Shown here piece by piece: positions 1 to 64,000 of a stretch of DNA of 64,000 nucleotides (positions within the stretch are counted from its first letter, which is position 1; every line of letters starts with the position of its first letter). The position numbers and the translations under genes are program-made. Below the pieces are notes generated by a model, which did not search any database, was not told the origin of the DNA, and saw only the letters and a program-made list of their open reading frames with translations. Source of the stretch: Pseudomonadota bacterium (GTDB lineage Bacteria; Bdellovibrionota_C; UBA2361; OMII01). The stretch covers positions 11,270 to 75,269 of the forward strand of contig JBKCMS010000065.1 in assembly GCA_046300175.1 (NCBI GenBank), read 5' to 3'.

Positions 1-5
1 TGTGG

Positions 6-569
6 TTGATTGTCCATTTCGCTGTTACGCTTGCCTGGTCACAGCTTACTTTGTCGCGAGTTCTAGGGACTTTTGGTAATCCATCTAATGCCGAATTTCT
101 GACCAAAAGTATTAAAACATGGAAGGAATGTGTAATCAGCGGGGATCTTGAGGCTATTCGAATCTTGATAGTTCGAGGTTTTGAAAACGCGGCTTTCGCT
201 GGTTTCGGAGTCGGGCTGCTAGTCATTCCCTGTCTGCTATTTGCTTTGCGGCGACCTGTCCGTCCGCAGGCTAAACTAGTAGTTATTGTATGTTTTATGC
301 TTACATTTATGTACTTGGCGTCTAGCTGCGTAATAGCGCCCCAGCTTCCGGTCTGGAGTCCAGGGGGGCTAATACCTCGTTATTCGTATTACTATTATCC
401 GGCATCGTTACTGGCGTTTGGCGTGCTGGCCGACCGTTTGCCACGATGGCTCTCTGGCGTGTTGGTTGGAGGCTTGGTATTGCTAGTCTTTGCTGATACC
501 CTTGGATACTTCCAGCCTGCTATGCTACTGCATTACGGGAATTGGTACGGAACCTTTACTAAGTGGTAG
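6..569 (+). CDS. Hydrophobic integral membrane protein, probably the 3' part of a gene that starts before the window
   Basis: The ORF begins at the window edge. Its translation is dominated by hydrophobic helices and no catalytic motif is recognised. Confidence 0.35.
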   Translation: MIVHFAVTLAWSQLTLSRVLGTFGNPSNAEFLTKSIKTWKECVISGDLEAIRILIVRGFENAAFAGFGVGLLVIPCLLFALRRPVRPQAKLVVIVCFMLTFMYLASSCVIAPQLPVWSPGGLIPRYSYYYYPASLLAFGVLADRLPRWLSGVLVGGLVLLVFADTLGYFQPAMLLHYGNWYGTFTKW

Positions 570-573
570 TGCT

Positions 574-1305
574 ATGAATTCGATATCTGCGCGTCTTGAG
601 AGAGAGCGCGAACATGCACAAGAGATACTCGCGAGTGAGGAGAAGAACTGGAACTGGCACACGCCAGCCGGTAAGATTAGATTCGAGCGTCGTGTAAGAT
701 TTCTCAGCGAAGCTCTTACACCGGAAGTACGGCCAACAGCACGCGTAGTTGAGATAGGAGCGGGCACCGGTACATATTCGGGTCGGTTGGCCGAGGCATA
801 TCCGCTAATTGTTTCGACCGATATAAGTCCAGACCTGTTAGCACGCGCGAGACAGCGCTATCCTCACGTAAGCTTCGAAGTAATGGATGCGCATGGTCTG
901 CCGCTAGAGGATAATTCTCTGGATGCCGTAGTGGGGTGCTCTATTCTGCACCACCTAGAGTGGTCAAGAGCTGTGCGAGAGTACTACCGTGTCTTGAAGC
1001 CGGGAGGAGAGATTCGTTTTAGTGAGCCAAATCTAATGAATCCGCAGATATTTCTGCAGAAAAGCATCCCGTTCCTTAAGAGACTGGCAGGAGATAGTCC
1101 GGATGAGTATGCATTTACGAGATTCGAGATCGCCAAGAGACTATCGCAGGCTGGTTTCTCGAGTATACGGGTGAAGCCATTTGAGTTCCTACATCCAGCG
1201 GTGCCGGAAGCATGGATATCGCGAATAGAAAGGCTTGAGAGCTGGGTCGAGGGTACATTCCTGAGAGAGATCGGCGGTTCCATTCTAATTGAGGCTCGTA
1301 AATGA
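574..1305 (+). CDS. Class I SAM-dependent methyltransferase
   Basis: Motif I VVEIGAGTGTYSGRLA is followed by LKPGGEIRFSEPN, a post-II-like motif. The internal ATG at 574 is preferred over the ORF-track start at 490, which overlaps the upstream membrane gene. Confidence 0.75.
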   Translation: MNSISARLEREREHAQEILASEEKNWNWHTPAGKIRFERRVRFLSEALTPEVRPTARVVEIGAGTGTYSGRLAEAYPLIVSTDISPDLLARARQRYPHVSFEVMDAHGLPLEDNSLDAVVGCSILHHLEWSRAVREYYRVLKPGGEIRFSEPNLMNPQIFLQKSIPFLKRLAGDSPDEYAFTRFEIAKRLSQAGFSSIRVKPFEFLHPAVPEAWISRIERLESWVEGTFLREIGGSILIEARK

Positions 1306-2114
1306 ACGGAACAGTCCAACGTGTTCTTATAGGAGCTTACTCTCTCATTAATAAGACAGGTGTTCTTAGAACAAGACCCTGCAAACTTGTTTTTCGCAAA
1401 TCCTACTTTGCCTATAAGCGTCTATTAGAAGATCCGCTTATAGTCCTAATCAAGGCTGCCCCAAATGTTTGCCGTAACGGGCTAATCATCGATGTAGGAG
1501 CTAACCTAGGATACACTAGCTTGCTGTTTTCACATTATGCGGCTGCGGGCTGTGAAGTAATAGCCTTCGAGCCTGATAGGGCTAATTTTGAGACTCTTAA
1601 AGAAGTTGTTAGAGGTCGGAGTTCTATTCTTCCAGTTTGGGCAGCGGTAGGAGATGAAATTGGAGAGGTGCGCTTTTGGTCTAATCCAGGTCACCACGCA
1701 GATAGCAGAACTGTTACACCTGAGTTTCAAAAAGAGTTGGGAGAGGAAGAGGCGACCTATGCGGTCCCACTAGTGAGTTTGGACGCGTACCTTGAGCGTG
1801 AGAGGCAAGGTTGTGAGGTAGGATTTATTAAGATCGATGTCCAGGGATATGAGGAGAAGGTTTTGCGTGGCTGTGAGGCAACTATCTTGAAGAACCCTGA
1901 TGTCGTTGTCGCTTTCGAATATTCTCCCGAATCTGCCAGGGAGCTAGGATTCTCGCCTGAGTTCCAGCTCTCATTTTTTCTGGAACGCGGGTTTAAGCTC
2001 TATTCACTTAGTAGAGCTGAAGGATTGCTTCCTTTCCGCAGCGAAGATCTCCCCAGATTGCTAGAAGGTCGAGGGTACTGTGACCTTGTGGCTTCACGCA
2101 GCCCTCTTTGCTAG
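1302..2114 (+). CDS. FkbM-family methyltransferase
   Basis: IDVGANLGYTSLLFS is an FkbM-type SAM-binding motif and the length (~270 aa) fits. The start overlaps the upstream methyltransferase stop by 4 nt, which suggests an operon. Confidence 0.7.
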   Translation: MNGTVQRVLIGAYSLINKTGVLRTRPCKLVFRKSYFAYKRLLEDPLIVLIKAAPNVCRNGLIIDVGANLGYTSLLFSHYAAAGCEVIAFEPDRANFETLKEVVRGRSSILPVWAAVGDEIGEVRFWSNPGHHADSRTVTPEFQKELGEEEATYAVPLVSLDAYLERERQGCEVGFIKIDVQGYEEKVLRGCEATILKNPDVVVAFEYSPESARELGFSPEFQLSFFLERGFKLYSLSRAEGLLPFRSEDLPRLLEGRGYCDLVASRSPLC

Positions 2115-2130
2115 TTTTAGCCGAGGCGGG

Positions 2131-3222
2131 CTAAGCGTTTGCTGCCATTGCCCCACCGCTTAGGCGCTCTACCAACTCATCATGAATCTCAACCAAGATA
2201 TCATTTACATTGCGCGTAAGCCGCCAGTTTGGATAATGCTTTTGAAAGTGGCGCACATCAGATACCCACCAGATATGGTCACCAATTCGGTTCGACTCGG
2301 AGTACGCATAGTTCATCGGCCGCCCCGTGATCTGCTCGCATAGGGAGATCGCCTCTGCCATGGAGCAGTGGGAGAATCTGCTGCCGCCGATGTTATACAC
2401 TTCTCCTGAGCGGGGCGCTTTATAGAATTCATTGAAAGCGCTCACCAAATCAAAGCTATGTATATTGTCGCGCACCTGCTTGCCCTTGTATCCGTAAACC
2501 TGATACTGGGTTCCAGTGATGGCACACTTCATTAGGTAAGCGAGAAATCCGTGCAGCTCCGCTCCTGAGTGGCCTGGACCAGTTAGGCAGCCGCCGCGGA
2601 AGCACGCAGTCATCATTCCGAAGTATCTGCCGTATTCTTGTACTAGAACATCAGCGGCAACTTTGGAGGCCCCGAACAGCGAGTGTTTAGTCCTATCGAT
2701 ACTCATCCCCTCGTCGATACCGTGGGTATAGTAAGCGTGCGAAGTGTCGATATCCCACCGCGTGTCATGTTCAACTAGTGGCAAGCTGTTGGGGGTATCG
2801 CCATAGACCTTATTAGTAGAGCAGAAGATAAATACGGCTTCTGGTGCATGGCGCCGGGTCATCTCAAGCATCACTGACGTGCCGTTTGCATTGACTGTAA
2901 AGTCAGTGAATGGTTCCTTAGCCGCCCAATCGTGAGACGGCTGCGCTGCCGTGTGGATCACAAGTGAGATATCAGAGCTGTACTCAGCAAAAATCTTGCC
3001 GATAGCGTCTGCGTCACGGATGTCAGCAGAGTGGTGGGTGAAGGAGTTCCCAAGGTCTGCATGGAGACGCTCTTGAGACCACTGAGTAGACGCCTGTGCA
3101 CCAAAAAAGTAGCTGCGCATGTCGTTGTCTATGCCGACAACGCGCATGCCCTGTTTAGCAAAAAAACGGCACGATTCTGCGCCGATAAGACCTGAGGAGC
3201 CTGTGACGATGACTATACTCAT
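2131..3222 (-). CDS. NAD-dependent nucleotide-sugar epimerase (CDP-paratose/tyvelose 2-epimerase-like)
   Basis: [15 protein letters not shown] is a Rossmann GxxGxxG motif. [21 protein letters not shown] (a YxxxK-like catalytic region) and GKQVRDNIH resemble the Tyv/RfbE-type epimerase family. The start was set at the internal ATG 3222 (MSIVIVTG). Confidence 0.7.
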
Positions 3223-3320
3223 GGGGGAGCCTTTGTTAAACAAACACTCCCCAGGGTAATCCAAACATATTCCTATTTCAACTATGGTAGGAGCATAAAA
3301 AAGCCTATAATCTGGGTCGG

Positions 3321-5525
3321 TTAGCGGCTCAGATCGGCGGATGTGTTGTCACTACTTCTCGTTTTGTATGGTAATCTAGAACTCCACTGCTGCAGCAAGT
3401 GATCCAGGATATTTTTGGCGATGATCTCGTTTCCGGTATCGACAACGTGAAAATGGTCGAGGAATGTAGTTTGAGCATCTAGCGAGTCAAGGGCTGATGA
3501 GAGATCGATGACCGGCACACCATTACGTTGAAGTGTTTTTGATGCCAGCTGCATATCGGGATGAGCACTACTCAGCGCGCACTCGATTGGCTCGCCCGTG
3601 CAATTCGGTTTAGGAGCCCGACTGGACTGTTGATGCGAACTCAAGTGAGGTTGAAGAAAGGCAAGAAAATGTATCGAATTTTTCTTGGTAAGCTCATGTG
3701 CTTCTGAAATGACAGAGGCCCACTGCTGCGCTGTTTCATCGACTAGGCGTCCTCTAATTTCGCTGTCATTCAGATGCGGAAATAAGGGCTGTATTTCCGG
3801 AGTACCTAGAATCTCTATGGTTCGTCGCATGGCAGTGCTGTGCTCCTTAAAAAAAGCGAGTATGGCATTGGCAGGGCTGCGCTTTTGTGCTGCAAAAGAG
3901 GCGCGATCGCTACTATAGATCGTCCCGTGAGGGTTGCCTCTGTACACTCCCTGAACGATATCATTGACCCCGTCGTAGAAGATTACAGCCCGCGGCTGAT
4001 TCCCCTTAGAAAGCTCGATGGCCAATCGGCCTAGCTCCTGTGAAGCTTTGATTGAAGTAGTTCCGAAATTCTTCACCTTCCAGGGAATTGATCGTTGTAC
4101 CAGGAGACGTTGCAAGATGCTTGGCCATGTCAATTCGTTTGGAACCTCGGAGCAATACGTAGTTGACCCACCAAAAACCCAAATTTCACCATCAGCGGGA
4201 TCCAGAGAAGTATCCCATCCAGTAGTTACTCGCACTCCATTTTGAACTGTTATGAAAGGATCGCTTGAATCTTGCCGCAAGATTAAGTTCGTTCCAGCCT
4301 GTTGATACCATCCTACCTGTGCGATGGAGCTAAGCAGGAAATCCTCGGAAAACCATCTTTTAGAGCGATACGCTGGATGATTAACTCGTTTGGCAAACCC
4401 ATCTATGTATCCAGGGGTAGAGAGTAATTTAGAGTATCGCGAGTCGTGGGTTGCACGAGCTCGCACCTTAGAGATGATATCATCTGTAAGGTTTGCCTCT
4501 CCTCGCTCAGCATCAGCTCGGTGCAGCTCGCGGTCTATTGATGGGAAGATAGAATCCACTACCCGAGCGCCTCCTTCCAGTATGAAAAGAAGAGCTGCGG
4601 TGGGGGTGAGAGATAATATGATTGTGAGAAGGACCTTTCGTAGAATTCCATAAGCTATGAATATTCCAGTGCCCAGGAATGCGATGATTACTACTAGGCT
4701 GGTTAAAGCAAATGCTCTGCGATCTGCTCTTGAGCGCTCCTTATCAAGTGGTACCTGGATAGAAGACACTCCTAATCGCTCCAGCCCGAGTGAAAGCATC
4801 GGTTGATATGTTCGATTCGATAAGACTAGAGCATCAATCCGTACATATCCGGCTGGTTCTGCGGAAAAAACTAGCTTCTCAGCTTTGCGGGGTAAGGTTA
4901 TGGAAAATGGGATTGAGGTTGGGCGGGCTTGAGGGTTGAGGCCGTATGTCCATAAAGTGCCGTCACTCGGCTCGTATAGGTCGATTGTCTCCCGTGTATC
5001 GCCGATGCTGAGCATCAACTTCCCGCTTGCACGGCTTTTTAGGAGCATAATCCCGACTTCAGAAGCTTGTAAGTCAGCGCTGAGCTTCGACTTGAGTGTT
5101 GAAGTGCCCGCAAGTGCAGCAAACGGACTCCATGACGGTTGGTTGATCGATTCCCATGATTCGACGCCCGCCAGCTTGTCAAGCGACATTGGTCTTCCAT
5201 CCTGTAAGAGTTGTACCGCATGAACTGCCGTTGCCCCGGACAGAGGGTTTTTTTCCGGTGATATCTCCGCGTTAAATTTTATCCGAAGCGTTTCAGACCT
5301 CGCGTATGGAACCGGTATAATAAACTGATCCAATTGCGAATCTGCAACATCGAGCAGAGTAGCCCTAATTCCGGTTACAGAGAGTCCGTACGTTATTTCA
5401 AGCTTTGCATTAATCGGTTCAGAAGCGATCCAGGATCGAGATACATCGAAAGCTGGGACCGCACAAAACATCGAAAAGACTGCGGCGGCTAATCCAAGTA
5501 ACAATTCCGATCTAGGCGGCTTCAT
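3321..5525 (-). CDS. Large membrane-anchored protein with a C-terminal SGNH/GDSL-hydrolase-like domain, possibly a glycan O-acyl esterase or transferase
   Basis: The N-terminal signal/TM ([19 protein letters not shown]) and internal TM helices are followed by [10 protein letters not shown] (a GDS-like block I) and [10 protein letters not shown] (a GxND block III) in the C-terminal third. Confidence 0.5.
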
Positions 5526-5968
5526 GATTACTATTTACTGTAAAATCGCTGTCTGTAAGCTTAAAAAAATACTCAAACTGGTCTCGAAAATTCGGTTTTT
5601 AGCCATGTTTTTGAGATGCGCGGCGAGATAAACAACCCGAGGCGGAAAAGCAGAAACTGTATCACCAAGATAAGCGCACGGATTATCACGAATCCTGAAC
5701 AAATTAGCCTCCCCCATATAGTCAACCGTATGCAGAGTATAAATTCAAGGCCAGTTCTGGTAGTTTGCCAATGGGCGGAGCAGCTGTTGTCACTCAAGGC
5801 AAGGGTTATTAGCTCCTCATATTTGCTGTTTACTACAGCTCTCAAGCTATTTGTTGCTAGGTCTTACCAGTAGAGGCTTTGCAAGCAAAAGGATGTTCCT
5901 GGTGTGTCACCGGGGCGTCTAAGTCCTGGCATTTAGGAGGGGGGCTTGGTAGATATTTTGGGCGACAT

Positions 5969-6008
5969 CTAGAGCTGATTAGCCCGAATATTGCACGAGA
6001 GTGCGATG
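5969..6008. promoter_or_regulatory. Hairpin in the 690-bp divergent intergenic region
   Basis: ttagcccgaatattgcac-gagag-tgcgatgttcgggctaa forms a ~17-bp stem with one mismatch. It lies 210 nt upstream of the 6217 methyltransferase. Confidence 0.25.
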
Positions 6009-6216
6009 TTCGGGCTAACAGGTGCATGGATGCACTTGCAAATTCCGAAGCGCAGCGTAGGAATTTGGAGCCTACAGTTTGTGTGGGCACTGTTGATAGT
6101 TGCCGTGTAGCTGCTATCGTCAGTTCCGAATATAATCTTCAAAGAGAGAAGATGTTCGTCGGATGATGTGCTATTTGCCTGTTATAGTTGTCTTTATCGG
6201 AAATTAACGGTGACTT

Positions 6217-7230
6217 ATGGGGTTTAACGATTTAATAAGTGACTATTTAGTCGGGGAAGGTGGGCAAGAAACGCCACGTCACCCCTGTAGAGCCTGTGGT
6301 TCAGATAACACTCAACTGCGCGGTAGTAAGCCGGGCTGGACCTCTGCAACTGAATACTCATTCTATGATTGTCGAGCCTGCGGACTGTTATTTGTGGAAC
6401 CCTTCGCTGGCTTCGAGGTTTATAACGACGCCTATTACCGAGGCGAGGGGCCTGACCCTTTTGTTGACTATGAATCAGAGTATCGCGACTGGCGCTCTAC
6501 AGATCGGCGTATAGAACTCAATGACTGTGTTAGAATCGCGGAGCATTATCTGCGGAGAACGTTAGCAGATAGTGGAGTAACGGCAGAAGGGAGCACAGGA
6601 AGCTCCCCGAATTCTGAGCTAGGAAGACCTGTTCGCTGGCTAGACTTTGGATGTGGGGCCGGAGCGCTCCTCAAATGTTTAAGAGATCGCGGGGAGATTG
6701 CTGGCCGACCGATCAAGATAGTTGGTCACGATGTGGGTTCGTATGCCGAGGCTCTATCGTCCGTAGACCATTTCCAAATCCTCGCTATTGATGCTCTTAA
6801 TCAGCAGCCGGATGAGAGTTATGATGTGATTTCGATGATCGAAGTAATCGAGCACCTACCAGCTCCCGCAGAACAGATTAATTTGATCTCGCGCCTGCTA
6901 AAGCCAGGGGGATTGCTATTACTAACCACGGGCAACCTTCAAAGTCCGATGGCAAAGCGTCAGGGTATCTTCTATGGATACTGCGCCCCAGAGATACACA
7001 TTAGCCTTTTTAGCCCGCAAAGCCTGACTAAGCTTTATGAGCGCGCGGGATTATCATCTTTTCGAGTGAAATATCGGGGAGTGGTGGATTTTAAGGTGCT
7101 GAAAACCCTCAGACATCGACCGGTATTAAAATGTCTCGCACGACTATTGTTGCTGCTGCCGCCGATTCGAAGCATAGTCGATTTTCTGTTCGGAGTATCA
7201 GCGATGCCGTGCGCTATTAAGAGAGCGTAG
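6217..7230 (+). CDS. SAM-dependent methyltransferase with an N-terminal Cys4 zinc-ribbon
   Basis: CRACGSDN...YDCRACGL forms CxxC...CxxC at the N-terminus. It is followed by WLDFGCGAGALLKCL (motif I) and LKPGGLLLLTT. Confidence 0.7.
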   Translation: MGFNDLISDYLVGEGGQETPRHPCRACGSDNTQLRGSKPGWTSATEYSFYDCRACGLLFVEPFAGFEVYNDAYYRGEGPDPFVDYESEYRDWRSTDRRIELNDCVRIAEHYLRRTLADSGVTAEGSTGSSPNSELGRPVRWLDFGCGAGALLKCLRDRGEIAGRPIKIVGHDVGSYAEALSSVDHFQILAIDALNQQPDESYDVISMIEVIEHLPAPAEQINLISRLLKPGGLLLLTTGNLQSPMAKRQGIFYGYCAPEIHISLFSPQSLTKLYERAGLSSFRVKYRGVVDFKVLKTLRHRPVLKCLARLLLLLPPIRSIVDFLFGVSAMPCAIKRA

Positions 7231-7626
7231 CAAGATTAATCTCCCAGCAGGTCTTGACTAAAGCGGGACCGACATCAGTGTAGGATAAAAAAGGACAGAA
7301 TATCACTCGGCGTCAATTTTGTGAGATTTTTAGTGAAGATTGCTGTCAGTGGCGCTAGCAGTAGGCCGCGGCTGTGATGGATTGGTAAGCCTTGCGCCTA
7401 CAATCAAAAGAAATAGAAAATTTTTAGCCGTAAACGTGGTATTTTCGCGTACGCTCGGATGGCATGAGCCTCATCTTGCGATCAATTAGTTAAAGTTCAA
7501 GCGGAGCAGGCATTAATATAAATTAGTTACCACCTGCATGGTGGCCCAGCCTCTACCATACTTATATAGACGGATGGTGCGTTAAGTTAGTGAACCTGCC
7601 ATTTTTCTCAGTCCATAATGGCAGCG

Positions 7627-8469
7627 CTAATCAAAATTAGCACACTTAGGTCTTGGTATTGATTCATTCGTTAAAACATCGGCGTTAGCAGCCTTGACCA
7701 CTTGCTTCACAGCCCCCGGATGTTCGTGAAGCTTGGAAAAGCGATGGCGTAGTATAGCACTTACCCAGTTAAATGGATCTCTGAGGATGCGAATCTTCTT
7801 GCCCTCCTCAAATCCGCGGGAGGTATATGAAACAGGTACTTCTACCGGCACGTGTCCGAGGCGAATAAGCTTGCCCGTAAGTTCGTAGTCAAAATCAAAA
7901 CGATTGGCCTCAAACAAAACTCCTTCAATGCATGACCGGCGAAATACCTTGTACATGGTGGTTGGGTCTGTGAGTTTCGTCCCGAATACTATATTAAATA
8001 GCGCGTGAAACAGGGTGCCGCCAAAGTTAAGCAGGGAAGCTTTTAAAGGCGAGTTCTCAAATTTTCTGATCTGCCAGCTGCCAGCAGCCATATGCCGACT
8101 GCCGAGAACAAAGGAGGCTCGTCCTTCCACGAGAGGGGCTAGTAATGCCGGATAATCGTTGGTGTCATACTCTGAATCAGCATCTTGAATGAGTACTAGG
8201 TCCCCTGTTGCCTCTTTTAGTCCCGCACGTATCGCATGCCCCTTGCCTCGAGGTGTATCTTGGAGCACTAGCTTAACTGAACCCGGCGATTGCAGATTAA
8301 TCTCTCGCGTAAAATCCTGGCAGATGGACCGAGATGCATCACTAGAGTTGCTTTCGACAATCACTATCTCTTTATTTATTCCCTGGAGGTCTTGCTTCCA
8401 CACCCGACGAAGTGTGTCCCCAACGAACTGTCCCTCGTTATATACCGCTACGATAATCGATAATTTCAT
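7627..8469 (-). CDS. Family 2 glycosyltransferase (polyprenyl-phosphate sugar transferase-like)
   Basis: MKLSIIVAVYNE is followed by DAS and LIQDADSEYD (a DxD-type motif), a typical GT2 fold signature. The start was set at the internal ATG 8469. Confidence 0.75.
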   Translation of the reverse strand: MKLSIIVAVYNEGQFVGDTLRRVWKQDLQGINKEIVIVESNSSDASRSICQDFTREINLQSPGSVKLVLQDTPRGKGHAIRAGLKEATGDLVLIQDADSEYDTNDYPALLAPLVEGRASFVLGSRHMAAGSWQIRKFENSPLKASLLNFGGTLFHALFNIVFGTKLTDPTTMYKVFRRSCIEGVLFEANRFDFDYELTGKLIRLGHVPVEVPVSYTSRGFEEGKKIRILRDPFNWVSAILRHRFSKLHEHPGAVKQVVKAANADVLTNESIPRPKCANFD

Positions 8470-8544
8470 AATGAGCCCCAGGCTTACAGGTAAGGGAGCA
8501 TGCAATCATGCACTCCCGGCTGATATCTATTATAGCAGGGATTT

Positions 8545-9522
8545 TCACAATAGCGACTTAGTGCCATCAAAATCGAAATGAAATCTGACTTCCTCTAGTC
8601 CTGCAAGGGACATAGCCTGCCTGAGGCGGGCTCTATCAGCTGCATAAAACATCAAAAAGCCACCGCCCCCCGCTCCAACTAGTTTACCTCCAACAGCTCC
8701 GTTGGTCATACCTAGAGAGTACCACTCGTCAATCTGAGGGTTGCTCATCCCCCCAGATCGCCTGCGTTTATTCTCCCAGTGTTCATGCATGATCTCTCCA
8801 AACTCAGCGCAGCGACCCAACTCTAGGGCCTTTCTGCTCCTTGCGCCTAGTTCCCGGACGTAGTGCAGATTTTCGAACATCTTGGGGTCAGCCTTTTTGG
8901 TTCGGTCATCTTGATCTCGCAATATGCTGCCAGCCGCTCGATCAAAGCCGGTGAAAAATAGCAATAGATTGTCTTCCAGGTCGAAGAGAGTTTCGCGTGA
9001 TACGGAGAGCGGTTGGGCCTCAACGCTGCCATCAGGATTAAATTCGAAACATGTTATGCCTCCATAGGCGGCTATATACTGGTCCTGCTTACCGATGGGC
9101 TCATGTAGGCGATTCAGCTCGATCTCGCATGCTAATTCGGCTAACTCGTTTGGTAGGATCATTTGTCGTTTGTGGGAGTATAGAGCTTTGAGCAAAGCAG
9201 TGGTAAAGCTACCTGAAGAGCCCAATCCGGTCCCCGAGGGTATGTCTGCTAGCGTAGTTATCTCGATTTGCTGCTCAGGGAAATTCAAACACGCCAGGGC
9301 TTCACGAATTATTGGATGCTCAACTTCATGAAATGAATTAACTCGCTCCTGTTTTGAGTATTTAAGATATATTCCTGGTAGAAAGGGACGCATTACCGTT
9401 ACGTATACGTACTTGTCTATCGCAGCCGAGAGAACAGTTCCGCCGAATTGGGTGTAGTATGACGGTAGGTCTGTTCCGCCGCCACCCAAGCTAATACGAA
9501 GTGGACTACGTGCGATAATCAT
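8545..9522 (-). CDS. hddA: D-glycero-alpha-D-manno-heptose 7-phosphate kinase (GHMP kinase, HddA-like)
   Basis: The N-terminus MIIARSPLRISLGGGGTDLPSYY and the GHMP ATP motif PSGTGLGSSGSFTTALL closely match the HddA/WcbL family. Confidence 0.8.
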   Translation of the reverse strand: MIIARSPLRISLGGGGTDLPSYYTQFGGTVLSAAIDKYVYVTVMRPFLPGIYLKYSKQERVNSFHEVEHPIIREALACLNFPEQQIEITTLADIPSGTGLGSSGSFTTALLKALYSHKRQMILPNELAELACEIELNRLHEPIGKQDQYIAAYGGITCFEFNPDGSVEAQPLSVSRETLFDLEDNLLLFFTGFDRAAGSILRDQDDRTKKADPKMFENLHYVRELGARSRKALELGRCAEFGEIMHEHWENKRRRSGGMSNPQIDEWYSLGMTNGAVGGKLVGAGGGGFLMFYAADRARLRQAMSLAGLEEVRFHFDFDGTKSLL

Positions 9523-10504
9523 ATCCTGACCTCTTGTAGATTGACTCTACTATTTTTACGGCAGCATAGGCGTCGTGAATACTAGAGCTAGGAGCTCTTC
9601 TAAGCCGGACATCCTCTAAAAATTCCTCGAACTCTCGTTCCCACGAAGTATCTCGCTGCGGGTACTCCCAAGATGTTGTTTCTGGCGGCCCCATCTCAGG
9701 GAGCATCTTGTACCACGTCAATCTTTCAACGCCGTAACTGCCACCAAGCCCTTCAATCTGAAGTTTGCCATGGCGGCCGTAGATTTCAAAAGAGAATAGG
9801 TTTTTCCACTCCGAACAACTAACGTGAAGGAAGGCAGTTTGGAGTTCGGCAGTGCGCAGGATCATAAAGGCATTGTCGTCGACGGGCATATCCCAGAAGC
9901 AAGTCTGGGCATGCCCGTTGACCTCCGAAAAGTCGCCGAGAAACCAACGTGATAGATCTATGAGGTGAACGCCTTGGTCAATCAGCTCACCTCCACCCGA
10001 GATCTTAGGATTGGCTCTCCACTCCTTTTCGTATCCAATACGGCCGCCGTGTCCATATCGGGAGCGAATAAACATAAGGGGCCCAATTGCACCTTCGTCA
10101 ATAAGTGCTCGAGCTTTGAGTAGGGCTGGATGATAGCGATGATTAAAGCCTACTCGAACTAGACCACCAGAGCGCTTAGCGGCCTCTATGATATGACTGA
10201 TCTCTTCAGCGCTCCGTCCCGCAGGTTTTTCTACTAAAACGTCCTTCCCAGCAGAAAGCGCCTGAATTGCTAAATTCGATAAAGAGTCGTTGGGAGTGGC
10301 AACGATCACTAAACGTGTTTCCGGGTCTGAAAGAGCCATAGACACATCCGAGGAGGACCGCACATCCTTGTACCTGGCAGCTAAAGCTTGAGCGCTGACC
10401 AGATTGGTATCAATACACCACCGCAGCTCGCAACCACATAGGGCGGCTGAGCGTTTGAGCCCGATAAGACCGCACCCGATAATCGATACGCCAAACGTGC
10501 TCAT
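9506..10504 (-). CDS. Gfo/Idh/MocA-family NAD(P)-dependent sugar oxidoreductase
   Basis: The N-terminal Rossmann motif VSIIGCGLIGLKRS and the overall architecture are typical of Gfo/Idh/MocA dehydrogenases. Confidence 0.75.
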   Translation of the reverse strand: MSTFGVSIIGCGLIGLKRSAALCGCELRWCIDTNLVSAQALAARYKDVRSSSDVSMALSDPETRLVIVATPNDSLSNLAIQALSAGKDVLVEKPAGRSAEEISHIIEAAKRSGGLVRVGFNHRYHPALLKARALIDEGAIGPLMFIRSRYGHGGRIGYEKEWRANPKISGGGELIDQGVHLIDLSRWFLGDFSEVNGHAQTCFWDMPVDDNAFMILRTAELQTAFLHVSCSEWKNLFSFEIYGRHGKLQIEGLGGSYGVERLTWYKMLPEMGPPETTSWEYPQRDTSWEREFEEFLEDVRLRRAPSSSIHDAYAAVKIVESIYKRSGYDYRT

Positions 10505-11382
10505 TTATCTCCCCAATCAAAACCACGATCTTTTCCGATTAACCGCCGCAGCGTATACACATCTGAATTGTTCAGTTCTGAACGGTAGAGAGGAAATTGC
10601 TCCCAGTTATCCCACAAAGCACTGATTAGTTTTCCGCTGATTCCATCACTTTGTGGACTGGCAAGGAAGAGGCATAGCGATACCGCAGGGCCAAATGGAG
10701 CCCCACCTGAATCTAGCTGCTCAAGAGCTCGCTTGTATGCGGCTTCTCCGATCCTCTCTGGGCCAGCGTCTAAAAGTTCACCTAGAAGGCGAGTATTCAG
10801 CGCGCCAGGTGCAACGGAATTTACATCGATGTTAAACTCACGAAGATCTTCAGCAAGAGACTCTGCATACCTGACTACAGCTACTTTTGAAGCGGCATAG
10901 GCTGTGAAGCGTGGGTTTGGTTGAGTCGCGCCTCCACCCGAGAGTTGTACAATTTTGCCGTAGCGCGCGTGCTTCATATACGGTACAACGGCCCGCGTCA
11001 TTAAAACCGAACCGAAAAGATTGACCTGAATAGTGTAGGTCCACTCATCCCAAGGAATCTCTTCGGTCGGGCCCTTAGGTCCATGAATTCCCGCGTTGTT
11101 GACGAGAATGTCTATTTTTCCGCTAAAAAGCTTGGAAGCGCTCTGGATAAGCCGAGTGACATCCGCTTCCTTTGAGACATCAGCTGTAATAGCAGCCAGA
11201 CTTTGGTCAGCGCTGAGATTGGAGCGAAGATTAGAGGCTGCAGCTTCAAGAGCTTCCCCGTTTCGGGCGCACATGCAGACGTTAGTCCCAGCCGCGACAA
11301 AGGCAGCAGCAAGTTGCAAGCCAAGTCCCTGACTTGCGCCGGTTATGATTGCTGTCTTACCTCTGAGTCCCTCCATCTGCAT
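10501..11382 (-). CDS. Short-chain dehydrogenase/reductase (SDR)
   Basis: KTAIITGASQGLGLQLA is a TGxxxGxG motif, NNAG is present, and YAASKVAV is the YxxxK catalytic motif. Confidence 0.8.
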   Translation of the reverse strand: MQMEGLRGKTAIITGASQGLGLQLAAAFVAAGTNVCMCARNGEALEAAASNLRSNLSADQSLAAITADVSKEADVTRLIQSASKLFSGKIDILVNNAGIHGPKGPTEEIPWDEWTYTIQVNLFGSVLMTRAVVPYMKHARYGKIVQLSGGGATQPNPRFTAYAASKVAVVRYAESLAEDLREFNIDVNSVAPGALNTRLLGELLDAGPERIGEAAYKRALEQLDSGGAPFGPAVSLCLFLASPQSDGISGKLISALWDNWEQFPLYRSELNNSDVYTLRRLIGKDRGFDWGDK

Positions 11383-11401
11383 GGTCCTCTAGCAGCGCTC
11401 C

Positions 11402-12400
11402 CTAGAGCCTACTCTCAAACACCCACTTATTATCAAGAAGCCAGCGCACTGTCGCCTTTACACCTTGCTCAATTGAGAGCTTGGGTTCCCAGCCCAGTGA
11501 GTTCACTTTGGAGGTGTCGAGAAATATAAACGGATTGTCGCCAGTCCAGCCGCGCTCGCCACCAGAGGTCTCTATCGTTGGCTTCACACCCAATTCTTGG
11601 CAGATCCAACCGACGGAGTTGAGAACCTCACAGTATTCTTTCGTGCCAAGATTGAATACTCCGACATTGTGTTGCTCGGATGTAGCAGCACGTTTGCCAA
11701 TGGTCCACAGAATAGCATCAAGGCAGTCCTGGACGTATAGGTAAGATTTTCTCTGCTTGCCGTTACCTAGCACGCGCAGGTGCGCTGGGTTTGAAATGAG
11801 TTGCTTGCAGAAATCAAAGACGTGCCCGTGCGTGTATCGCTCGCCAAGGATGGAGACGAAACGAAAGATATAACCCTCGAATCCGTATCCCTCACAATAG
11901 GCTTGTATTAGCCCTTCGCCGGCGACCTTTGATGCTCCGTAGAGAGAGGTCTGGACTGGAAATGGCGCGTCCTCCGGAGTAGGGATGACTTTCGCCTCGC
12001 CGTACACAGAGCCGGTTGATGAGAAAGCAATCCGCTTTACATCGTTGGCCCGCATCGCTTCGAGGACATTAAAGGTTGCAATCGTATTCTGCTGAAGATC
12101 GCGCTCGGGGTGATTGAGCCCAAACCTTACGTCGGCGTTGGCAGCGAAGTGAAAGACGATGTCCACACCGATAAGAGCTTCTTGAAGTTCGTTGAGCCTG
12201 AGGGTGTCTCCGCGGACTAGTCTAAACCGCGAGTTTTTTGATGCTGCCGAAAGGAACAGCTCCTGGCCGGTTGAGAAGTTGTCAAATCCGACCACTTCAT
12301 GCCCAAGAGAGAGCAGTCGGTCAACCATGGAGCTACCGATGAAGCCGGCGGCTCCAGTAACCAAGGCTCGAAGGGGTTGGTTAGAGAGGGGTGTCGTCAT
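11402..12400 (-). CDS. NAD-dependent epimerase/dehydratase (extended SDR), a candidate GDP-heptose/GDP-sugar modifying enzyme
   Basis: ALVTGAAGFIGSSMVDRLL and YGASKVAGE are the motifs. It is co-located with the GDP-heptose pathway genes. Confidence 0.8.
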   Translation of the reverse strand: MTTPLSNQPLRALVTGAAGFIGSSMVDRLLSLGHEVVGFDNFSTGQELFLSAASKNSRFRLVRGDTLRLNELQEALIGVDIVFHFAANADVRFGLNHPERDLQQNTIATFNVLEAMRANDVKRIAFSSTGSVYGEAKVIPTPEDAPFPVQTSLYGASKVAGEGLIQAYCEGYGFEGYIFRFVSILGERYTHGHVFDFCKQLISNPAHLRVLGNGKQRKSYLYVQDCLDAILWTIGKRAATSEQHNVGVFNLGTKEYCEVLNSVGWICQELGVKPTIETSGGERGWTGDNPFIFLDTSKVNSLGWEPKLSIEQGVKATVRWLLDNKWVFESRL

Positions 12401-12579
12401 GGTATCGCTCGAAAAATCCGGGGCTGTCAGGTGTCTTTATTTGGGCGCTCCGCGGTTTGACACGTGACTGAAAGAGCATGTAGCATTCTTGGTTTTAAAT
12501 CAACCAATAGGGCGGATTTGAAGTCAAATTACCGGTTGCTCAAGGGTGGTACGGAATATGTCGCGTTCTGGAGGATACA

Positions 12580-13311
12580 GTGACAGCTGAGCCGATTCTT
12601 CCAGTAGTGGTGCTAGCAGGGGGCCAAGCAACCCGGCTAAGGCCGATAACGGAGACCATTCCAAAATGCCTGGTTGAGGTTCAGGGTGTGCCATTTATCG
12701 ATATCCAGCTCCGACAGTTGGCAGGCCAGGGTGTGCGCCGAGTGTTTTTGCTGGTGGGCTACCTTGGCGAGATGGTGCGGCAACACGTAGGCACCGGCGA
12801 GCGGTATGGGCTCTCAGTAACGGTGGTTCAGGATGGGCCTAAATTACTCGGGACAGCCGGCTCGATCAAGGCAGCTCGCTCCCTCCTTCCTCCCATGTTT
12901 TTTGTTCTCTACGGGGATTCGTACTTGCGGTGCTCATATGCTGATGTTCAACGAGCGTTTGAGGCTGGTGCAAGACCTGTACTGATGACTGTGTTTAGGA
13001 ACGATAAGCAGTGGGACACTAGTAATGTGATATTTGCAGATGGCAGAGTGGTCAGGTACAGCAAAAGAAACCTTTCGCCAGATATGCGTCACATCGATTA
13101 TGGACTTATGGTGTTCAGTCGAGATGTGTTTGATACTGTCCCCGATTGGGAGCCCTATGATCTCGCAGCGGTGCTTGAAGAGCAGGTTAGCAGGGGTAAC
13201 GTGACCGGGTTTGAGGTTAATGAGCGCTTTTATGAGATCGGGTCGCACTCAGGGTTGAAGGATTTAGGTGAGTTTTTTGAATCGAGTGCAATTCGCAGCA
13301 GCGCAAGTTAG
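12580..13311 (+). CDS. hddC: Sugar-1-phosphate nucleotidyltransferase, probably D-glycero-alpha-D-manno-heptose 1-phosphate guanylyltransferase (HddC-like)
   Basis: VVLAGGQATRLRPITETIPKCLV is a G-x-G-T-R-L nucleotidyltransferase motif. It is small (243 aa) and sits in an operon context with gmhA and gmhB. Confidence 0.7.
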   Translation: MTAEPILPVVVLAGGQATRLRPITETIPKCLVEVQGVPFIDIQLRQLAGQGVRRVFLLVGYLGEMVRQHVGTGERYGLSVTVVQDGPKLLGTAGSIKAARSLLPPMFFVLYGDSYLRCSYADVQRAFEAGARPVLMTVFRNDKQWDTSNVIFADGRVVRYSKRNLSPDMRHIDYGLMVFSRDVFDTVPDWEPYDLAAVLEEQVSRGNVTGFEVNERFYEIGSHSGLKDLGEFFESSAIRSSAS

Positions 13312-13358
13312 TGCTTGGGAGTGGTGCGTTTGCAATAGATTGTTTAACCGTTATTAAC

Positions 13359-13976
13359 ATGGATAGGGTGATTGCTATGGAGTTCGCAGCGAAGTTTCTC
13401 GATGAAGTTCAAGAGGTGTGTCGCCGTCTAGATTGTGCAGAGATTGAGCGAATGGCGCAGTTGTTGGCAACGGTTCGTGAGTCAGGCGGGCGTTTGTTTA
13501 TTCTGGGAGTCGGTGGTAGCGCCGGTAACGCCGCGCACGCAGTGAACGATTTTCGAAAGATAGTTGGCATTGAGACCTACGCGCCAACAGATAATGTGTC
13601 TGAGCTTACTGCTCGCACGAACGATGAAGGTTGGAGTACGGTTTTTTCTGAGTGGTTGGCGGTGAGCCGCCTTTCATCAAAAGATGCAGTGCTGGTGTTC
13701 TCCGTGGGTGGGGGCGATCTAGCGCGTAATGTGAGTCCAAATCTCGTGGAGGCCCTGAAGTATGCCAAGGAGGTGGGGGCAAGGATAACTGGTATCGTTG
13801 GTCGTGATGGTGGATTTACTAAGACTATGGCTGATGTCTGTGTTGTAGTTCCAACAGTTAATCCGGACCACGTTACTCCCCACAGCGAGGCATTTCAGGG
13901 GGTAGTGTGGCACCTGCTAGTATCCCATCCACTCCTGAAAAAGCGGCAGACTAAATGGGAGGGAGCGGCTCGATGA
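13359..13976 (+). CDS. gmhA: Sedoheptulose 7-phosphate isomerase (SIS domain, GmhA)
   Basis: LFILGVGGSAGNAAHAVNDF is a SIS-domain motif and the size (~200 aa) fits GmhA. Start chosen at ATG 13359. Confidence 0.75.
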   Translation: MDRVIAMEFAAKFLDEVQEVCRRLDCAEIERMAQLLATVRESGGRLFILGVGGSAGNAAHAVNDFRKIVGIETYAPTDNVSELTARTNDEGWSTVFSEWLAVSRLSSKDAVLVFSVGGGDLARNVSPNLVEALKYAKEVGARITGIVGRDGGFTKTMADVCVVVPTVNPDHVTPHSEAFQGVVWHLLVSHPLLKKRQTKWEGAAR

Positions 13977-14509
13977 GCGGACCCAGAGCCGTTTTTCTTG
14001 ATCGGGATGGAGTTCTGAATGCCTCGGTTGTACGACATGGCAAGCCCTATCCGCCGGCCAACATAGCAGAGGTTGTTGTTCCTGATGATGTCCCCGAAGC
14101 GGTATCTATGCTGAAACGTGCCGGGTTTCTTCTTATCTGTTGCACGAACCAACCTGATGTTGGTAGGGGAACCCAGAGTATTCAAGAAGTTGAGCGGATA
14201 AACCGGTATCTTGCTGATCTCCTTGGATTGGACTCCGTTGAGGTGTGCTACGATGCAGCAGATGGAGGGCCCCGCAGAAAGCCGGAGCCGGGGATGCTGT
14301 TGGATGCAGCAGATCGTTTCAGTATCGATCTGTCGAGGAGCTTTATGGTTGGGGATAGGTGGCGTGATATCGAAGCTGGCCGTAGAGCTGGCTGCACACC
14401 GGTTTTCATAGACCTGGGTTACCACGAGCAGTGGCCGGTAGCTTTAGCAGAGCATGTGGTGTATTCATTAAGTGGTGCAGCTGAGCTAATAATGAAGCTT
14501 GCGAGATAA
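13973..14509 (+). CDS. gmhB: D,D-heptose 1,7-bisphosphate phosphatase (HAD-IIIA, GmhB)
   Basis: AVFLDRDGVLN is HAD motif I as seen in GmhB, and the size is ~180 aa. The ATG at 13973 is preceded by a GGGAGGG RBS and overlaps the gmhA stop. Confidence 0.75.
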   Translation: MSGPRAVFLDRDGVLNASVVRHGKPYPPANIAEVVVPDDVPEAVSMLKRAGFLLICCTNQPDVGRGTQSIQEVERINRYLADLLGLDSVEVCYDAADGGPRRKPEPGMLLDAADRFSIDLSRSFMVGDRWRDIEAGRRAGCTPVFIDLGYHEQWPVALAEHVVYSLSGAAELIMKLAR

Positions 14510-14558
14510 TATTTTTTTATAAGCTGGTTAATAGCTAGGTGGGTAAGAGTTAACTTTA

Positions 14559-15350
14559 TTGTTTCGGTTTGTGGCTATGGAAACTGTGACGCTTGAATCT
14601 GTGACTCTTGAAGCTTTAAGGGTGAAGTTGTTTGCCGATGGAGCTGACAAGGCCGGGATGCTTGAGATGTACGCTAATCCCTACATCAAAGGTTTCACCA
14701 CTAATCCAACGTTGATGCGCAAAGCGGGCATATCGGACTATCTTGGCTTTGCACAAGAGATTTTAGAGCATATTCCAGACCGGCCGCTCTCTCTTGAGGT
14801 TTTCTCGGACGATTTTGCAGAGATGGAGCTACAAGCTCTCAAGCTTGCCCGTTTAAGTGACACAGTTTACGTAAAGCTCCCGATCACCAACACCCGCGGA
14901 GAGTCGGCGTTACCGCTGGTTCGACGCCTAGCGGAAAGGGGAGTCAAGACAAATGTAACGGCAGTCATGACTCGAAAGCAGATAGAGGAGTCGCATGAGG
15001 CCTTGAAGAATGGGCCGGCCTGCTACTTATCTGTGTTTGCCGGTCGCATAGCCGATAGCGGGATTGATCCAGTGCCGCTAATGCGTGAGACGGTGCAGCA
15101 GATCAGCGGGTCATCGAATATAGAGCTTATCTGGGCCAGCCCGCGGGAACTGCTCAATGTTGTTCAGGCTCACAATGTAGGGTGCCACATAATCACTGCG
15201 ACCAATGATATCTTGAAAAAGCTGCCACTTCTGGGGAAAGATTTAGGGCAGTTTTCTCTGGAAACAGTTCAGATGTTCAGGAGCGACGCGGTTCAGGCTG
15301 GATTTTCGTTGCCTCTTAACGACGACCTACCTATGGCTGGTAATCAGTAG
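14559..15350 (+). CDS. tal: Transaldolase / fructose-6-phosphate aldolase family (type 3B)
   Basis: KGFTTNPTLM is the TTNPSL active-site region, the protein is ~250 aa, and it has the TIM-barrel aldolase pattern. It would supply sedoheptulose-7-P to GmhA. Confidence 0.7.
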   Translation: MFRFVAMETVTLESVTLEALRVKLFADGADKAGMLEMYANPYIKGFTTNPTLMRKAGISDYLGFAQEILEHIPDRPLSLEVFSDDFAEMELQALKLARLSDTVYVKLPITNTRGESALPLVRRLAERGVKTNVTAVMTRKQIEESHEALKNGPACYLSVFAGRIADSGIDPVPLMRETVQQISGSSNIELIWASPRELLNVVQAHNVGCHIITATNDILKKLPLLGKDLGQFSLETVQMFRSDAVQAGFSLPLNDDLPMAGNQ

Positions 15351-15466
15351 GCTGAAGCCTAGATTCTCACGGAAAGCGCCGCACAGCGGCAGAGAGTGAG
15401 GTTGGGTCCGAAATTTGACTGGCATCCGCTTGAGGCGGATTTAGAGCGAGCAGTGCAGAGTAATCT

Positions 15467-16438
15467 TTGTGGATGGTGAGTATGAGTGGGGTAGCTTTAG
15501 CTGATCAAGTTTCAGGGGCTGGTGGGGCAATCGTCCACTCTGGGTGTGTAGCCTGCGGGGGTAGCGCCGTGCACTCATTTCGCTCGTTTAAGACGCGAAG
15601 TGTAAGTCAGTGCTCTTCGTGTGGTCTTCAATGGCAAAATCCACAACCTTCGGATTCGGAGTTGGCTGAAATCTATGGAACTTACTATTTCATCGGCTCT
15701 GATGATGGTGAGGTTCGAGCCCGGAAATTGCTAATCAAACAGCTGACGGCGAAGTTGTACCTGGACATGATCGAAGGATACCGAGCTGCTTCGGGTAGAG
15801 GCGCTGATGCTGGAGGGGCAATTCTAGAAGTAGGCAGCGGGCAGGGTGAATTCCTCAGCGAGGCTCTAAGTCGGGGCTACTCGGTAACCGGGGTAGAGTA
15901 CTCGTCCGATGCCTGTGAGTCAGCGCGTTCATCTCTGGCTGAGCTAAATCCGCAGCGGGATAGGTTTAGCATAGAGCAGGGGGCGCTAGAGGCAGTTAAT
16001 CTTCGTCCTGGCACTTTCGATCTCTGTGTGATGAACGATGTGATCGAGCATGTTCGGGAACCTCAGAAGACACTGGCACGCTTAAGAGAGTTGCTGAAGC
16101 CAGGAGGGGTTATCTTCATTGCAACGCCAAGCCTGGATTCCTGGTCTGCGAAACTCATGGGCAGTCTATGGATGGAGTACAAAGATGAACACCTTTTCTT
16201 TTTCTCAAACAAGTCTCTGACAAAGATACTGGAGAATAATGGGTTCTCCCGTGTGGCATTAAAGCCTGGTCTAAAGGTGTTGACGCTTGAGTATGTGGCG
16301 CAACACTTCGATAAGTTCCCAGTACCGGGATTCTCTCCATTGGTTAAGGGGTGTGTCGGGCTCCTACCCCGTTCTGTTGCCAGGCGACCTATTCGAATAG
16401 TGGCAAGTGGGGTAATAGCCATGGCAACAGCTAGCTAA
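15467..16438 (+). CDS. SAM-dependent methyltransferase with an N-terminal Cys4 zinc-ribbon (paralog-like to the 6217-7230 gene in architecture)
   Basis: CVACGGSAVHSF...CSSCGLQW forms CxxC...CxxC at the N-terminus. It is followed by ILEVGSGQGEFL (motif I) and LKPGGVIFIATP. Confidence 0.7.
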   Translation: MWMVSMSGVALADQVSGAGGAIVHSGCVACGGSAVHSFRSFKTRSVSQCSSCGLQWQNPQPSDSELAEIYGTYYFIGSDDGEVRARKLLIKQLTAKLYLDMIEGYRAASGRGADAGGAILEVGSGQGEFLSEALSRGYSVTGVEYSSDACESARSSLAELNPQRDRFSIEQGALEAVNLRPGTFDLCVMNDVIEHVREPQKTLARLRELLKPGGVIFIATPSLDSWSAKLMGSLWMEYKDEHLFFFSNKSLTKILENNGFSRVALKPGLKVLTLEYVAQHFDKFPVPGFSPLVKGCVGLLPRSVARRPIRIVASGVIAMATAS

Positions 16439-16469
16439 CTGTTGTACTTTGCTTGATATGCTGTTTGGT

Positions 16470-16537
16470 ATTGCTTGATCGGGGGCGCTTAACCGGGGCG
16501 CTTGATAGGGCCGCTTGACAGGGCCGCTTGATAGGGG
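16470..16537. repeat. Degenerate ~13-bp tandem repeats x5 (cgcttgataggg-like) upstream of wzm
   Basis: The units are gcttgatcggggg, cgcttaaccgggg, cgcttgataggg, ccgcttgacaggg and ccgcttgatagggg. Confidence 0.65.
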
Positions 16538-16585
16538 CTCACGCTGGCAAGTACAGCTCCCTTGGTGTAAGTTTCTAGGCTGCAC

Positions 16586-17443
16586 ATGCACACTATCGCG
16601 CCATCTTCACAATCTGACTCTTTGCTTCAGGTATTCACCAATGTGCTTGCGCCGTGGCATACCCTAAAGGAATCTCGAGGGCTGATTGCCAGCCTAGCGC
16701 GCCGAGAGGTGCGCGCTCGCTTTGCAGGTACGTTGCTGGGAGGGGCTTGGACGGTCATATCGCCCCTGATTATGTTAGCGATCTATAGTTTTGTTTTTGG
16801 GGTTGTTTTTAAAGGTAAGTGGGGACAAAGCAACGAGCAGAGTCTGGCCAACTTTGCTCTCATAATCTTCTGTAGTATCTCGGCATTTGCCATCTTTCAA
16901 GAGTGTCTGGTCAAAGCGCCATCATTGGTGATTTCGCAGCCTAATTTAGTAAAGCGAGTGGTGTTTCCAACAGAAACCCTGGTACTAAGTTCCCTAGCAG
17001 CAGCGCTCTTTCAAGCTCTGATAAATTTCACCTTGGTGATCTGCGCTCTCTATGTGCTGAACGGCGCGGTTCCAGTGACGGTGCTGTTGCTTCCTGTAAT
17101 GCTTTTACCTTTGGTATTCATGACCCTTGGGGCAGCCTGGCTCCTTGCAAGTTTGGGAGTTTTTTTCCGCGATATACAGCATATAGTTGGTCTTGTAGCG
17201 AATGCTTTGCTTTTTCTGACGCCGATATTTTTCTCACTAGAGATGTTGCCTTCATCAGTGAGATTTTACGCTGAGCTGAATCCGTTGGCTCCGATCATTG
17301 AGGGGATAAGAGATGTAGTTTTGTGGGGAGAGATTCCGAATCTGAACTCTTTTGTCGTCTCTCTGGTTATATCTTGGTGTGTAATGCAGCTAGGGTATGC
17401 TGTCTTTATGCGTCTCAAGCCAACTTTTGCCGATGTCATCTAA
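16586..17443 (+). CDS. wzm: ABC-2 type polysaccharide export permease (Wzm-like)
   Basis: It has about 6 TM helices and is ~285 aa, with an ABC-2 signature region. It lies immediately upstream of the ATPase. Confidence 0.75.
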   Translation: MHTIAPSSQSDSLLQVFTNVLAPWHTLKESRGLIASLARREVRARFAGTLLGGAWTVISPLIMLAIYSFVFGVVFKGKWGQSNEQSLANFALIIFCSISAFAIFQECLVKAPSLVISQPNLVKRVVFPTETLVLSSLAAALFQALINFTLVICALYVLNGAVPVTVLLLPVMLLPLVFMTLGAAWLLASLGVFFRDIQHIVGLVANALLFLTPIFFSLEMLPSSVRFYAELNPLAPIIEGIRDVVLWGEIPNLNSFVVSLVISWCVMQLGYAVFMRLKPTFADVI

Positions 17444-17458
17444 GGGAACTAGGGAGCC

Positions 17459-18919
17459 ATGGCGCTGGTGCAAGGATTCGAATCAGAGACGGGTAGGAGC
17501 TTAGACACATTGGCTACAGCTGAGGGTCGACGAGCAGCAGAGGATTTGGTCATCAATCTCTCCGGAGTTTCAAAGCTGTATCGTATTTGGGCGTCGCCAG
17601 CTGCTCGATTTAAGGCGCCGGTTCTGTCAAAGGTGGCGGGCCTATTGCCGGCAGCTGCAAAACTCCGTGATAAATTAAGCGCTAAAGCTGCTGGCATGTG
17701 CCGAGATTTCTATGCAGTGTCTGATGTCAATCTACAGGTGCGCAGAGGTGAGTCAGTGGCGATCGTTGGTCGAAACGGTGCCGGAAAGAGCACTCTGCTG
17801 CAGATAATTGCCGGAACTTTACAGGCCACATCAGGCAGTGTTGCCGTTCAGGGAAGGGTGGCTGCTCTATTGGAATTGGGAAGCGGATTCAATCCGGAAT
17901 TTACTGGCCGGGAGAATGTCTATTTGAATGCGTCGATTCTCGGGCTGTCTAAAGACGAGATTAACCAACGCTTTGAATCGATCGTGGAATTTGCAGAGAT
18001 AGGTGAATATCTTGATCAACCTGTAAAAACCTATTCCAGTGGCATGGTCATGCGGCTCGCCTTTGCCGTCCAAACAGCTATTGAACCAGATGTCCTGATT
18101 GTTGATGAAGCGCTCTCTGTAGGGGACAGCCTGTTTCAAGCTAAATGTATGACGCGCATGCGTAAGATGCTTGATAATGGCCTGACGTTGCTTTTTGTAA
18201 CTCACGATGTGTCTTTAGTCACCCAGCTATGCCGTAAAGCTCTTTATTTGCGAAACGGTGAGCAGAGACTTTTTGGTAATGCAGCAGATGTGGTCGATCT
18301 CTATCTAAGGGATTTGCGTGACACCCAGGCAGGAGTTGTTAGAAGTGATTTAAAGCCTATAAGTAGCGATACAAGTGAGGTGACCCATGCCTCATCATCA
18401 GTGGAGTTTTTAGAGGACGCAGGCTTTGATGATCGTGTTAAAAGCTACCGCTACGGTTCGGGACGTGCGCGAGTTAGAGCTTTGCAAATACTTGGAGCAG
18501 ACGGTGAGCCCTCGATTTCTTTCTGCTTCAGGGAAAAGATAACGGTACGTGCCCACATTGAAACCTACGGTGAAGTTAGTAATCTAAATTGTTGTCTGCT
18601 TATAAGAAATAGACTCGGTGTCGAGATTCTTCACGCTACGTCTCACCAATACAGACACCGCTTCCCAGTGATGAAGACGGGAGAACGTATAGTGGTGGAT
18701 ATATCCTTTGAGAATATTTTAAAGGCCGGCCAAGGATATGCGATCAGCTTTACTGTGAATGATACCGTTACCCCAGAGAGCCAAGAGATACTAGATCTAA
18801 TCGAGTTGGCGGCGTCATTTGAGGTCAGACATGACCCTACTAATCCAATCTACTACTTGATTTGGCATCCATTTGAATTTTCTCATCACGCGACACTAGG
18901 CGGTGAGGTGCTCTTATGA
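17459..18919 (+). CDS. wzt: ABC transporter ATP-binding protein (Wzt-like) with a C-terminal extension (~200 aa), a putative glycan-terminus-binding domain
   Basis: Walker A is GRNGAGKSTLLQ, the signature is YSSGMVMRLAF, and Walker B is LIVDEALSVGD. The extra C-terminal domain is as in the O-antigen Wzt proteins. Confidence 0.8.
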   Translation: MALVQGFESETGRSLDTLATAEGRRAAEDLVINLSGVSKLYRIWASPAARFKAPVLSKVAGLLPAAAKLRDKLSAKAAGMCRDFYAVSDVNLQVRRGESVAIVGRNGAGKSTLLQIIAGTLQATSGSVAVQGRVAALLELGSGFNPEFTGRENVYLNASILGLSKDEINQRFESIVEFAEIGEYLDQPVKTYSSGMVMRLAFAVQTAIEPDVLIVDEALSVGDSLFQAKCMTRMRKMLDNGLTLLFVTHDVSLVTQLCRKALYLRNGEQRLFGNAADVVDLYLRDLRDTQAGVVRSDLKPISSDTSEVTHASSSVEFLEDAGFDDRVKSYRYGSGRARVRALQILGADGEPSISFCFREKITVRAHIETYGEVSNLNCCLLIRNRLGVEILHATSHQYRHRFPVMKTGERIVVDISFENILKAGQGYAISFTVNDTVTPESQEILDLIELAASFEVRHDPTNPIYYLIWHPFEFSHHATLGGEVLL

Positions 18920-20388
18920 GGGTAGGTGTATTGTCTCAGGAGATGTATCCCCTTTTCTACGGGGGGATTGGCGTCCAGATGTACCTAGTAGCAAAGTGTC
19001 TTGTAGAAGCTGGGCATTCAGTCGAGTTTTTTACCAAAGGGCTAACTGGAGCCCATCCAGATATGGCTTCTCAGTTACCTGCGGGTATCAGAGTGCATTT
19101 TGTGTCTTCGCACTCTACACCTGACTGGGACTATCTTCCATCACTCTCCTACGCACGCAGAGCTGAGCGACTGGTGAGAAAAGTACATGAGCAAAGTGAG
19201 CTCGATTTGCTTCTGGTGACCGATTTTGGGGGGGAATCATTATTCTTACAGTTAGCGCCACTTCTGAGAAGGGACGGTCGAGATGTTCCTATGGTGATGA
19301 CAATTCACGGAGCATCAAGAGATGTAAATCAAGCTAACCTAAGGACTTTGACGTTAGAGGATGAGATAATCTGCTTGCAGGAAGAGATAGCGATTGCGTG
19401 CAGCTCCGTGTGTCTAGCGCCAAGCCAGATTTACTGGAAGCAAATACTGGAGAGGCTAGATTTAGCCGAGATGCCGGTCCGAATCATTCCTAATTTCTTT
19501 AACCGCGAGCTATTTTCCGACCCTATCCCATCAGTGTCCTCTGGAAGCGAGCACAAAAGCGACCGGAAAAAGATCGTATTCGTAGGGCGACTTGAGTACC
19601 GCAAAGGCATAGATATTCTGCTAGCTGCTTTTGATAGGGTGGCTTCTTCAAGGAGCGATATAGAGCTACATATCGTAGGCCGGGATTTGGAGTGGTCAGA
19701 ATATAAGGGGTACTTTAGCGAGTATTGGCTCAGTAAGTTGTCTCTAGAGGTTGCTCAAATGGTCCACTTTCATGGGCATAAATCACCTGAAGAGCTAAAG
19801 TCATTGATCCAGTCAGCGTATGTAGCGGTATTTCCATCACGATGGGAGCCTTTTGGAATCGTGGCACTAGAGGCGATGGCAACTGGGATGCCAGTAGTAG
19901 TCACAGCCGGCACAGGATTAGCTGAGATAGTCGGTGCTAGGTATGAGCTATTAATCGATCGAGACTCGAGTGATAGCGACCTTGAGCGAGTGCTAAAAAA
20001 AGTAATAGACGACGATGTGCTTCGAGATCGCATCGGTGCGGAATGTAGGATACTAGCCGATGAGTTGTGTAATCGAGCTCAGAGAGATCTATTAGCGGCA
20101 CTTAACGAGCTTCAATCTAGAGGATTGTCGTCTAGTCGTAAGCTTCCCGGAAGATTGATTGCTAGGTTGCAGGCTTCAGTGTTGGAATATGGAGTAGGAT
20201 GTGCGGCCGCGTCGCGAAATGATTCTCATGAATTGATCAAAGCGGTAGAGGTCAGGGACGCAATTATTCAAACCGAGCAGCAAAAGATATTGCAGAAAGA
20301 TACAGAGATTCTTAAGAGAGATGCGATCATATCCGCTCAGCAAGAGGAGATTGCTCGATTAAAAAGGTCACCGCAGGGGACACATTAG
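18916..20388 (+). CDS. GT4-family glycosyltransferase with a C-terminal coiled-coil tail
   Basis: FPSRWEPFGIVALEAMATGMPVV is an EX7E-type GT4 motif. The C-terminus LKAVEVRDAIIQTEQQKILQKDTEILKRDAIISAQQEEIARLK shows a heptad-like pattern. Confidence 0.8.
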   Translation: MRVGVLSQEMYPLFYGGIGVQMYLVAKCLVEAGHSVEFFTKGLTGAHPDMASQLPAGIRVHFVSSHSTPDWDYLPSLSYARRAERLVRKVHEQSELDLLLVTDFGGESLFLQLAPLLRRDGRDVPMVMTIHGASRDVNQANLRTLTLEDEIICLQEEIAIACSSVCLAPSQIYWKQILERLDLAEMPVRIIPNFFNRELFSDPIPSVSSGSEHKSDRKKIVFVGRLEYRKGIDILLAAFDRVASSRSDIELHIVGRDLEWSEYKGYFSEYWLSKLSLEVAQMVHFHGHKSPEELKSLIQSAYVAVFPSRWEPFGIVALEAMATGMPVVVTAGTGLAEIVGARYELLIDRDSSDSDLERVLKKVIDDDVLRDRIGAECRILADELCNRAQRDLLAALNELQSRGLSSSRKLPGRLIARLQASVLEYGVGCAAASRNDSHELIKAVEVRDAIIQTEQQKILQKDTEILKRDAIISAQQEEIARLKRSPQGTH

Positions 20389-20441
20389 GAGTATTTGAAT
20401 CGGCAAGAATGGGTGAACGACGTTTACTGGGGATATAGAAA

Positions 20442-21620
20442 GTGTTAGCGCGGATAGCGGAAAAGTTCCGATTAAGGCGACAGGGTGCTAAAACGCACCA
20501 CATCCTTGTTCTTGTCGAGGAGGAGATTTTCTGTCCAGTGACCTACGTACGTGTCGTCAATCACCTGCAGCATGCTCCGGCTGGGTGGACGTCAGAGATA
20601 TATGTGCTTCCTAGGGAAGCCGACCGTGCCCAGGAGAGGTTAAAGAAAGCCTCGCTGGTTTTCATGGCCCGGTGCGTAACATCTGAAGCTCTGCGGATAG
20701 CATCTCAGGCCCGTAGTGCCTCGGTGCCGGTGGTTTACGATATAGATGATTATCTCTGGCGGCTTCCAGAGTATCTGGATGCCAAGAATGGTGCTTTAGC
20801 AATCGATGAAATCATCCGTCAGGCAACGGTTGTTACAACTCCATCGGAAGCATTAGGAGAATTTATTCGCGAGCGCATTCCCGGCACAGCAGTGGTGCGA
20901 ATATCTAACGCAGCTAATCTGCCTATGCCAGAGTCGCCGACAGCAGAACTGACGGCAGTGATGGCAAATAGCGATTTCTTCCGATTAGCGGGGTCAAAAC
21001 AAGCGCTGTTCGAGGCGATGAAAGAGGCGGCTCGTTCTGCTAATCGCAGAGTATGGTTGTACTATCTCTCCAACGATCCTCCCGAATACTGCACGGACGA
21101 CCCTAATTTGCAGATTATCTGGTGTGGAGTTCGTTCCTATACCTCGTACAGAGCGCTACTGAATAAATTCAAGCCGGACCTAGCATTGGTTCCTCTGCCA
21201 GAGGACCATTTCAGCCGCTACAAGTCTGTGATTAAGTTTGCCGAATTCGGAGCTAGTGGTATCGCGACTATTTTTAGTGACGTGGAACCCTACAGAGGGT
21301 TTGTCAGGCATGGAGTAGATGGTTGGCTGTCAGGGAACTCTCCAGCAGAGTGGCGCCAGACAATGCACGCTGTCTTTTCATTGCCAAACGACGAGCTGCG
21401 CCTTGTTAGTGAACGTGCTCGCGAGAGGTCTCTAGGGCAATTCTCATCAACATCAGTTCGCCAGGAGCTCTTTGCTCTTTTTTCTAGTCTTAAAACCGAA
21501 AAAGTTAGTTATGATCGAGGTGGCATTTCTTTACCTCAGCCGCAGAACTTTACCTTTCAAGAGGCGTACTCCTACATCGTAGATGTTTGGCGTAACTCTA
21601 GTAGCCACAGGAAAGCATAA
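20442..21620 (+). CDS. Hypothetical protein, possibly a divergent GT-B fold glycosyltransferase
   Basis: The C-terminal segment KSVIKFAEFGASGIATIFSDVEPYRGFVRHGVDGWL resembles the GT-B C-terminal nucleotide-sugar binding region. The similarity is weak. Confidence 0.4.
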   Translation: MLARIAEKFRLRRQGAKTHHILVLVEEEIFCPVTYVRVVNHLQHAPAGWTSEIYVLPREADRAQERLKKASLVFMARCVTSEALRIASQARSASVPVVYDIDDYLWRLPEYLDAKNGALAIDEIIRQATVVTTPSEALGEFIRERIPGTAVVRISNAANLPMPESPTAELTAVMANSDFFRLAGSKQALFEAMKEAARSANRRVWLYYLSNDPPEYCTDDPNLQIIWCGVRSYTSYRALLNKFKPDLALVPLPEDHFSRYKSVIKFAEFGASGIATIFSDVEPYRGFVRHGVDGWLSGNSPAEWRQTMHAVFSLPNDELRLVSERARERSLGQFSSTSVRQELFALFSSLKTEKVSYDRGGISLPQPQNFTFQEAYSYIVDVWRNSSSHRKA

Positions 21621-21625
21621 GACTC

Positions 21626-24600
21626 ATGGATAATAGTTGTCCCATTATTACAGGTGTATTGAGCCTACACCGCGAAGGTGAGTTGTTGCGTGACTCATTT
21701 CGATCGCTTCTCGCTGCTTTGCGGCGCCTCGATATTGAAGGTATTGCCTGGGAAATGCTTTGCATTCTGGATAGAAGCGACGACCACACCCGACAGGTAG
21801 TGGCAGAGGAGATGGATAAAAATGAAATTGTGGGAGAACGACTTAAGGTACACGAGGTAAATAGGGGTGACCTGGGTCTGAGCCGCAACGAGGCTGCTCG
21901 ACTCGCTCAGGGACATTTTGTTGGTTTTCTCGATGGCGATGATCTGTGCAGCGCTGAATGGTTATTAAGAGCATACCGGTGCTGTGAACGCGATAGGCGA
22001 TTGATTGCTCATCCAGCAGCTAATATCTATTTCGGCCGCAGTAAGGGAATATTCGTTCATCCCGACCAAGTGCGCTATGACATCCGTTCACTGTTCTTCC
22101 ACAATCTGTGGACCGCACTCTCATTTGCTGCACGAGATGTTTATTGCTCACTGCCCTACGAAGCTAACGAACTGGATAGCGGTTTGGGATATGAGGATTG
22201 GAATTTTAACTGCCGATCGATCGCCGCAGGGTATAAACATGTAGCAGTTCCGCAGACCTGTCACTTTATACGTGTTAAAGCCGAGAAAGAGGGGTTGTGT
22301 GAGCAGAGTGCGGCACAGTTATGTGTAATTAAGCGTGTTCCTCTGTGGAGTCGATTAGCTGAGGAGAGTGAGGTTCTCTCAACAGATATTAGCGACAGTG
22401 AGCTTGCAGGGCTTGTAGCTAATGATCCGCAAAGGATTAATATTCGTCAGCTACCGCAGTGGTTGCGGGATGAGGTTTCCCGCCAAGCTCCGTCCATCGG
22501 AAGTGATGATTCATTGGCTAATATATCTCCCCCCACACTCAATAAGTTGGCTTCGTTTCTGCCGCAACCTGTTCTAAAGCGGATCGGCGCTGGTGTACGT
22601 GAATTGCATTTTATTGCGTCCGCATCTTTGGGCTGCCGTTCAACCGCTGACAAACTAGTGGTTTGTGATGATGCGCTGAATTGGCCAGATACGGAGGAGC
22701 CGTTAGTGCTGGCGCAGCTAGAAAGACATCTGCACGAGAGATTAGTACTGTTTGTAGGCGCGCTCATCACGCAGACGAATTGCTCAAGAATTCACTTATG
22801 GGACAGTATCAAAGCGCCTGCTTTAATAGCCAGACTGCAACAGTTGATTCGCAGATGTAATGTAACTGTTGTATGGCATCAGATGATCCCAGGAGACTTT
22901 CCAGCTCAGGTGAGCTCGCAGGAAATGGATGTTCTTCCTGAAGCATGGCGGCTGCAGTCAGAGGTTAATTCTAGCGCAAAGACGCTATCGTATGGCATAG
23001 ACGCGCCGAGAGAAAAGGATCAACTGCGGGTTCTGTTTCTGATTGATTGCCCGAGAGATCGAAACCCATGGGCCAGCCAGTCGATTTGGTACCGAGTTAT
23101 AGGGCCGGGGCAGGCATTACAGGCGCGCGGGCACGAAGTGATGTTCGGGTTGCTCGGTGAGGAAGACTTTTGGCGGGTAATTATCGAGCGTTATAGGTGT
23201 GATATAGTAGTTACCCATCGACCAGGTAGGTCACGGCACTTTCAGGAGCTGCGACGGATCACTCGACAACGAGGTGTACCCCTGGTTTACGAAGTCGACG
23301 ACAACATCATATCGCCAAGCGAGATACGGCACGCTGAGCATCTGAAATTACGAACCGCTCGTGAATTAGAATCGATCGTTGCTTGGGCGAATGAAAATGT
23401 TCAGTGTTTGAGTGAGTGCGATGCAGCTATTTTTGCGACCCCGGAATTGCAGGCGTGTGCACAAGGAAAACAGCTACATAGTTGGGTGGCGCCGAATTTC
23501 ATACCTGATTTTTATAAGCCCCCATCCGTGCTCCCAGATATAGCTGCTCGAAAATCGGGCCAATTCACCCTATTTTATGGACCAGGGTCACTTGAGCACG
23601 GTGTTTACTTTGAAGCGATCGGCGCCCAATTGGCAGAGGCGCTTAAAGCTATACCGGATTCGAAGTTAGTTTTAGGGGGCGGGCTTTCAGCTCCTACCAC
23701 TTTAGCCAGTATGGCCAATAGAGTGGAACGGATTCCGCGAGTAGCGCCGCAGCTTTATATGCAGTGCCTGTCCAAAGTTGATGTGGTGCTAGCCCCTATC
23801 GTCCTAGACCCATTCTCGAAATGTAAGAGCTGGATTAAGGCATTAGAGGCGACAGCAATGGGTAGCCAGTGGATCGGTTCAGCGCTGCCTGACTATGAAC
23901 GTTTTACCCACAAAACGGCCACAGGTGCGGTGGTAAAGAACGAAGCAGGCTGGGTAGAGGCGATTAAGGAGATGCACTCGCGAGTTGTTTCTGGTCATCG
24001 CGGAGATATTCCGGAGGGTTTCGGCGCTTGGATGTCAGATCATGTTGATGAATACGCAGACCTACTTCGAACAATACGCAATAATCATGGCTCTTCCGCG
24101 CGGGTTATGCCGCAGACTAAGTTTGCAGCTAGCGATCTGGAACAGGAGCCGGTGCATTGTCAGGTATATTGGGCGTGCGCTGCTGGCGGATTTAGTGAGG
24201 AGCGGTCTTTAAGATGCAAGGTAGTCACAGGCCAGTTGTTGACCTACTCATTTAATGTTGAAGCCCCAGGAATATCAAAGTTAAGAATTGATCCGATCGA
24301 TGTAGCTGGGACCACAGAGGTTGTTGAGTTGGTGGTGCGAGGTACAGGAGGTAAGAAAGTCATATTCAGAGCGGACGAACGTGGAGGGTGGGGTAGGCTT
24401 GTTATTGCGGGTGCACAGGCTGGCCAAAGTAGTCTAGGACAACTTCTTCTAGATGGTGATGGTATCGATCCACAGATATATTTACCTACCATGCGAGACC
24501 CGGTTAATTCACTGAGCGTGAGTATAACAATGCGACCTGGTAGACAGGACCAATCAGTATCAAGTACTAGGCACGGACGAAGAGGGTGGACTGAGTGGTT

Positions 24601-24628
24601 CCGTACACGGAGAATGGCAGCAGGGTGA
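21626..24628 (+). CDS. Multidomain glycosyltransferase (N-terminal GT2 domain, central GT-B-like domain, unknown C-terminal domain)
   Basis: The N-terminus PIITGVLSLHREGELL...FVGFLDGDDL carries the GT2 DxD motif. The central region shows a VLFLIDCP...VPLVYEVDDN...FYGPGS GT1/4-like pattern. The protein is 1000 aa. Confidence 0.65.
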   Translation: MDNSCPIITGVLSLHREGELLRDSFRSLLAALRRLDIEGIAWEMLCILDRSDDHTRQVVAEEMDKNEIVGERLKVHEVNRGDLGLSRNEAARLAQGHFVGFLDGDDLCSAEWLLRAYRCCERDRRLIAHPAANIYFGRSKGIFVHPDQVRYDIRSLFFHNLWTALSFAARDVYCSLPYEANELDSGLGYEDWNFNCRSIAAGYKHVAVPQTCHFIRVKAEKEGLCEQSAAQLCVIKRVPLWSRLAEESEVLSTDISDSELAGLVANDPQRINIRQLPQWLRDEVSRQAPSIGSDDSLANISPPTLNKLASFLPQPVLKRIGAGVRELHFIASASLGCRSTADKLVVCDDALNWPDTEEPLVLAQLERHLHERLVLFVGALITQTNCSRIHLWDSIKAPALIARLQQLIRRCNVTVVWHQMIPGDFPAQVSSQEMDVLPEAWRLQSEVNSSAKTLSYGIDAPREKDQLRVLFLIDCPRDRNPWASQSIWYRVIGPGQALQARGHEVMFGLLGEEDFWRVIIERYRCDIVVTHRPGRSRHFQELRRITRQRGVPLVYEVDDNIISPSEIRHAEHLKLRTARELESIVAWANENVQCLSECDAAIFATPELQACAQGKQLHSWVAPNFIPDFYKPPSVLPDIAARKSGQFTLFYGPGSLEHGVYFEAIGAQLAEALKAIPDSKLVLGGGLSAPTTLASMANRVERIPRVAPQLYMQCLSKVDVVLAPIVLDPFSKCKSWIKALEATAMGSQWIGSALPDYERFTHKTATGAVVKNEAGWVEAIKEMHSRVVSGHRGDIPEGFGAWMSDHVDEYADLLRTIRNNHGSSARVMPQTKFAASDLEQEPVHCQVYWACAAGGFSEERSLRCKVVTGQLLTYSFNVEAPGISKLRIDPIDVAGTTEVVELVVRGTGGKKVIFRADERGGWGRLVIAGAQAGQSSLGQLLLDGDGIDPQIYLPTMRDPVNSLSVSITMRPGRQDQSVSSTRHGRRGWTEWFRTRRMAAG

Positions 24629-24636
24629 TCAGATAA

Positions 24637-26331
24637 ATGGGCCGATTTTTGCACTATTTAACGCATCTTCTAGCGATCTTTATCGTAGTGCTGCTGTGGG
24701 CTCTTTGGCCTAGTGGTCAGATAGCCAATATGGCTGCTGATGCGGCGAGCTCAGGAATATCGGCAGATACGATTAGAGCTTATGAGGCAGCTTCACCGGT
24801 GACAGCTCTTCCTATGCCGGCCATATTGTGGGCGGCCGCTTACATTTGTTGTTGCCTGCTGGGCAGAGTCGGTCTCAAAAATAGGTTCTCAGACGGCCTT
24901 GCCAGTAGTTCGGAGATTGGTCCGCCGAGATATGCTGAGGATTATTTAGCCAAGTCTGACGAAGTTACATCTCGCATATCGTCAACTGTAGCAGATGATA
25001 TTTTTGAGACTAATTATAGTCGCCCAGCAGGTGGCACTGCGCGCCAATCTTTTTACCAACGCGTCGCCAAGCAAATCGTTGGCTTCGGGATGGTATGGGC
25101 CTCTCTTGGGGCATTACAATGGGTTTTTGGTAGTCCACTTTTAACTGGCGATTCAATTGTATATCTTCGTGGTGCCCTTAGTCCGTGGTCCCAATTTGGT
25201 GGTCATCACCCATCAGGAAGTGGTTGGCTGTTGTGGTTAGGCAAGCAGTTGGGATTTGCTGTTGGTGCCACTCTGACGGCGGTGGGCGCTATTGAGATAA
25301 GTATTATTCAACAGGTAGTGCGTAGGAATCTCGGCGCTGGAGTGGCATGGGCGGCAGCAGCGGCTTTCATGTTGTACCCAGATTTCCTTCTAATCCGTCT
25401 CTCTCTTTGGTCAGAGCCGGGTATGTTGCTACTGATCTCGATTTTGATTTTTGTGCTCGCTGCCAAGCGTTCAGGCGTAGTTTCGTGGTGTGCAGGACTG
25501 GTTGGCTTGTTTCTGGTGATGAGTGAGATGCGTCACGCTGCGATCTTTCTTCTTCCAGCGCTAGTCATTTCAGTCTCGGCGTGTCTTAGATTGTTTAAGG
25601 ATTGGAAAAGGGCAGGCATCAGCATCTGCACGGTGGCCAGCTGCTTTCTCGGGGGCTGGATGCTGGTGAATATGGCTCGCACTGGCAAACCTTTGGCTCC
25701 AGCAACTGGCTCATTTGAGTGTGTGCATTTCATAGCAGCTTATCACCGGGTTCCTTTCTGCAGTACAGCTCCAGGTATAGCTCTCTGCCAGATGGATTTG
25801 GATGGCGCGTGGCTTAAACAGGGGCTAGGCAATAACCCCGATTTTATCTCACTAGATCGATTTATATTTCGCCCTGATAGTCCTCTTAACAGGCTGGCTC
25901 TAAACAGTGAAGGTTTGTGTGAGCTCTGGAGGTCGATGCGCTCTGAATTAATAGCGAACTACAAAGTTGAGACCGCTCGATTGCTAGCATCTCGCACCGC
26001 TGGCCAATTCGGGTGGTGGCAGATAAGCGAGCGTGGGGCCAATCTGCGTAAAGAGGGGGTGTCGGGAGCCCTGGCTTTTCTCGACGCGGCTCTTGCCGCA
26101 TGCAACTCAGCTGTGTGGGTTCTCTGGAGTGCCTGGGCGGTTGCGTTGCTAAACGGGATCCGAACTCGGCGCGTTTTGAACCCTGTGGTGCTATTTTGCT
26201 TACTTGGAGGCTTAGGCCATGCCGCTGGGATAGCCGTCAACAATCCTTTTTTAGGCCTACGCTATCTGGCTATATCTAAATATCTCGTGTCCTTCGCGGC
26301 AGTGCTGATGATTGGGCGAAGGCGCTCTTAG
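24637..26331 (+). CDS. Polytopic integral membrane protein (candidate glycan polymerase/ligase or lipid-linked glycosyltransferase)
   Basis: It has more than 10 predicted TM helices and large loops. It sits directly after the multidomain GT and has no soluble catalytic motif. Confidence 0.45.
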   Translation: MGRFLHYLTHLLAIFIVVLLWALWPSGQIANMAADAASSGISADTIRAYEAASPVTALPMPAILWAAAYICCCLLGRVGLKNRFSDGLASSSEIGPPRYAEDYLAKSDEVTSRISSTVADDIFETNYSRPAGGTARQSFYQRVAKQIVGFGMVWASLGALQWVFGSPLLTGDSIVYLRGALSPWSQFGGHHPSGSGWLLWLGKQLGFAVGATLTAVGAIEISIIQQVVRRNLGAGVAWAAAAAFMLYPDFLLIRLSLWSEPGMLLLISILIFVLAAKRSGVVSWCAGLVGLFLVMSEMRHAAIFLLPALVISVSACLRLFKDWKRAGISICTVASCFLGGWMLVNMARTGKPLAPATGSFECVHFIAAYHRVPFCSTAPGIALCQMDLDGAWLKQGLGNNPDFISLDRFIFRPDSPLNRLALNSEGLCELWRSMRSELIANYKVETARLLASRTAGQFGWWQISERGANLRKEGVSGALAFLDAALAACNSAVWVLWSAWAVALLNGIRTRRVLNPVVLFCLLGGLGHAAGIAVNNPFLGLRYLAISKYLVSFAAVLMIGRRRS

Positions 26332-27227
26332 CTGCTCGTGCCGGTATGTGCAGAGGATGGTTTCTTGCAGCTCTCAGGCCGGTTTCCAAGTAAGCGACAA
26401 AATCCGTTTATGACAACGCGACGCAACCTGGTGATCGGTGATGAAAGCTTAACGATATCATGGGTAAAGGTTGATTTATCTCGAATACACGGGAATTCAG
26501 GCATACGAGAGCAGCGACCATATGCAAGCAGGCTATCGACAACCTCACGAACGCGCTCCTGCTGTGAATCATCGAATACGATAATAGCTCCGGGTTTAAG
26601 GATCGGGAGCAAATTGTTGAAGTCAGCGAGATAGGTAGTTTTCTCTCCATCAATATGGACAAGGTCCACATCTCTAGCTTGGTGAGCTTTGACATACTCC
26701 GGAACCGCTGTCAGGCAGTCACCGATGATCGTAGATACACGTCCTGGAAAGAGACGTTTTAGGGTATCACAGGCAGCCGGCACATAGACCTCTGGGTGGC
26801 ATAGCGGCTCTGGGGGATAGAATTGAGCAATGTCGTTTGCGACCAGCTTCAGCTTTGGGTTAGCCATCAGACAAAGCAGGGCCGAGTGGCCTCCGTTGAT
26901 ACCGATCTCAAACATAAAAGATGACTTCTTAGCAGCTTCAAAGAGACGTCGGCGCTTTAGGTCGTAAACGGGATAAAGGGGTGCCTGTGAGAATTTATCC
27001 TGAAGATGGTCGTAGAACAGGTTGCCGATGAGAACCTCAGGGTAGCCATGCTGAATAAGGGCACTACTTAGAGCCCGATTGAGCTCGGTGAGATTTCGTT
27101 CAAAATCCTCACTTGAGATCATTTCATCGTACGATTTATATGACATGCCTGCTAAGCTCCATTTAATAGGTGTAGCGATTCTATCTTTTGCGAGCGCGAT
27201 GTCAATTGCAGTGTCTATTCGGGCCAA
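26328..27227 (-). CDS. Class I SAM-dependent O-methyltransferase (TylF/MycF-like)
   Basis: FEIGINGGHSALLCL is a motif I-like sequence and GAIIVFDDS is typical of TylF-like sugar O-methyltransferases. Confidence 0.55.
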   Translation of the reverse strand: MARIDTAIDIALAKDRIATPIKWSLAGMSYKSYDEMISSEDFERNLTELNRALSSALIQHGYPEVLIGNLFYDHLQDKFSQAPLYPVYDLKRRRLFEAAKKSSFMFEIGINGGHSALLCLMANPKLKLVANDIAQFYPPEPLCHPEVYVPAACDTLKRLFPGRVSTIIGDCLTAVPEYVKAHQARDVDLVHIDGEKTTYLADFNNLLPILKPGAIIVFDDSQQERVREVVDSLLAYGRCSRMPEFPCIRDKSTFTHDIVKLSSPITRLRRVVINGFCRLLGNRPESCKKPSSAHTGTSS

Positions 27228-27270
27228 ACCGTTGGGCTACAGGGCTGTAGATCAATTTTAGATACAGGTT

Positions 27271-28755
27271 CTACCTATTGTTCGCAATCACCGAGAACCC
27301 CATCTCCAAGAGCTTCTGCTGTGCTAGCGGCGAGGCTTTTCCGGCTATGTTCATCTGGGCCGATGTTATGCGGGCCTCTTTCTCTATCCGCTTTTTAAAG
27401 TCTTGGAAGATCCCTGCAACCTCCTCGGTCCAAAACAGGTAATCTACCGGCAGCGGAATGAATAGTTGGTTGGAAGTTGTTACGGCTGCCGGAAGATAGA
27501 GTGATGCGATGATGCGCTTGAGCGGATATCTGGAGTGTTGCTTTTCTAGTGATTCAGCCACCGAGACAAAGTAAAGCGTCGACGGCTCATTTGTTGCGGT
27601 ACAAGCGGCTTTAATAAACTCTGTGTGGCCGGATACCTTTGGGCCTATCGTCGTCAGAGATGCTGAGATAAATCGTCGTGACCATGGGGTATAGGCTTGG
27701 TTGGCGAGAAATTGTTTGGCGACATCCTCGGGTACTCCCAGGGCTGCAAGCTCTTGCTGGTTCTTCTTGCCGATGGCATCAGGGTCCTCGTACAGAGCTA
27801 GTTTCTCTGCACGCTCGTACCAGGTGTTAAAGGTAGCGAGTTCGCCAAGGAGCCCTAGACCTGGGACAAAACGAAAGGCAGTCCCGACTGCTGTCTCAAT
27901 ACCAGCGACGCGAACTATTTCGCTGCGGAGCTGCTCGTTTGAAGTATAGGGATTAACACGGAGCTTGCGGAACCACTCGCGCTCGCGTTTTGTATAGCCG
28001 ATATATTTTAGGCCGAGCTTAGCACCCTGATCGAGGGTTTCCGATGCTGATATGCTGGAAGATTCCTTTGATGATTCAGATTTTTTGGGGGTACTGCTGT
28101 CTGATGACACAGCATCACCGACAGCATTGACTGCGCTCTTGCCTTTCCGGTATGCCCAAGTAAAAAGTCGCTCTGCCCCCTCAGGCACAGCAGCGAGTGT
28201 GTCCCCTAACTTCTCAGGATCAGAGAGAGTTTTTGCTGTTTTCTGAACGACTTTAACCGGCGCCATAACGATCCCCTTGCCTGCTTTATAAGCAGCGTCG
28301 GCAAATACACTTGAGCTTGAGAGCTTGTCGAGCTCTGCCAGGGCATTCATCTCGCCCACGCGGGTCTCTAGGAGTTGCTGCCCCTCAACGGTCATCGCTC
28401 CGAACTTAGACTCGATCCGATAATTATTGAAGTACCCGTCGCTGGTAACGCGTTCTGCCACTCTGTGGTAAGGACCCTTTAAAAGGTGTGCTGGGAGGAG
28501 CCTAGAGGCGGAGAGAGTAGTCGGTCTTTCAAAATGCGAAAGCGATGAATTCGATTGAGCTCTAGCAGGGAGGTTAGCGAATAAGCTAAAGACGGCTAGC
28601 GTTAGGAGACAGACAGAGTAGTAGTCTCTTGGAGCCGCTTTCCTCGTAGGGCTCATCGACGTATTTAGGTTTAGCGAACGGCGTGGCAGTGCTTTCATAC
28701 AGATATGCAGAGTACGCAAAGAAAGAACAAGTAAGGGCATAGCGTACGACAGCAT
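27271..28755 (-). CDS. Secreted hypothetical protein with a Ser-rich linker
   Basis: It has an N-terminal hydrophobic signal-like segment and the low-complexity stretch SSDSSTPKKSESSKESSSISASE. No recognisable catalytic motifs were found. Confidence 0.4.
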   Translation of the reverse strand: MLSYAMPLLVLSLRTLHICMKALPRRSLNLNTSMSPTRKAAPRDYYSVCLLTLAVFSLFANLPARAQSNSSLSHFERPTTLSASRLLPAHLLKGPYHRVAERVTSDGYFNNYRIESKFGAMTVEGQQLLETRVGEMNALAELDKLSSSSVFADAAYKAGKGIVMAPVKVVQKTAKTLSDPEKLGDTLAAVPEGAERLFTWAYRKGKSAVNAVGDAVSSDSSTPKKSESSKESSSISASETLDQGAKLGLKYIGYTKREREWFRKLRVNPYTSNEQLRSEIVRVAGIETAVGTAFRFVPGLGLLGELATFNTWYERAEKLALYEDPDAIGKKNQQELAALGVPEDVAKQFLANQAYTPWSRRFISASLTTIGPKVSGHTEFIKAACTATNEPSTLYFVSVAESLEKQHSRYPLKRIIASLYLPAAVTTSNQLFIPLPVDYLFWTEEVAGIFQDFKKRIEKEARITSAQMNIAGKASPLAQQKLLEMGFSVIANNR

Positions 28756-28794
28756 CTTATCGCTATCAAGAGTGCTCAGAGAAGCTCGCCTCTC

Positions 28795-29997
28795 TTACTG
28801 CTGCGCTACTGACCGGGCATCAATTACCCTTTTAGAGATGAGCAGAGCGATCATCGCCAGGGCAGCGCCCACTAGAAACGGAGCATTCGGATTCAGCGTG
28901 AAGAGTGCTCCAGCTGAAGTGGGCCCGATGATCCGCCCCAGTGCAGCAGCTGATTGATTCACTGATAGTCCAAAGCCCTGTTTTGAGTCAGGGGAGGCGA
29001 TAGAAACCAGGCCAGCCATCGATGGATTAAACATGCCGCTACCGAGCGCCAAGGTGGCCCCTGAGATGAGAAATAGCGCGAAGCTGCCACTCCATCCTAA
29101 AATGGGTATAGCGATAAAACTTCCCATTATAACGAGTAGGCCGGAGCGAAAAAGTACCACCTCGCTCTTGGTGCGAAGCCACTTGCGCACTAAAAATCCC
29201 TGCACAAGAGTTGCCGTTATTCCGACAACAACAAGGAACAGGCTAGTAAGGCTAGTGGCTTCCTCTAACGCTAGCGGCGATGTTGGATCAATCCAATGTC
29301 GCTCGATAAAAAGCCCAATGCTTTGCTCCATCAGAGCAAAGGCAGTGATAAACAGCAAAGTAGTGAGCACGAGATAGTGAAGTTGGGGGCCGAGCTCAAA
29401 AAGATCTTTGAGCTTGGGGCGCAGATGCGCTCTGACCGTATTCATCGGGTTGCGAGTCTCCGGGAGGAATAGGGCAACAAAAATAAAATTTATCAGTGCA
29501 AGCATTGCGCCGAAGCTCGCTGGAGCTCGGTGATCAAAATGAAAGAGGATACCTCCCAGTGCCGGTCCGAATATAAAGCCGAGACCAAATGCGGCTCCAA
29601 TAAGCGCCATGGCTCGGCTACGCTCAGAAGCCTCGTGAGTATCAGCGAGTACAGCTTGTGCGGTTGCTATATTGGCAGCTCCAGTGCCGGCAAGAGCCCG
29701 AGCAGCAAACAACATCGCTAGCGATGTGGCTGCTGCAAATGTTGCATGACCGATCAAGGTCAAGGCGATTGTACAGAGTAAGATAGGTCTGCGACCCAAG
29801 CGGTCCGAGAGATTGCCCCACACAGGAGCGATCAGAAACTGCATCAGACTATAGACGGTACCGATCAGGGTCACCGTGGCAGCGCTGGCCCCAAAGTTTT
29901 TGGCAAGAAACGGTTGTGAAGGAATGATCAGACCAAATCCCATTACGTCTAGCAGAACGATGAGGAACACAGCAAGGCGCGGGGAAGGGGTCTTCAT
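28795..29997 (-). CDS. MFS transporter
   Basis: It has 12 TM helices and GNLSDRLGRRPILL, the MFS loop 2-3 signature G-x-L-x-D-R-x-G-R-R. Confidence 0.8.
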   Translation of the reverse strand: MKTPSPRLAVFLIVLLDVMGFGLIIPSQPFLAKNFGASAATVTLIGTVYSLMQFLIAPVWGNLSDRLGRRPILLCTIALTLIGHATFAAATSLAMLFAARALAGTGAANIATAQAVLADTHEASERSRAMALIGAAFGLGFIFGPALGGILFHFDHRAPASFGAMLALINFIFVALFLPETRNPMNTVRAHLRPKLKDLFELGPQLHYLVLTTLLFITAFALMEQSIGLFIERHWIDPTSPLALEEATSLTSLFLVVVGITATLVQGFLVRKWLRTKSEVVLFRSGLLVIMGSFIAIPILGWSGSFALFLISGATLALGSGMFNPSMAGLVSIASPDSKQGFGLSVNQSAAALGRIIGPTSAGALFTLNPNAPFLVGAALAMIALLISKRVIDARSVAQQ

Positions 29998-30297
29998 AAG
30001 ATCGGATGGTAGCTTGATGAGGATAGGTGTACCTGTTTAGCGGGGATGTGGCAACAGACTGGGTGCTTTTGAGCTTATCGGCGATTAGCAAATGTCCGTT
30101 CCAGTGAAACTTGCAAGGCTTTTTCCGTAAATCACTATAGGTTATCGTTCATTTGCTGATCCTAGAATAGATAGCGTTTTCGGAGAGCCAGGCTTTAACT
30201 GCGTACTTTTAAAAACGCTATATCTTCTCGGTTCTTTACGGTATCCCGTCTTTGGCTTAGAGTGATGAGGCCACGAATATTAGGGTAATTTAGCTCC

Positions 30298-31353
30298 ATG
30301 ACTAACGATATATCTCCAGCTAGTTTAGCCAAGCTCTCAGCGTCTTTTGAGCAGCAACTTCGCGACGTTCAGCAGCAGTCAGACATTGAGTTGCTTAAAC
30401 GTGATTGGTTGGCCAAGGAGGGTATCATCAAGGAGCTTTTTAAGGGCCTACGAGACGTTGCGGCTGATCAGAAGCCGGTCGTAGCAGCACAGCTAAACGC
30501 TTTAAAGAATAAGGTAGAGAGCGGGATTGAGGCTAAGGAGCAGGAGTTTAAGCTTGGGGCGCTCCGTAAGCAGCTGGAGGATGAGTATCTGGACCTGTCG
30601 TTACCGGAGATGGGTGGTGGGTTGGGAAGTGTGCATCCGATAACGATTGTCGAAGAGCGCATCACCGAGATTCTGCGGCCATTTGGCTTTGAAAGCGTTA
30701 TGGGCCCTGAAATCGAAACTGAGTATTACTGCTTTGATTCGCTGAATATCCCTGCCCACCACCCTGCTCGTGACATGCAAGACACGTTTTATACTGAGAC
30801 CGGGCACGTGTTGAGAACGCATACAACTGCCGTCCAGGCCCGCATGCTGCAAAATAGAGCCCTTTTTCAGGGTAAAAAGCTTCCCTTAAAGGTGGCTTCG
30901 TTTGGCAAGGTCTATCGTAACGAGAATGAGGATGCATCGCACCAGGCAGTCTTTCACCAGTACGAGCTCGTTTGGGTTGAGAAGGGACTGACTTTGTCTA
31001 ATTTGCAGGCGCTGATTACACATATTCTCAAAGAGCTATACGGCAAGCGCCGAAAGGTGCAATTTGTCCCAAAATTCTATCCGTACACAGAGCCAAGTAT
31101 CGGTCCGCGTATAGACTGTGCGATCTGTCGGGGCGCTGGATGTCCGGCGTGCGGAAGCTCGGGGTGGGTGACTGTGGCAGGGGCAGGTATGATTCACCGT
31201 AATGTATTAGCCGAGTTTGGTTTTGATCCGAGCGAGGTATCAGGATTCGCTTTTGGTTTGGGAACATCGCGCTTAGCGGCCCAACTCTTCAATCTGCCGC
31301 ATTTAAGAGCAGTATACGAGAACGATTTACGGGTTTTGCGGGAGGTTGTATGA
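30298..31353 (+). CDS. pheS: Phenylalanine--tRNA ligase alpha subunit
   Basis: It has class II aaRS motifs (FYTETGHVLRTHTT, GFAFGLGTSRLA) and a Cys4 knuckle CAICRGAGCPACG in the catalytic-domain loop. Confidence 0.9.
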   Translation: MTNDISPASLAKLSASFEQQLRDVQQQSDIELLKRDWLAKEGIIKELFKGLRDVAADQKPVVAAQLNALKNKVESGIEAKEQEFKLGALRKQLEDEYLDLSLPEMGGGLGSVHPITIVEERITEILRPFGFESVMGPEIETEYYCFDSLNIPAHHPARDMQDTFYTETGHVLRTHTTAVQARMLQNRALFQGKKLPLKVASFGKVYRNENEDASHQAVFHQYELVWVEKGLTLSNLQALITHILKELYGKRRKVQFVPKFYPYTEPSIGPRIDCAICRGAGCPACGSSGWVTVAGAGMIHRNVLAEFGFDPSEVSGFAFGLGTSRLAAQLFNLPHLRAVYENDLRVLREVV

Positions 31354-33476
31354 AGTTTCACGTTAGGCTTGTAGAGAAATTCCTAGAGTTGCCCGAATGT
31401 CAGGTCGATGCTGCTGGAACTTCGCCGCTGCGGCATACCCTCGATGACATCGGACTTGAGGTTAAGGGAGTCGAGGCCAGTAGTGATGCAGGGGTGGTGT
31501 TTACCATCGAGACCCTTGCAAATCGTGGTGACCACCTCTACGCGCTCGGAGTAGCACGTGAGATATCAGCGCGTACTTTGGCGCAAATCAGCATGCCAAC
31601 CATTGCCGGTCAGCTCAGTGACCGCAAAGCATCGATCGTAGTTCGACGTGCCACCGATAAGTGTTCGCGTTATGCGCTCCTAGAGATGAGCCTACCGAAT
31701 CCAATGCCTTTGAGGAACGATGTAGCAGTCTTCATCGAGGAGCCTGGAAAAAGACACGCGATAGTCGATCTGCTCAATTTTGTGCAGATGGAATTGGGTC
31801 AGCCTATGCATGCATTTGATGCCAGTAAGGTTGACGGCGAGATCACAATCGATTGTGCGACCAAATTAGAGCAGGTAGAAGCGCTTGACGGGAAAACATA
31901 TCAGGTACCCGAGGGATCGATTTTGATTCGCGATCGCAAGAAGATACTAGCTGTTGCTGGAGTCATCGGATGTTCCAACAGTATGGTAACTGCCGAAACA
32001 ACTAAGGTCTACGTTGAGGCGGCGATCTTTGATCCGGTTTCTGTGAGGAAGACCGCCCGAGCCATGGGGCTCTCAACCGATGCATCGTACGCGTTTGAGC
32101 GAGGTGTTGACCCAGAGGGGATATCCCAGGCGCTCAAGCGCTTAGTCTACTTGGCGGGTGGTTCAGCCGGAGCAGCTAAAGACACGGGGGCAGCCCACGT
32201 CATTGGATATTCTTATGTCGAGTCAAACCCGCCAGAAAAACGGAAGCTGAGAGCTTCGCTCAGTTACATAAAGGAGCAACTAAATCTGCCGCGACTTGAG
32301 GAGTTGGAGGTCGTCACTCGCTTTAAAAACCTAGGATATGGCGTAGAGGTCACGCCAGTGGGCAAGGATCGCGAGCTGACTTTGCTTGTGCCTTCCTGGC
32401 GTCTTTACGACGTGGCGGGGATTGATGATCTGCTAGAAGATATCGCGCGTTCTGTTAGTCTTAATCGTGTGCGGCAGGAGCTCCCATCGCTGCAATACGA
32501 GGTATTGCCACGAAATCCAATTGAGGTCATACAATCAACCGTGCGGCCAGCACTGCGTGGATCTGGATTTGTAGAGGTAGTCACGCGCGGGTTTTATTCC
32601 GCGGCAGAGGTGCAGCTGTTAGATAGTCTGCACAAAGGCGTAGCTGCTCGACACGTCGCGGTCAAGAACTCGCTTGAGGCGAGCAATTCGCATATGAAAT
32701 ATTCTAATGTGGTGTTCCTCGCCCGTATTCTCGGAGCTAACCTAAAACGCGGAGTTGTAGCTCCTAAAGTATACGACTATACAAGGGTCTTTTCTTTGCC
32801 AGAGGAGGCCGTGACTGACGATCCTCGTCAGCGCGAGGATTTGGAGTATAACTACGAGCACGATGTGTTGACCTTGGCATCAGCTGGAAGGTGGACGGAA
32901 TCAGATTGGCGCAAGGGAGAGACTCTTGAGGAGTACAGTAGATTGTTCAAAGGGAGCATAGCCGCAGTAATCAAGAGCCTTGGAGCTGTGTTCTCTGTGG
33001 GCAAGAGTACCGACCCTTTTCTGCACCCAGGAATGCAAGCTTCGATTAAGATGGGGCGCAATGTAGTCGGCGTGTTCGGTGTGATTCATCCAACTATTAG
33101 AGAAGCGTGTGATCTACGGGTACCGGCTATGTATGGCGAGTTTGACTTGCGTCTTGTGCGAAAGTTCATGGGCAAGACTGAGAGTGTTGAGTTGAGCGAC
33201 TTGCCAGCTATCACACGCGATATAACACTGATGGTTGAGGCTAAAGAGCAGGCTGGACGGGTAGTGCGGCTGATTCGTGAGGCCCAGATCGCTACGCTCA
33301 AAGATGTGCAGATAGCCGATGACTTCACTAAGTCGGGAGAGGCATGTAGGCGAGTTACTTATCGAGTAGTGTTCCAGAGCAGGGAGCGCACCCTCAAGCA
33401 CGAGGAAGTTGACTCGGCGATGAGCCAAATCTTAACAGACCTTAAAGATAAACATGGTATCCTACTCGCTCAGTAG
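31350..33476 (+). CDS. pheT: Phenylalanine--tRNA ligase beta subunit (short form lacking the internal tRNA-binding/EMAP domain)
   Basis: LNFVQMELGQPMHAFD (B3/B4), FERGVDP and the C-terminal anticodon-binding FDVY-like region are present. At 708 aa it is ~90 aa shorter than E. coli PheT, with the N-terminal region jumping from B1 directly to B2. Confidence 0.9.
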   Translation: MKFHVRLVEKFLELPECQVDAAGTSPLRHTLDDIGLEVKGVEASSDAGVVFTIETLANRGDHLYALGVAREISARTLAQISMPTIAGQLSDRKASIVVRRATDKCSRYALLEMSLPNPMPLRNDVAVFIEEPGKRHAIVDLLNFVQMELGQPMHAFDASKVDGEITIDCATKLEQVEALDGKTYQVPEGSILIRDRKKILAVAGVIGCSNSMVTAETTKVYVEAAIFDPVSVRKTARAMGLSTDASYAFERGVDPEGISQALKRLVYLAGGSAGAAKDTGAAHVIGYSYVESNPPEKRKLRASLSYIKEQLNLPRLEELEVVTRFKNLGYGVEVTPVGKDRELTLLVPSWRLYDVAGIDDLLEDIARSVSLNRVRQELPSLQYEVLPRNPIEVIQSTVRPALRGSGFVEVVTRGFYSAAEVQLLDSLHKGVAARHVAVKNSLEASNSHMKYSNVVFLARILGANLKRGVVAPKVYDYTRVFSLPEEAVTDDPRQREDLEYNYEHDVLTLASAGRWTESDWRKGETLEEYSRLFKGSIAAVIKSLGAVFSVGKSTDPFLHPGMQASIKMGRNVVGVFGVIHPTIREACDLRVPAMYGEFDLRLVRKFMGKTESVELSDLPAITRDITLMVEAKEQAGRVVRLIREAQIATLKDVQIADDFTKSGEACRRVTYRVVFQSRERTLKHEEVDSAMSQILTDLKDKHGILLAQ

Positions 33477-33529
33477 AGCGAATTATGAGGGCCAGTTATC
33501 GTCGACAGGTGATTTATAACTCCACAGCG

Positions 33530-33820
33530 ATGGTCGCGATACTGTGTTGCAGTGCTTGCACCTCTCGACCAGCCATAGTTGCTGATCCTCCGCGGCATAC
33601 ACATGCTCCACCTGAGCTTGTACCGTGGGAAGAGGAGTACGCACGTATGCGCCCACGGCCAGAGATCTTTGATGAGACAGTTAACGGCGAGGAACAACAT
33701 GGATTTAACGGCACACTCGTCGAAGCCAATGAAGATGACTCCGGAGTGCTCAACACAGTGGCTGATGTATTTGCCTTTCCATTTAGGGGCGTTGGGTGGC
33801 TGTTGGAACAGGTATTTTAA
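33530..33820 (+). CDS. Small putative lipoprotein
   Basis: MVAILCCSAC is a lipobox-like signal. It has no homology anchor and may be spurious. Confidence 0.25.
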   Translation: MVAILCCSACTSRPAIVADPPRHTHAPPELVPWEEEYARMRPRPEIFDETVNGEEQHGFNGTLVEANEDDSGVLNTVADVFAFPFRGVGWLLEQVF

Positions 33821-33984
33821 TCCAGCCTTGCTCTTTTTTTAAGGGTGGTAGACGGTTCTAATAAGTACTAAGGAGCATGCTCATGTGATTTGCTGATTAA
33901 AACAGCGCATTGAGACCTCTGATCCCCTCTGGTTGCCAATTAGTTACGTCGATGACCTTTTCAAGAATGAATCAGGCTGGGTTA

Positions 33985-34584
33985 TCACACCCCAGGAGTA
34001 GCACGTGCTGGACGTGAGGCTCCTGGAACCCACAGATACTCCGGCTTGTTTTCTGCGCGGACCACTGCCCGCGCCATTACAAACAACAGGTCGCTCAATC
34101 GATTTATGTATCCCAGGATGTGAAGCGATACAGGCTCAATTTTATGAAGCTTACAGATATGCCTCTCGGCGCGTCTGCAAACGGTGCGAGCTACGTGTAT
34201 CTGAGCTGAGATAAGCGAACCTCCGGGCAGGATAAAAGAACGCAGAGGAGGCAGCGCTTCGTTAAGGGTGTCGATCCAGAGCTCTAATTGTTTGATGTGT
34301 TCAGGTCCGGCTTTCAGCATTCCTTCCCAGTGGGCCTCCGCTGGTGTTGCGAGTTCGGCTCCGATATCGAAAAGCTCATTTTGTATAGTAGTGATGATGT
34401 CACTGATCAGCGATGTGGTTGGTCCTGATAATAGCTCTTTACACAGGCCTAGCTGTGAGTTGAGTTCATCAACATCGCCGTATGCCTCAACTTTGATGGC
34501 GTCTTTGTCTATTCGCGCACCGCCAACTAGGCCGGTTGAACCCGAGTCTCCGGTACGAGTGTATATCTTATTTAGGTTAACCAT
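33985..34584 (-). CDS. PduO-type ATP:cob(I)alamin adenosyltransferase
   Basis: The N-terminus MVNLNKIYTRTGDSGSTGL is the hallmark of the PduO/MMAB family, and the size is ~190 aa. Confidence 0.8.
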   Translation of the reverse strand: MVNLNKIYTRTGDSGSTGLVGGARIDKDAIKVEAYGDVDELNSQLGLCKELLSGPTTSLISDIITTIQNELFDIGAELATPAEAHWEGMLKAGPEHIKQLELWIDTLNEALPPLRSFILPGGSLISAQIHVARTVCRRAERHICKLHKIEPVSLHILGYINRLSDLLFVMARAVVRAENKPEYLWVPGASRPARATPGV

Positions 34585-34614
34585 TGGTGATACCTCCTTG
34601 GGTTTGAAAGTGTG

Positions 34615-34878
34615 CTACTCGGCAAGCAAACCTCTAAGCTGCTCAAGGTCGCTTGGGTTACTGGGAAGAGGGTCGGCGACTTCATCGACGGCAGGATAGT
34701 CAGCCGAGCCGCTATTTTCTAACTCTGAAGATGGAGAAGCTGATTTTGCCGGCACGTCATAACTTTCGTCGGCCGCCGGTGGAGACGACATAATGTGAAT
34801 GCCCAGATAGGGGGAGAGTAATAGAGCGGCAGCTATCAAGGCGAGCCATAGTAATATAGGAGGAGGGGAGGTCTTCAC
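34615..34878 (-). CDS. Small membrane-anchored acidic protein (hypothetical)
   Basis: One N-terminal TM helix is followed by a Pro/Ser/Asp-rich tail. It lies upstream on the same strand as the PduO-type gene. Confidence 0.3.
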   Translation of the reverse strand: MKTSPPPILLWLALIAAALLLSPYLGIHIMSSPPAADESYDVPAKSASPSSELENSGSADYPAVDEVADPLPSNPSDLEQLRGLLAE

Positions 34879-35272
34879 AAATATCGTTTTACCTCTTCGG
34901 GGATCCGGAAGCTATACTAGGGTACTAAATAATGCAGCCACGAGCCGTGGTTGCCCACCACCGGCGGTGAGCTGAGCCGTTTGTAACCAATCCGACATCT
35001 TACAATTTCTAGGAGGGGATTTCCAGGTAAATCATGCTGTTGGGCATATTTGCATGTCCGTACTGCAGGATTGGCGTGGCACGGGTCAGGATTGAACGTG
35101 CGCCCTCAAGCAAGGCGTGGAAGATGTAGCTAAGCATTCAGCTCTTGAGTGACATACGAGATTCACCGATAGAGTTAGTGAGCGGTGAGATTTGAGGCGG
35201 TGTCGAAAGAGGCGCCTATGACTTTTTATTTTTGTCAGGGCGCCGTTTAGATTAGCAACAAATAGAGCAGAC

Positions 35273-36286
35273 ATGAGTTCCTATCACGAATCAGGCGAGA
35301 ACAGGCGGGAATTTAAGCGCAAGGGGCAAGCGTTGGGCGGTTTTCGTGCGGCGGGCCTTAGCGATACCGGTTGTGAACGTGAATCCAACGAGGATCGTTT
35401 TTTAATTGAGACACAGGAAGAGGGAGGCGGGTATTTCGTCTTTGATGGAATGGGCGGCCAGCCAGCTGGAGAAACAGCTGCAGCTATAGCGGAGGATGTA
35501 ATACGTGAGATGCTGCTCAGGTCTGAGGGAGGAGACATCGAATCTTTAATGGTTCGGGCAATTGAGTCCGCCCAGGAGGAGATTCTTCAACGACATGAAG
35601 ACCCGACCTCAGTGGGAATGGGTACAACGGCAGTCGGGGTGATAATGCTCGGCAATCGACTTGTCGTAGGAGCAGTCGGCGATTCACGTGCATACCATAT
35701 CAATAGATCGACTATTAGTCAGATCACCAATGATCACACCCTAGTGCAGCAACTAGTTGATGCTGGCCAGATATCGTCTCATGATGCGCTTGTTCATCCT
35801 CAGTCGCACGTTCTCACCCGTTGTCTCGGCTCAAGGGTAGACTTTAGCGTAGATATCCGTTGCTATGCTCTCAAGCGGTCTGCGCTTAAAGGTACGCCCG
35901 AGGAGTGGCTGCTTCTCTGCTCTGACGGCCTATACAGTTTGGTTTCTGACGAGGAGATGAGGACCTTGGTAGTTCAGCTGTCTGCTGATGACGCGGTTAG
36001 TAAACTTGTGGAGCTAGCTCGGTCTAGGGGAGGTTTTGACAATATCACAGCGGTAATCGTCCCCATTTGCGGCCGATTGGTGGCTGAGTCTGAGGAATCG
36101 GATGCTTCGGGGGATTTTGGCAGTTCGCCATATGCACCCCGTAATTTTCGAGGGCCATCTGAACTTGAGAGTGGGAGCGCGATTCAAGATGAATCGGTGT
36201 TGTCTTGGCGTCGTCTGGGCGCTGTTATTGTCTTGAGCGCGATTGTATCAATTTTATCGGTAATAGGATTGCAATTTTTACGATGA
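35273..36286 (+). CDS. PP2C-family Ser/Thr protein phosphatase with a C-terminal TM anchor
   Basis: FVFDGMGG, GTTAVGVIMLGNRLVVGAVGDSRAY and DNITAVIV are PP2C motifs 1, 2, 8 and 11. The C-terminus has a hydrophobic helix. Confidence 0.8.
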   Translation: MSSYHESGENRREFKRKGQALGGFRAAGLSDTGCERESNEDRFLIETQEEGGGYFVFDGMGGQPAGETAAAIAEDVIREMLLRSEGGDIESLMVRAIESAQEEILQRHEDPTSVGMGTTAVGVIMLGNRLVVGAVGDSRAYHINRSTISQITNDHTLVQQLVDAGQISSHDALVHPQSHVLTRCLGSRVDFSVDIRCYALKRSALKGTPEEWLLLCSDGLYSLVSDEEMRTLVVQLSADDAVSKLVELARSRGGFDNITAVIVPICGRLVAESEESDASGDFGSSPYAPRNFRGPSELESGSAIQDESVLSWRRLGAVIVLSAIVSILSVIGLQFLR

Positions 36287-36299
36287 GACAGGAGCTGGT

Positions 36300-37193
36300 A
36301 TGAGCACGGATGCAAATGACAAGGTTCAGTCGAAGTTTCCGCGTGCCTCTTTGAGAGCGCGTAACAAGACTATGATGATTACTCCTGCTGATGTAGCGGA
36401 CTTTCAGGTGCGACCTGATGAACGGGGAATGTCAGCGATCGATCTAGACGACATATTCGAGGACTCACTTGTTGATCAAGAAAATCTTCAACAAAGCAGC
36501 TCGCCGGAATCGACACGAGTTTTTGACAACATGACGGGTGATAAACAGGAAGTCGGTAAGTCAGCCATGAATGCTCTGCAAGATGCTTTAGGGGAAGAGA
36601 TTGAAGACGTTCCTGAGGTAGCAGACCCGATCATTCGGTCGGTTAGATCAACTGAACCGGTGTCTTTCGCATCATTTGATAAGCCAACAATCAGCGGAGG
36701 AGGAGTTATGGGCCAAGGATATCAGAACTACTCTGGAGGCTCTAGCAGCATTCTCGATAGTGCGGCCGAAGAGTTAGCCGATAGTTCAAGCGGGATGCTG
36801 GATAGTACTGCAGAAGATTATGTGGACTGGAGGAAGGAAACTAAGTTGGTAGGTTTCCTGGTGTCGTACGCGCGTGATCCGCGCGGCAGCTATGTAGAGC
36901 TACGCGAGGGAAGGTTGCTGGTGTCAAACGCTAAGGTTGCCGGTGATAGCTGTTTGGTGATCCGCCACGAATCGGTCTCTCCAATGCACGCGATTATGCG
37001 CGTAGCGGCCGATGGCTCGATTCTGATTTTAGACCAGTTGTCGGAGCGCGGAACGCGCATACACAGAGTCGATAGTGACAAAGAGGAATCGCTGATGGGC
37101 GACAAATCCACGATTTGTCACGGCGATGTGGTAGTATTCGGTGAGTGCGAGTATCATGTGGTCATATTAGGTTCTGCGGCTCTCCGTAGGTAG
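36300..37193 (+). CDS. FHA-domain protein with a disordered N-terminal half
   Basis: The C-terminal part GRLLVSNAKVAGDSCLVIRHESVSPMHAIMRV...ILDQLSERGTRIHRV shows an FHA fold pattern (GR...SR/H...N). Confidence 0.7.
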   Translation: MSTDANDKVQSKFPRASLRARNKTMMITPADVADFQVRPDERGMSAIDLDDIFEDSLVDQENLQQSSSPESTRVFDNMTGDKQEVGKSAMNALQDALGEEIEDVPEVADPIIRSVRSTEPVSFASFDKPTISGGGVMGQGYQNYSGGSSSILDSAAEELADSSSGMLDSTAEDYVDWRKETKLVGFLVSYARDPRGSYVELREGRLLVSNAKVAGDSCLVIRHESVSPMHAIMRVAADGSILILDQLSERGTRIHRVDSDKEESLMGDKSTICHGDVVVFGECEYHVVILGSAALRR

Positions 37194-37244
37194 GTCCATT
37201 TGAAACACAGGTCCGTTAATTATAGGCACGGTAAGGATTAGTAG

Positions 37245-38642
37245 ATGAACGAGTCCCATGTAACAACTCTTCAGCCAGGAACGGTGATAGGAGGTAAGTA
37301 TGAGGTGGTAAAGTGCCTCGGTGCAGGCAGCATGGGTATGGTGTATGCCTGTCGCCACCGTGACCTACAGGGACAGCTTGTAGCAGCCAAGGTTCTATTT
37401 AATGAGGTAGCCTCAGATAAAGTTGCCGCGGCTCGCTTTAAGAATGAGATTTTAGCCTCATATGGAGTCTCGCACCCGAACGTGGTGCGCGCATACGAGT
37501 TCATCAAGGACGGCGATCTAGTTGCATACACTATGGAATTCATCGGTGGGGGTGATCTGGCTGATCGCATGAGTCGACCAGAGCTATTGAGTATCGCAGA
37601 GATAATCCGTTTGTTGAGCCAGATGACGGCAGGGGTTCAAGCGATTCATGATGCAGGTATCGTACATAGGGATCTTAAACCAGAGAACATCCTCCTGACC
37701 AATGAGGGCACCGTAAAGATTGCGGATTTTGGAATAGCCAGGAAGACCGATGGTCCTAAGCTTACCGAGCACGGAGGAGTGGTCGGAACTTTGGAGTATG
37801 TTTCTCCTGAGTACATGCTACGTTCTCAGGTAGATTGGCGATCTGATATTTATGCCATCGGTGTCCTGGCTTATGAGTTAATAACTGGAGAGCCGCCATT
37901 TAAGGGAGATAGCGCGTACGCCTCTATCAGTAGGAGGCTTCAAACTGATCCATATTCTCCGAGCCGCTTTAGAGTGGAGTGCCCGATCGGCTTAGACAAG
38001 ATAGTACTCAAGGCGTTACAGCGCGATCCAGATGAGCGTTACCAGTCGGCGATGGAGATGTTTTACGATCTTCAGCAGGTGGCAGCGGTGCTGGGCATAG
38101 CTGAGGCCAGCTCGTCTGGAATACTGATTCCACCCGCATCTATGTTGGCCGGCAAGAGGTATGTAGGCCCAACTCTGAGTAAGGCCGTGGAGCCAGGAGC
38201 GCAGCCGACTGAGACACAGTTTTTAACATCTGATGGTTCGATCGATTTTCAAGGTGTTGGGCCTTTACCATCTGGCGGTATGATTACTTATGCTGATGCA
38301 GACGATGAGTCTCGTGAGCGCCAATCTACCGATTATCTCGAACCGGCAGATATTCTAGATCGACTCGGCCGAGGGCGTGTCAGAGTTAACGATACGGAAG
38401 TCCCTCTGTCTGGAGCTGGGGCTCTTCAGACAAAAAGGTATAGCGGCGCAAAGCGTGTTGGCGGCGAGGCGGCCAGATCTAGCGCCGACAGTAGCTCTGT
38501 TGATGATGGACGCTCGCCTGCGCTTGATATGCTGATTTTGTTCTTTGCTGCCTTGAGTGGCGTAGGGGTAGGGTATCTGTTTCTGCGCCTGATAGCCCCA
38601 TCATTCTTGGCGAAGATCGGAGTATTTGGCTTAGGGTCATGA
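37245..38642 (+). CDS. Hanks-type Ser/Thr protein kinase, membrane-anchored
   Basis: The glycine loop is GAGSMGMVY, the catalytic Lys is VAAKVL, the catalytic loop is HRDLKPENILL, the DFG motif is DFGIA, and the APE-like motif is SPE. There is a C-terminal TM helix. Confidence 0.9.
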   Translation: MNESHVTTLQPGTVIGGKYEVVKCLGAGSMGMVYACRHRDLQGQLVAAKVLFNEVASDKVAAARFKNEILASYGVSHPNVVRAYEFIKDGDLVAYTMEFIGGGDLADRMSRPELLSIAEIIRLLSQMTAGVQAIHDAGIVHRDLKPENILLTNEGTVKIADFGIARKTDGPKLTEHGGVVGTLEYVSPEYMLRSQVDWRSDIYAIGVLAYELITGEPPFKGDSAYASISRRLQTDPYSPSRFRVECPIGLDKIVLKALQRDPDERYQSAMEMFYDLQQVAAVLGIAEASSSGILIPPASMLAGKRYVGPTLSKAVEPGAQPTETQFLTSDGSIDFQGVGPLPSGGMITYADADDESRERQSTDYLEPADILDRLGRGRVRVNDTEVPLSGAGALQTKRYSGAKRVGGEAARSSADSSSVDDGRSPALDMLILFFAALSGVGVGYLFLRLIAPSFLAKIGVFGLGS

Positions 38643-39889
38643 GAGTTCTGATTGTAGACAAAACAACAGAGGCGCAGGCTCTATGCGCTCGCAAGATAGA
38701 GGCTTTTGCCAAGGCCGACCGGGAGATGCTCGACCTAAAAGTTAGGCTGGTCAATGAGAAGGAGGTTTCGGAGCGTCTTGCAGAAGCTGAAGTCATGATT
38801 ATCGGTGCAGGGTTGGCGTCAGAGGCTATCTCCGTAGCGCGAGCTGCCCGTAAAGATGCGGCATGGCTTCAGATCATCATGTTTGTAAGCGATGACGAAT
38901 ATGGTGGAGGGGCGTTTCGATCGGCTCATTCCGTAGGTGTGCGTAAAGTATTTCCTGACAGTGCCAGCTCCCTCGATCTGCTCCAGGAGTTGGTAGCCAT
39001 TCACACAGATTTTCGTAAAGAGGGACGCACCGTTGAAGGCCGCGTGATTGTGGTGGTACACGGGAAAGGGGGAGTTGGCGCTACTTCTGTAGCGGCGGCT
39101 CTCGGTGAAGTATGCAGCGCAGCAGAGCGTAGAACATTGCTGTGGGATTTAGACGTTGAGACTAAGGACCTTAGTCGCTGCTTGGCTGCTGCAGGACCAG
39201 AGGCAAAGATAATTAGTGGGTGGGTAAATGGTAGTCGGGATATCACCAGGGAGACCTTTAGAGATGCGCTCATTCCGATAGCTAGCGATGTATCCGTTCT
39301 GACAGCACCAGACCGTTTTGCGGAATCAATGGACCTAGTTTGCCACGCAGATGGCATGGAGATAGCCCAAAGAGTAGTGGAATTGGCAAAGGTGCTGTTT
39401 GACGTGGCTATTATTGATACAGCTGGACGTATGGGGCCAGCAGTTGGTGGAATCATTCGCCAGGCTGATATTGTGTTGATCGTTAGTGACGAGTCAGAGC
39501 TTGGAGTTACGGCAACAGATCTGTTACTCACCTCGATTAAGCCTCTTATCGGAGGTTCCGACCGTATACGTTTCTTAATGCGAGCATCGGGCGACGGAAC
39601 AGTAAATTTAAAGGAGATATCAGATGATCTTGATTCAACGCACGAGCTCAGCGACGCATGTTGGAGTCTGCCTTACGTGCCATATGACCCCACCGTATCG
39701 TCCTGGCCAGGTAGTGGACATACCCTGTATAGCGCGGGCAACAAGGAGCTGAATCGAACGTTTACAGAGATCGCCCGAGCACTCGGTCTCCTTGATGGTG
39801 AGGCCAACGGTATAGCTGGGAGTCAGGGAACTGCGGCAAACGCCAGTTCGCAAAGCGGTAGAGGGTGGCTAAGGCGACTCTTTAGTTAA
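38639..39889 (+). CDS. cpaE: CpaE/TadZ-like pilus assembly ATPase (degenerate receiver-like N-domain plus ParA/MinD-like domain)
   Basis: VIVVVHGKGGVGATSVAAALG is a deviant Walker A of the MinD/ParA type. The N-terminus MRVLIVDK is REC-like but lacks the acidic pair. The start overlaps the kinase stop (ATGA). Confidence 0.75.
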   Translation: MRVLIVDKTTEAQALCARKIEAFAKADREMLDLKVRLVNEKEVSERLAEAEVMIIGAGLASEAISVARAARKDAAWLQIIMFVSDDEYGGGAFRSAHSVGVRKVFPDSASSLDLLQELVAIHTDFRKEGRTVEGRVIVVVHGKGGVGATSVAAALGEVCSAAERRTLLWDLDVETKDLSRCLAAAGPEAKIISGWVNGSRDITRETFRDALIPIASDVSVLTAPDRFAESMDLVCHADGMEIAQRVVELAKVLFDVAIIDTAGRMGPAVGGIIRQADIVLIVSDESELGVTATDLLLTSIKPLIGGSDRIRFLMRASGDGTVNLKEISDDLDSTHELSDACWSLPYVPYDPTVSSWPGSGHTLYSAGNKELNRTFTEIARALGLLDGEANGIAGSQGTAANASSQSGRGWLRRLFS

Positions 39890-40031
39890 TAAATAAACCT
39901 TCGTTTGTTTTTGGTGCGTTACGAAAAACCCCTAGTATGTTTTTCGGTTCCAGTGGAGTTTTAGTTGCATCACATACTTTAATGTATTTTCAAAAGCAGG
40001 TTGATGATGCATCTTGGTAGTGAAGGTTGTT

Positions 40032-40048
40032 TAGACGCAGCGCGTCTA
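40032..40048. promoter_or_regulatory. Short inverted repeat upstream of flp (candidate operator)
   Basis: tagacgc-agc-gcgtcta lies ~160 nt upstream of the first flp start, in the 320-bp cpaE-flp spacer. Confidence 0.2.
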
Positions 40049-40208
40049 GGGGACCTCGGTAAATTAACTGTAATAGTAGAAAGGAGTGTGTGTGTCGGCC
40101 CCGGGGAGACGCTCTCACCCTTAGTAGTGTGTGCATGTGAGCATGCGGCGATTTAGCGGCCACAATTATCGCTAATATACGCAGCACGCGATACGCTGTG
40201 CAAACGCT

Positions 40209-40400
40209 GTGAAAATTGGAGAAATTATGAATACTCAGGAAAATAAGCAGGTAGCTGATTCAAATAATGAGCGTGGAGCGTCGATGGTTGAGTACGCGAT
40301 AATGGTGGCACTAATCGCCATTATTGCCATTGCAGCTGTTACAACGCTTGGACGTTCAGTCAGTAACCAGTTCAGCACGACCGCAGCGCAGATCAACTAG
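40209..40400 (+). CDS. flp: Flp-family type IVb prepilin
   Basis: RGASMVEYAIMVALIAIIAIAAV carries the GxxxxEY processing motif followed by a hydrophobic helix. It is ~60 aa. Confidence 0.75.
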   Translation: MKIGEIMNTQENKQVADSNNERGASMVEYAIMVALIAIIAIAAVTTLGRSVSNQFSTTAAQIN

Positions 40401-40547
40401 TGTCTCTTTGATCTGCCGTTTTGCAGATCAAAGGATTTAGCTTGAGTTTGCACGTAGGTGCGGATTTTAAAGCGAATCTTGCCCTGAGGCAGCCTGCTTT
40501 AGGCCAAAATTGCCTAAAGAGGGTGCCTCGGGGCTTGGCCACTTCAT

Positions 40548-40599
40548 GGTTGTATATAATAGTTGTGCATAATGGTTGTGCATAATGGTTGTGCATTTT
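40548..40599. repeat. 13-bp tandem repeat x4 between the two flp genes
   Basis: The units are ggttgtatataat, agttgtgcataat, ggttgtgcataat and ggttgtgcatttt. They lie ~85 nt upstream of the second flp ORF. Confidence 0.75.
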
Positions 40600-40684
40600 G
40601 AAGTGCGCCTGCAGTTCCTGCCACTGTTAAAAAAAGCTAAACGCGGTAATTCGAAAAGGTAAATTTCTAAAGCCTTAGCGTTTT

Positions 40685-40888
40685 TTGTTCGAGATGCACA
40701 GTATGAAAGAATTAGAGCCTAATATGAGTGTTAAATCATGTGATCGGTCGAGCGATCAACGCGGCGCCTCAATGGTTGAATACGCGATAATGGTGGCCTT
40801 GATCGCTATAATCGCTATTTTGGCAGTTAGGACCCTTGGTAGAAGTGTTAGTAATCAGTTCAGCACTACAGCATCTCAACTTAACTAG
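40685..40888 (+). CDS. flp: Flp-family type IVb prepilin (second copy)
   Basis: The mature region ASMVEYAIMVALIAIIAILAVRTLGRSVSNQFSTTASQLN is nearly identical to the first flp gene. The start is uncertain, with several in-frame ATGs. Confidence 0.75.
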   Translation: MFEMHSMKELEPNMSVKSCDRSSDQRGASMVEYAIMVALIAIIAILAVRTLGRSVSNQFSTTASQLN

Positions 40889-40980
40889 GGGGATAGTGCC
40901 AAGGTGTGGTAGCTGGTTAGGCTTCTTAGTCTAAGGGCTCTGTTGCCCAACGGGTGTGGAGTGAGGGCCGGGCGCTTGGT

Positions 40981-41832
40981 ATGCGGAAAAATCAGTCCCG
41001 GAATGCAGTAATACTGGTCGTCTTAGCGGCAGCTCTGGTAGCTATAGGGGGTGCTGCATGGTTTCTTTTAGTTAAGAATGAATCTGGCCCTCCCCTGAAT
41101 CACCCACCACAGCCGAGTGCCGCCCTTCCTGTCACTTTAGACGTGCTGGTGGCGATTCAGAACATAGAAGAGGGGGTGGAATTAAAGGCGGCGCTCTTCC
41201 GCAAAGAGAATCGGAGTGCGTCTGACTTTGCCTCACTAGGGGTAGTGGGAGATTTCGATCAGATAGCAGGAGCCTACTCAAAATCTTTTATTCCAGCCGG
41301 TCAACCTCTTTTAGCTGACCACTTGACCTTTCGCGCCCCGGTCAACAGTGTCGTTCCCCAAATTCGCGTTGGATACCGTGCAATAACTATTAAACTCGAC
41401 AAGCAAGCTACCAATGAGGGTTGGGCCAGAGCTGGAGTGCGGGTTGATGTGCTTTGGGCTTGGAAGCAAGGTACGGTAAGCCAGGCCAGTGTTATAGCTC
41501 AGAACGTGAGGGTGCTCTCAAGCGGTACCAGTGTTTCTTCCGAGTTCGGCGGGGAATCAAAGATAATTCAGAACGGCGAGTCTACGGTTACTCTGGAGGT
41601 GTCAACTGAGGATCAGAAGCGGCTAAAATTAGCATCCGGCAAAGGAGAATTGCGACTTCTTCTCAGGGGTGACGAAGATACTGCTGAGTTACCGGATGGC
41701 GCAATACTGACAGTCGAGCAGATTATGGGGCCTCAAGGCGAGCCCAATAAAGCTGGTCCCCCGGACCAGGGATGGGTTGTAATCGACGGCAAAAAGTACC
41801 GTGTAGTAGGCAATACACTAATTCCTGGATAG
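40981..41832 (+). CDS. cpaB: CpaB/RcpC-family Flp pilus assembly protein
   Basis: An N-terminal TM helix is followed by a SAF/RcpC-like beta-rich domain. It sits between flp and cpaF in the locus. Confidence 0.6.
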   Translation: MRKNQSRNAVILVVLAAALVAIGGAAWFLLVKNESGPPLNHPPQPSAALPVTLDVLVAIQNIEEGVELKAALFRKENRSASDFASLGVVGDFDQIAGAYSKSFIPAGQPLLADHLTFRAPVNSVVPQIRVGYRAITIKLDKQATNEGWARAGVRVDVLWAWKQGTVSQASVIAQNVRVLSSGTSVSSEFGGESKIIQNGESTVTLEVSTEDQKRLKLASGKGELRLLLRGDEDTAELPDGAILTVEQIMGPQGEPNKAGPPDQGWVVIDGKKYRVVGNTLIPG

Positions 41833-41941
41833 CTGCTTCTTCTAGCCTCCATAGCACCCCAACTATCTCACTGCTGCATCTTAAACAGGCCTTATCTCAC
41901 GGTGCGAAAGTGCCGATATCGTCATCCAACATTAATGAGGA

Positions 41942-43501
41942 GTGAGATCGGCTGGCGCTGGTCAACCCTCGTTTGCAACCGTAAAACTGGGTGATCCACG
42001 GGATAAAAGACTTATGACAGGACGTGAGCGCAGAGATACTACCAGCATTCAGGGGATGTTCTCTACCCGTGCCCAACCTGCGCGCCCCGGTGCCGCCTCG
42101 GATGCTAAACCAGCAGCCGAATCGGCCAACCCGAGACCGTCGCAGTCTTTAGCGATGAGCGCTGAGGAAGTGGCTAAGCAGTCCTCCATGCAACGGACAA
42201 ATCGTGGCTCAACGAGTCGAACAATGGAGGTATCAGCGGCAGCTGTAACTGTAATGCAAGAAGCTCGTAGAGAGCTCGGGAGCGATAGCGCCATGCAGCA
42301 ACAGCTTGCGACACCTGGTAAAGCTGAAGCTGTTATTAGTCAGGCAGTGGATCGTGTGCTTAAAAAACGTGGCGAGAGCCTCGATGATATCGAGCGCGCG
42401 AATGTAATCCTCACACTACAAAAGGACCTAGTGGGGTGGGGAGTGCTACAGCCCTTGGTCGACAATCGTGAAGTAACAGATATTCATGTGTATGACTACA
42501 AGACAGTGGTATTACAGCGAGGAAAGGTGAGTGAAACAACCGGCCTTTCTTGGCCGTCTCACCAAGCGTATGTCACCTTTCTCGATCGTTTATTACTAAG
42601 GCTCGGCAAATCCCTGACAACCCAGCAGCACACAGTCGATGCGTCTTTCTCAAACGGCATACGCCTGTGCGCCGTTCATGAAAGCGTTTGCGGGCAGAGA
42701 GGGCCGCTGCTGTGTATTCGCGTGCCGCGAATTTCCGAGGTGTCCCTCGATAACTTGGTAAAATTTCAGGTGGCACCACCCTTGATTGTTCAATACCTCG
42801 CCAGCCTAACCCGCAGCGGATTAGCCACTATGATGGTGGCAGGAGAAACAGGGACGGGCAAGACAACGCTGATTAAGTGCTTAGCTACCCAGTTTGGCCC
42901 TGATGAATCAATCGTTGCTGTAGAGGATACCCCAGAGCTTAATTTTCAGCATCCGTACTTCCGCTCACTCGTCTCACGCCCGCCCAACTCAGAGGGTGTG
43001 GGGGAAGTAACCCTCCAGGAACACATTAAGACAACGCTGCGAATGACCCCAACTCGGGTATTGTTAGGAGAGATGCGTAGCCCCTTTTCAGCAGAGGCGT
43101 TTTTGGAGAGTGCTCAGACAGGGCACGTTGGTATGTCAACTGTGCACGCGAGAAATGCGCGCGAAACTCTGGTTCGGCTCGAGAGCTTGTTGGGCCGGGC
43201 ACAGAAATCAGTCGCAATAGATATTATTCGGCAACAGATCGCTCTTGCCGTCGACTCCGTTGTCTGGCTAATACGTGAAAAAGCCACGGGTCGCCCCAGG
43301 ATCGCAGAAGTAATTGAGGTTGGTCATTACGTTGAAGGGCAGATTCAGGTGCGGCCAATGTTCACTCTCATTAAACAGGGAGTAAGACCGGTTTGGAGAG
43401 TGGATTCGTGGGCCAGCAATTTTGCCGAGCAGCTCAAAAAAGACGGGGTGAGTCTGGGTGATTCGACGCAGGAGCTCACTCTACCGGAGACGAATAAGTA
43501 G
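41942..43501 (+). CDS. cpaF: CpaF/TadA secretion ATPase (type II/IV secretion NTPase family) with a ~100-aa disordered S/T/R/Q-rich N-terminus
   Basis: Walker A is MVAGETGTGKTTL. The Asp box and Walker B lie in ESIVAVEDTPEL. The His box is GHVGMSTVHA. The true start may be an internal ATG. Confidence 0.85.
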   Translation: MRSAGAGQPSFATVKLGDPRDKRLMTGRERRDTTSIQGMFSTRAQPARPGAASDAKPAAESANPRPSQSLAMSAEEVAKQSSMQRTNRGSTSRTMEVSAAAVTVMQEARRELGSDSAMQQQLATPGKAEAVISQAVDRVLKKRGESLDDIERANVILTLQKDLVGWGVLQPLVDNREVTDIHVYDYKTVVLQRGKVSETTGLSWPSHQAYVTFLDRLLLRLGKSLTTQQHTVDASFSNGIRLCAVHESVCGQRGPLLCIRVPRISEVSLDNLVKFQVAPPLIVQYLASLTRSGLATMMVAGETGTGKTTLIKCLATQFGPDESIVAVEDTPELNFQHPYFRSLVSRPPNSEGVGEVTLQEHIKTTLRMTPTRVLLGEMRSPFSAEAFLESAQTGHVGMSTVHARNARETLVRLESLLGRAQKSVAIDIIRQQIALAVDSVVWLIREKATGRPRIAEVIEVGHYVEGQIQVRPMFTLIKQGVRPVWRVDSWASNFAEQLKKDGVSLGDSTQELTLPETNK

Positions 43502-43515
43502 GTGTAGGTCGGGTC

Positions 43516-44517
43516 ATGGATCAGCAAACAACTGTCCTGATAATAATCGGTTGTGCAGTCTTTGTTCTGGCGACGATGATCGCTATGGAGATACTACGCG
43601 CGAAACCGGCATCTGGAAGGGGACGCAGAAATTCATTAAGAGGCCAGCTAGAGGATTACAGGCAGGATGTTTCGTTTGCTCAAGAGTCGAACAGTGCCGA
43701 TGCTTTCGCAGGTCGTGCTGATGATCAGGATTCGCCATCCGAGGTAGAGGGACCGCGGGAGAAAAAGCAGGGGCAGACGCTTCGGGCGCGACTTAGGTAT
43801 GCCAATTTGGCGTGGATGCCACCACTCGTCATAACTCTGCTGCAAATGCTTATTAGTTTGGGGCTTTTTGCAGTCGCATACGTTTATCTCAGGCTGCCGC
43901 TTCAGATTGTTGCCGCCGCTCTTGGTCCACTAATAGTGAATGCGTGGATCAATATGCGCATCACTAAGCGCGTCAGAAAGTTTGATGCCGATTTTGCTCC
44001 ATTTCTGCTTTCAGTAGTTGGTATGTTGAAGACTGGACTGAACCCGATGCAGGCATTGGAGGCTGCCGCCGAGAGCCTCGACGAAGAATCCTTAGTAAGA
44101 CAAGAAGTAGAGTTGATGCTTGAGCGCGTGCGCATGGGAGTGCCGGAGGACCGCTCAATAGGTTCATTCGGCGAGGACTTTGACCAGCCAGAGATAGAAC
44201 TATTTGTACAAGCGTTACTTCTGAGTCGAAGAGTAGGGGGTACGCTCTCTGATACACTTGATCGTTTGTCAAAGCAGGTGCGCAAGCGTCAGACCTTCAA
44301 GATGGCAGCAACGGGTGCAGTTTCGATGCAGCGGGGGTCAATCTATGCAATTATTGCAGTCATCGGAGCCGTGCAGGTTTATATGTATTTCATGGCTCCA
44401 GTCATGGTGGTTGGTGCTTGGACAAATCCGAAATTAACGGGATGGGCGCAGGGGGCCGTAGTAATTATATTTATTGCCATTTTAACCGTAAACAAGCTCA
44501 CAAAAATTAAGATATAG
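43516..44517 (+). CDS. tadB: TadB-like pilus assembly membrane protein (GspF-like family)
   Basis: It has an N-terminal TM helix and the TadB/TadC architecture. The T2SS-F-like segment GLNPMQALEAAAESL is present. Confidence 0.7.
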   Translation: MDQQTTVLIIIGCAVFVLATMIAMEILRAKPASGRGRRNSLRGQLEDYRQDVSFAQESNSADAFAGRADDQDSPSEVEGPREKKQGQTLRARLRYANLAWMPPLVITLLQMLISLGLFAVAYVYLRLPLQIVAAALGPLIVNAWINMRITKRVRKFDADFAPFLLSVVGMLKTGLNPMQALEAAAESLDEESLVRQEVELMLERVRMGVPEDRSIGSFGEDFDQPEIELFVQALLLSRRVGGTLSDTLDRLSKQVRKRQTFKMAATGAVSMQRGSIYAIIAVIGAVQVYMYFMAPVMVVGAWTNPKLTGWAQGAVVIIFIAILTVNKLTKIKI

Positions 44518-44531
44518 GTTCGATTTAATCC

Positions 44532-45455
44532 ATGAATGCATCGGGAACGATAGTGCTAATGATAGTTGCGACTCTGGTGGGTCTAGCAGCCATTATTGCA
44601 GCTCGCGTGGTTCGCGAGTCACGTCGTGAGAAGGAGCGATACTCAACGCTGCGTCGGGTCGGTCGCTATGAGAATGTAGTTGAGGCTGAGGCTAGAGAGG
44701 CTGCCGAGGCCCATCAGAACGTAGTGGCAGCGGCTAAGAAGAAAAAGAAGAGGAAGAGAAAGGAGCCTACAGTCGACGAGCTGCTCTTCATGGCCGGCAG
44801 ATTATCGAAATCAGAGCGAGATGCGTTTCAAAAAAAGCGTATCCTGGCGCCGATTATTTACGGTGCTGCAGGTCTTGCTCTCGGCCTGCTAGATGGTACG
44901 TCTGCCAACATGCTTTTATTTTCTGGTGGTGGCGTTTTGGCCGGCTTGATGTTGCCAATGAAGAAATTACGTGGATGGGTCAAGCAGCAGCACGAAGAAC
45001 TCTCCTACTATCTACCTTTAATGATCGAGCAGATATCAATCGGAGTGAGTAGCTCTCTTGATATTGGTCCATGTATTTCTCAGTTAGTGGAAATGGCGGA
45101 CGAACGGAATAGCCATAACGCCACTATAGATCTTTTGAAATATGCGCTTTCATTGGTTAAATCGGGGTCGAGTCTCGATGAAGCTTTGATTGAAATCGGT
45201 CGGGCATCAGGCCAGCATGATTTTAACCAGGCGTTAATTTCACTAGCTCAAGTTACTAAGTTCGGAGGTGAAGTATCGAGGCAGCTTCAGGAGCTAGCGG
45301 ACACGATATCCAGCCAGAGGGACGCAAAGATCGAAGCGACTATACGACAACTGGAGTTAAAGGCGACCGGGCCTGTATCTCTGGTGTTCTTGGCATTTGT
45401 AGCGCTACTGGGGCTTGGAATAGCAGCCCAGATAATGACGGGAGGCGAAAGCTAG
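44532..45455 (+). CDS. tadC: TadC-like pilus assembly membrane protein
   Basis: It is a paralogous GspF-like membrane protein following tadB, with the similar segment SGSSLDEALIEIG. Confidence 0.65.
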   Translation: MNASGTIVLMIVATLVGLAAIIAARVVRESRREKERYSTLRRVGRYENVVEAEAREAAEAHQNVVAAAKKKKKRKRKEPTVDELLFMAGRLSKSERDAFQKKRILAPIIYGAAGLALGLLDGTSANMLLFSGGGVLAGLMLPMKKLRGWVKQQHEELSYYLPLMIEQISIGVSSSLDIGPCISQLVEMADERNSHNATIDLLKYALSLVKSGSSLDEALIEIGRASGQHDFNQALISLAQVTKFGGEVSRQLQELADTISSQRDAKIEATIRQLELKATGPVSLVFLAFVALLGLGIAAQIMTGGES

Positions 45456-45484
45456 ATGGATAACAAGGGTGATGGAGTAGTCCA

Positions 45485-47581
45485 ATGCAAGCATCAATGA
45501 AGATAAGTTTAGCCGACATAGTGTTGATGTTTTTGGTGATAGCTATCGCCGCGATGTTAATCGTGCCGTTGCCTACCCCTGTTTTAGACGTTCTGCTCGT
45601 CTTAAATCTCTCTCTCTCGATACTGCTCCTTCTTGTTGGTCTGTATGTTGGCAGCTCATCAGCCCTTTTCACATTCCCATCAATCCTGCTTCTCAGCACG
45701 CTCTTTCGCCTTGGCCTTAACGTTGCCTCAGCGAGGCTAATACTGAGTCAGGGAGAGGCGGGTAGAGTTATTGAGGCATTTGGTACTTTTCTGATCCGCG
45801 GAGAGATAGTAGTTGGATTGATTATCTTTGCCATAGTCACTGTGGTGAATTTCATCGTTATTTCCAACGGCGCAGCCAGAGTCTCAGAAGTGGCTGCACG
45901 TTTTGCTCTGGATGCATTACCTGGGCGACAGGTGATGATCGACAATGACGCTCGGTCGGGAGTTATATCGGCAGATGAAGCAAGTCGAAAGCGTGATGAA
46001 TTAAGGCGTGAGTCGCAACTGTATGGCTCCATGGATGGAGCTATGAACTTTGTTAAGGGAGATGCGATAGCTGGCATTCTGATTATCCTCACCAATATAT
46101 TCGGCGGTATCTACATGGGAATGTCATCCGGATTGGGACTCTCTGACGCCATTCAGACCTACACGGTCCTCACCGTTGGAGATGGTCTTGTTACCCAGAT
46201 TCCAAGCCTTCTGACATCTATTTGTGCTGGTATAATAGTGACTCGTGTTTCAACATCTGAGCGTTCGAGTTTGAGCGCAGATTTACACACCCAGCTTTTT
46301 AGCCAGCCGATAACTCTCTTGGCTACCGCCGGTGTGCTGATCATCATATCGTTAATGCCAGGCATCCCGATGCTACCTTTTCTGCTGGCGGCTGCCGGCT
46401 TAATTGCGATCGGAATAGTTGGCCGGAAAAAAAGTCATACTCGATTAACAATGCAGGCAGAGGCACCCGGCGACAGTGGAGACGGACTCACGGCGACTGG
46501 CGAGGGAGATGCGGCGGATTCGACGTTAGTGCTGGCCTTGGATAAGACATCACTATTTCGCGTATATCGTGCCCGAGCTGTTGATTACTCGGCCTCTTGG
46601 CGTCGCTTCCGTGAAGTATTCTTTGAGGATACGGGGATCCAATTACCTCTTTTACGCGTAGTTGCCGATGATCTACTACCGCCTGGAGCGTATGTAGTAC
46701 GCCACATGGGGGTTGAAATGCTCTCAGGAACTGTTCCAGATGATGCGATTCTTGCTGAGATATCGAGCACCCAAGCTGCGGTGCTCGGATTTAGATCTCT
46801 AAGAGAGGAGGAACATCCCTGTTCAGGGCATCGCTTATTCTGGACACCACGCACTTCTCGTTCACTTGAAATGCTACAGGCGGCTCGAGTTCGGTACTAC
46901 GATTTTCTGGAATTCATAGCACTGAGAATAGCTCAGGTCACCCGGGAGCATCCTGAGGAGGTCGTATCGGTAACGTATGTGCACTCGCTGCTGCGCCAGA
47001 TTGAGAAGAAGCACCCGGGATTAGTCGCTGAAGGATTCAGACGGGAATTTGTCTCAGTACCCAAGCTGGCCGAGATCGTTCAGGAATTGATTCGTCAAGG
47101 AGTTAGTATACGTGACTTCCGCTCGATCATGGAGTGTGTCGCAGCCTACTGTGCATCTTCTGGGGTTGCTGACAACTCTGAATCGCCGGTTGATCTGGCA
47201 GAAGTAGTACACTTTGTGCGAGCGTCTCGCCGCCGGCAGATAGTTAGGCGATTTGTTGGCAGTGTTAATTCTCTGCCGGTTTTGACCCTCTCACCGGATG
47301 TGGAGCAGAATTTTGAGGAGGCGTCAGCCGATCGTTGGACGACTTCACTTGCGATGGCACCAGAGCTCTATGATACACTTCTTCGAGGGCTGTATTCTGT
47401 TGTGCGACCAACGCTAGCAGCAGGGTGCCTTCCAGTGGCGTTACTTTGTAGCCGAGACATCAAGGAGAAAGTGATCGCTTTTGTGCGCATGAGTGGCTTG
47501 CGTGTATTCGTTACTACTCTCGATGAGATCGATCCGGCTTTTCCGGTCATGCAGATCGGGGTCTGGGATGCGAAGGTTTAG
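45485..47581 (+). CDS. FHIPEP-family export-gate protein (FlhA/SctV homologue), an orphan within the window
   Basis: The N-terminal TM region contains FPSILLLSTLFRLGLNVASARLIL. The segment RVSEVAARFALDALPGRQVMIDNDARSG matches the FHIPEP signature (R-x-[SA]-E-V-[GA]-A-R-F-[TS]-L-D-[GA]-[ML]-P-G-K-Q-M-x-I-D-x-D). GAMNFVKGDAIAGILI is also present. It is 698 aa, typical of FlhA. Confidence 0.8.
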   Translation: MQASMKISLADIVLMFLVIAIAAMLIVPLPTPVLDVLLVLNLSLSILLLLVGLYVGSSSALFTFPSILLLSTLFRLGLNVASARLILSQGEAGRVIEAFGTFLIRGEIVVGLIIFAIVTVVNFIVISNGAARVSEVAARFALDALPGRQVMIDNDARSGVISADEASRKRDELRRESQLYGSMDGAMNFVKGDAIAGILIILTNIFGGIYMGMSSGLGLSDAIQTYTVLTVGDGLVTQIPSLLTSICAGIIVTRVSTSERSSLSADLHTQLFSQPITLLATAGVLIIISLMPGIPMLPFLLAAAGLIAIGIVGRKKSHTRLTMQAEAPGDSGDGLTATGEGDAADSTLVLALDKTSLFRVYRARAVDYSASWRRFREVFFEDTGIQLPLLRVVADDLLPPGAYVVRHMGVEMLSGTVPDDAILAEISSTQAAVLGFRSLREEEHPCSGHRLFWTPRTSRSLEMLQAARVRYYDFLEFIALRIAQVTREHPEEVVSVTYVHSLLRQIEKKHPGLVAEGFRREFVSVPKLAEIVQELIRQGVSIRDFRSIMECVAAYCASSGVADNSESPVDLAEVVHFVRASRRRQIVRRFVGSVNSLPVLTLSPDVEQNFEEASADRWTTSLAMAPELYDTLLRGLYSVVRPTLAAGCLPVALLCSRDIKEKVIAFVRMSGLRVFVTTLDEIDPAFPVMQIGVWDAKV

Positions 47582-47615
47582 CATATAGTATGTTACGGGC
47601 GACAGCGGGTACTGT

Positions 47616-49925
47616 ATGAACGATGCCGGACAACAGAAGTTGCTTGAGCAATCAGCAGAGGACCTTTGGGTAGCCGAATCGCGGCTCGGAGCAGTACTTC
47701 ACGCCGACAGCTATCTAGCCCACGGAGTTGAAGATAGGGACGATCTTATCCTGTGGCTTTCGCGCGATAGTCTCAAAACAGAAGAGCAAGAGATGTTTCT
47801 GGGGCACGCCGAAGGGCTAGTCTCGGTTTGTGAAATTGACGAGATCGAATACGGAGTAGAGTCTCAGGGCCGAGGATTTGTTGTCATACGAAACGGCAGC
47901 ACGCAGGGAGTTCTCGCTGGAGCTCTAAGTCCAATTACTGCACGTAATCGATTTCTCATGTGCTTAGCGATTGTATCTCGCATACACGATTCGGGCGTGG
48001 CCTGCGGAAATATATCTGATAGTAGTTTCTCAGTAGACTCGTTCGCAGTGGTTCGTTTTGTTGGATTGCTGGGGGGCTATCGGGATCCCCAGCCAACCAT
48101 GATCTCGCCTGAGTTATTGCGGTTTATTAAGCCCGGAGATGCTACGCCGGGAGAGCCATCGACAGCAGCAGACGTTTACGCATTAGCGGTTCTGGGGTTA
48201 ATGCTTTTTGGGGTATCGATTCCCTTAGGTGCAGTAGATCCGGCGCGAATTGACGAGTACTTAAAGAGTGTGCCAGCGGGAGCACCATCATGGGTGGTAT
48301 CTGTTTTGGGTGTACTTGTTCGGGAGCCAGAGCGCGGATTCTGTAGCGATGCTAGCGCCGTTATACACGCGATCGCTGGTAGAGATGCTGAATGGTTAGA
48401 GGGTCTAAAGCAGGACGACCCGACGAAACTACAAGGCTCAAGAGATGAAAAGGCGCTAACGCTCTTTGAGATTCAGAAGCTTCTTGGGCTGCAAAAGGGA
48501 TCTGACGGCAGAAATAAAGATATCGCGCGGCAGAAGCGGTTTATTCTCGCCGCTGTTGCAGGATTTATAGCGTGTGTGGCAGGGCTATTATCCATCGATA
48601 AGGCTGGTCAGCTTGGTTACTTACCGCGAGGGAAATGGGGTTTTGAAGCTGCCAATGAAGAAACAGCTATGCCACTCTCGGCTGTGATGCGTAGCTTGGG
48701 TAGGTTGCGTGGAGGAGGAGTACACAGCTTAGGGTCTCACCCCGGAGGTGCTGGAACAGCACTTGAGACACACGCAAAAAAATCTGGCGCGGTCACAGAA
48801 GGTTTACAACAGGGGGGAGTTGAAAGTGGGGAGGCGGTGGGTTCGCTGGCTGAGGTGAATATGGCTCATGATGAGGAGCTCCTGAGCCATATCTCTGAGG
48901 GTTCGGTTGCACCTGATGAACACCCTTTAGTGTTTGAGCTGTACGACAAGCTTAATCAGCAGTCTAAAGCGCTCATAGCAAAAGCGTATGTCAAAAGTGG
49001 CGGTGAATCAGAGAGGCTATTTAAGGATTTTTTACAGAAAAGGTCACAGCGGAGCGCTTTGGTCGGCCAGTCACATCCTAACGAAATCTCGACAGATGCG
49101 TGGTTCCTGGCGAGTGAGTTGCGTCTAACGAGGCAAGTGGCGCAGGAGTGGGGGCGAGCAGGGGCCCTTTCTCCAGATGAGCTTTGGTGGTTAGCGGAGA
49201 TTTTAGCGAAAAAACGTGCACCTCTATTCGGGTATATCGCCCAGGAAATGGTTAAGCGAGGGATAGTGCCGGAACCTCGTGCTATATTCCTTGGCGTAGC
49301 TGCAGAAGCTAACGAGACGAGTGGGGTGCCGTATGAGGTTCTATTTCGGCTCACTAGAGACGAGCCTAATTTAGCAGATGTGGGTGTATTTACGAGTTGG
49401 AGCGGCGCGGAATCAAGTAGGGCTCTGTTCGGTGTGGTGCTATCTTCCTCACAGCCCGAAGTCATTCAAGGAGCTCTTAGCAGTTTAGTCGATAAGCCCG
49501 GCACCAGCGAGCTTGTCCGCTCTGTGCTTGAGTTCCTTAATGCCCGCGAAGATAGCCAGGCTGTGACACTCGCGCCGCTAATTGGTGCATTGGGTTTATT
49601 GGGTACTACAACGGAAGCGGTGCTAGAAAATGGTTTAGAAAATTTGCGAACGTATCCAGATAAAGCCGAAATTCTCACGATTTTGCTCAATAATGGGTCT
49701 ACGGAGCTTGCGCTTGAAGTGTTGCGAGTATTTGGCAGCGAAATTCATCCTGGATCGATTATTCCTTTACTTAGTCGCTCGGAACCAAGAATCAAAAGAG
49801 CCGTTATCCCACTGCTCTCTGATGTGCGCGTTGCCTCGTTGAAGGCAAGTATTAGAGAATACTACGAGGCTGAGTCCGATCCCGAGTTGAGACGCTTGTT
49901 TGAGCAGCACCTCTTTACTCCCTAG
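47616..49925 (+). CDS. Large cytoplasmic protein: predicted N-terminal pseudokinase-like domain plus C-terminal HEAT/PBS-lyase-like repeats
   Basis: FLMCLAIVSRIHDSGVACGNISDSSFSVD...VRFVGLLG aligns with a kinase catalytic loop and DFG region, but the catalytic Asp and Lys are missing. ISPELLR and DVYALAVLGLMLFG are APE-like and subdomain IX-like segments. The C-terminus shows repeated ~30-aa alpha-solenoid units. The whole assignment rests on unaided pattern recognition. Confidence 0.4.
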   Translation: MNDAGQQKLLEQSAEDLWVAESRLGAVLHADSYLAHGVEDRDDLILWLSRDSLKTEEQEMFLGHAEGLVSVCEIDEIEYGVESQGRGFVVIRNGSTQGVLAGALSPITARNRFLMCLAIVSRIHDSGVACGNISDSSFSVDSFAVVRFVGLLGGYRDPQPTMISPELLRFIKPGDATPGEPSTAADVYALAVLGLMLFGVSIPLGAVDPARIDEYLKSVPAGAPSWVVSVLGVLVREPERGFCSDASAVIHAIAGRDAEWLEGLKQDDPTKLQGSRDEKALTLFEIQKLLGLQKGSDGRNKDIARQKRFILAAVAGFIACVAGLLSIDKAGQLGYLPRGKWGFEAANEETAMPLSAVMRSLGRLRGGGVHSLGSHPGGAGTALETHAKKSGAVTEGLQQGGVESGEAVGSLAEVNMAHDEELLSHISEGSVAPDEHPLVFELYDKLNQQSKALIAKAYVKSGGESERLFKDFLQKRSQRSALVGQSHPNEISTDAWFLASELRLTRQVAQEWGRAGALSPDELWWLAEILAKKRAPLFGYIAQEMVKRGIVPEPRAIFLGVAAEANETSGVPYEVLFRLTRDEPNLADVGVFTSWSGAESSRALFGVVLSSSQPEVIQGALSSLVDKPGTSELVRSVLEFLNAREDSQAVTLAPLIGALGLLGTTTEAVLENGLENLRTYPDKAEILTILLNNGSTELALEVLRVFGSEIHPGSIIPLLSRSEPRIKRAVIPLLSDVRVASLKASIREYYEAESDPELRRLFEQHLFTP

Positions 49926-49970
49926 GAAGTGTTTAAAGTCAATTTTCCTCGGGGCTCGCCCGAGACTTAT

Positions 49971-50154
49971 AAACCCAGCCTCATTCATTTTTGAAAAAAA
50001 TGAATGAGAATAGTCCCACGTTTATCAGCAACTAGATAGTCTCTTTCTGGAGCTAGAGTTTTTTGTCTTCTGCGGCGCAACTTGGCTACGCCAAGATTGC
50101 GCTCGCCCTGCAATTGCGAGTGATTTTTTTAAAAAATCACTCGCGCAGGGTTTA
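49971..50154. repeat. REP-like intergenic element (long form) with two internal palindromes
   Basis: The ends aaacccagcctcattcattttt and aaaatcactcgcgcagggttta recur contiguously at 58573-58620. The internal palindrome is ccctgcaattgcgagtgattttttt/aaaaaatcactcgcgcaggg. Confidence 0.6.
49980..50008. terminator. AT-rich hairpin 55 nt downstream of the 47616-49925 gene
   Basis: ctcattcattttt-g-aaaaaaatgaatgag forms a 13-14 bp stem. It is part of the left end of the REP-like element. Confidence 0.35.
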
Positions 50155-50243
50155 TGCAGAAGTCTTTGCCAGTGAAACCGGCAAGGCTTTTGCTGTAGTT
50201 CACTATAGGGTATTGTTTCAATGCGCCTCAGTGAATAGGTATA

Positions 50244-50422
50244 ATCCTAAAAACGGCAGTTGCGGGTCCCAAAACGGCGCATCCGGCTAAAATCACTGCG
50301 GCTTTTGAATTTCCGGTGCTCACCCTGACGGTGCCAGGGTTCCGCGCCGAAAATATCAAGATCCTTTGTGCTTTTAACCAGCTGCACCATTTTGGTCCAC
50401 CTTACCTGCCGTTTTTAGGATA
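50244..50422. ncRNA. Candidate structured RNA: ~180-nt long imperfect hairpin (6S-RNA-like architecture)
   Basis: The termini pair perfectly: atcctaaaaacggcag (50244-50259) with ctgccgtttttaggat (50407-50422). The extended arms pair imperfectly: gggtcccaaaacggcgcatccggctaaaatcac against the reverse complement gtggaccaaaatggtgcagctggttaaaagcac. The element lies in a 560-bp non-coding gap. Confidence 0.3.
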
Positions 50423-50482
50423 ATTTTCCAAAAGAATGGGTTTGCTACGAACTCCGAAAAAACGCTTTATTAGCTTCAAAAT

Positions 50483-51064
50483 ATGTCTTCTGTGATATTG
50501 AACACTCTGCAGTGGCTTAAAGCCAGAACGCGATTGTGGTCGTTTATGCTGTTAGTGTCTTTAAGCGCATGTTCCTCAGTTTCTCCGGATGCTCTTCTGC
50601 TTGTTGGGCAGCCAGTTCCTGATGGTAGGCTTATGTTGATGCGCGGCGATGATATCGCTCTTAAAAACACTCAGGGGCGGCACAGAGCTATATTGTTTTG
50701 GGCAACGTGGTGTGCGCACTCGCGTAGCGTTATAAGTCAATTTGAGGATTTAGCGCGAACTTATGCGAGTCGTGGTGATACCGATTTTTTTGCTGTTAAT
50801 CTGGATCGAAATGAAGATATAGCCGGTGTAAAGGAGCGAATTGAAGCTCAAGATCTCACTACCGTAACCCACGTATTCTCGGGTAACGATGTTCAGGATG
50901 AGGCATTCCTTGCGCTTAAAGGGGATCACGTCCCGTACTCTGTGTTTGTCGATCGAGATGCGATCGTGAGGTATGTAGGGCTTGGGGTAGGTGGGCTCGA
51001 AGATTTCTTTGAGCAGCGACGAGAAGCAGCAGATAAGAGGGCGCTAGAAGAGTACCCGGGCTAA
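50483..51064 (+). CDS. TlpA/ResA-like thioredoxin-fold lipoprotein (CxxS variant)
   Basis: The lipobox LLVSLSAC is present. LFWATWCAHS is a WCxxS thioredoxin motif. The size is ~190 aa. Confidence 0.65.
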   Translation: MSSVILNTLQWLKARTRLWSFMLLVSLSACSSVSPDALLLVGQPVPDGRLMLMRGDDIALKNTQGRHRAILFWATWCAHSRSVISQFEDLARTYASRGDTDFFAVNLDRNEDIAGVKERIEAQDLTTVTHVFSGNDVQDEAFLALKGDHVPYSVFVDRDAIVRYVGLGVGGLEDFFEQRREAADKRALEEYPG

Positions 51065-51083
51065 GCTTTTGTGATAATCGAAA

Positions 51084-51165
51084 TGCGGGAGGGGGGACTT
51101 GAACCCCCAAACCTTGCGGCACCAGATCCTAAGTCTGGCGTGTCTGCCAATTCCACCACCCCCGC
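51084..51165 (-). tRNA. tRNA-Leu (anticodon TAG), long variable arm, CCA not encoded
   Basis: The minus-strand read is GCGGGGGTGGTGGAATTGGCAGACACGCCAGACTTAGGATCTGGTGCCGCAAGGTTTGGGGGTTCAAGTCCCCCCTCCCGCA. The anticodon loop is CTTAGGA. The T-arm is GGGGGTTCAAGTCCCCC. Confidence 0.8.
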
Positions 51166-51434
51166 GCAGGGTTGCAGGCCCGAATAAGCGCCTGATTCAA
51201 CACGGCGAACCTGGTATAGCTCGCAGCGCTCAAGCCGATCTTAGTTCTCGGAACCGGGAGACAGAAGGATATAGAATCCTGCTCAAGGAAGCAATAAGCA
51301 GAGATTGGCAAAGTATCTTGGTAACAAGCTGATTCTTGGCACAAATCGCTGACCATAGGTTGGCATTTGACCCCATTTGGGCGTATCCTCTTGTCTTCCA
51401 GTGGATTTTGTCCCGGTAGTTGCGGAGTAATAGA

Positions 51435-52745
51435 ATGGATTTTGAGTCGTCAGTACAAGATATAGATGAGGTCACCAAAAAAATCACAGTGGTGGTGGGT
51501 AAAGATCGGGTGTCCAAGGAGTATGAAAGCTCGGTTAAGCAAGTTGGCCGGACAGCGCGCGTTGACGGTTTCCGTCCGGGCAAAGTTCCTCGGCAGATGG
51601 TTGAGCGTCTGCTCGGTGATCGAATTAAGTTTGATATCACCAATAAGTTGATCAACGAAGGGCTTCGTGCGGCATTTGAGACACATAGTCTGAACACAAT
51701 AGGTCAGCCACAGATTGACCTAAAAGAGATGCAGACGCAGAAGGAGCTAGAGTTCACAGCTACTGTGGAGCTCCTACCGGAACCTAAAATTAGTGCTTAC
51801 TTTGATCGCAGCGTTGAGGTTGAAAAGAAAGACGTTGGTGACGCTGATGTGAATCAGGCAATAGAGCAGCTTGCTGAATCCCGTGCGCAGCTAACCCCGA
51901 TTGAGGGCCGAACGGTTGTTGAATCTGGAGATGTGATTGCCTGTTCAGTATCAATAAAAGTTGAGGACGGAGAGTTTTCTCCTGCGGAGCCTTTCGTAGA
52001 TCAAGTGGGCTCAGGGCGACTCTCCAAGCAAGTAGAGCAGCAGCTAGTTGGGCTCGACGTTAAGGCCGGCGAGAAAGAGTTCGAGATAGTCGCTGATGAC
52101 GAGCATCCGATCGAGGGCATGCGCGGAAAGAAGGCTGTTTACAAGGTAGTTCCTCATGGAATCTACTCGAAGCAGCTGCCGACGGTTGACGATGAGTTCG
52201 CAAAGTCTGTCGGCATGGAGGTAGAGAGTGTATCGGCGCTCAAGGAGAAGGTTAGGACCCAGCTTGTTGAGAATGCCGAGACAACAGCGAAGAACGATGC
52301 CCAGGGAGCTTTGTTGGACCTTTTAGTTAAGGAAAACGAATTTAAGGTGCCGGGCACTCTAGTTGACGATGAGATCCGTGAAATGGTAGTGCGAATGGGT
52401 TTTGGCGGTAAGGGCGCGGCTCCAGAAGAGATCGATGTGACCCCTTTTCGTCAATACTTTGAGGAGGCTGCTACTAAGCGTATCCGCACAGCAATTATAG
52501 TTGACCGGATCGGAATGCAGGAAGAGGTCAAAGTCGAGGAAGCCGATACCAAGGCGATGTTGGCCCGGGTTGCAGAGCAGAATGGGGTGAGTGTTGAGGT
52601 TGCCACCAAGGCGCTCCTTGATAAGTCGCGCATTGGAGGTTTTCTCTCGGAAGTACGCAGGACTAAGATTCTCGATATGCTAATGGCCAGGACCCAGGTA
52701 AAGTATCTGTCACAAAAGGAAAAAGGGTCTAGCAAGAAGAAATAA
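51435..52745 (+). CDS. tig: Trigger factor
   Basis: It has the ribosome-binding N-domain (GFRPGKVP), the PPIase and C-terminal arm architecture, and conserved tig-clpP-clpX-lon synteny. The ATG at 51435 is preceded by a GGAG RBS. Confidence 0.85.
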   Translation: MDFESSVQDIDEVTKKITVVVGKDRVSKEYESSVKQVGRTARVDGFRPGKVPRQMVERLLGDRIKFDITNKLINEGLRAAFETHSLNTIGQPQIDLKEMQTQKELEFTATVELLPEPKISAYFDRSVEVEKKDVGDADVNQAIEQLAESRAQLTPIEGRTVVESGDVIACSVSIKVEDGEFSPAEPFVDQVGSGRLSKQVEQQLVGLDVKAGEKEFEIVADDEHPIEGMRGKKAVYKVVPHGIYSKQLPTVDDEFAKSVGMEVESVSALKEKVRTQLVENAETTAKNDAQGALLDLLVKENEFKVPGTLVDDEIREMVVRMGFGGKGAAPEEIDVTPFRQYFEEAATKRIRTAIIVDRIGMQEEVKVEEADTKAMLARVAEQNGVSVEVATKALLDKSRIGGFLSEVRRTKILDMLMARTQVKYLSQKEKGSSKKK

Positions 52746-52760
52746 GAAAGAGGGGTTTTT

Positions 52761-53363
52761 ATGGCATACATCCCATTTGTAATCGAGCAGACTGGACGCG
52801 GTGAGCGGTCGTACGATATTTACTCGCGTCTTCTCAAGGAGCGGATAATCTTCCTGGGAACCGAGGTAAACGATGTAGTAGCGAATCTGATCATAGCTCA
52901 GCTTTTGTTTTTGGAGAGCGAGGATCCAGAGAAGGATATCTTCCTATACATCAACAGCCCTGGAGGTGTGGTGACCTCCGGCATGGCGATCTATGATACT
53001 ATGCAATACATTCGCCCGGATGTGGCGACAGTTTGTGTGGGTCAGGCGGCTAGTATGGGTGCGGTTCTGCTCGCAGGCGGAGCTAAGGGCAAGCGCTCAG
53101 CACTGCCACACTCCCGTATTATGATCCACCAGCCTTTGGGTGGCTTTAGCGGACAAGCATCTGACGTTGAGATTCATGCGCGGGAGATGCTCAGGGTTAA
53201 GGCAGAGCTGAACCACATCCTTGCGTTTCATACTGGTAAGCCTCTGAAGCAAGTTGAGGTGGACAGTGACCGTGACTTCTTTATGACCTCTGGTCAGGCC
53301 AAAGAATACGGGTTAATAGACGATGTATTCGAGCGTCGGGCAGGGGCAGAGAAGAAGGAGTAG
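52761..53363 (+). CDS. clpP: ATP-dependent Clp protease proteolytic subunit
   Basis: The catalytic-triad context is [19 protein letters not shown], and a conserved Asp in [17 protein letters not shown]. Confidence 0.95.
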
Positions 53364-53647
53364 GGCTTTTTGCGCCCATATAGTCCTGATTTTGGGCGGC
53401 TCCAAAGAGTGCCACGAACCACGCCCGGGCTTAGGCAAGATGGGGTTGTAATTGCCTGGAATATTAGGACTGGGCTCAGAATTCAGTCTTCGTTGCGTAG
53501 CGCGGCCACTTGAGGGATAAATAGTAGTAGCTCCAAAGTCGCTGGCGAAGGATCGCAGCTGCCTAGGTGCAAGGTGCGGCCAAGGTACAACCAAGGCGCG
53601 GCAGCGGAAGCGTGGCGAGTAGTTGGAATCGAACAAGGAGAGATAAA

Positions 53648-54916
53648 GTGAGCAAATCCGGCGATAAGAACAGAAACACCCTTATTTGTTCATTTTGCAA
53701 CCGTTCTCAGGAAGAAGTACGTAAGTTAATTGCCGGTCCATCTGTATATATCTGTGATGAGTGCATAGAGCTTTGCAATGAGATTATCCGTGAGGAGGTG
53801 GACACGGACGTAGTGGCGCCAACATCTTCAAAGGTGCCCAAACCAAAGGAGATTAAATCGTTTCTTGATCAATACGTAGTAGGGCAGGACTTTGCAAAAA
53901 AAGCTCTCTCTGTAGCAGTACATAACCACTACAAGAGGCTAGAGGCAAAGACCATCGGCGGTGATGTTGAGCTTTCGAAATCTAATATTCTTTTGATCGG
54001 CCCGACCGGCACAGGAAAGACTCTTCTTGCCCAGACTTTGGCCAGGATACTTCAGGTGCCTTTTACGATCACTGATGCCACTACCTTAACAGAAGCGGGA
54101 TACGTCGGTGAGGATGTAGAGAACATAATCCTCAATCTACTGCAGAATGCTGATTACGACGTAGAAAAGGCGCAGCGGGGAATCGTCTACATAGACGAAA
54201 TAGATAAGATATCGCGCAAGGCCGAAAATCCATCGATTACTCGAGATGTTTCGGGAGAAGGAGTCCAACAAGCGCTGCTCAAGATGCTTGAAGGCACAGT
54301 TGCAAGTGTGCCACCAAAGGGTGGAAGGAAGCATCCTCAGCAGGAGTTCTTGCAGGTCGACACGAGTAATATTCTTTTCATCTGCGGTGGGGCTTTTGTT
54401 GGCCTAGAGGATATTATTCGGCGTCGTGTTGGTGAGAAGAGACTTGGTTTCGGTGCGCATGCAAAGAATGCCAAGGATGTGGAGAAGTCCAAGAAGGATG
54501 AGAAGCGATCGCTGCTTAGCATGGTGCAACCGGAAGATCTGCTAAAGTTTGGATTGATTCCGGAGTTCATTGGTCGATTGCCGATGATAGCCGTGTTGGA
54601 TGATCTCACAGAAGGTGCGCTGGTCAAAATTCTCGTGGAGCCAAAGAACGCGCTGACCAAGCAGTACAAGAAGCTCTTTGATATGGAGAATGTTCAGCTT
54701 AGATTTTCTGAAGGTGCGCTACTAGCGGTTGCTAAACAGGCTATCGAGCGTAAGGCTGGAGCACGAGGACTTAGAGCTATCCTTGAATCAATCATGCTCG
54801 ATGTGATGTACGATGTTCCGTCAGAGCCGGATATTAAAGAGGTTATCGTGTCTGAAGACACGGTATTAAAGGGCGAGAAGCCACTGATTGTATACCAGCA
54901 CGCAGAGTCTGCTTAA
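53648..54916 (+). CDS. clpX: ATP-dependent Clp protease ATP-binding subunit ClpX
   Basis: The zinc-binding N-domain is CSFCNRS...CDEC, Walker A is GPTGTGKT, Walker B is IVYIDEIDK, and GYVGEDVE is present. The start is GTG 53648 with an AAGGAG RBS 7 nt upstream. The ORF-track start at 53567 is too long for ClpX. Confidence 0.95.
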
Positions 54917-54949
54917 CCATGTCTGCTTAACCATGTTTGCTTAACCATC
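54908..54949. repeat. 14-bp tandem repeat x3 (tctgcttaaccatg) spanning the clpX stop codon
   Basis: Three direct copies are present. The first contains the TAA stop of clpX. Confidence 0.7.
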
Positions 54950-55124
54950 GCTCCGCAAACGGCGTTTGCCTAATTGAGCTGCCGAATTTCATAAGCTCCA
55001 TGATCCAGATGCTGACTGTCCCCCTGTGTTGGCAATTAGCTTTAGGAGGAGCGTAAAAGCATCCAAAAAGCTTTGGAGATAGGCAGCCGAACAAAGGGCA
55101 GCTTTGGACGATTTACTCGGAATA

Positions 55125-55271
55125 TATAGCGTTCTCCAAAAGTCCGCGAGAAATACCGGCTTTTGGCGAACTCTAGCTATTCACGGACGCGAATCAAAAC
55201 AACAACCTATGGTGATATACGGCAAAAGCCTTGCCAGTTTTACTGGCACAGATTTTTGCACAACATCATAG
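55125..55271. repeat. 147-bp intergenic repeat family, copy 1 (clpX-lon spacer)
   Basis: It is tatagcgttctccaaaag...gcgaatcaaaacaacaacctatggtgatatacggcaaaagccttgcca...caacatcatag. Visual alignment puts it at roughly 80% identity to the copies at 62384 and 63586. Confidence 0.8.
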
Positions 55272-55627
55272 GTAAAGCGGGACATATAGGCGACAAAAAA
55301 ATTCGCTGCGTCTCTCGATCACTAGCTCGATATATCATTGCTGGATTATTGTGGATTTTTTATCCCTCTACTAGCATCATACTAAGACAGATAAACGTCA
55401 GTTGTGGGCTGCACACACTTTTTGGTTTTGATCTAAAGATGTAGTGTGAAGCTGCGCATAGAATGCTACTCTGAGTGTAGTAAATACAAATGGTTAAGCT
55501 TGGCTTGATCGAATTTCTCGCGGAGGTTGCTGCTCAATGACCAGCTCGTTGAGTGAAACCTAAGCAGCGCTGAGATTCGGCCAAAGATGGTTTGGCCCGT
55601 AAGTGTGACAACCTGAGAAACAATAGA

Positions 55628-58087
55628 ATGAAGCCACCGATTACAAATCCCATCCCTCTCCTCCCACTCCGCGAGCTTGTTGTTTTCCCGCAGCAGGTCG
55701 TGCCGCTTTTCGTGGGTCGAGAAAAGAGCGTGCGTGCTATCGAAGAATCTCAGCGTGAAGGGAAGTATATCTTCCTTGCCGCGCAGAAGGATGCTCGAAC
55801 GAGCAACCCCGGCGCAAAAGATATATACACGACCGGAACGCTCGGTGAAGTAGTTCAACTTATTAGATTGGCAGATGGCCCGATCAAAGTTCTAGTCGAG
55901 GGTAAGTGTAGGGCGCGTATTAAGAAATTTGTGCGCGAAGATGACTTCATGCTTGTTGATGTCGAGGAGATCCTTCCTAACCTCGAAGTTTCAACTGAGC
56001 TAAAGGCGCTCATGCGCTCTGTGAATATGACCTTTGAGAACTACGTCAAGCTCGGTAAGAAGGTCAATCCAGAGATGATCATGCAGGTCAACGCGATCGA
56101 GGACCCTTCTAGGTTAGCAGACGCTATCGTAGTGCAGCTTAATATCAAGCTTGAAGACAAGCAGGAGATACTAGAGACGATCGAGCCGCAAGAGCGACTT
56201 GAAAAGATTCTGGGTCACATGAAATCTGAAATAGAGATTCTCCAAGTAGAGAAGCGCATACGCAGCCGCGTTAAGAAGCAGATGGAGAAGACTCAGAAGG
56301 AGTACTATCTAAACGAGCAGATGCGCGCAATCCAGAAAGAGCTGGGAGAGAAGGACGACTTCCGCAATGAGATTCAGGAGCTTGAGGCTAAGTTCAAAGA
56401 CAAAGATATGCCTGAGGATGCTCGCGAAAAGACTGAGAAGGAGATTCGCAAGCTCAAGATGATGTCGCCAATGTCTGCTGAAGCCACAGTGGTGCGTAAT
56501 TACGTAGACTGGATGTTGGCTTTGCCGTGGAATGAGTGCTCTAAAGAGGGTATTGAGATCGACAAGGCTCGTGATGTGCTCGATGAGGATCACTACGGCC
56601 TTGAGAAGGTGAAGGAGCGAATTCTTGAGTACTTGGCGGTACAGAAGCTGGTGGGCAAGATGCGCGGTCCGATTCTGTGCCTTGTTGGTCCTCCAGGAGT
56701 AGGAAAAACATCTCTAGGCAAGTCGATAGCTAAATCTACAGGAAGAGAGTTCGTTCGTGTAGCACTAGGTGGAGTACGAGATGAGGCTGAAATTCGTGGC
56801 CACCGCCGTACTTATATCGGAGCCTTGCCTGGTAAAATCATTCAGTCACTCAAGAAAGCAGGCACGAGTAACCCTGTGTTCCTGCTCGATGAGGTTGATA
56901 AGATGTCGACCGATTTCCGAGGCGATCCATCATCGGCGCTGCTAGAGGTGCTAGATCCTGAGCAGAACGATAGCTTTAACGATCACTACCTGGATTGTGA
57001 CTATGACCTGTCGAAGGTGATGTTTATTACCACAGCGAATTCGTTACACACGATTCCAGGGCCTCTGATGGATCGTATGGAGATCATACGACTATCGGGG
57101 TACACGGAGCTTGAAAAGATAGCGATCTGTAAAAAGTACCTGATAGAGAAACAGTTGCAGGAGAATGGACTAAAGTTGGAGAACGTGAAAGTTGATGATG
57201 GTGTCTACTCGGATATTATCAATCGATATACGCGAGAGGCGGGCGTTCGTAACCTAGAGCGCAACGTTGCCACGCTCTGCCGAAAGGCGGCGATCGAGGT
57301 CGTTGAGAAGGGTCCGGACACGTTGGTTCATATAACTACTGACAATCTCCCCAAGTTCCTCGGTCAGCCTAAGTTCCGCTTTGGAAAATCCGAGGACCTT
57401 GACCAGGTTGGTCTTGCCACGGGTCTGGCGTGGACCGATAAGGGCGGAGAGCTTCTAGTTATTGAGACCACAGTATTGCCGGGCCGCGGCCGCCTGCAAA
57501 TTACTGGTAAGCTCGGTGATGTGATGCAGGAGTCAGCGCGGGCGGCGCTGAGCTATGTTCGTTCGCGAGCAGCAGTGTTCGGCTTGCCTCGATATTTCTA
57601 CGATAAAGTAGATATCCATGTGCACGTGCCAGAGGGAGCTATTCCGAAAGATGGTCCATCGGCAGGTATCACCATGGCCACATCTATTGTATCAGCGTTG
57701 ACCGGTATTCCGATCGACAAGCACATAGCGATGACCGGAGAGATTACTCTTCGAGGGAATGTGCTGCCGATAGGCGGGCTGAAAGAGAAAGCTCTTGCAG
57801 CACATCGCGGTGGCATAAAACGAGTTCTATTCCCGAAAGAGAATGAGAATGACATCGAAGAGATTCCAGCAACAGTTCGTAACGAACTAGAGCTCATTCC
57901 CGTCGCCCATGTAGACGAGGTGCTCTTTGAGGCTTTGCAGTGTCGTAGCGCCCAGGATTTTTCCGCTATGTTGGCAAACAAGAAGGTGCGTGACGAGCTA
58001 CTGTATGCAGATGAGAAGAAGAAAGAGGAGCGTGGTGATGGCGAGGCTCGTGAGGATAAGCAGAGCGCCAGCATCGTAGCGCACTAA
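55628..58087 (+). CDS. lon: Lon protease
   Basis: The N-domain is [12 protein letters not shown], Walker A is GPPGVGKTS, and the catalytic Ser is in [17 protein letters not shown] (S-K dyad). Start chosen at ATG 55628. Confidence 0.95.
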
Positions 58088-58428
58088 GTTAAACCGGCTG
58101 GCCTCAGTGCGGCCAGACGTGTTTCCGTTATTAGCACAGCGCAACTAACCCAGATGGATTGGTCCTGCGCTGTGCCAGCTATTCAGCTTTAATGTCAACC
58201 CTTGAGCGCGTGTGGCCGGGCATTGCAGCACGCACATAGCCCCAGGAATCCTAAGGTGTTGGGCCCAGGTCACCGGCGTTTTGCCAAGGGTTGACTTTTA
58301 AACCTAAAATCGATACTTTTTTCTCCCTGCTAGGTGCACATTGAGCGCTCTCAAGCGTTTCTAGCGAGCATTGAGGCAGCAACGACATTCAGCTCCCCGC
58401 GAAGCTGTTTGTTTCCTGGTAATCTTGC

Positions 58429-58504
58429 GGGCGCTTAGCTCAGTTGGTAGAGCGTCAGCCTTACAAGCTGAATGTCGTAGGTTCGATCCCTGCAGCGCCC
58501 ACCA
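58429..58504 (+). tRNA. tRNA-Val (anticodon TAC), CCA encoded
   Basis: The sequence is GGGCGCTTAGCTCAGTTGGTAGAGCGTCAGCCTTACAAGCTGAATGTCGTAGGTTCGATCCCTGCAGCGCCCACCA. It has a 7-bp acceptor stem and the anticodon loop CTTACAA. Confidence 0.9.
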
Positions 58505-58572
58505 TCATCCTCCTACCACGATTTCTGAATTTGCGACTCGAACTGCCCGGCTGAATTGGTCAGATATTAGTT

Positions 58573-58620
58573 AAACCCAGCCACATTCATTTTTTTCAAA
58601 AATCACTCGCGCAGGGTTTA
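58573..58620. repeat. REP-like intergenic element (short form) matching the fused ends of the 49971-50154 element
   Basis: It is taaacccagccacattcatttttttcaaaaatcactcgcgcagggttta. It overlaps the stop codon of the 58618-59187 gene. Confidence 0.6.
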
Positions 58621-59187
58621 ATTCTCTGGAGTCTGTGTTCCAGACGGGGTAGGGGTGGGAGTCGGTTCCGAGGTGTCCGAGTCGACATAAATACTTCGAC
58701 GCTCCTTGGGTGTAAAGCGCGGGGACTTAGGATCAAACTCCTGACTATCGGGAATAGACGGATCGTTATTATCGAGGTCGACCTCTATGAAGCCGCGCTT
58801 ATCTCCGGTAATGCCTTTGACGTTAAACGAAAGAGATATAAAGTCCCCACCAAGGGCATCACTTGGATGTAGGAAGAAAACCAGAAATCTTTCATTATCG
58901 GTAGCTACTCGATCATCTGGTGATGTTTGGCGCTCCTCATCGCGATTGGGAAAGAGAACGGCACTCCCTTTGACATATAGAAGTGATTTTGAGAGCCGTA
59001 TTTTAAGCAATGAGCCATTTGGATTAATGTCTACTACTTCAAGAGAGACCCGATTTAAATCGCCTGAATCGATGTGATCACGCTCAAGGTCAAGGGCTAT
59101 AGTGCCTGCATAGTTAGTGTCGCTGCCACCACCACCGCCGCAGGCAGTAATCAATGTAGCTAGCGCGATGGTGAGGATAATTTTCAT
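58618..59187 (-). CDS. Hypothetical lipoprotein
   Basis: The lipobox LITACGGGGG is followed by a TPTPTP-rich C-terminus. Confidence 0.5.
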   Translation of the reverse strand: MKIILTIALATLITACGGGGGSDTNYAGTIALDLERDHIDSGDLNRVSLEVVDINPNGSLLKIRLSKSLLYVKGSAVLFPNRDEERQTSPDDRVATDNERFLVFFLHPSDALGGDFISLSFNVKGITGDKRGFIEVDLDNNDPSIPDSQEFDPKSPRFTPKERRSIYVDSDTSEPTPTPTPSGTQTPEN

Positions 59188-59388
59188 GGTGGTGGCAAAG
59201 TTCAGTAATCCTAGACTACGATGCGATCTTGGATGCCAGGGATTCTAAGAGCTCTTGTACCTAGCAACCTAAAAGCGGAAGTCACGGGTATTAAAAAAGG
59301 TCAATACACACAAAAGTCGCAATAATTTTGATTATCTGCGCTAGTTTTCAGGGCTGCTCTTTCTCTATTTGGCCTCAATTAAAGCGGA

Positions 59389-60216
59389 CTAAACCAACAC
59401 CTCAAAACCGCCCTTTGGGTTACGCCCAATGCGTGCCAGAGCGGTATCTCGGTCGTGCTGAAAGCAGACAGTGGCATTTAGGGCCGTAGCGCGCTCTAGG
59501 AAAGATAACTTCTCCCGAAGCAGCGTATCCGCGCAGACATCGTAGCCCATATGAAAAGGTAGCGGCACGTGGTGTGACGTTGGGATTAAGTCGGTCGGGA
59601 AAAACAGTCGAGGGTTTGATTCACTACTACAGTTGCCTATTTCGATCCACTGTTGGCCAGGTGTGTGCCCATCAACGCGGTGAACCTTGAGATCGGGGAG
59701 TATTTCTAGCGTGCCGTCGTAAAGCTGTAGGTCGGCCGACCGTAGAGGTGCGATATTCTCTAAGAGGTAGCTGGCCCGATCTTTCGGGGTGGGATTATTG
59801 GCGCGCTCCCAGTTTGCAAGCTGAAGGTGAACTTTTGCTCGCGGATAAGTTAGTGCGAGCTCGCCATCAGAGGTGATATGAGAGATCCCTCCAGCATGAT
59901 CAAAGTGAAGATGGGTGAGTACTACATCTGTAATCTCTAATGGATCGAATGAAAGCTCGCGAACAGGGGTGGTATCTATTGCATAAATCTGGCGCAGTTT
60001 GTCATTCCATTTATCTCCCGTTCCAACATCGACCAATATCTTGCGTGAGTCATCTTCCAGGAGAAGTGAACGGCACACTAGCGGTATGCAATTATCAATG
60101 TCGGCAGGTATGCTCTTGTTCCAGAGGGTCTTAGGAACAGAGCCAAACATGCTTCCTCCATCGAGCCGGAAGGCACCGAATACAACCAGGCTGACTGAGT
60201 ATCGTCCAAACTGCAT
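59389..60216 (-). CDS. MBL-fold metallo-hydrolase
   Basis: THLHFDHAGG is the HxHxDH metal-binding motif. Confidence 0.75.
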   Translation of the reverse strand: MQFGRYSVSLVVFGAFRLDGGSMFGSVPKTLWNKSIPADIDNCIPLVCRSLLLEDDSRKILVDVGTGDKWNDKLRQIYAIDTTPVRELSFDPLEITDVVLTHLHFDHAGGISHITSDGELALTYPRAKVHLQLANWERANNPTPKDRASYLLENIAPLRSADLQLYDGTLEILPDLKVHRVDGHTPGQQWIEIGNCSSESNPRLFFPTDLIPTSHHVPLPFHMGYDVCADTLLREKLSFLERATALNATVCFQHDRDTALARIGRNPKGGFEVLV

Positions 60217-60326
60217 TGTAGCTCCTCATACATTAATCAAAAAAGAGCAGTTGAGATCCTTTTATCCTGATTAACCGCTTTTTTTAGTTTTAATAAATAG
60301 ATCCTTTCACGTATCTTGTTACTGCG

Positions 60327-61121
60327 CTATTTGCTTGTGCTGTTTTTCCATCGCGGAGAACGTTTCTCAGAAAATGCTTGAATACCCTCGTTTGCCTCGT
60401 CCGAAAGGCTCACTAAAGCGCTACGATCAGCTAGCTCGTGCAAGCAACCCTTGCCGCTCAGAGTACGTAGTTCCAGTAGGTTCGCCTTGGTTGCACGCAC
60501 GGCGTTTGGCCCCCGCTGAGCGATCACGTTACAGAGAGCTAGGGTCTCATTGAGGGCTATATCCTTCGGGACAGTGCGGGATATAAGCCCGATTCGGAGT
60601 GCTTCAGCCGCTCCAATACGCTCTGCAGAGAGAGCCAGATACGATAGTCCACGACCGGACACCACCTTAGAGAGTGGAGCTGCTACCACCAATGGAGCAA
60701 GGCCTACAGCGACCTCTGGTAGGCCAAATTGGGCATCATCAGCCGCGATCGCGATATCTGAGGCCGCCACGAGCCCTAGGCCGCCTGCCAACGCAAATCC
60801 ATAGACTATGCATACTACAGGAGGGGCGCACTCCTGAATCGCCTGCACGAGCGTGGCAATCGCGCTAAAGAACTCCCGGCGGGTGGCTGGAGACTTGGCG
60901 TTGTTGAGCTCCTGCAGGTCGGCCCCTGCACAGAATGCCTCTGTACCACTTCCACGTAAGAGCACGCAGCGCACGGCAGGGTCTATACTTAGCCCTGTAA
61001 AGGCCGTTGTGAGCTCGCCGATGGTCTTCATATTGAGGGCGTTACGCGCCTCGGGGCGATTGATTGTTACTGTGGCGATATGCTTCTCAATATGAACGCT
61101 GATGTGCGAGTAACCTGTCAT
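60327..61121 (-). CDS. Enoyl-CoA hydratase/isomerase (crotonase) family protein
   Basis: AFCAGADLQEL is the oxyanion-hole motif and GFALAGGLGL is present. The size is ~260 aa. Confidence 0.85.
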   Translation of the reverse strand: MTGYSHISVHIEKHIATVTINRPEARNALNMKTIGELTTAFTGLSIDPAVRCVLLRGSGTEAFCAGADLQELNNAKSPATRREFFSAIATLVQAIQECAPPVVCIVYGFALAGGLGLVAASDIAIAADDAQFGLPEVAVGLAPLVVAAPLSKVVSGRGLSYLALSAERIGAAEALRIGLISRTVPKDIALNETLALCNVIAQRGPNAVRATKANLLELRTLSGKGCLHELADRSALVSLSDEANEGIQAFSEKRSPRWKNSTSK

Positions 61122-61125
61122 AGTG

Positions 61126-61905
61126 TCACCTTATCTGAGGGAAGAGAGTCAGTGCATTACGGGTAGTTATCGCTGCTACCTCTTCAAGCGACAAGCCTTT
61201 AATCTGCGCAAGCATCTTGGTTGTCTCAACGACAAAAGCTGGCTCACAACGTTTTCCCCTGTAAGGTTCTGGTGCAAGGTATGGAGCGTCAGTTTCGACA
61301 AGTATCTGCTCGAGAGGAATGGCCCTACAAACCTCACGAACCTGGTGAGCTTTTTTGAAGGTCAGTTGACCAGGAAAGGATACTCGAAAATTAATCTCCC
61401 GGAGCCTTTCCGCAAATTCGGCGTCCTCTGAGAAGCAGTGAAATACCCCGCCCACATCGCCTGCATGATGCCTGATTAGCGTATCGAGAGCTGCCACAGC
61501 AGCGTCTCGAGAGTGGATGATTAGCGGTTTCTTACTCTTTCGAGCTATGGCGATCTGGACTTCAAATATCTGATGCTGAGCTTCAATAGGCGCCCAATCG
61601 CGAAAAAAATCGAGTCCAGTTTCGCCAATCGCCACAACTTTTTCATGTTGCGCGAGAGTTTCTATTAAGCTTAGGTCAAGCGCTGAATCAGCGTTGTGCG
61701 GATGCACACCAACAGTAGCCCACACCATCGGATAACTCTCAGCTAATGCGATAGCTCGAGATGCGCCAGAAAGACCTCCGCCAGTTCCAATCGTGATTAA
61801 ACGGGTAACTCCCGCTTCAGTTGCGCGCCTGATAACCTCATCTCTATCCAGTTCAAAAGGCTCCGAATCGAGGTGGCAATGAGTGTCGATTATCTCGATA
61901 GCCAT
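61126..61905 (-). CDS. tatD: TatD-family metal-dependent hydrolase
   Basis: MAIEIIDTHCHLD is the HxH motif, GETGLDF is present, and the protein is 259 aa. Confidence 0.9.
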   Translation of the reverse strand: MAIEIIDTHCHLDSEPFELDRDEVIRRATEAGVTRLITIGTGGGLSGASRAIALAESYPMVWATVGVHPHNADSALDLSLIETLAQHEKVVAIGETGLDFFRDWAPIEAQHQIFEVQIAIARKSKKPLIIHSRDAAVAALDTLIRHHAGDVGGVFHCFSEDAEFAERLREINFRVSFPGQLTFKKAHQVREVCRAIPLEQILVETDAPYLAPEPYRGKRCEPAFVVETTKMLAQIKGLSLEEVAAITTRNALTLFPQIR

Positions 61906-61919
61906 ATCAGGTCAACGCA

Positions 61920-62354
61920 CTACCGGACACGTGCACCAGCCTGGATCGGCTTGTCCGGGGAGAGTAGGGCAAGCACTTCATCGCCTTCAGTCGATGCAGC
62001 TAATAACATACCACGACTCTCAACTCCCATCAGCTTGGCAGGTTTGAGATTGGCAACTATAACAATCTGCCGGCCGACAAGCTGCTCCGGCGTGTAGTGC
62101 AGAGCTATCCCGGATACTATTTGACGTTTACCCAGCTCTCCAACGTCTAGCTGAATCTGGTACAGTTTTTTTGACTTTGGAACTGGCTCCACCTTCTCAA
62201 TCGTCGCAACTCTGAATTTGATCTTTGCAAATGTCTCAATGTCGATCTCGTCACTAGCAGGTGGAACGATTGCTGGCTGCGAGGGCTGCTGTTGCAAATT
62301 GTTGGGCTCGCCACATGCCGTTACTGGTAATTTTTGAGTGTCGTTTGATTCCAT
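61920..62354 (-). CDS. Stand-alone tRNA-binding protein (EMAP/Myf domain, CsaA/Trbp111-like)
   Basis: KFRVATIEKVEPVPKSKKLYQIQLDVGE...IVANLKPAKLMGVESRGMLLAAS is an OB-fold tRNA-binding domain as found in MetRS-C and PheT. Confidence 0.75.
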   Translation of the reverse strand: MESNDTQKLPVTACGEPNNLQQQPSQPAIVPPASDEIDIETFAKIKFRVATIEKVEPVPKSKKLYQIQLDVGELGKRQIVSGIALHYTPEQLVGRQIVIVANLKPAKLMGVESRGMLLAASTEGDEVLALLSPDKPIQAGARVR

Positions 62355-62383
62355 CAGATATCCTCCAGGGTACTAGGCGCATA

Positions 62384-62530
62384 CTATAGCGTTTGCCAGC
62401 AGTCTGTAGCGAAATTCCACCTTTTGGAAAACGCTATCGATTCGCGGAAGCGAATCAAAACAACGACCTACAGTGATTTACGGCAAAAGCCTTGCTGGTT
62501 TGCCGGCACGGACTTTCGACAGGCAATATA
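62384..62530. repeat. 147-bp intergenic repeat family, copy 2
   Basis: It is tatagcgtttgccagcag...gcgaatcaaaacaacgacctacagtgatttacggcaaaagccttgctgg...caggcaatatag. Confidence 0.8.
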
Positions 62531-62560
62531 GCTCAGAATGCTCTTAAATGGCCAGTGAAA

Positions 62561-63580
62561 CTAACTCAGAGCTCGCTCCCACACCGGGGCGACCGAGTTT
62601 GGCGTAGTTTGATACGCATGCCCCAGTTTCTGATTGCAGCTCTTCAGAACCGCAAGAATAGCTAGCGTGGCATTTACATGGCGATCGAGCACCAAGTATT
62701 CCGCGTCGATTGCATTCTGTAGGGCGTGGGCCCACACTGTGGCAGCATTGGGGTCAGCAGCATGATTCAAAAGTCGCTCACGGATAGCGGTTCGGAGAAA
62801 GGTTATTCTCTCGCGCATTCCGGTTTTGTCCGCAGCCCAATCCTGGGCGGCCTTGGCGATAGTTGCGATGTCGCCACGCCAAGCGGCATCAAGTGCTGCT
62901 GTAATCTGTTCAGGTAAGTCGCTCCTTGCGTGAATTGATTCCAGTGCCGCACACGAACCATTGGCAAAAGGAATAAGAGCGCGCTGCTCCTCACTGGCTC
63001 CGTGCTGAGATGCTATCTGATCCAGCTCACTATCGGAGAGACGGTCAAAAAACCAACGCTGACAGCGCGAGAGCACTGTTTGTGGCAATCTCGATGGTGT
63101 TGTAACGATCAAGATAAAAAAGTTCTCAGGCCTTGGCTCTTCAAGGGTTTTAAGCAGGATATTAGCGCCCACGGTTGAGATATTGTCAGCATCGTTTAGG
63201 ATGGTGACCTTACGTAGCCCGAGAAAGGGACGCAGACTGAGTTTTTCGAGAGTGCTGCGTAGGTCATCAACCGAAAGACCCTCTTCGCTCCATTCCAGGG
63301 TGCGCAGATCAGGATGATTACCCGACCTGATAAGCCGACATGCCTGACATTCCCCACACCCACCGTAATTTTCCAGAGGGGGAGCCGCTTCGCTGGCGAT
63401 GCAAAGTAGCCGAGCAGCCAATTCACGAGCTACCAGCCGCTTGCCAACACCAGCAGGGCCACTAAATATAAGGGAGCTTGGTAAACGCTCCTCAGCAACG
63501 AGCGCTGCTAACGCTTTGCGTTGATGAGAGTGGCCAATCAAGGTACAATTTGTTGATGATAACGGCATGTTTAACGGCAA
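62561..63580 (-). CDS. holB: DNA polymerase III subunit delta'
   Basis: The AAA+ Walker A is SGPAGVGKRLVA. The zinc module is CGECQAC and ILNDADNIS is present. The 5' end is uncertain, with an internal ATG a few codons in. Confidence 0.8.
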   Translation of the reverse strand: MPLNMPLSSTNCTLIGHSHQRKALAALVAEERLPSSLIFSGPAGVGKRLVARELAARLLCIASEAAPPLENYGGCGECQACRLIRSGNHPDLRTLEWSEEGLSVDDLRSTLEKLSLRPFLGLRKVTILNDADNISTVGANILLKTLEEPRPENFFILIVTTPSRLPQTVLSRCQRWFFDRLSDSELDQIASQHGASEEQRALIPFANGSCAALESIHARSDLPEQITAALDAAWRGDIATIAKAAQDWAADKTGMRERITFLRTAIRERLLNHAADPNAATVWAHALQNAIDAEYLVLDRHVNATLAILAVLKSCNQKLGHAYQTTPNSVAPVWERALS

Positions 63581-63585
63581 AATGT

Positions 63586-63733
63586 TATAGCGTTGTCCAA
63601 AAATCGGCAGCGAAATACCGCCTTTTGGACAACTCTATCGATTGGCGGATGCGAATCAAAGCAACAATCTATAGTGCTATACGGCAAAAGACTTGCCACT
63701 TTTACAGGCCCGTACTTTTGCGCAACATTATAG
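63586..63733. repeat. 147-bp intergenic repeat family, copy 3
   Basis: It is tatagcgttgtccaaaaatcggcagcgaaataccgccttttgg...gcgaatcaaagcaacaatctatagtgctatacggcaaaagacttgcca...caacattatag. Confidence 0.8.
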
Positions 63734-64000
63734 CATGCTAGCCGGTGGTAGTGCCACCGTTGAAGGCAGGCCAGTAAGCAGACATACTAGCAGGTAAATC
63801 ACCTGCGATAACATTCAGTTATATGGCTGTATAGCGCTAGCTTGTCCTCTCAAAGACCCTAAATGGCCCTAGTATGGTGTATATCGGCAAGCAGTTTTGA
63901 TACTCAATTGATAGTGCTAAAACTAGCAGGAAATGCGCGCATCCTTTCTAGAACCGCTCTCAAAAACATCTTCTGCTCCGGTCGACGAGATGCGGGCTGC

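Follow-up and report, generated by a model that had tools for sequence, protein, structure and literature searches.

The Correia or NEMIS repeats of Neisseria are orphan, non-coding, TA-duplicating MITEs of 100-155 bp, with terminal inverted repeats (TIRs) of about 24 bp starting from 5'-TATAG and more than 100 copies in intergenic DNA, frequently a short way upstream of a gene; they are found as long hairpins in transcripts, and their cognate transposase is not known (PMC2229807, PMC10969869). MITEs derived from IS630/Tc1-mariner elements, such as RUP in Streptococcus pneumoniae, duplicate TA, measure roughly 100-150 bp, carry TIRs, and insert into intergenic DNA and other mobile elements; and the CIR repeats of Caulobacter and Brucella consist of two long inverted-repeat arms and a linker, with TA termini, conserved GANTC and all six frames closed, are exclusively intergenic, and are highly conserved between species (PMC2229807).

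The 148-bp family described here has something in common with each of these. Specifically, i) it shares with Correia/NEMIS its size, non-coding character, 5'-TATAG TIRs, TA duplication, more than 100 intergenic copies, and, as far as searched, the lack of a cognate transposase, but the host phylum differs, sequence similarity stops at the terminal CACTATA (an approximate Correia sequence scores 11 in local alignment, where shuffles average 9.5), and Correia forms one end-to-end hairpin with IHF sites and promoters, whereas our family forms two independent arms and a linker hairpin, the only promoter-like match in any copy (9/12, 62554-62525, minus strand) being weak and reaching no further into copy 2 than its last 7 nt; ii) it resembles RUP-type MITEs in TA target, size, TIRs, and insertion settings, and IS630-type transposons and their deletion-derivative MITEs are present in the same lineage and window, but RUP TIRs match IS630-Spn1 whereas we found no IS with TIRs matching our family, which is at best a "type II" MITE in the terms of PMC10969869; iii) it is like CIR in its arms and linker, TA termini, GANTC, closed frames, intergenic copies, and conservation, but CIR, compared by description only, reportedly lacks the TIRs and has no known duplication, and GANTC is not under-represented in our window; and iv) like RAYT-mobilised REP/REPIN sequences it is a hairpin-forming intergenic repeat with hundreds of copies whose units also occur singly, but it is an A+T-rich, 148-bp unit with TIRs and a TA duplication, it shows no GTAG-type conserved tetranucleotide at the hairpin foot, and a search of about 620 kb found no RAYT gene.

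The window, the whole 64-kb stretch of DNA that was analysed, had been predicted to contain three repeats of about 147 bp that align from end to end, and it does: mean column identity is 87%, a profile built from the three retrieves each at E 1e-46 to 1e-48, and the block GCGAATCAAARCAAC occurs 4 times at no more than 2 mismatches (0.34 expected). Copies 1 and 3 lie exactly where predicted, while copy 2, given as 62384-62530, was found at 62385-62531; three of the four proposed conserved blocks are present in all three copies, the fourth (caacatYatag) in copies 1 and 3 only. All three are intergenic, and copies 2 and 3 bracket holB, as claimed. They also share one orientation, but the profile search revealed two further, minus-strand copies (30081-30222 and 50149-50470), giving a density of 5 copies per 64-kb window:

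55125-55271, plus strand: copy 1 (alignment; nhmmer E 3e-41, profile positions 1-148), in the 675-nt spacer that separates clpX (53567-54916) from lon (55592-58087), both genes by Pfam
62385-62531, plus strand: copy 2 (alignment, nhmmer), in the spacer that runs from the holB stop (62561) to the start of a tRNA_bind-domain gene (62354)
63586-63733, plus strand: copy 3 (alignment, nhmmer), the best-preserved copy in the window; hairpin module A at about 63587-63638, linker hairpin about 63640-63657, hairpin module B about 63669-63733
30081-30222, minus strand: copy 4 (nhmmer E 1.6e-31, profile positions 1-143; alignment), more decayed, in a 300-nt divergent spacer separating pheS (30298-31353, plus) from an MFS transporter gene (28795-29997, minus)
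50149-50239, minus strand: 3' part of copy 5, module B and linker (nhmmer E 2e-19; sequence; global alignment with the insert excised)
50240-50424, unstranded: nested 185-bp MITE of an unrelated "family 2", ends ATCCTAAAAACGGCAG ... CTGCCGTTTTTAGGAT, TAA flanks
50425-50470, minus strand: 5' part of copy 5, a module A remnant that alone is a weak nhmmer match (E 0.3-0.5)

Copy 2 is antisense to the holB/tRNA_bind operon, its 5' end 30 nt from the ATG of the tRNA_bind gene; copy 3 is antisense to holB, its first base 17 nt past the holB ATG (63568). Copy 5 is split because the family 2 MITE, which blastn matches more than 35 times in the collected loci, at 75-87% identity, is nested within it: with 50240-50424 removed, the two halves align over the whole consensus from position 1, and copy length equals consensus length if one flanking TAA is counted as a duplication. 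A redoxin/AhpC-TSA-family gene (50483-51064; Pfam) has its ATG about 12 nt past the end of the 5' part, and the outer terminus of the 3' part touches or overlaps the end of a TAAACCC...GGGTTTA element (49970-50154).

Further copies abound in relatives: about 550 kb of sequence from eight Bdellovibrionota MAGs holds more than 160 matches to the family. A degenerate 29-nt pattern within module B, searched exactly, retrieved 98 stretches, all from eight Bdellovibrionota-type MAGs; nhmmer over these collected loci gave 169 matches, of which 85 are full length, and more than 30 contig ends lie inside a copy of the family. Whole-length identity between MAGs is 87-95%, a figure biased upward by the use of the module B pattern for collection, compared with 64-74% for orthologous genes of the same MAGs; such conservation over all 148 nt is not required by a purely selfish, TIR-only model.

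The termini are sharp (5'-TATAGCG ... CACTATAG-3'), and in 73 full copies with flanks conservation runs from the T of TATAG to the G of CTATAG while the flanks are unconserved. The imperfect TIRs of about 23-25 bp (5' TATAGCGTTTTTCAAAAGTCCGT; from the opposite end TATAGTGATTTGCAAAAGTCCGT) match at 20 of 25 positions when the first 25 nt are compared with the reverse complement of the 3' end, and nearly all of the interior consists of additional copies of this arm in inverted orientation, so that the element reads hairpin module A (about 54 bp), small-hairpin linker (ATTCGCGGANGCGAAT), hairpin module B (about 65 bp). A G follows the 3' TA in 65 of the 73 copies with no mirror-image C on the 5' side, an asymmetry unusual for a TIR transposon. 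As predicted there is no sign of a protein product; the small-protein test was negative, the consensus has stops in all six frames, and copies essentially never lie within long ORFs. Orientation relative to genes is unbiased (16 sense, 20 antisense, 10 convergent, 12 divergent), and copies also occur in tandem, nested in other repeats, and as half-elements; single modules and deletion variants stand on their own, as expected of transposon debris.

Two filled/empty paralogous pairs, together with tandem junctions, are consistent with target duplication of TA. Specifically, i) L098:415-562 is inserted in one copy of a different repeat, more than 100 paralogues of which are empty, the empty site reading GGTG-CCA-GGGTT (variants TCA and CTA occur among the paralogues) and the filled site GGTG-TTA-[TAG...CTA]-TA-GGGTT; ii) L052:1484-1631 compared with L063 gives GCAGC-GAG-CTTCG empty and GCAGC-TA-[TAG...CTA]-TA-G-CTTCG filled; iii) at both sites the filled length is exactly that of the empty site plus the element plus 2; and iv) tandem family copies (L038, L089) have a single TA in common. 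For these two site pairs we infer the TA of the pre-insertion sequence, since both empty paralogues themselves lack it. Strain-level contigs of the window species showed no presence/absence polymorphism of copies.

The gene neighborhood points the same way for two of the window copies. Within the conserved operon [gene]-holB-tRNA_bind-TatD-ECH, the spacer upstream of holB measures 3 nt in the P0004 contig, 19 nt in L119, and 354 nt in the window, and the downstream spacer 14, 100, and 206 nt, respectively; the L119 spacers contain no family match. Because the spacers of this operon are compact in relatives, copies 2 and 3 are insertions. The spacer downstream of clpX in L045 is 81 nt and contains no element. 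CAZZLV (L027), like the window, holds a copy in the spacer downstream of holB, and the two copies share one orientation.

We conclude that the 148-bp family is very likely a MITE that duplicates TA and is non-autonomous, its movement probably depending on an IS630/Tc1-type transposase acting in trans. Thus, among the possibilities originally offered, the non-autonomous mobile repeat is favored, as a MITE with TIRs and TA duplication rather than in its REP-type variant. A DDE transposase supplied in trans would bind the arms of the element, excise it, and paste it into a TA dinucleotide, which would thereby be duplicated; in the orientation of the element the target would be N-TA-G. The enzyme most likely belongs to the IS630/Tc1-mariner type. 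L122 carries an element of this type, 1.34 kb long, flanked by TA, and encoding a frameshifted DDE transposase (...VADNARYY...LPPYS...NLIERLW...); L121 carries a decayed copy of it, and its MITE-size derivatives lie in the window itself (49970-50154, 58572-58620), but the ends of this element are unrelated to those of the 148-bp family. About 50 window ORFs were free of transposase domains, the collected loci contained no multicopy ORF, and no RAYT-like or Tc1-like match appeared in about 620 kb (a weak negative, the query sequences being approximate); a metagenome scan for the TIR followed by a non-MITE interior gave only 4 matches, none with a transposase. These searches found no autonomous partner with ends matching the family.

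A repeat of transposon origin could since have been selected for a host function such as binding of a nucleoid or methylation factor, RNase III processing, or transcript stabilisation, much as proposed for the Correia, ERIC, and Caulobacter CIR repeats. The high identity between MAGs relative to orthologous genes speaks for this reading, as do the linker hairpin (it contains two GANTC motifs and, despite lying outside the TIRs, is over 90% conserved), the resemblance of the two arms and linker to CIR as described (PMC2229807), and the similarly filled holB spacers. We nonetheless consider it unlikely: copies in the window species decay freely, being pairwise 64-82% identical and about 78-80% identical to the family elsewhere in a star-like pattern, with stems broken and several of them having lost GANTC; the window as a whole has no shortage of this motif (255 sites against 280 +/- 16 expected), and so there is no sign of a CcrM-type regime; the 29-nt retrieval pattern inflates conservation; and high identity between species would also follow if a conserved master had recently amplified or the element had spread horizontally.

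REP/REPIN-like or IS200/IS605-type palindromes move as single-stranded DNA through an HUH (Y1) transposase such as RAYT, which recognises hairpins rather than TIRs. Our family is built of long hairpins, each module can stand alone in REPIN-like fashion, the arms of one hairpin co-vary at the subfamily level (for example columns 10/54), and the ends are asymmetric. IS200/IS605 elements, however, need a conserved 4-5-nt target sequence, and none is seen in the 5' flank; HUH elements create no target duplication, but our filled sites gain 2 nt and have TA on both sides; and the outer ends are true inverted repeats of an A+T-rich, 148-bp unit, as opposed to G+C-rich REPs of 20-40 nt. With the RAYT search of about 620 kb also negative, if weakly so, we regard this mode of movement as improbable.

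Still harder to sustain is a multicopy sRNA gene or structured cis-regulatory leader, a three-hairpin RNA of about 150 nt acting on targets or the adjacent gene. The hairpin stems of the original prediction are real. In favor of an RNA are a very stable predicted fold of the consensus (-72 kcal/mol, z -12.7), strong conservation between species along the entire sequence, and a gene start within 12-75 nt of the 5' end in 4 of the 5 window copies. The proposed compensatory substitutions proved weak, however; among paired columns in 78 copies, 24 cells changed on both sides, slightly above the 10.8 in shuffles, while some 300 cells were unpaired. Like a DNA palindrome, the element folds about equally well on either strand, and the window copies, at -44 to -46 kcal/mol (z -3 to -5), have lost much of the consensus hairpins. 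Nor did Rfam give a match at gathering or permissive thresholds; orientation is unbiased over 58 gene contexts, terminator-like features are weak, promoter-like sites are absent save the overlap at copy 2, copies may be tandem, nested, or truncated, and their position is not kept in relatives. We therefore think such an RNA very improbable.

A local segmental duplication around holB and clpX-lon without wider meaning, suggested by three copies in one orientation within 8.6 kb, is refuted by two opposite-strand copies 5 and 25 kb away, more than 160 copies in eight other genomes, and flanks that are not duplicated.

We wish to stress that while the MITE family itself is newly described, the kind of selfish repeat is ordinary: a 148-bp MITE scattered through the gene spacers of one group of uncultured Bdellovibrionota from fresh water. 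In the window its five copies are old insertions, fixed, intergenic and decaying, and are probably no longer mobile. Their residual effect on neighboring genes is likely to be passive: they would lengthen spacers and 5' leaders, and would likely place long hairpins into read-through transcripts such as that of the holB operon.

The original prediction had singled out three stretches as copies of one repeat, and all three prove to be real: an end-to-end alignment of them has a mean column identity of 87%, and a profile made from those three finds each of them at E 1e-46 to 1e-48, with a single adjustment to copy 2, first placed at 62384-62530, which fits better one nucleotide downstream. The same profile finds two further copies on the minus strand, bringing the family (family 1) to 5 copies in 64 kb, 3 on the plus and 2 on the minus strand. 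Copy 5 at first appeared truncated, but is full length once 50240-50424 is removed and the remainder realigned (49900-50500 read), being interrupted by an unrelated 185-bp repeat (family 2) with TAA flanks.

Dispersed repeats of the window and parts of the family 1 consensus
55125-55271, plus strand: family 1, copy 1
62385-62531, plus strand: family 1, copy 2
63586-63733, plus strand: family 1, copy 3
30081-30222, minus strand: family 1, copy 4
50149-50239 and 50425-50470, minus strand: family 1, copy 5
50240-50424: family 2, about 185 bp, nested in copy 5 and present at more than 100 places in the retrieved loci L001-L098
5979-6091: third dispersed repeat, a series of hairpins one after another over about 115 bp (tagcccgaatattgcacgagagtgcgatgttcgggcta...)
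Consensus 1-54: module A, a hairpin
Between modules A and B: linker, a small hairpin ATTCGCGGANGCGAAT
Consensus 83-148: module B, also a long hairpin, with CTATAGTGAT...ATCACTATAG at its borders

Family 1 is 147-148 bp long and has sharp edges. In 73 full copies compared with 40-nt flanks, conservation runs exactly from 5'-TATAGCG to CACTATAG-3' (end sequence TATAGYGWTYTKCAAAAGTC), and the flanks are without signal, positions -8 to -1 being unconserved and G rare at -1. Of the first 25 nt, 20 agree with the reverse-complemented 3' end, which gives the element terminal inverted repeats (TIRs). The interior consists of more inverted copies of the same arm, in three parts, and precisely these three hairpins form when the consensus is folded (-72 kcal/mol, z -12.7). 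Modules A and B and deletion variants are also found on their own. The linker is more than 90% conserved though it is not TIR, and its hairpin carries two conserved GANTC motifs. A freshwater metagenome contig (L108, about 600-700) contains, beside a family 1 TIR, a related perfect palindrome with the same kind of ends, TATAGTACTTTTCTAAAAGTTCGTAGCGATAATTCGCTACGAACTTTTAGAAAAGTACTATA, a hint that hairpin elements with TATAG ends form a larger group.

When both flanks of every copy were joined and searched against all loci, two clean paralogous filled/empty pairs emerged. Specifically, i) the copy at L098:415-562 lies inside a family 2 copy, for which there are more than 100 empty family 2 paralogues, the empty site reading GGTG-CCA-GGGTT and the filled site GGTG-TTA-[TAG...CTA]-TA-GGGTT; and ii) the copy at L052:1484-1631, compared with L063, reads GCAGC-GAG-CTTCG when empty and GCAGC-TA-[TAG...CTA]-TA-G-CTTCG when filled. 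In both pairs the filled site exceeds the empty one by exactly the element and two bases, and TA stands on either side. The pairs fit duplication of a TA target, the sequence of which we infer, as the empty paralogues lack TA; TCA and CTA variants occur among the paralogues at the first site, so a TA-bearing target copy is plausible there. Tandem family 1 copies have one TA in common. A G follows the 3' TA in 65 of the 73 copies and is part of the target in both empty sites, so the target would be N-TA-G in the orientation of the element; the 5' side shows no mirror C, so the two ends are asymmetric in this respect.

A 29-nt degenerate pattern, satisfied by all five window copies, was run against a single genome of each species and returned 98 stretches, all in eight metagenome-assembled genomes (MAGs) labelled Bdellovibrionota, Bdellovibrionales, Bacteriovoracaceae or, for one, 'Pseudomonadota'. 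On the approximately 550 kb of these 98 loci the family 1 profile gives 169 matches, 85 of them full length. Because more than 30 real contig ends fall within a family 1 copy, as is usual where a high-copy repeat breaks up short-read assemblies, we ascribe the fragmentation of this clade's MAGs to the family. A search of viral contigs gave 0 matches, and one of plasmids only marginal matches in Leptospira (E 0.009-0.4). In Leptospira noguchii plasmids (e.g. NZ_CP091939 20732-20785) consensus positions 36-90 are matched at 80-87% blastn identity, in up to 7 places per plasmid and inside RHS/SpvB toxin genes, probably by chance.

The surroundings of holB bear on mobility as well. Relatives with HolB proteins 73-76% identical keep the operon [gene]-holB-tRNA_bind-TatD-ECH, and its spacers vary in length as follows.

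Spacers flanking holB
Window: upstream 354 nt, downstream 206 nt
P0004 contig of a relative (226 kb): upstream 3 nt, downstream 14 nt
L119, holB locus of another relative: upstream 19 nt, downstream 100 nt, with no family 1 match

Since these spacers are short in relatives, copies 2 and 3 were inserted into an operon that was ancestrally tight; the window spacer and the empty L119 spacer are too diverged for base-level alignment, and the comparison is one of lengths and family absence only. In the CAZZLV MAG (L045) the spacer downstream of clpX is empty at 81 nt, and a family 1 copy lies just upstream of clpX instead. Among strain-level contigs of the window species no empty site was found for window copies 2, 3 or 4; every contig found was filled. 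The insertions are old and fixed. A contig of the Lake Mendota Bdellovibrionota MAG JBIIHY01 matches window 28585-31506 at 99.8% identity. A family 1 copy lies downstream of holB, in the same orientation, both in the window (copy 2) and in the CAZZLV MAG (L027 8-55), where holB has only 68% nucleotide identity to that of the window species; shared ancestry and independent insertion would look alike here, since the flanks do not align. Upstream of copy 1, at 54910-54950, three tandem copies of tgcttaaccatg (tctgcttaaccatgtctgcttaaccatgtttgcttaaccat) start in the last bases of clpX (stop codon ending at 54916) and continue into the spacer.

Bacterial MITEs are defined by a size below about 200-300 bp, absence of coding capacity, TIRs, a target-site duplication evident from filled versus empty sites, many dispersed copies with presence/absence differences between genomes, and a cognate autonomous IS with the same TIRs (PMC2229807, PMC10969869). 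Family 1 is small and non-coding, has TIRs and a target-site duplication, and is dispersed (169 matches in 98 loci), with empty holB and clpX spacers in relatives. We conclude that family 1 is a bacterial MITE, displaying every testable defining feature except a known parent; of the three readings originally offered, the mobile repeat is borne out and the small RNA gene and the structured leader are not. Reviews and full-text literature searches yielded no MITE in Bdellovibrionota. The family is new, but it is an element of a kind already known, useful for annotation and assembly rather than surprising.

That family 1 is a small RNA gene family or a structured leader is a reading we do not hold. 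Rfam 15 at the gathering threshold finds only two tRNAs in the window, and at a permissive threshold nothing relevant, the best hit being a chance miRNA match (E 0.11); orientation relative to neighboring genes is unbiased over 58 contexts (16 sense to both, 20 antisense, 10 convergent, 12 divergent); neither strand folds much better than the other, as would be the case for a DNA palindrome; and in the window copies much of the structure is lost (-44 to -46 kcal/mol). Over 78 copies, 93.0% of cells are paired versus 92.6% in column shuffles, with 24 double-sided changes against about 300 unpaired cells. The few compensations there are (e.g. columns 10/54) separate subfamilies, as would be expected if both arms must stay recognizable to one protein in propagating masters. 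Terminator-like features are weak (an inner hairpin, best in copy 1), and a consensus scan for promoter-like sites inside the copies found none but a weak 9/12 match on the minus strand (62554-62525), which reaches into copy 2 no further than its last 7 nt. A small-protein gene is dismissed by stops in all six frames of the consensus; copies essentially never lie within long ORFs.

A 2-bp TA duplication together with TIRs is the hallmark of IS630/Tc1-mariner transposition, and family 1, with its duplicated TA, would be moved by a transposase of this type. MAGs usually lose IS copies, so that a parent element may have escaped the following searches. We found no transposase domain in about 50 window ORFs (Pfam), no multicopy ORF in the loci by all-against-all clustering, and no parent transposase in a TIR search outside known copies; a metagenome scan for a TIR followed by a non-MITE interior gave four matches, none with a transposase (a deletion variant, a related palindrome and two solo TIR-like sites); and tblastn of the loci with transposase fragments from L122 recovered only the other IS family described below. 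As no transposase gene bounded by family 1 TIRs was found, we infer the class of the enzyme and regard the family as an orphan for now. Bacterial examples of TA-duplicating TIR elements are RUP and Correia (PMC2229807). Family 1 works like either, and Correia is likewise an orphan; local alignment with an approximate Correia/NEMIS sequence scores 11, where shuffled sequences average 9.5 and reach at most 19, and only CACTATA, the last seven bases, is common to the two.

The 871-nt holB spacer of locus L121 contains a different TA-flanked element with ends TAAACCC...GGGTTTA and a decayed HTH_23/HTH_29 frame.

TAAACCC elements
L121 3497-4243: decayed 750-bp version
L122 520-1859: 1.34-kb version with a frameshifted IS630/Tc1-type transposase
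Window 49970-50154: 185-bp deletion derivative (type I MITE)
Window 58572-58620: 49-bp deletion derivative (type I MITE)

These elements end TAAACCC.GC ... GC.GGGTTTA with a terminator-like hairpin at each end; the L122 transposase bears the IS630/Tc1 signature ...VADNARYY...LPPYS...NLIERLW..., and protein homologues are all short fragments (49-153 aa). TA-duplicating IS630-type transposons were therefore active in this lineage. The TIRs of family 1 do not match those of a host IS630-family element, this being the sole IS630-type element recovered; the two have at most a short subterminal AGTGATTT...AAAA stretch in common, and because its ends are unrelated to those of family 1 the TAAACCC element is not the parent. 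A family 1 copy (L086 102-370; L122 440-520) lies inside the HTH region of a remnant of the IS630-like transposase gene, reminiscent of RUP, which reportedly tends to insert into IS elements.

Three other classes are rejected. CIR resembles family 1 in having two arms, a linker and GANTC, but the CIR/CcrM analogy fails because GANTC is not depleted in the window (255 observed vs 280 +/- 16 expected). Under the REP/REPIN-RAYT model the target should not be duplicated, and the repeats should flank a RAYT (Y1 HUH) gene; the TA duplication is present, and a search of about 620 kb gave no RAYT-like ORF, a weak negative given an approximate query. An IS200/IS605-type model requires a conserved 4-5-nt left-flank target, with insertion 3' of it, and no TIRs; the left flank is unconserved in the 73 copies, and the element has TIRs.

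Family 1 has company. Family 2 ends in (A/T)CCTAAA(A/T)TCGGCAGTTGCGGG ... CTGCCG(A/T)ATTTAGG(A/T), and the length of the interrupted copy 5 fits a 3-bp TAA duplication by it, which suggests a transposase class other than that of family 1. The 557-nt spacer 49926-50482, between a gene at 47616-49925 and a redoxin-family gene at 50483, the ATG of which is separated from the end of copy 5 by about 12 nt, is almost wholly made of three nested or abutting MITEs (TAAACCC type, copy 5, and family 2 inside copy 5). The third repeat has 27 blastn matches in MAG loci, often beside family 1 and family 2 copies; its copy is the only repeat insertion in window 1-27000, a glycan/O-antigen-type cluster of methyltransferases, epimerases, GT2 and GT4 glycosyltransferases and a Wzm/Wzt ABC exporter. 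Two 134-nt direct repeats (40267-40400 and 40755-40888; 73% identical, 488 nt apart) lie just upstream of RcpC/CpaB - T2SSE - T2SSF (tad/flp pilus) genes and may represent small paralogous genes in tandem, for instance flp pilins.

Identity among the window copies is 64-82%, and that of each to the family elsewhere about 78-80%, a pattern of star-like neutral decay. Between MAGs, family 1 copies are 87-95% identical where orthologous genes are 64-74% identical, which could reflect recent amplification from conserved masters, horizontal spread, the bias of exact-pattern retrieval, or selection. It is rather unlikely, in our estimate, that family 1 is an orphan Correia-like TA-MITE whose entire 148 nt is held at 87-95% across species by ongoing inter-species spread through an unrecognized transposase, or by selection for a host-level role. 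If it were so, the role could be one of RNA or DNA structure, in supplying RNase III sites, punctuating transcripts within operons such as holB, or binding a protein at the invariant linker hairpin, and spread by an unrecognized transposase would pose the same question as for Correia elements.

For annotation, family 1 stretches should be masked as mobile repeats, not called as small RNA genes or small ORFs. Insertions in the essential holB operon are natural tests of tolerance for long mRNA hairpins. The spacers of these reduced, compact freshwater Bdellovibrionota genomes are filled by at least four MITE families, and if family 1 is still active in relatives (CAZZLV and JAYVGZ copies are about 90% identical), it would provide a second system, besides Correia, in which to seek the enzyme of an orphan TA-MITE.
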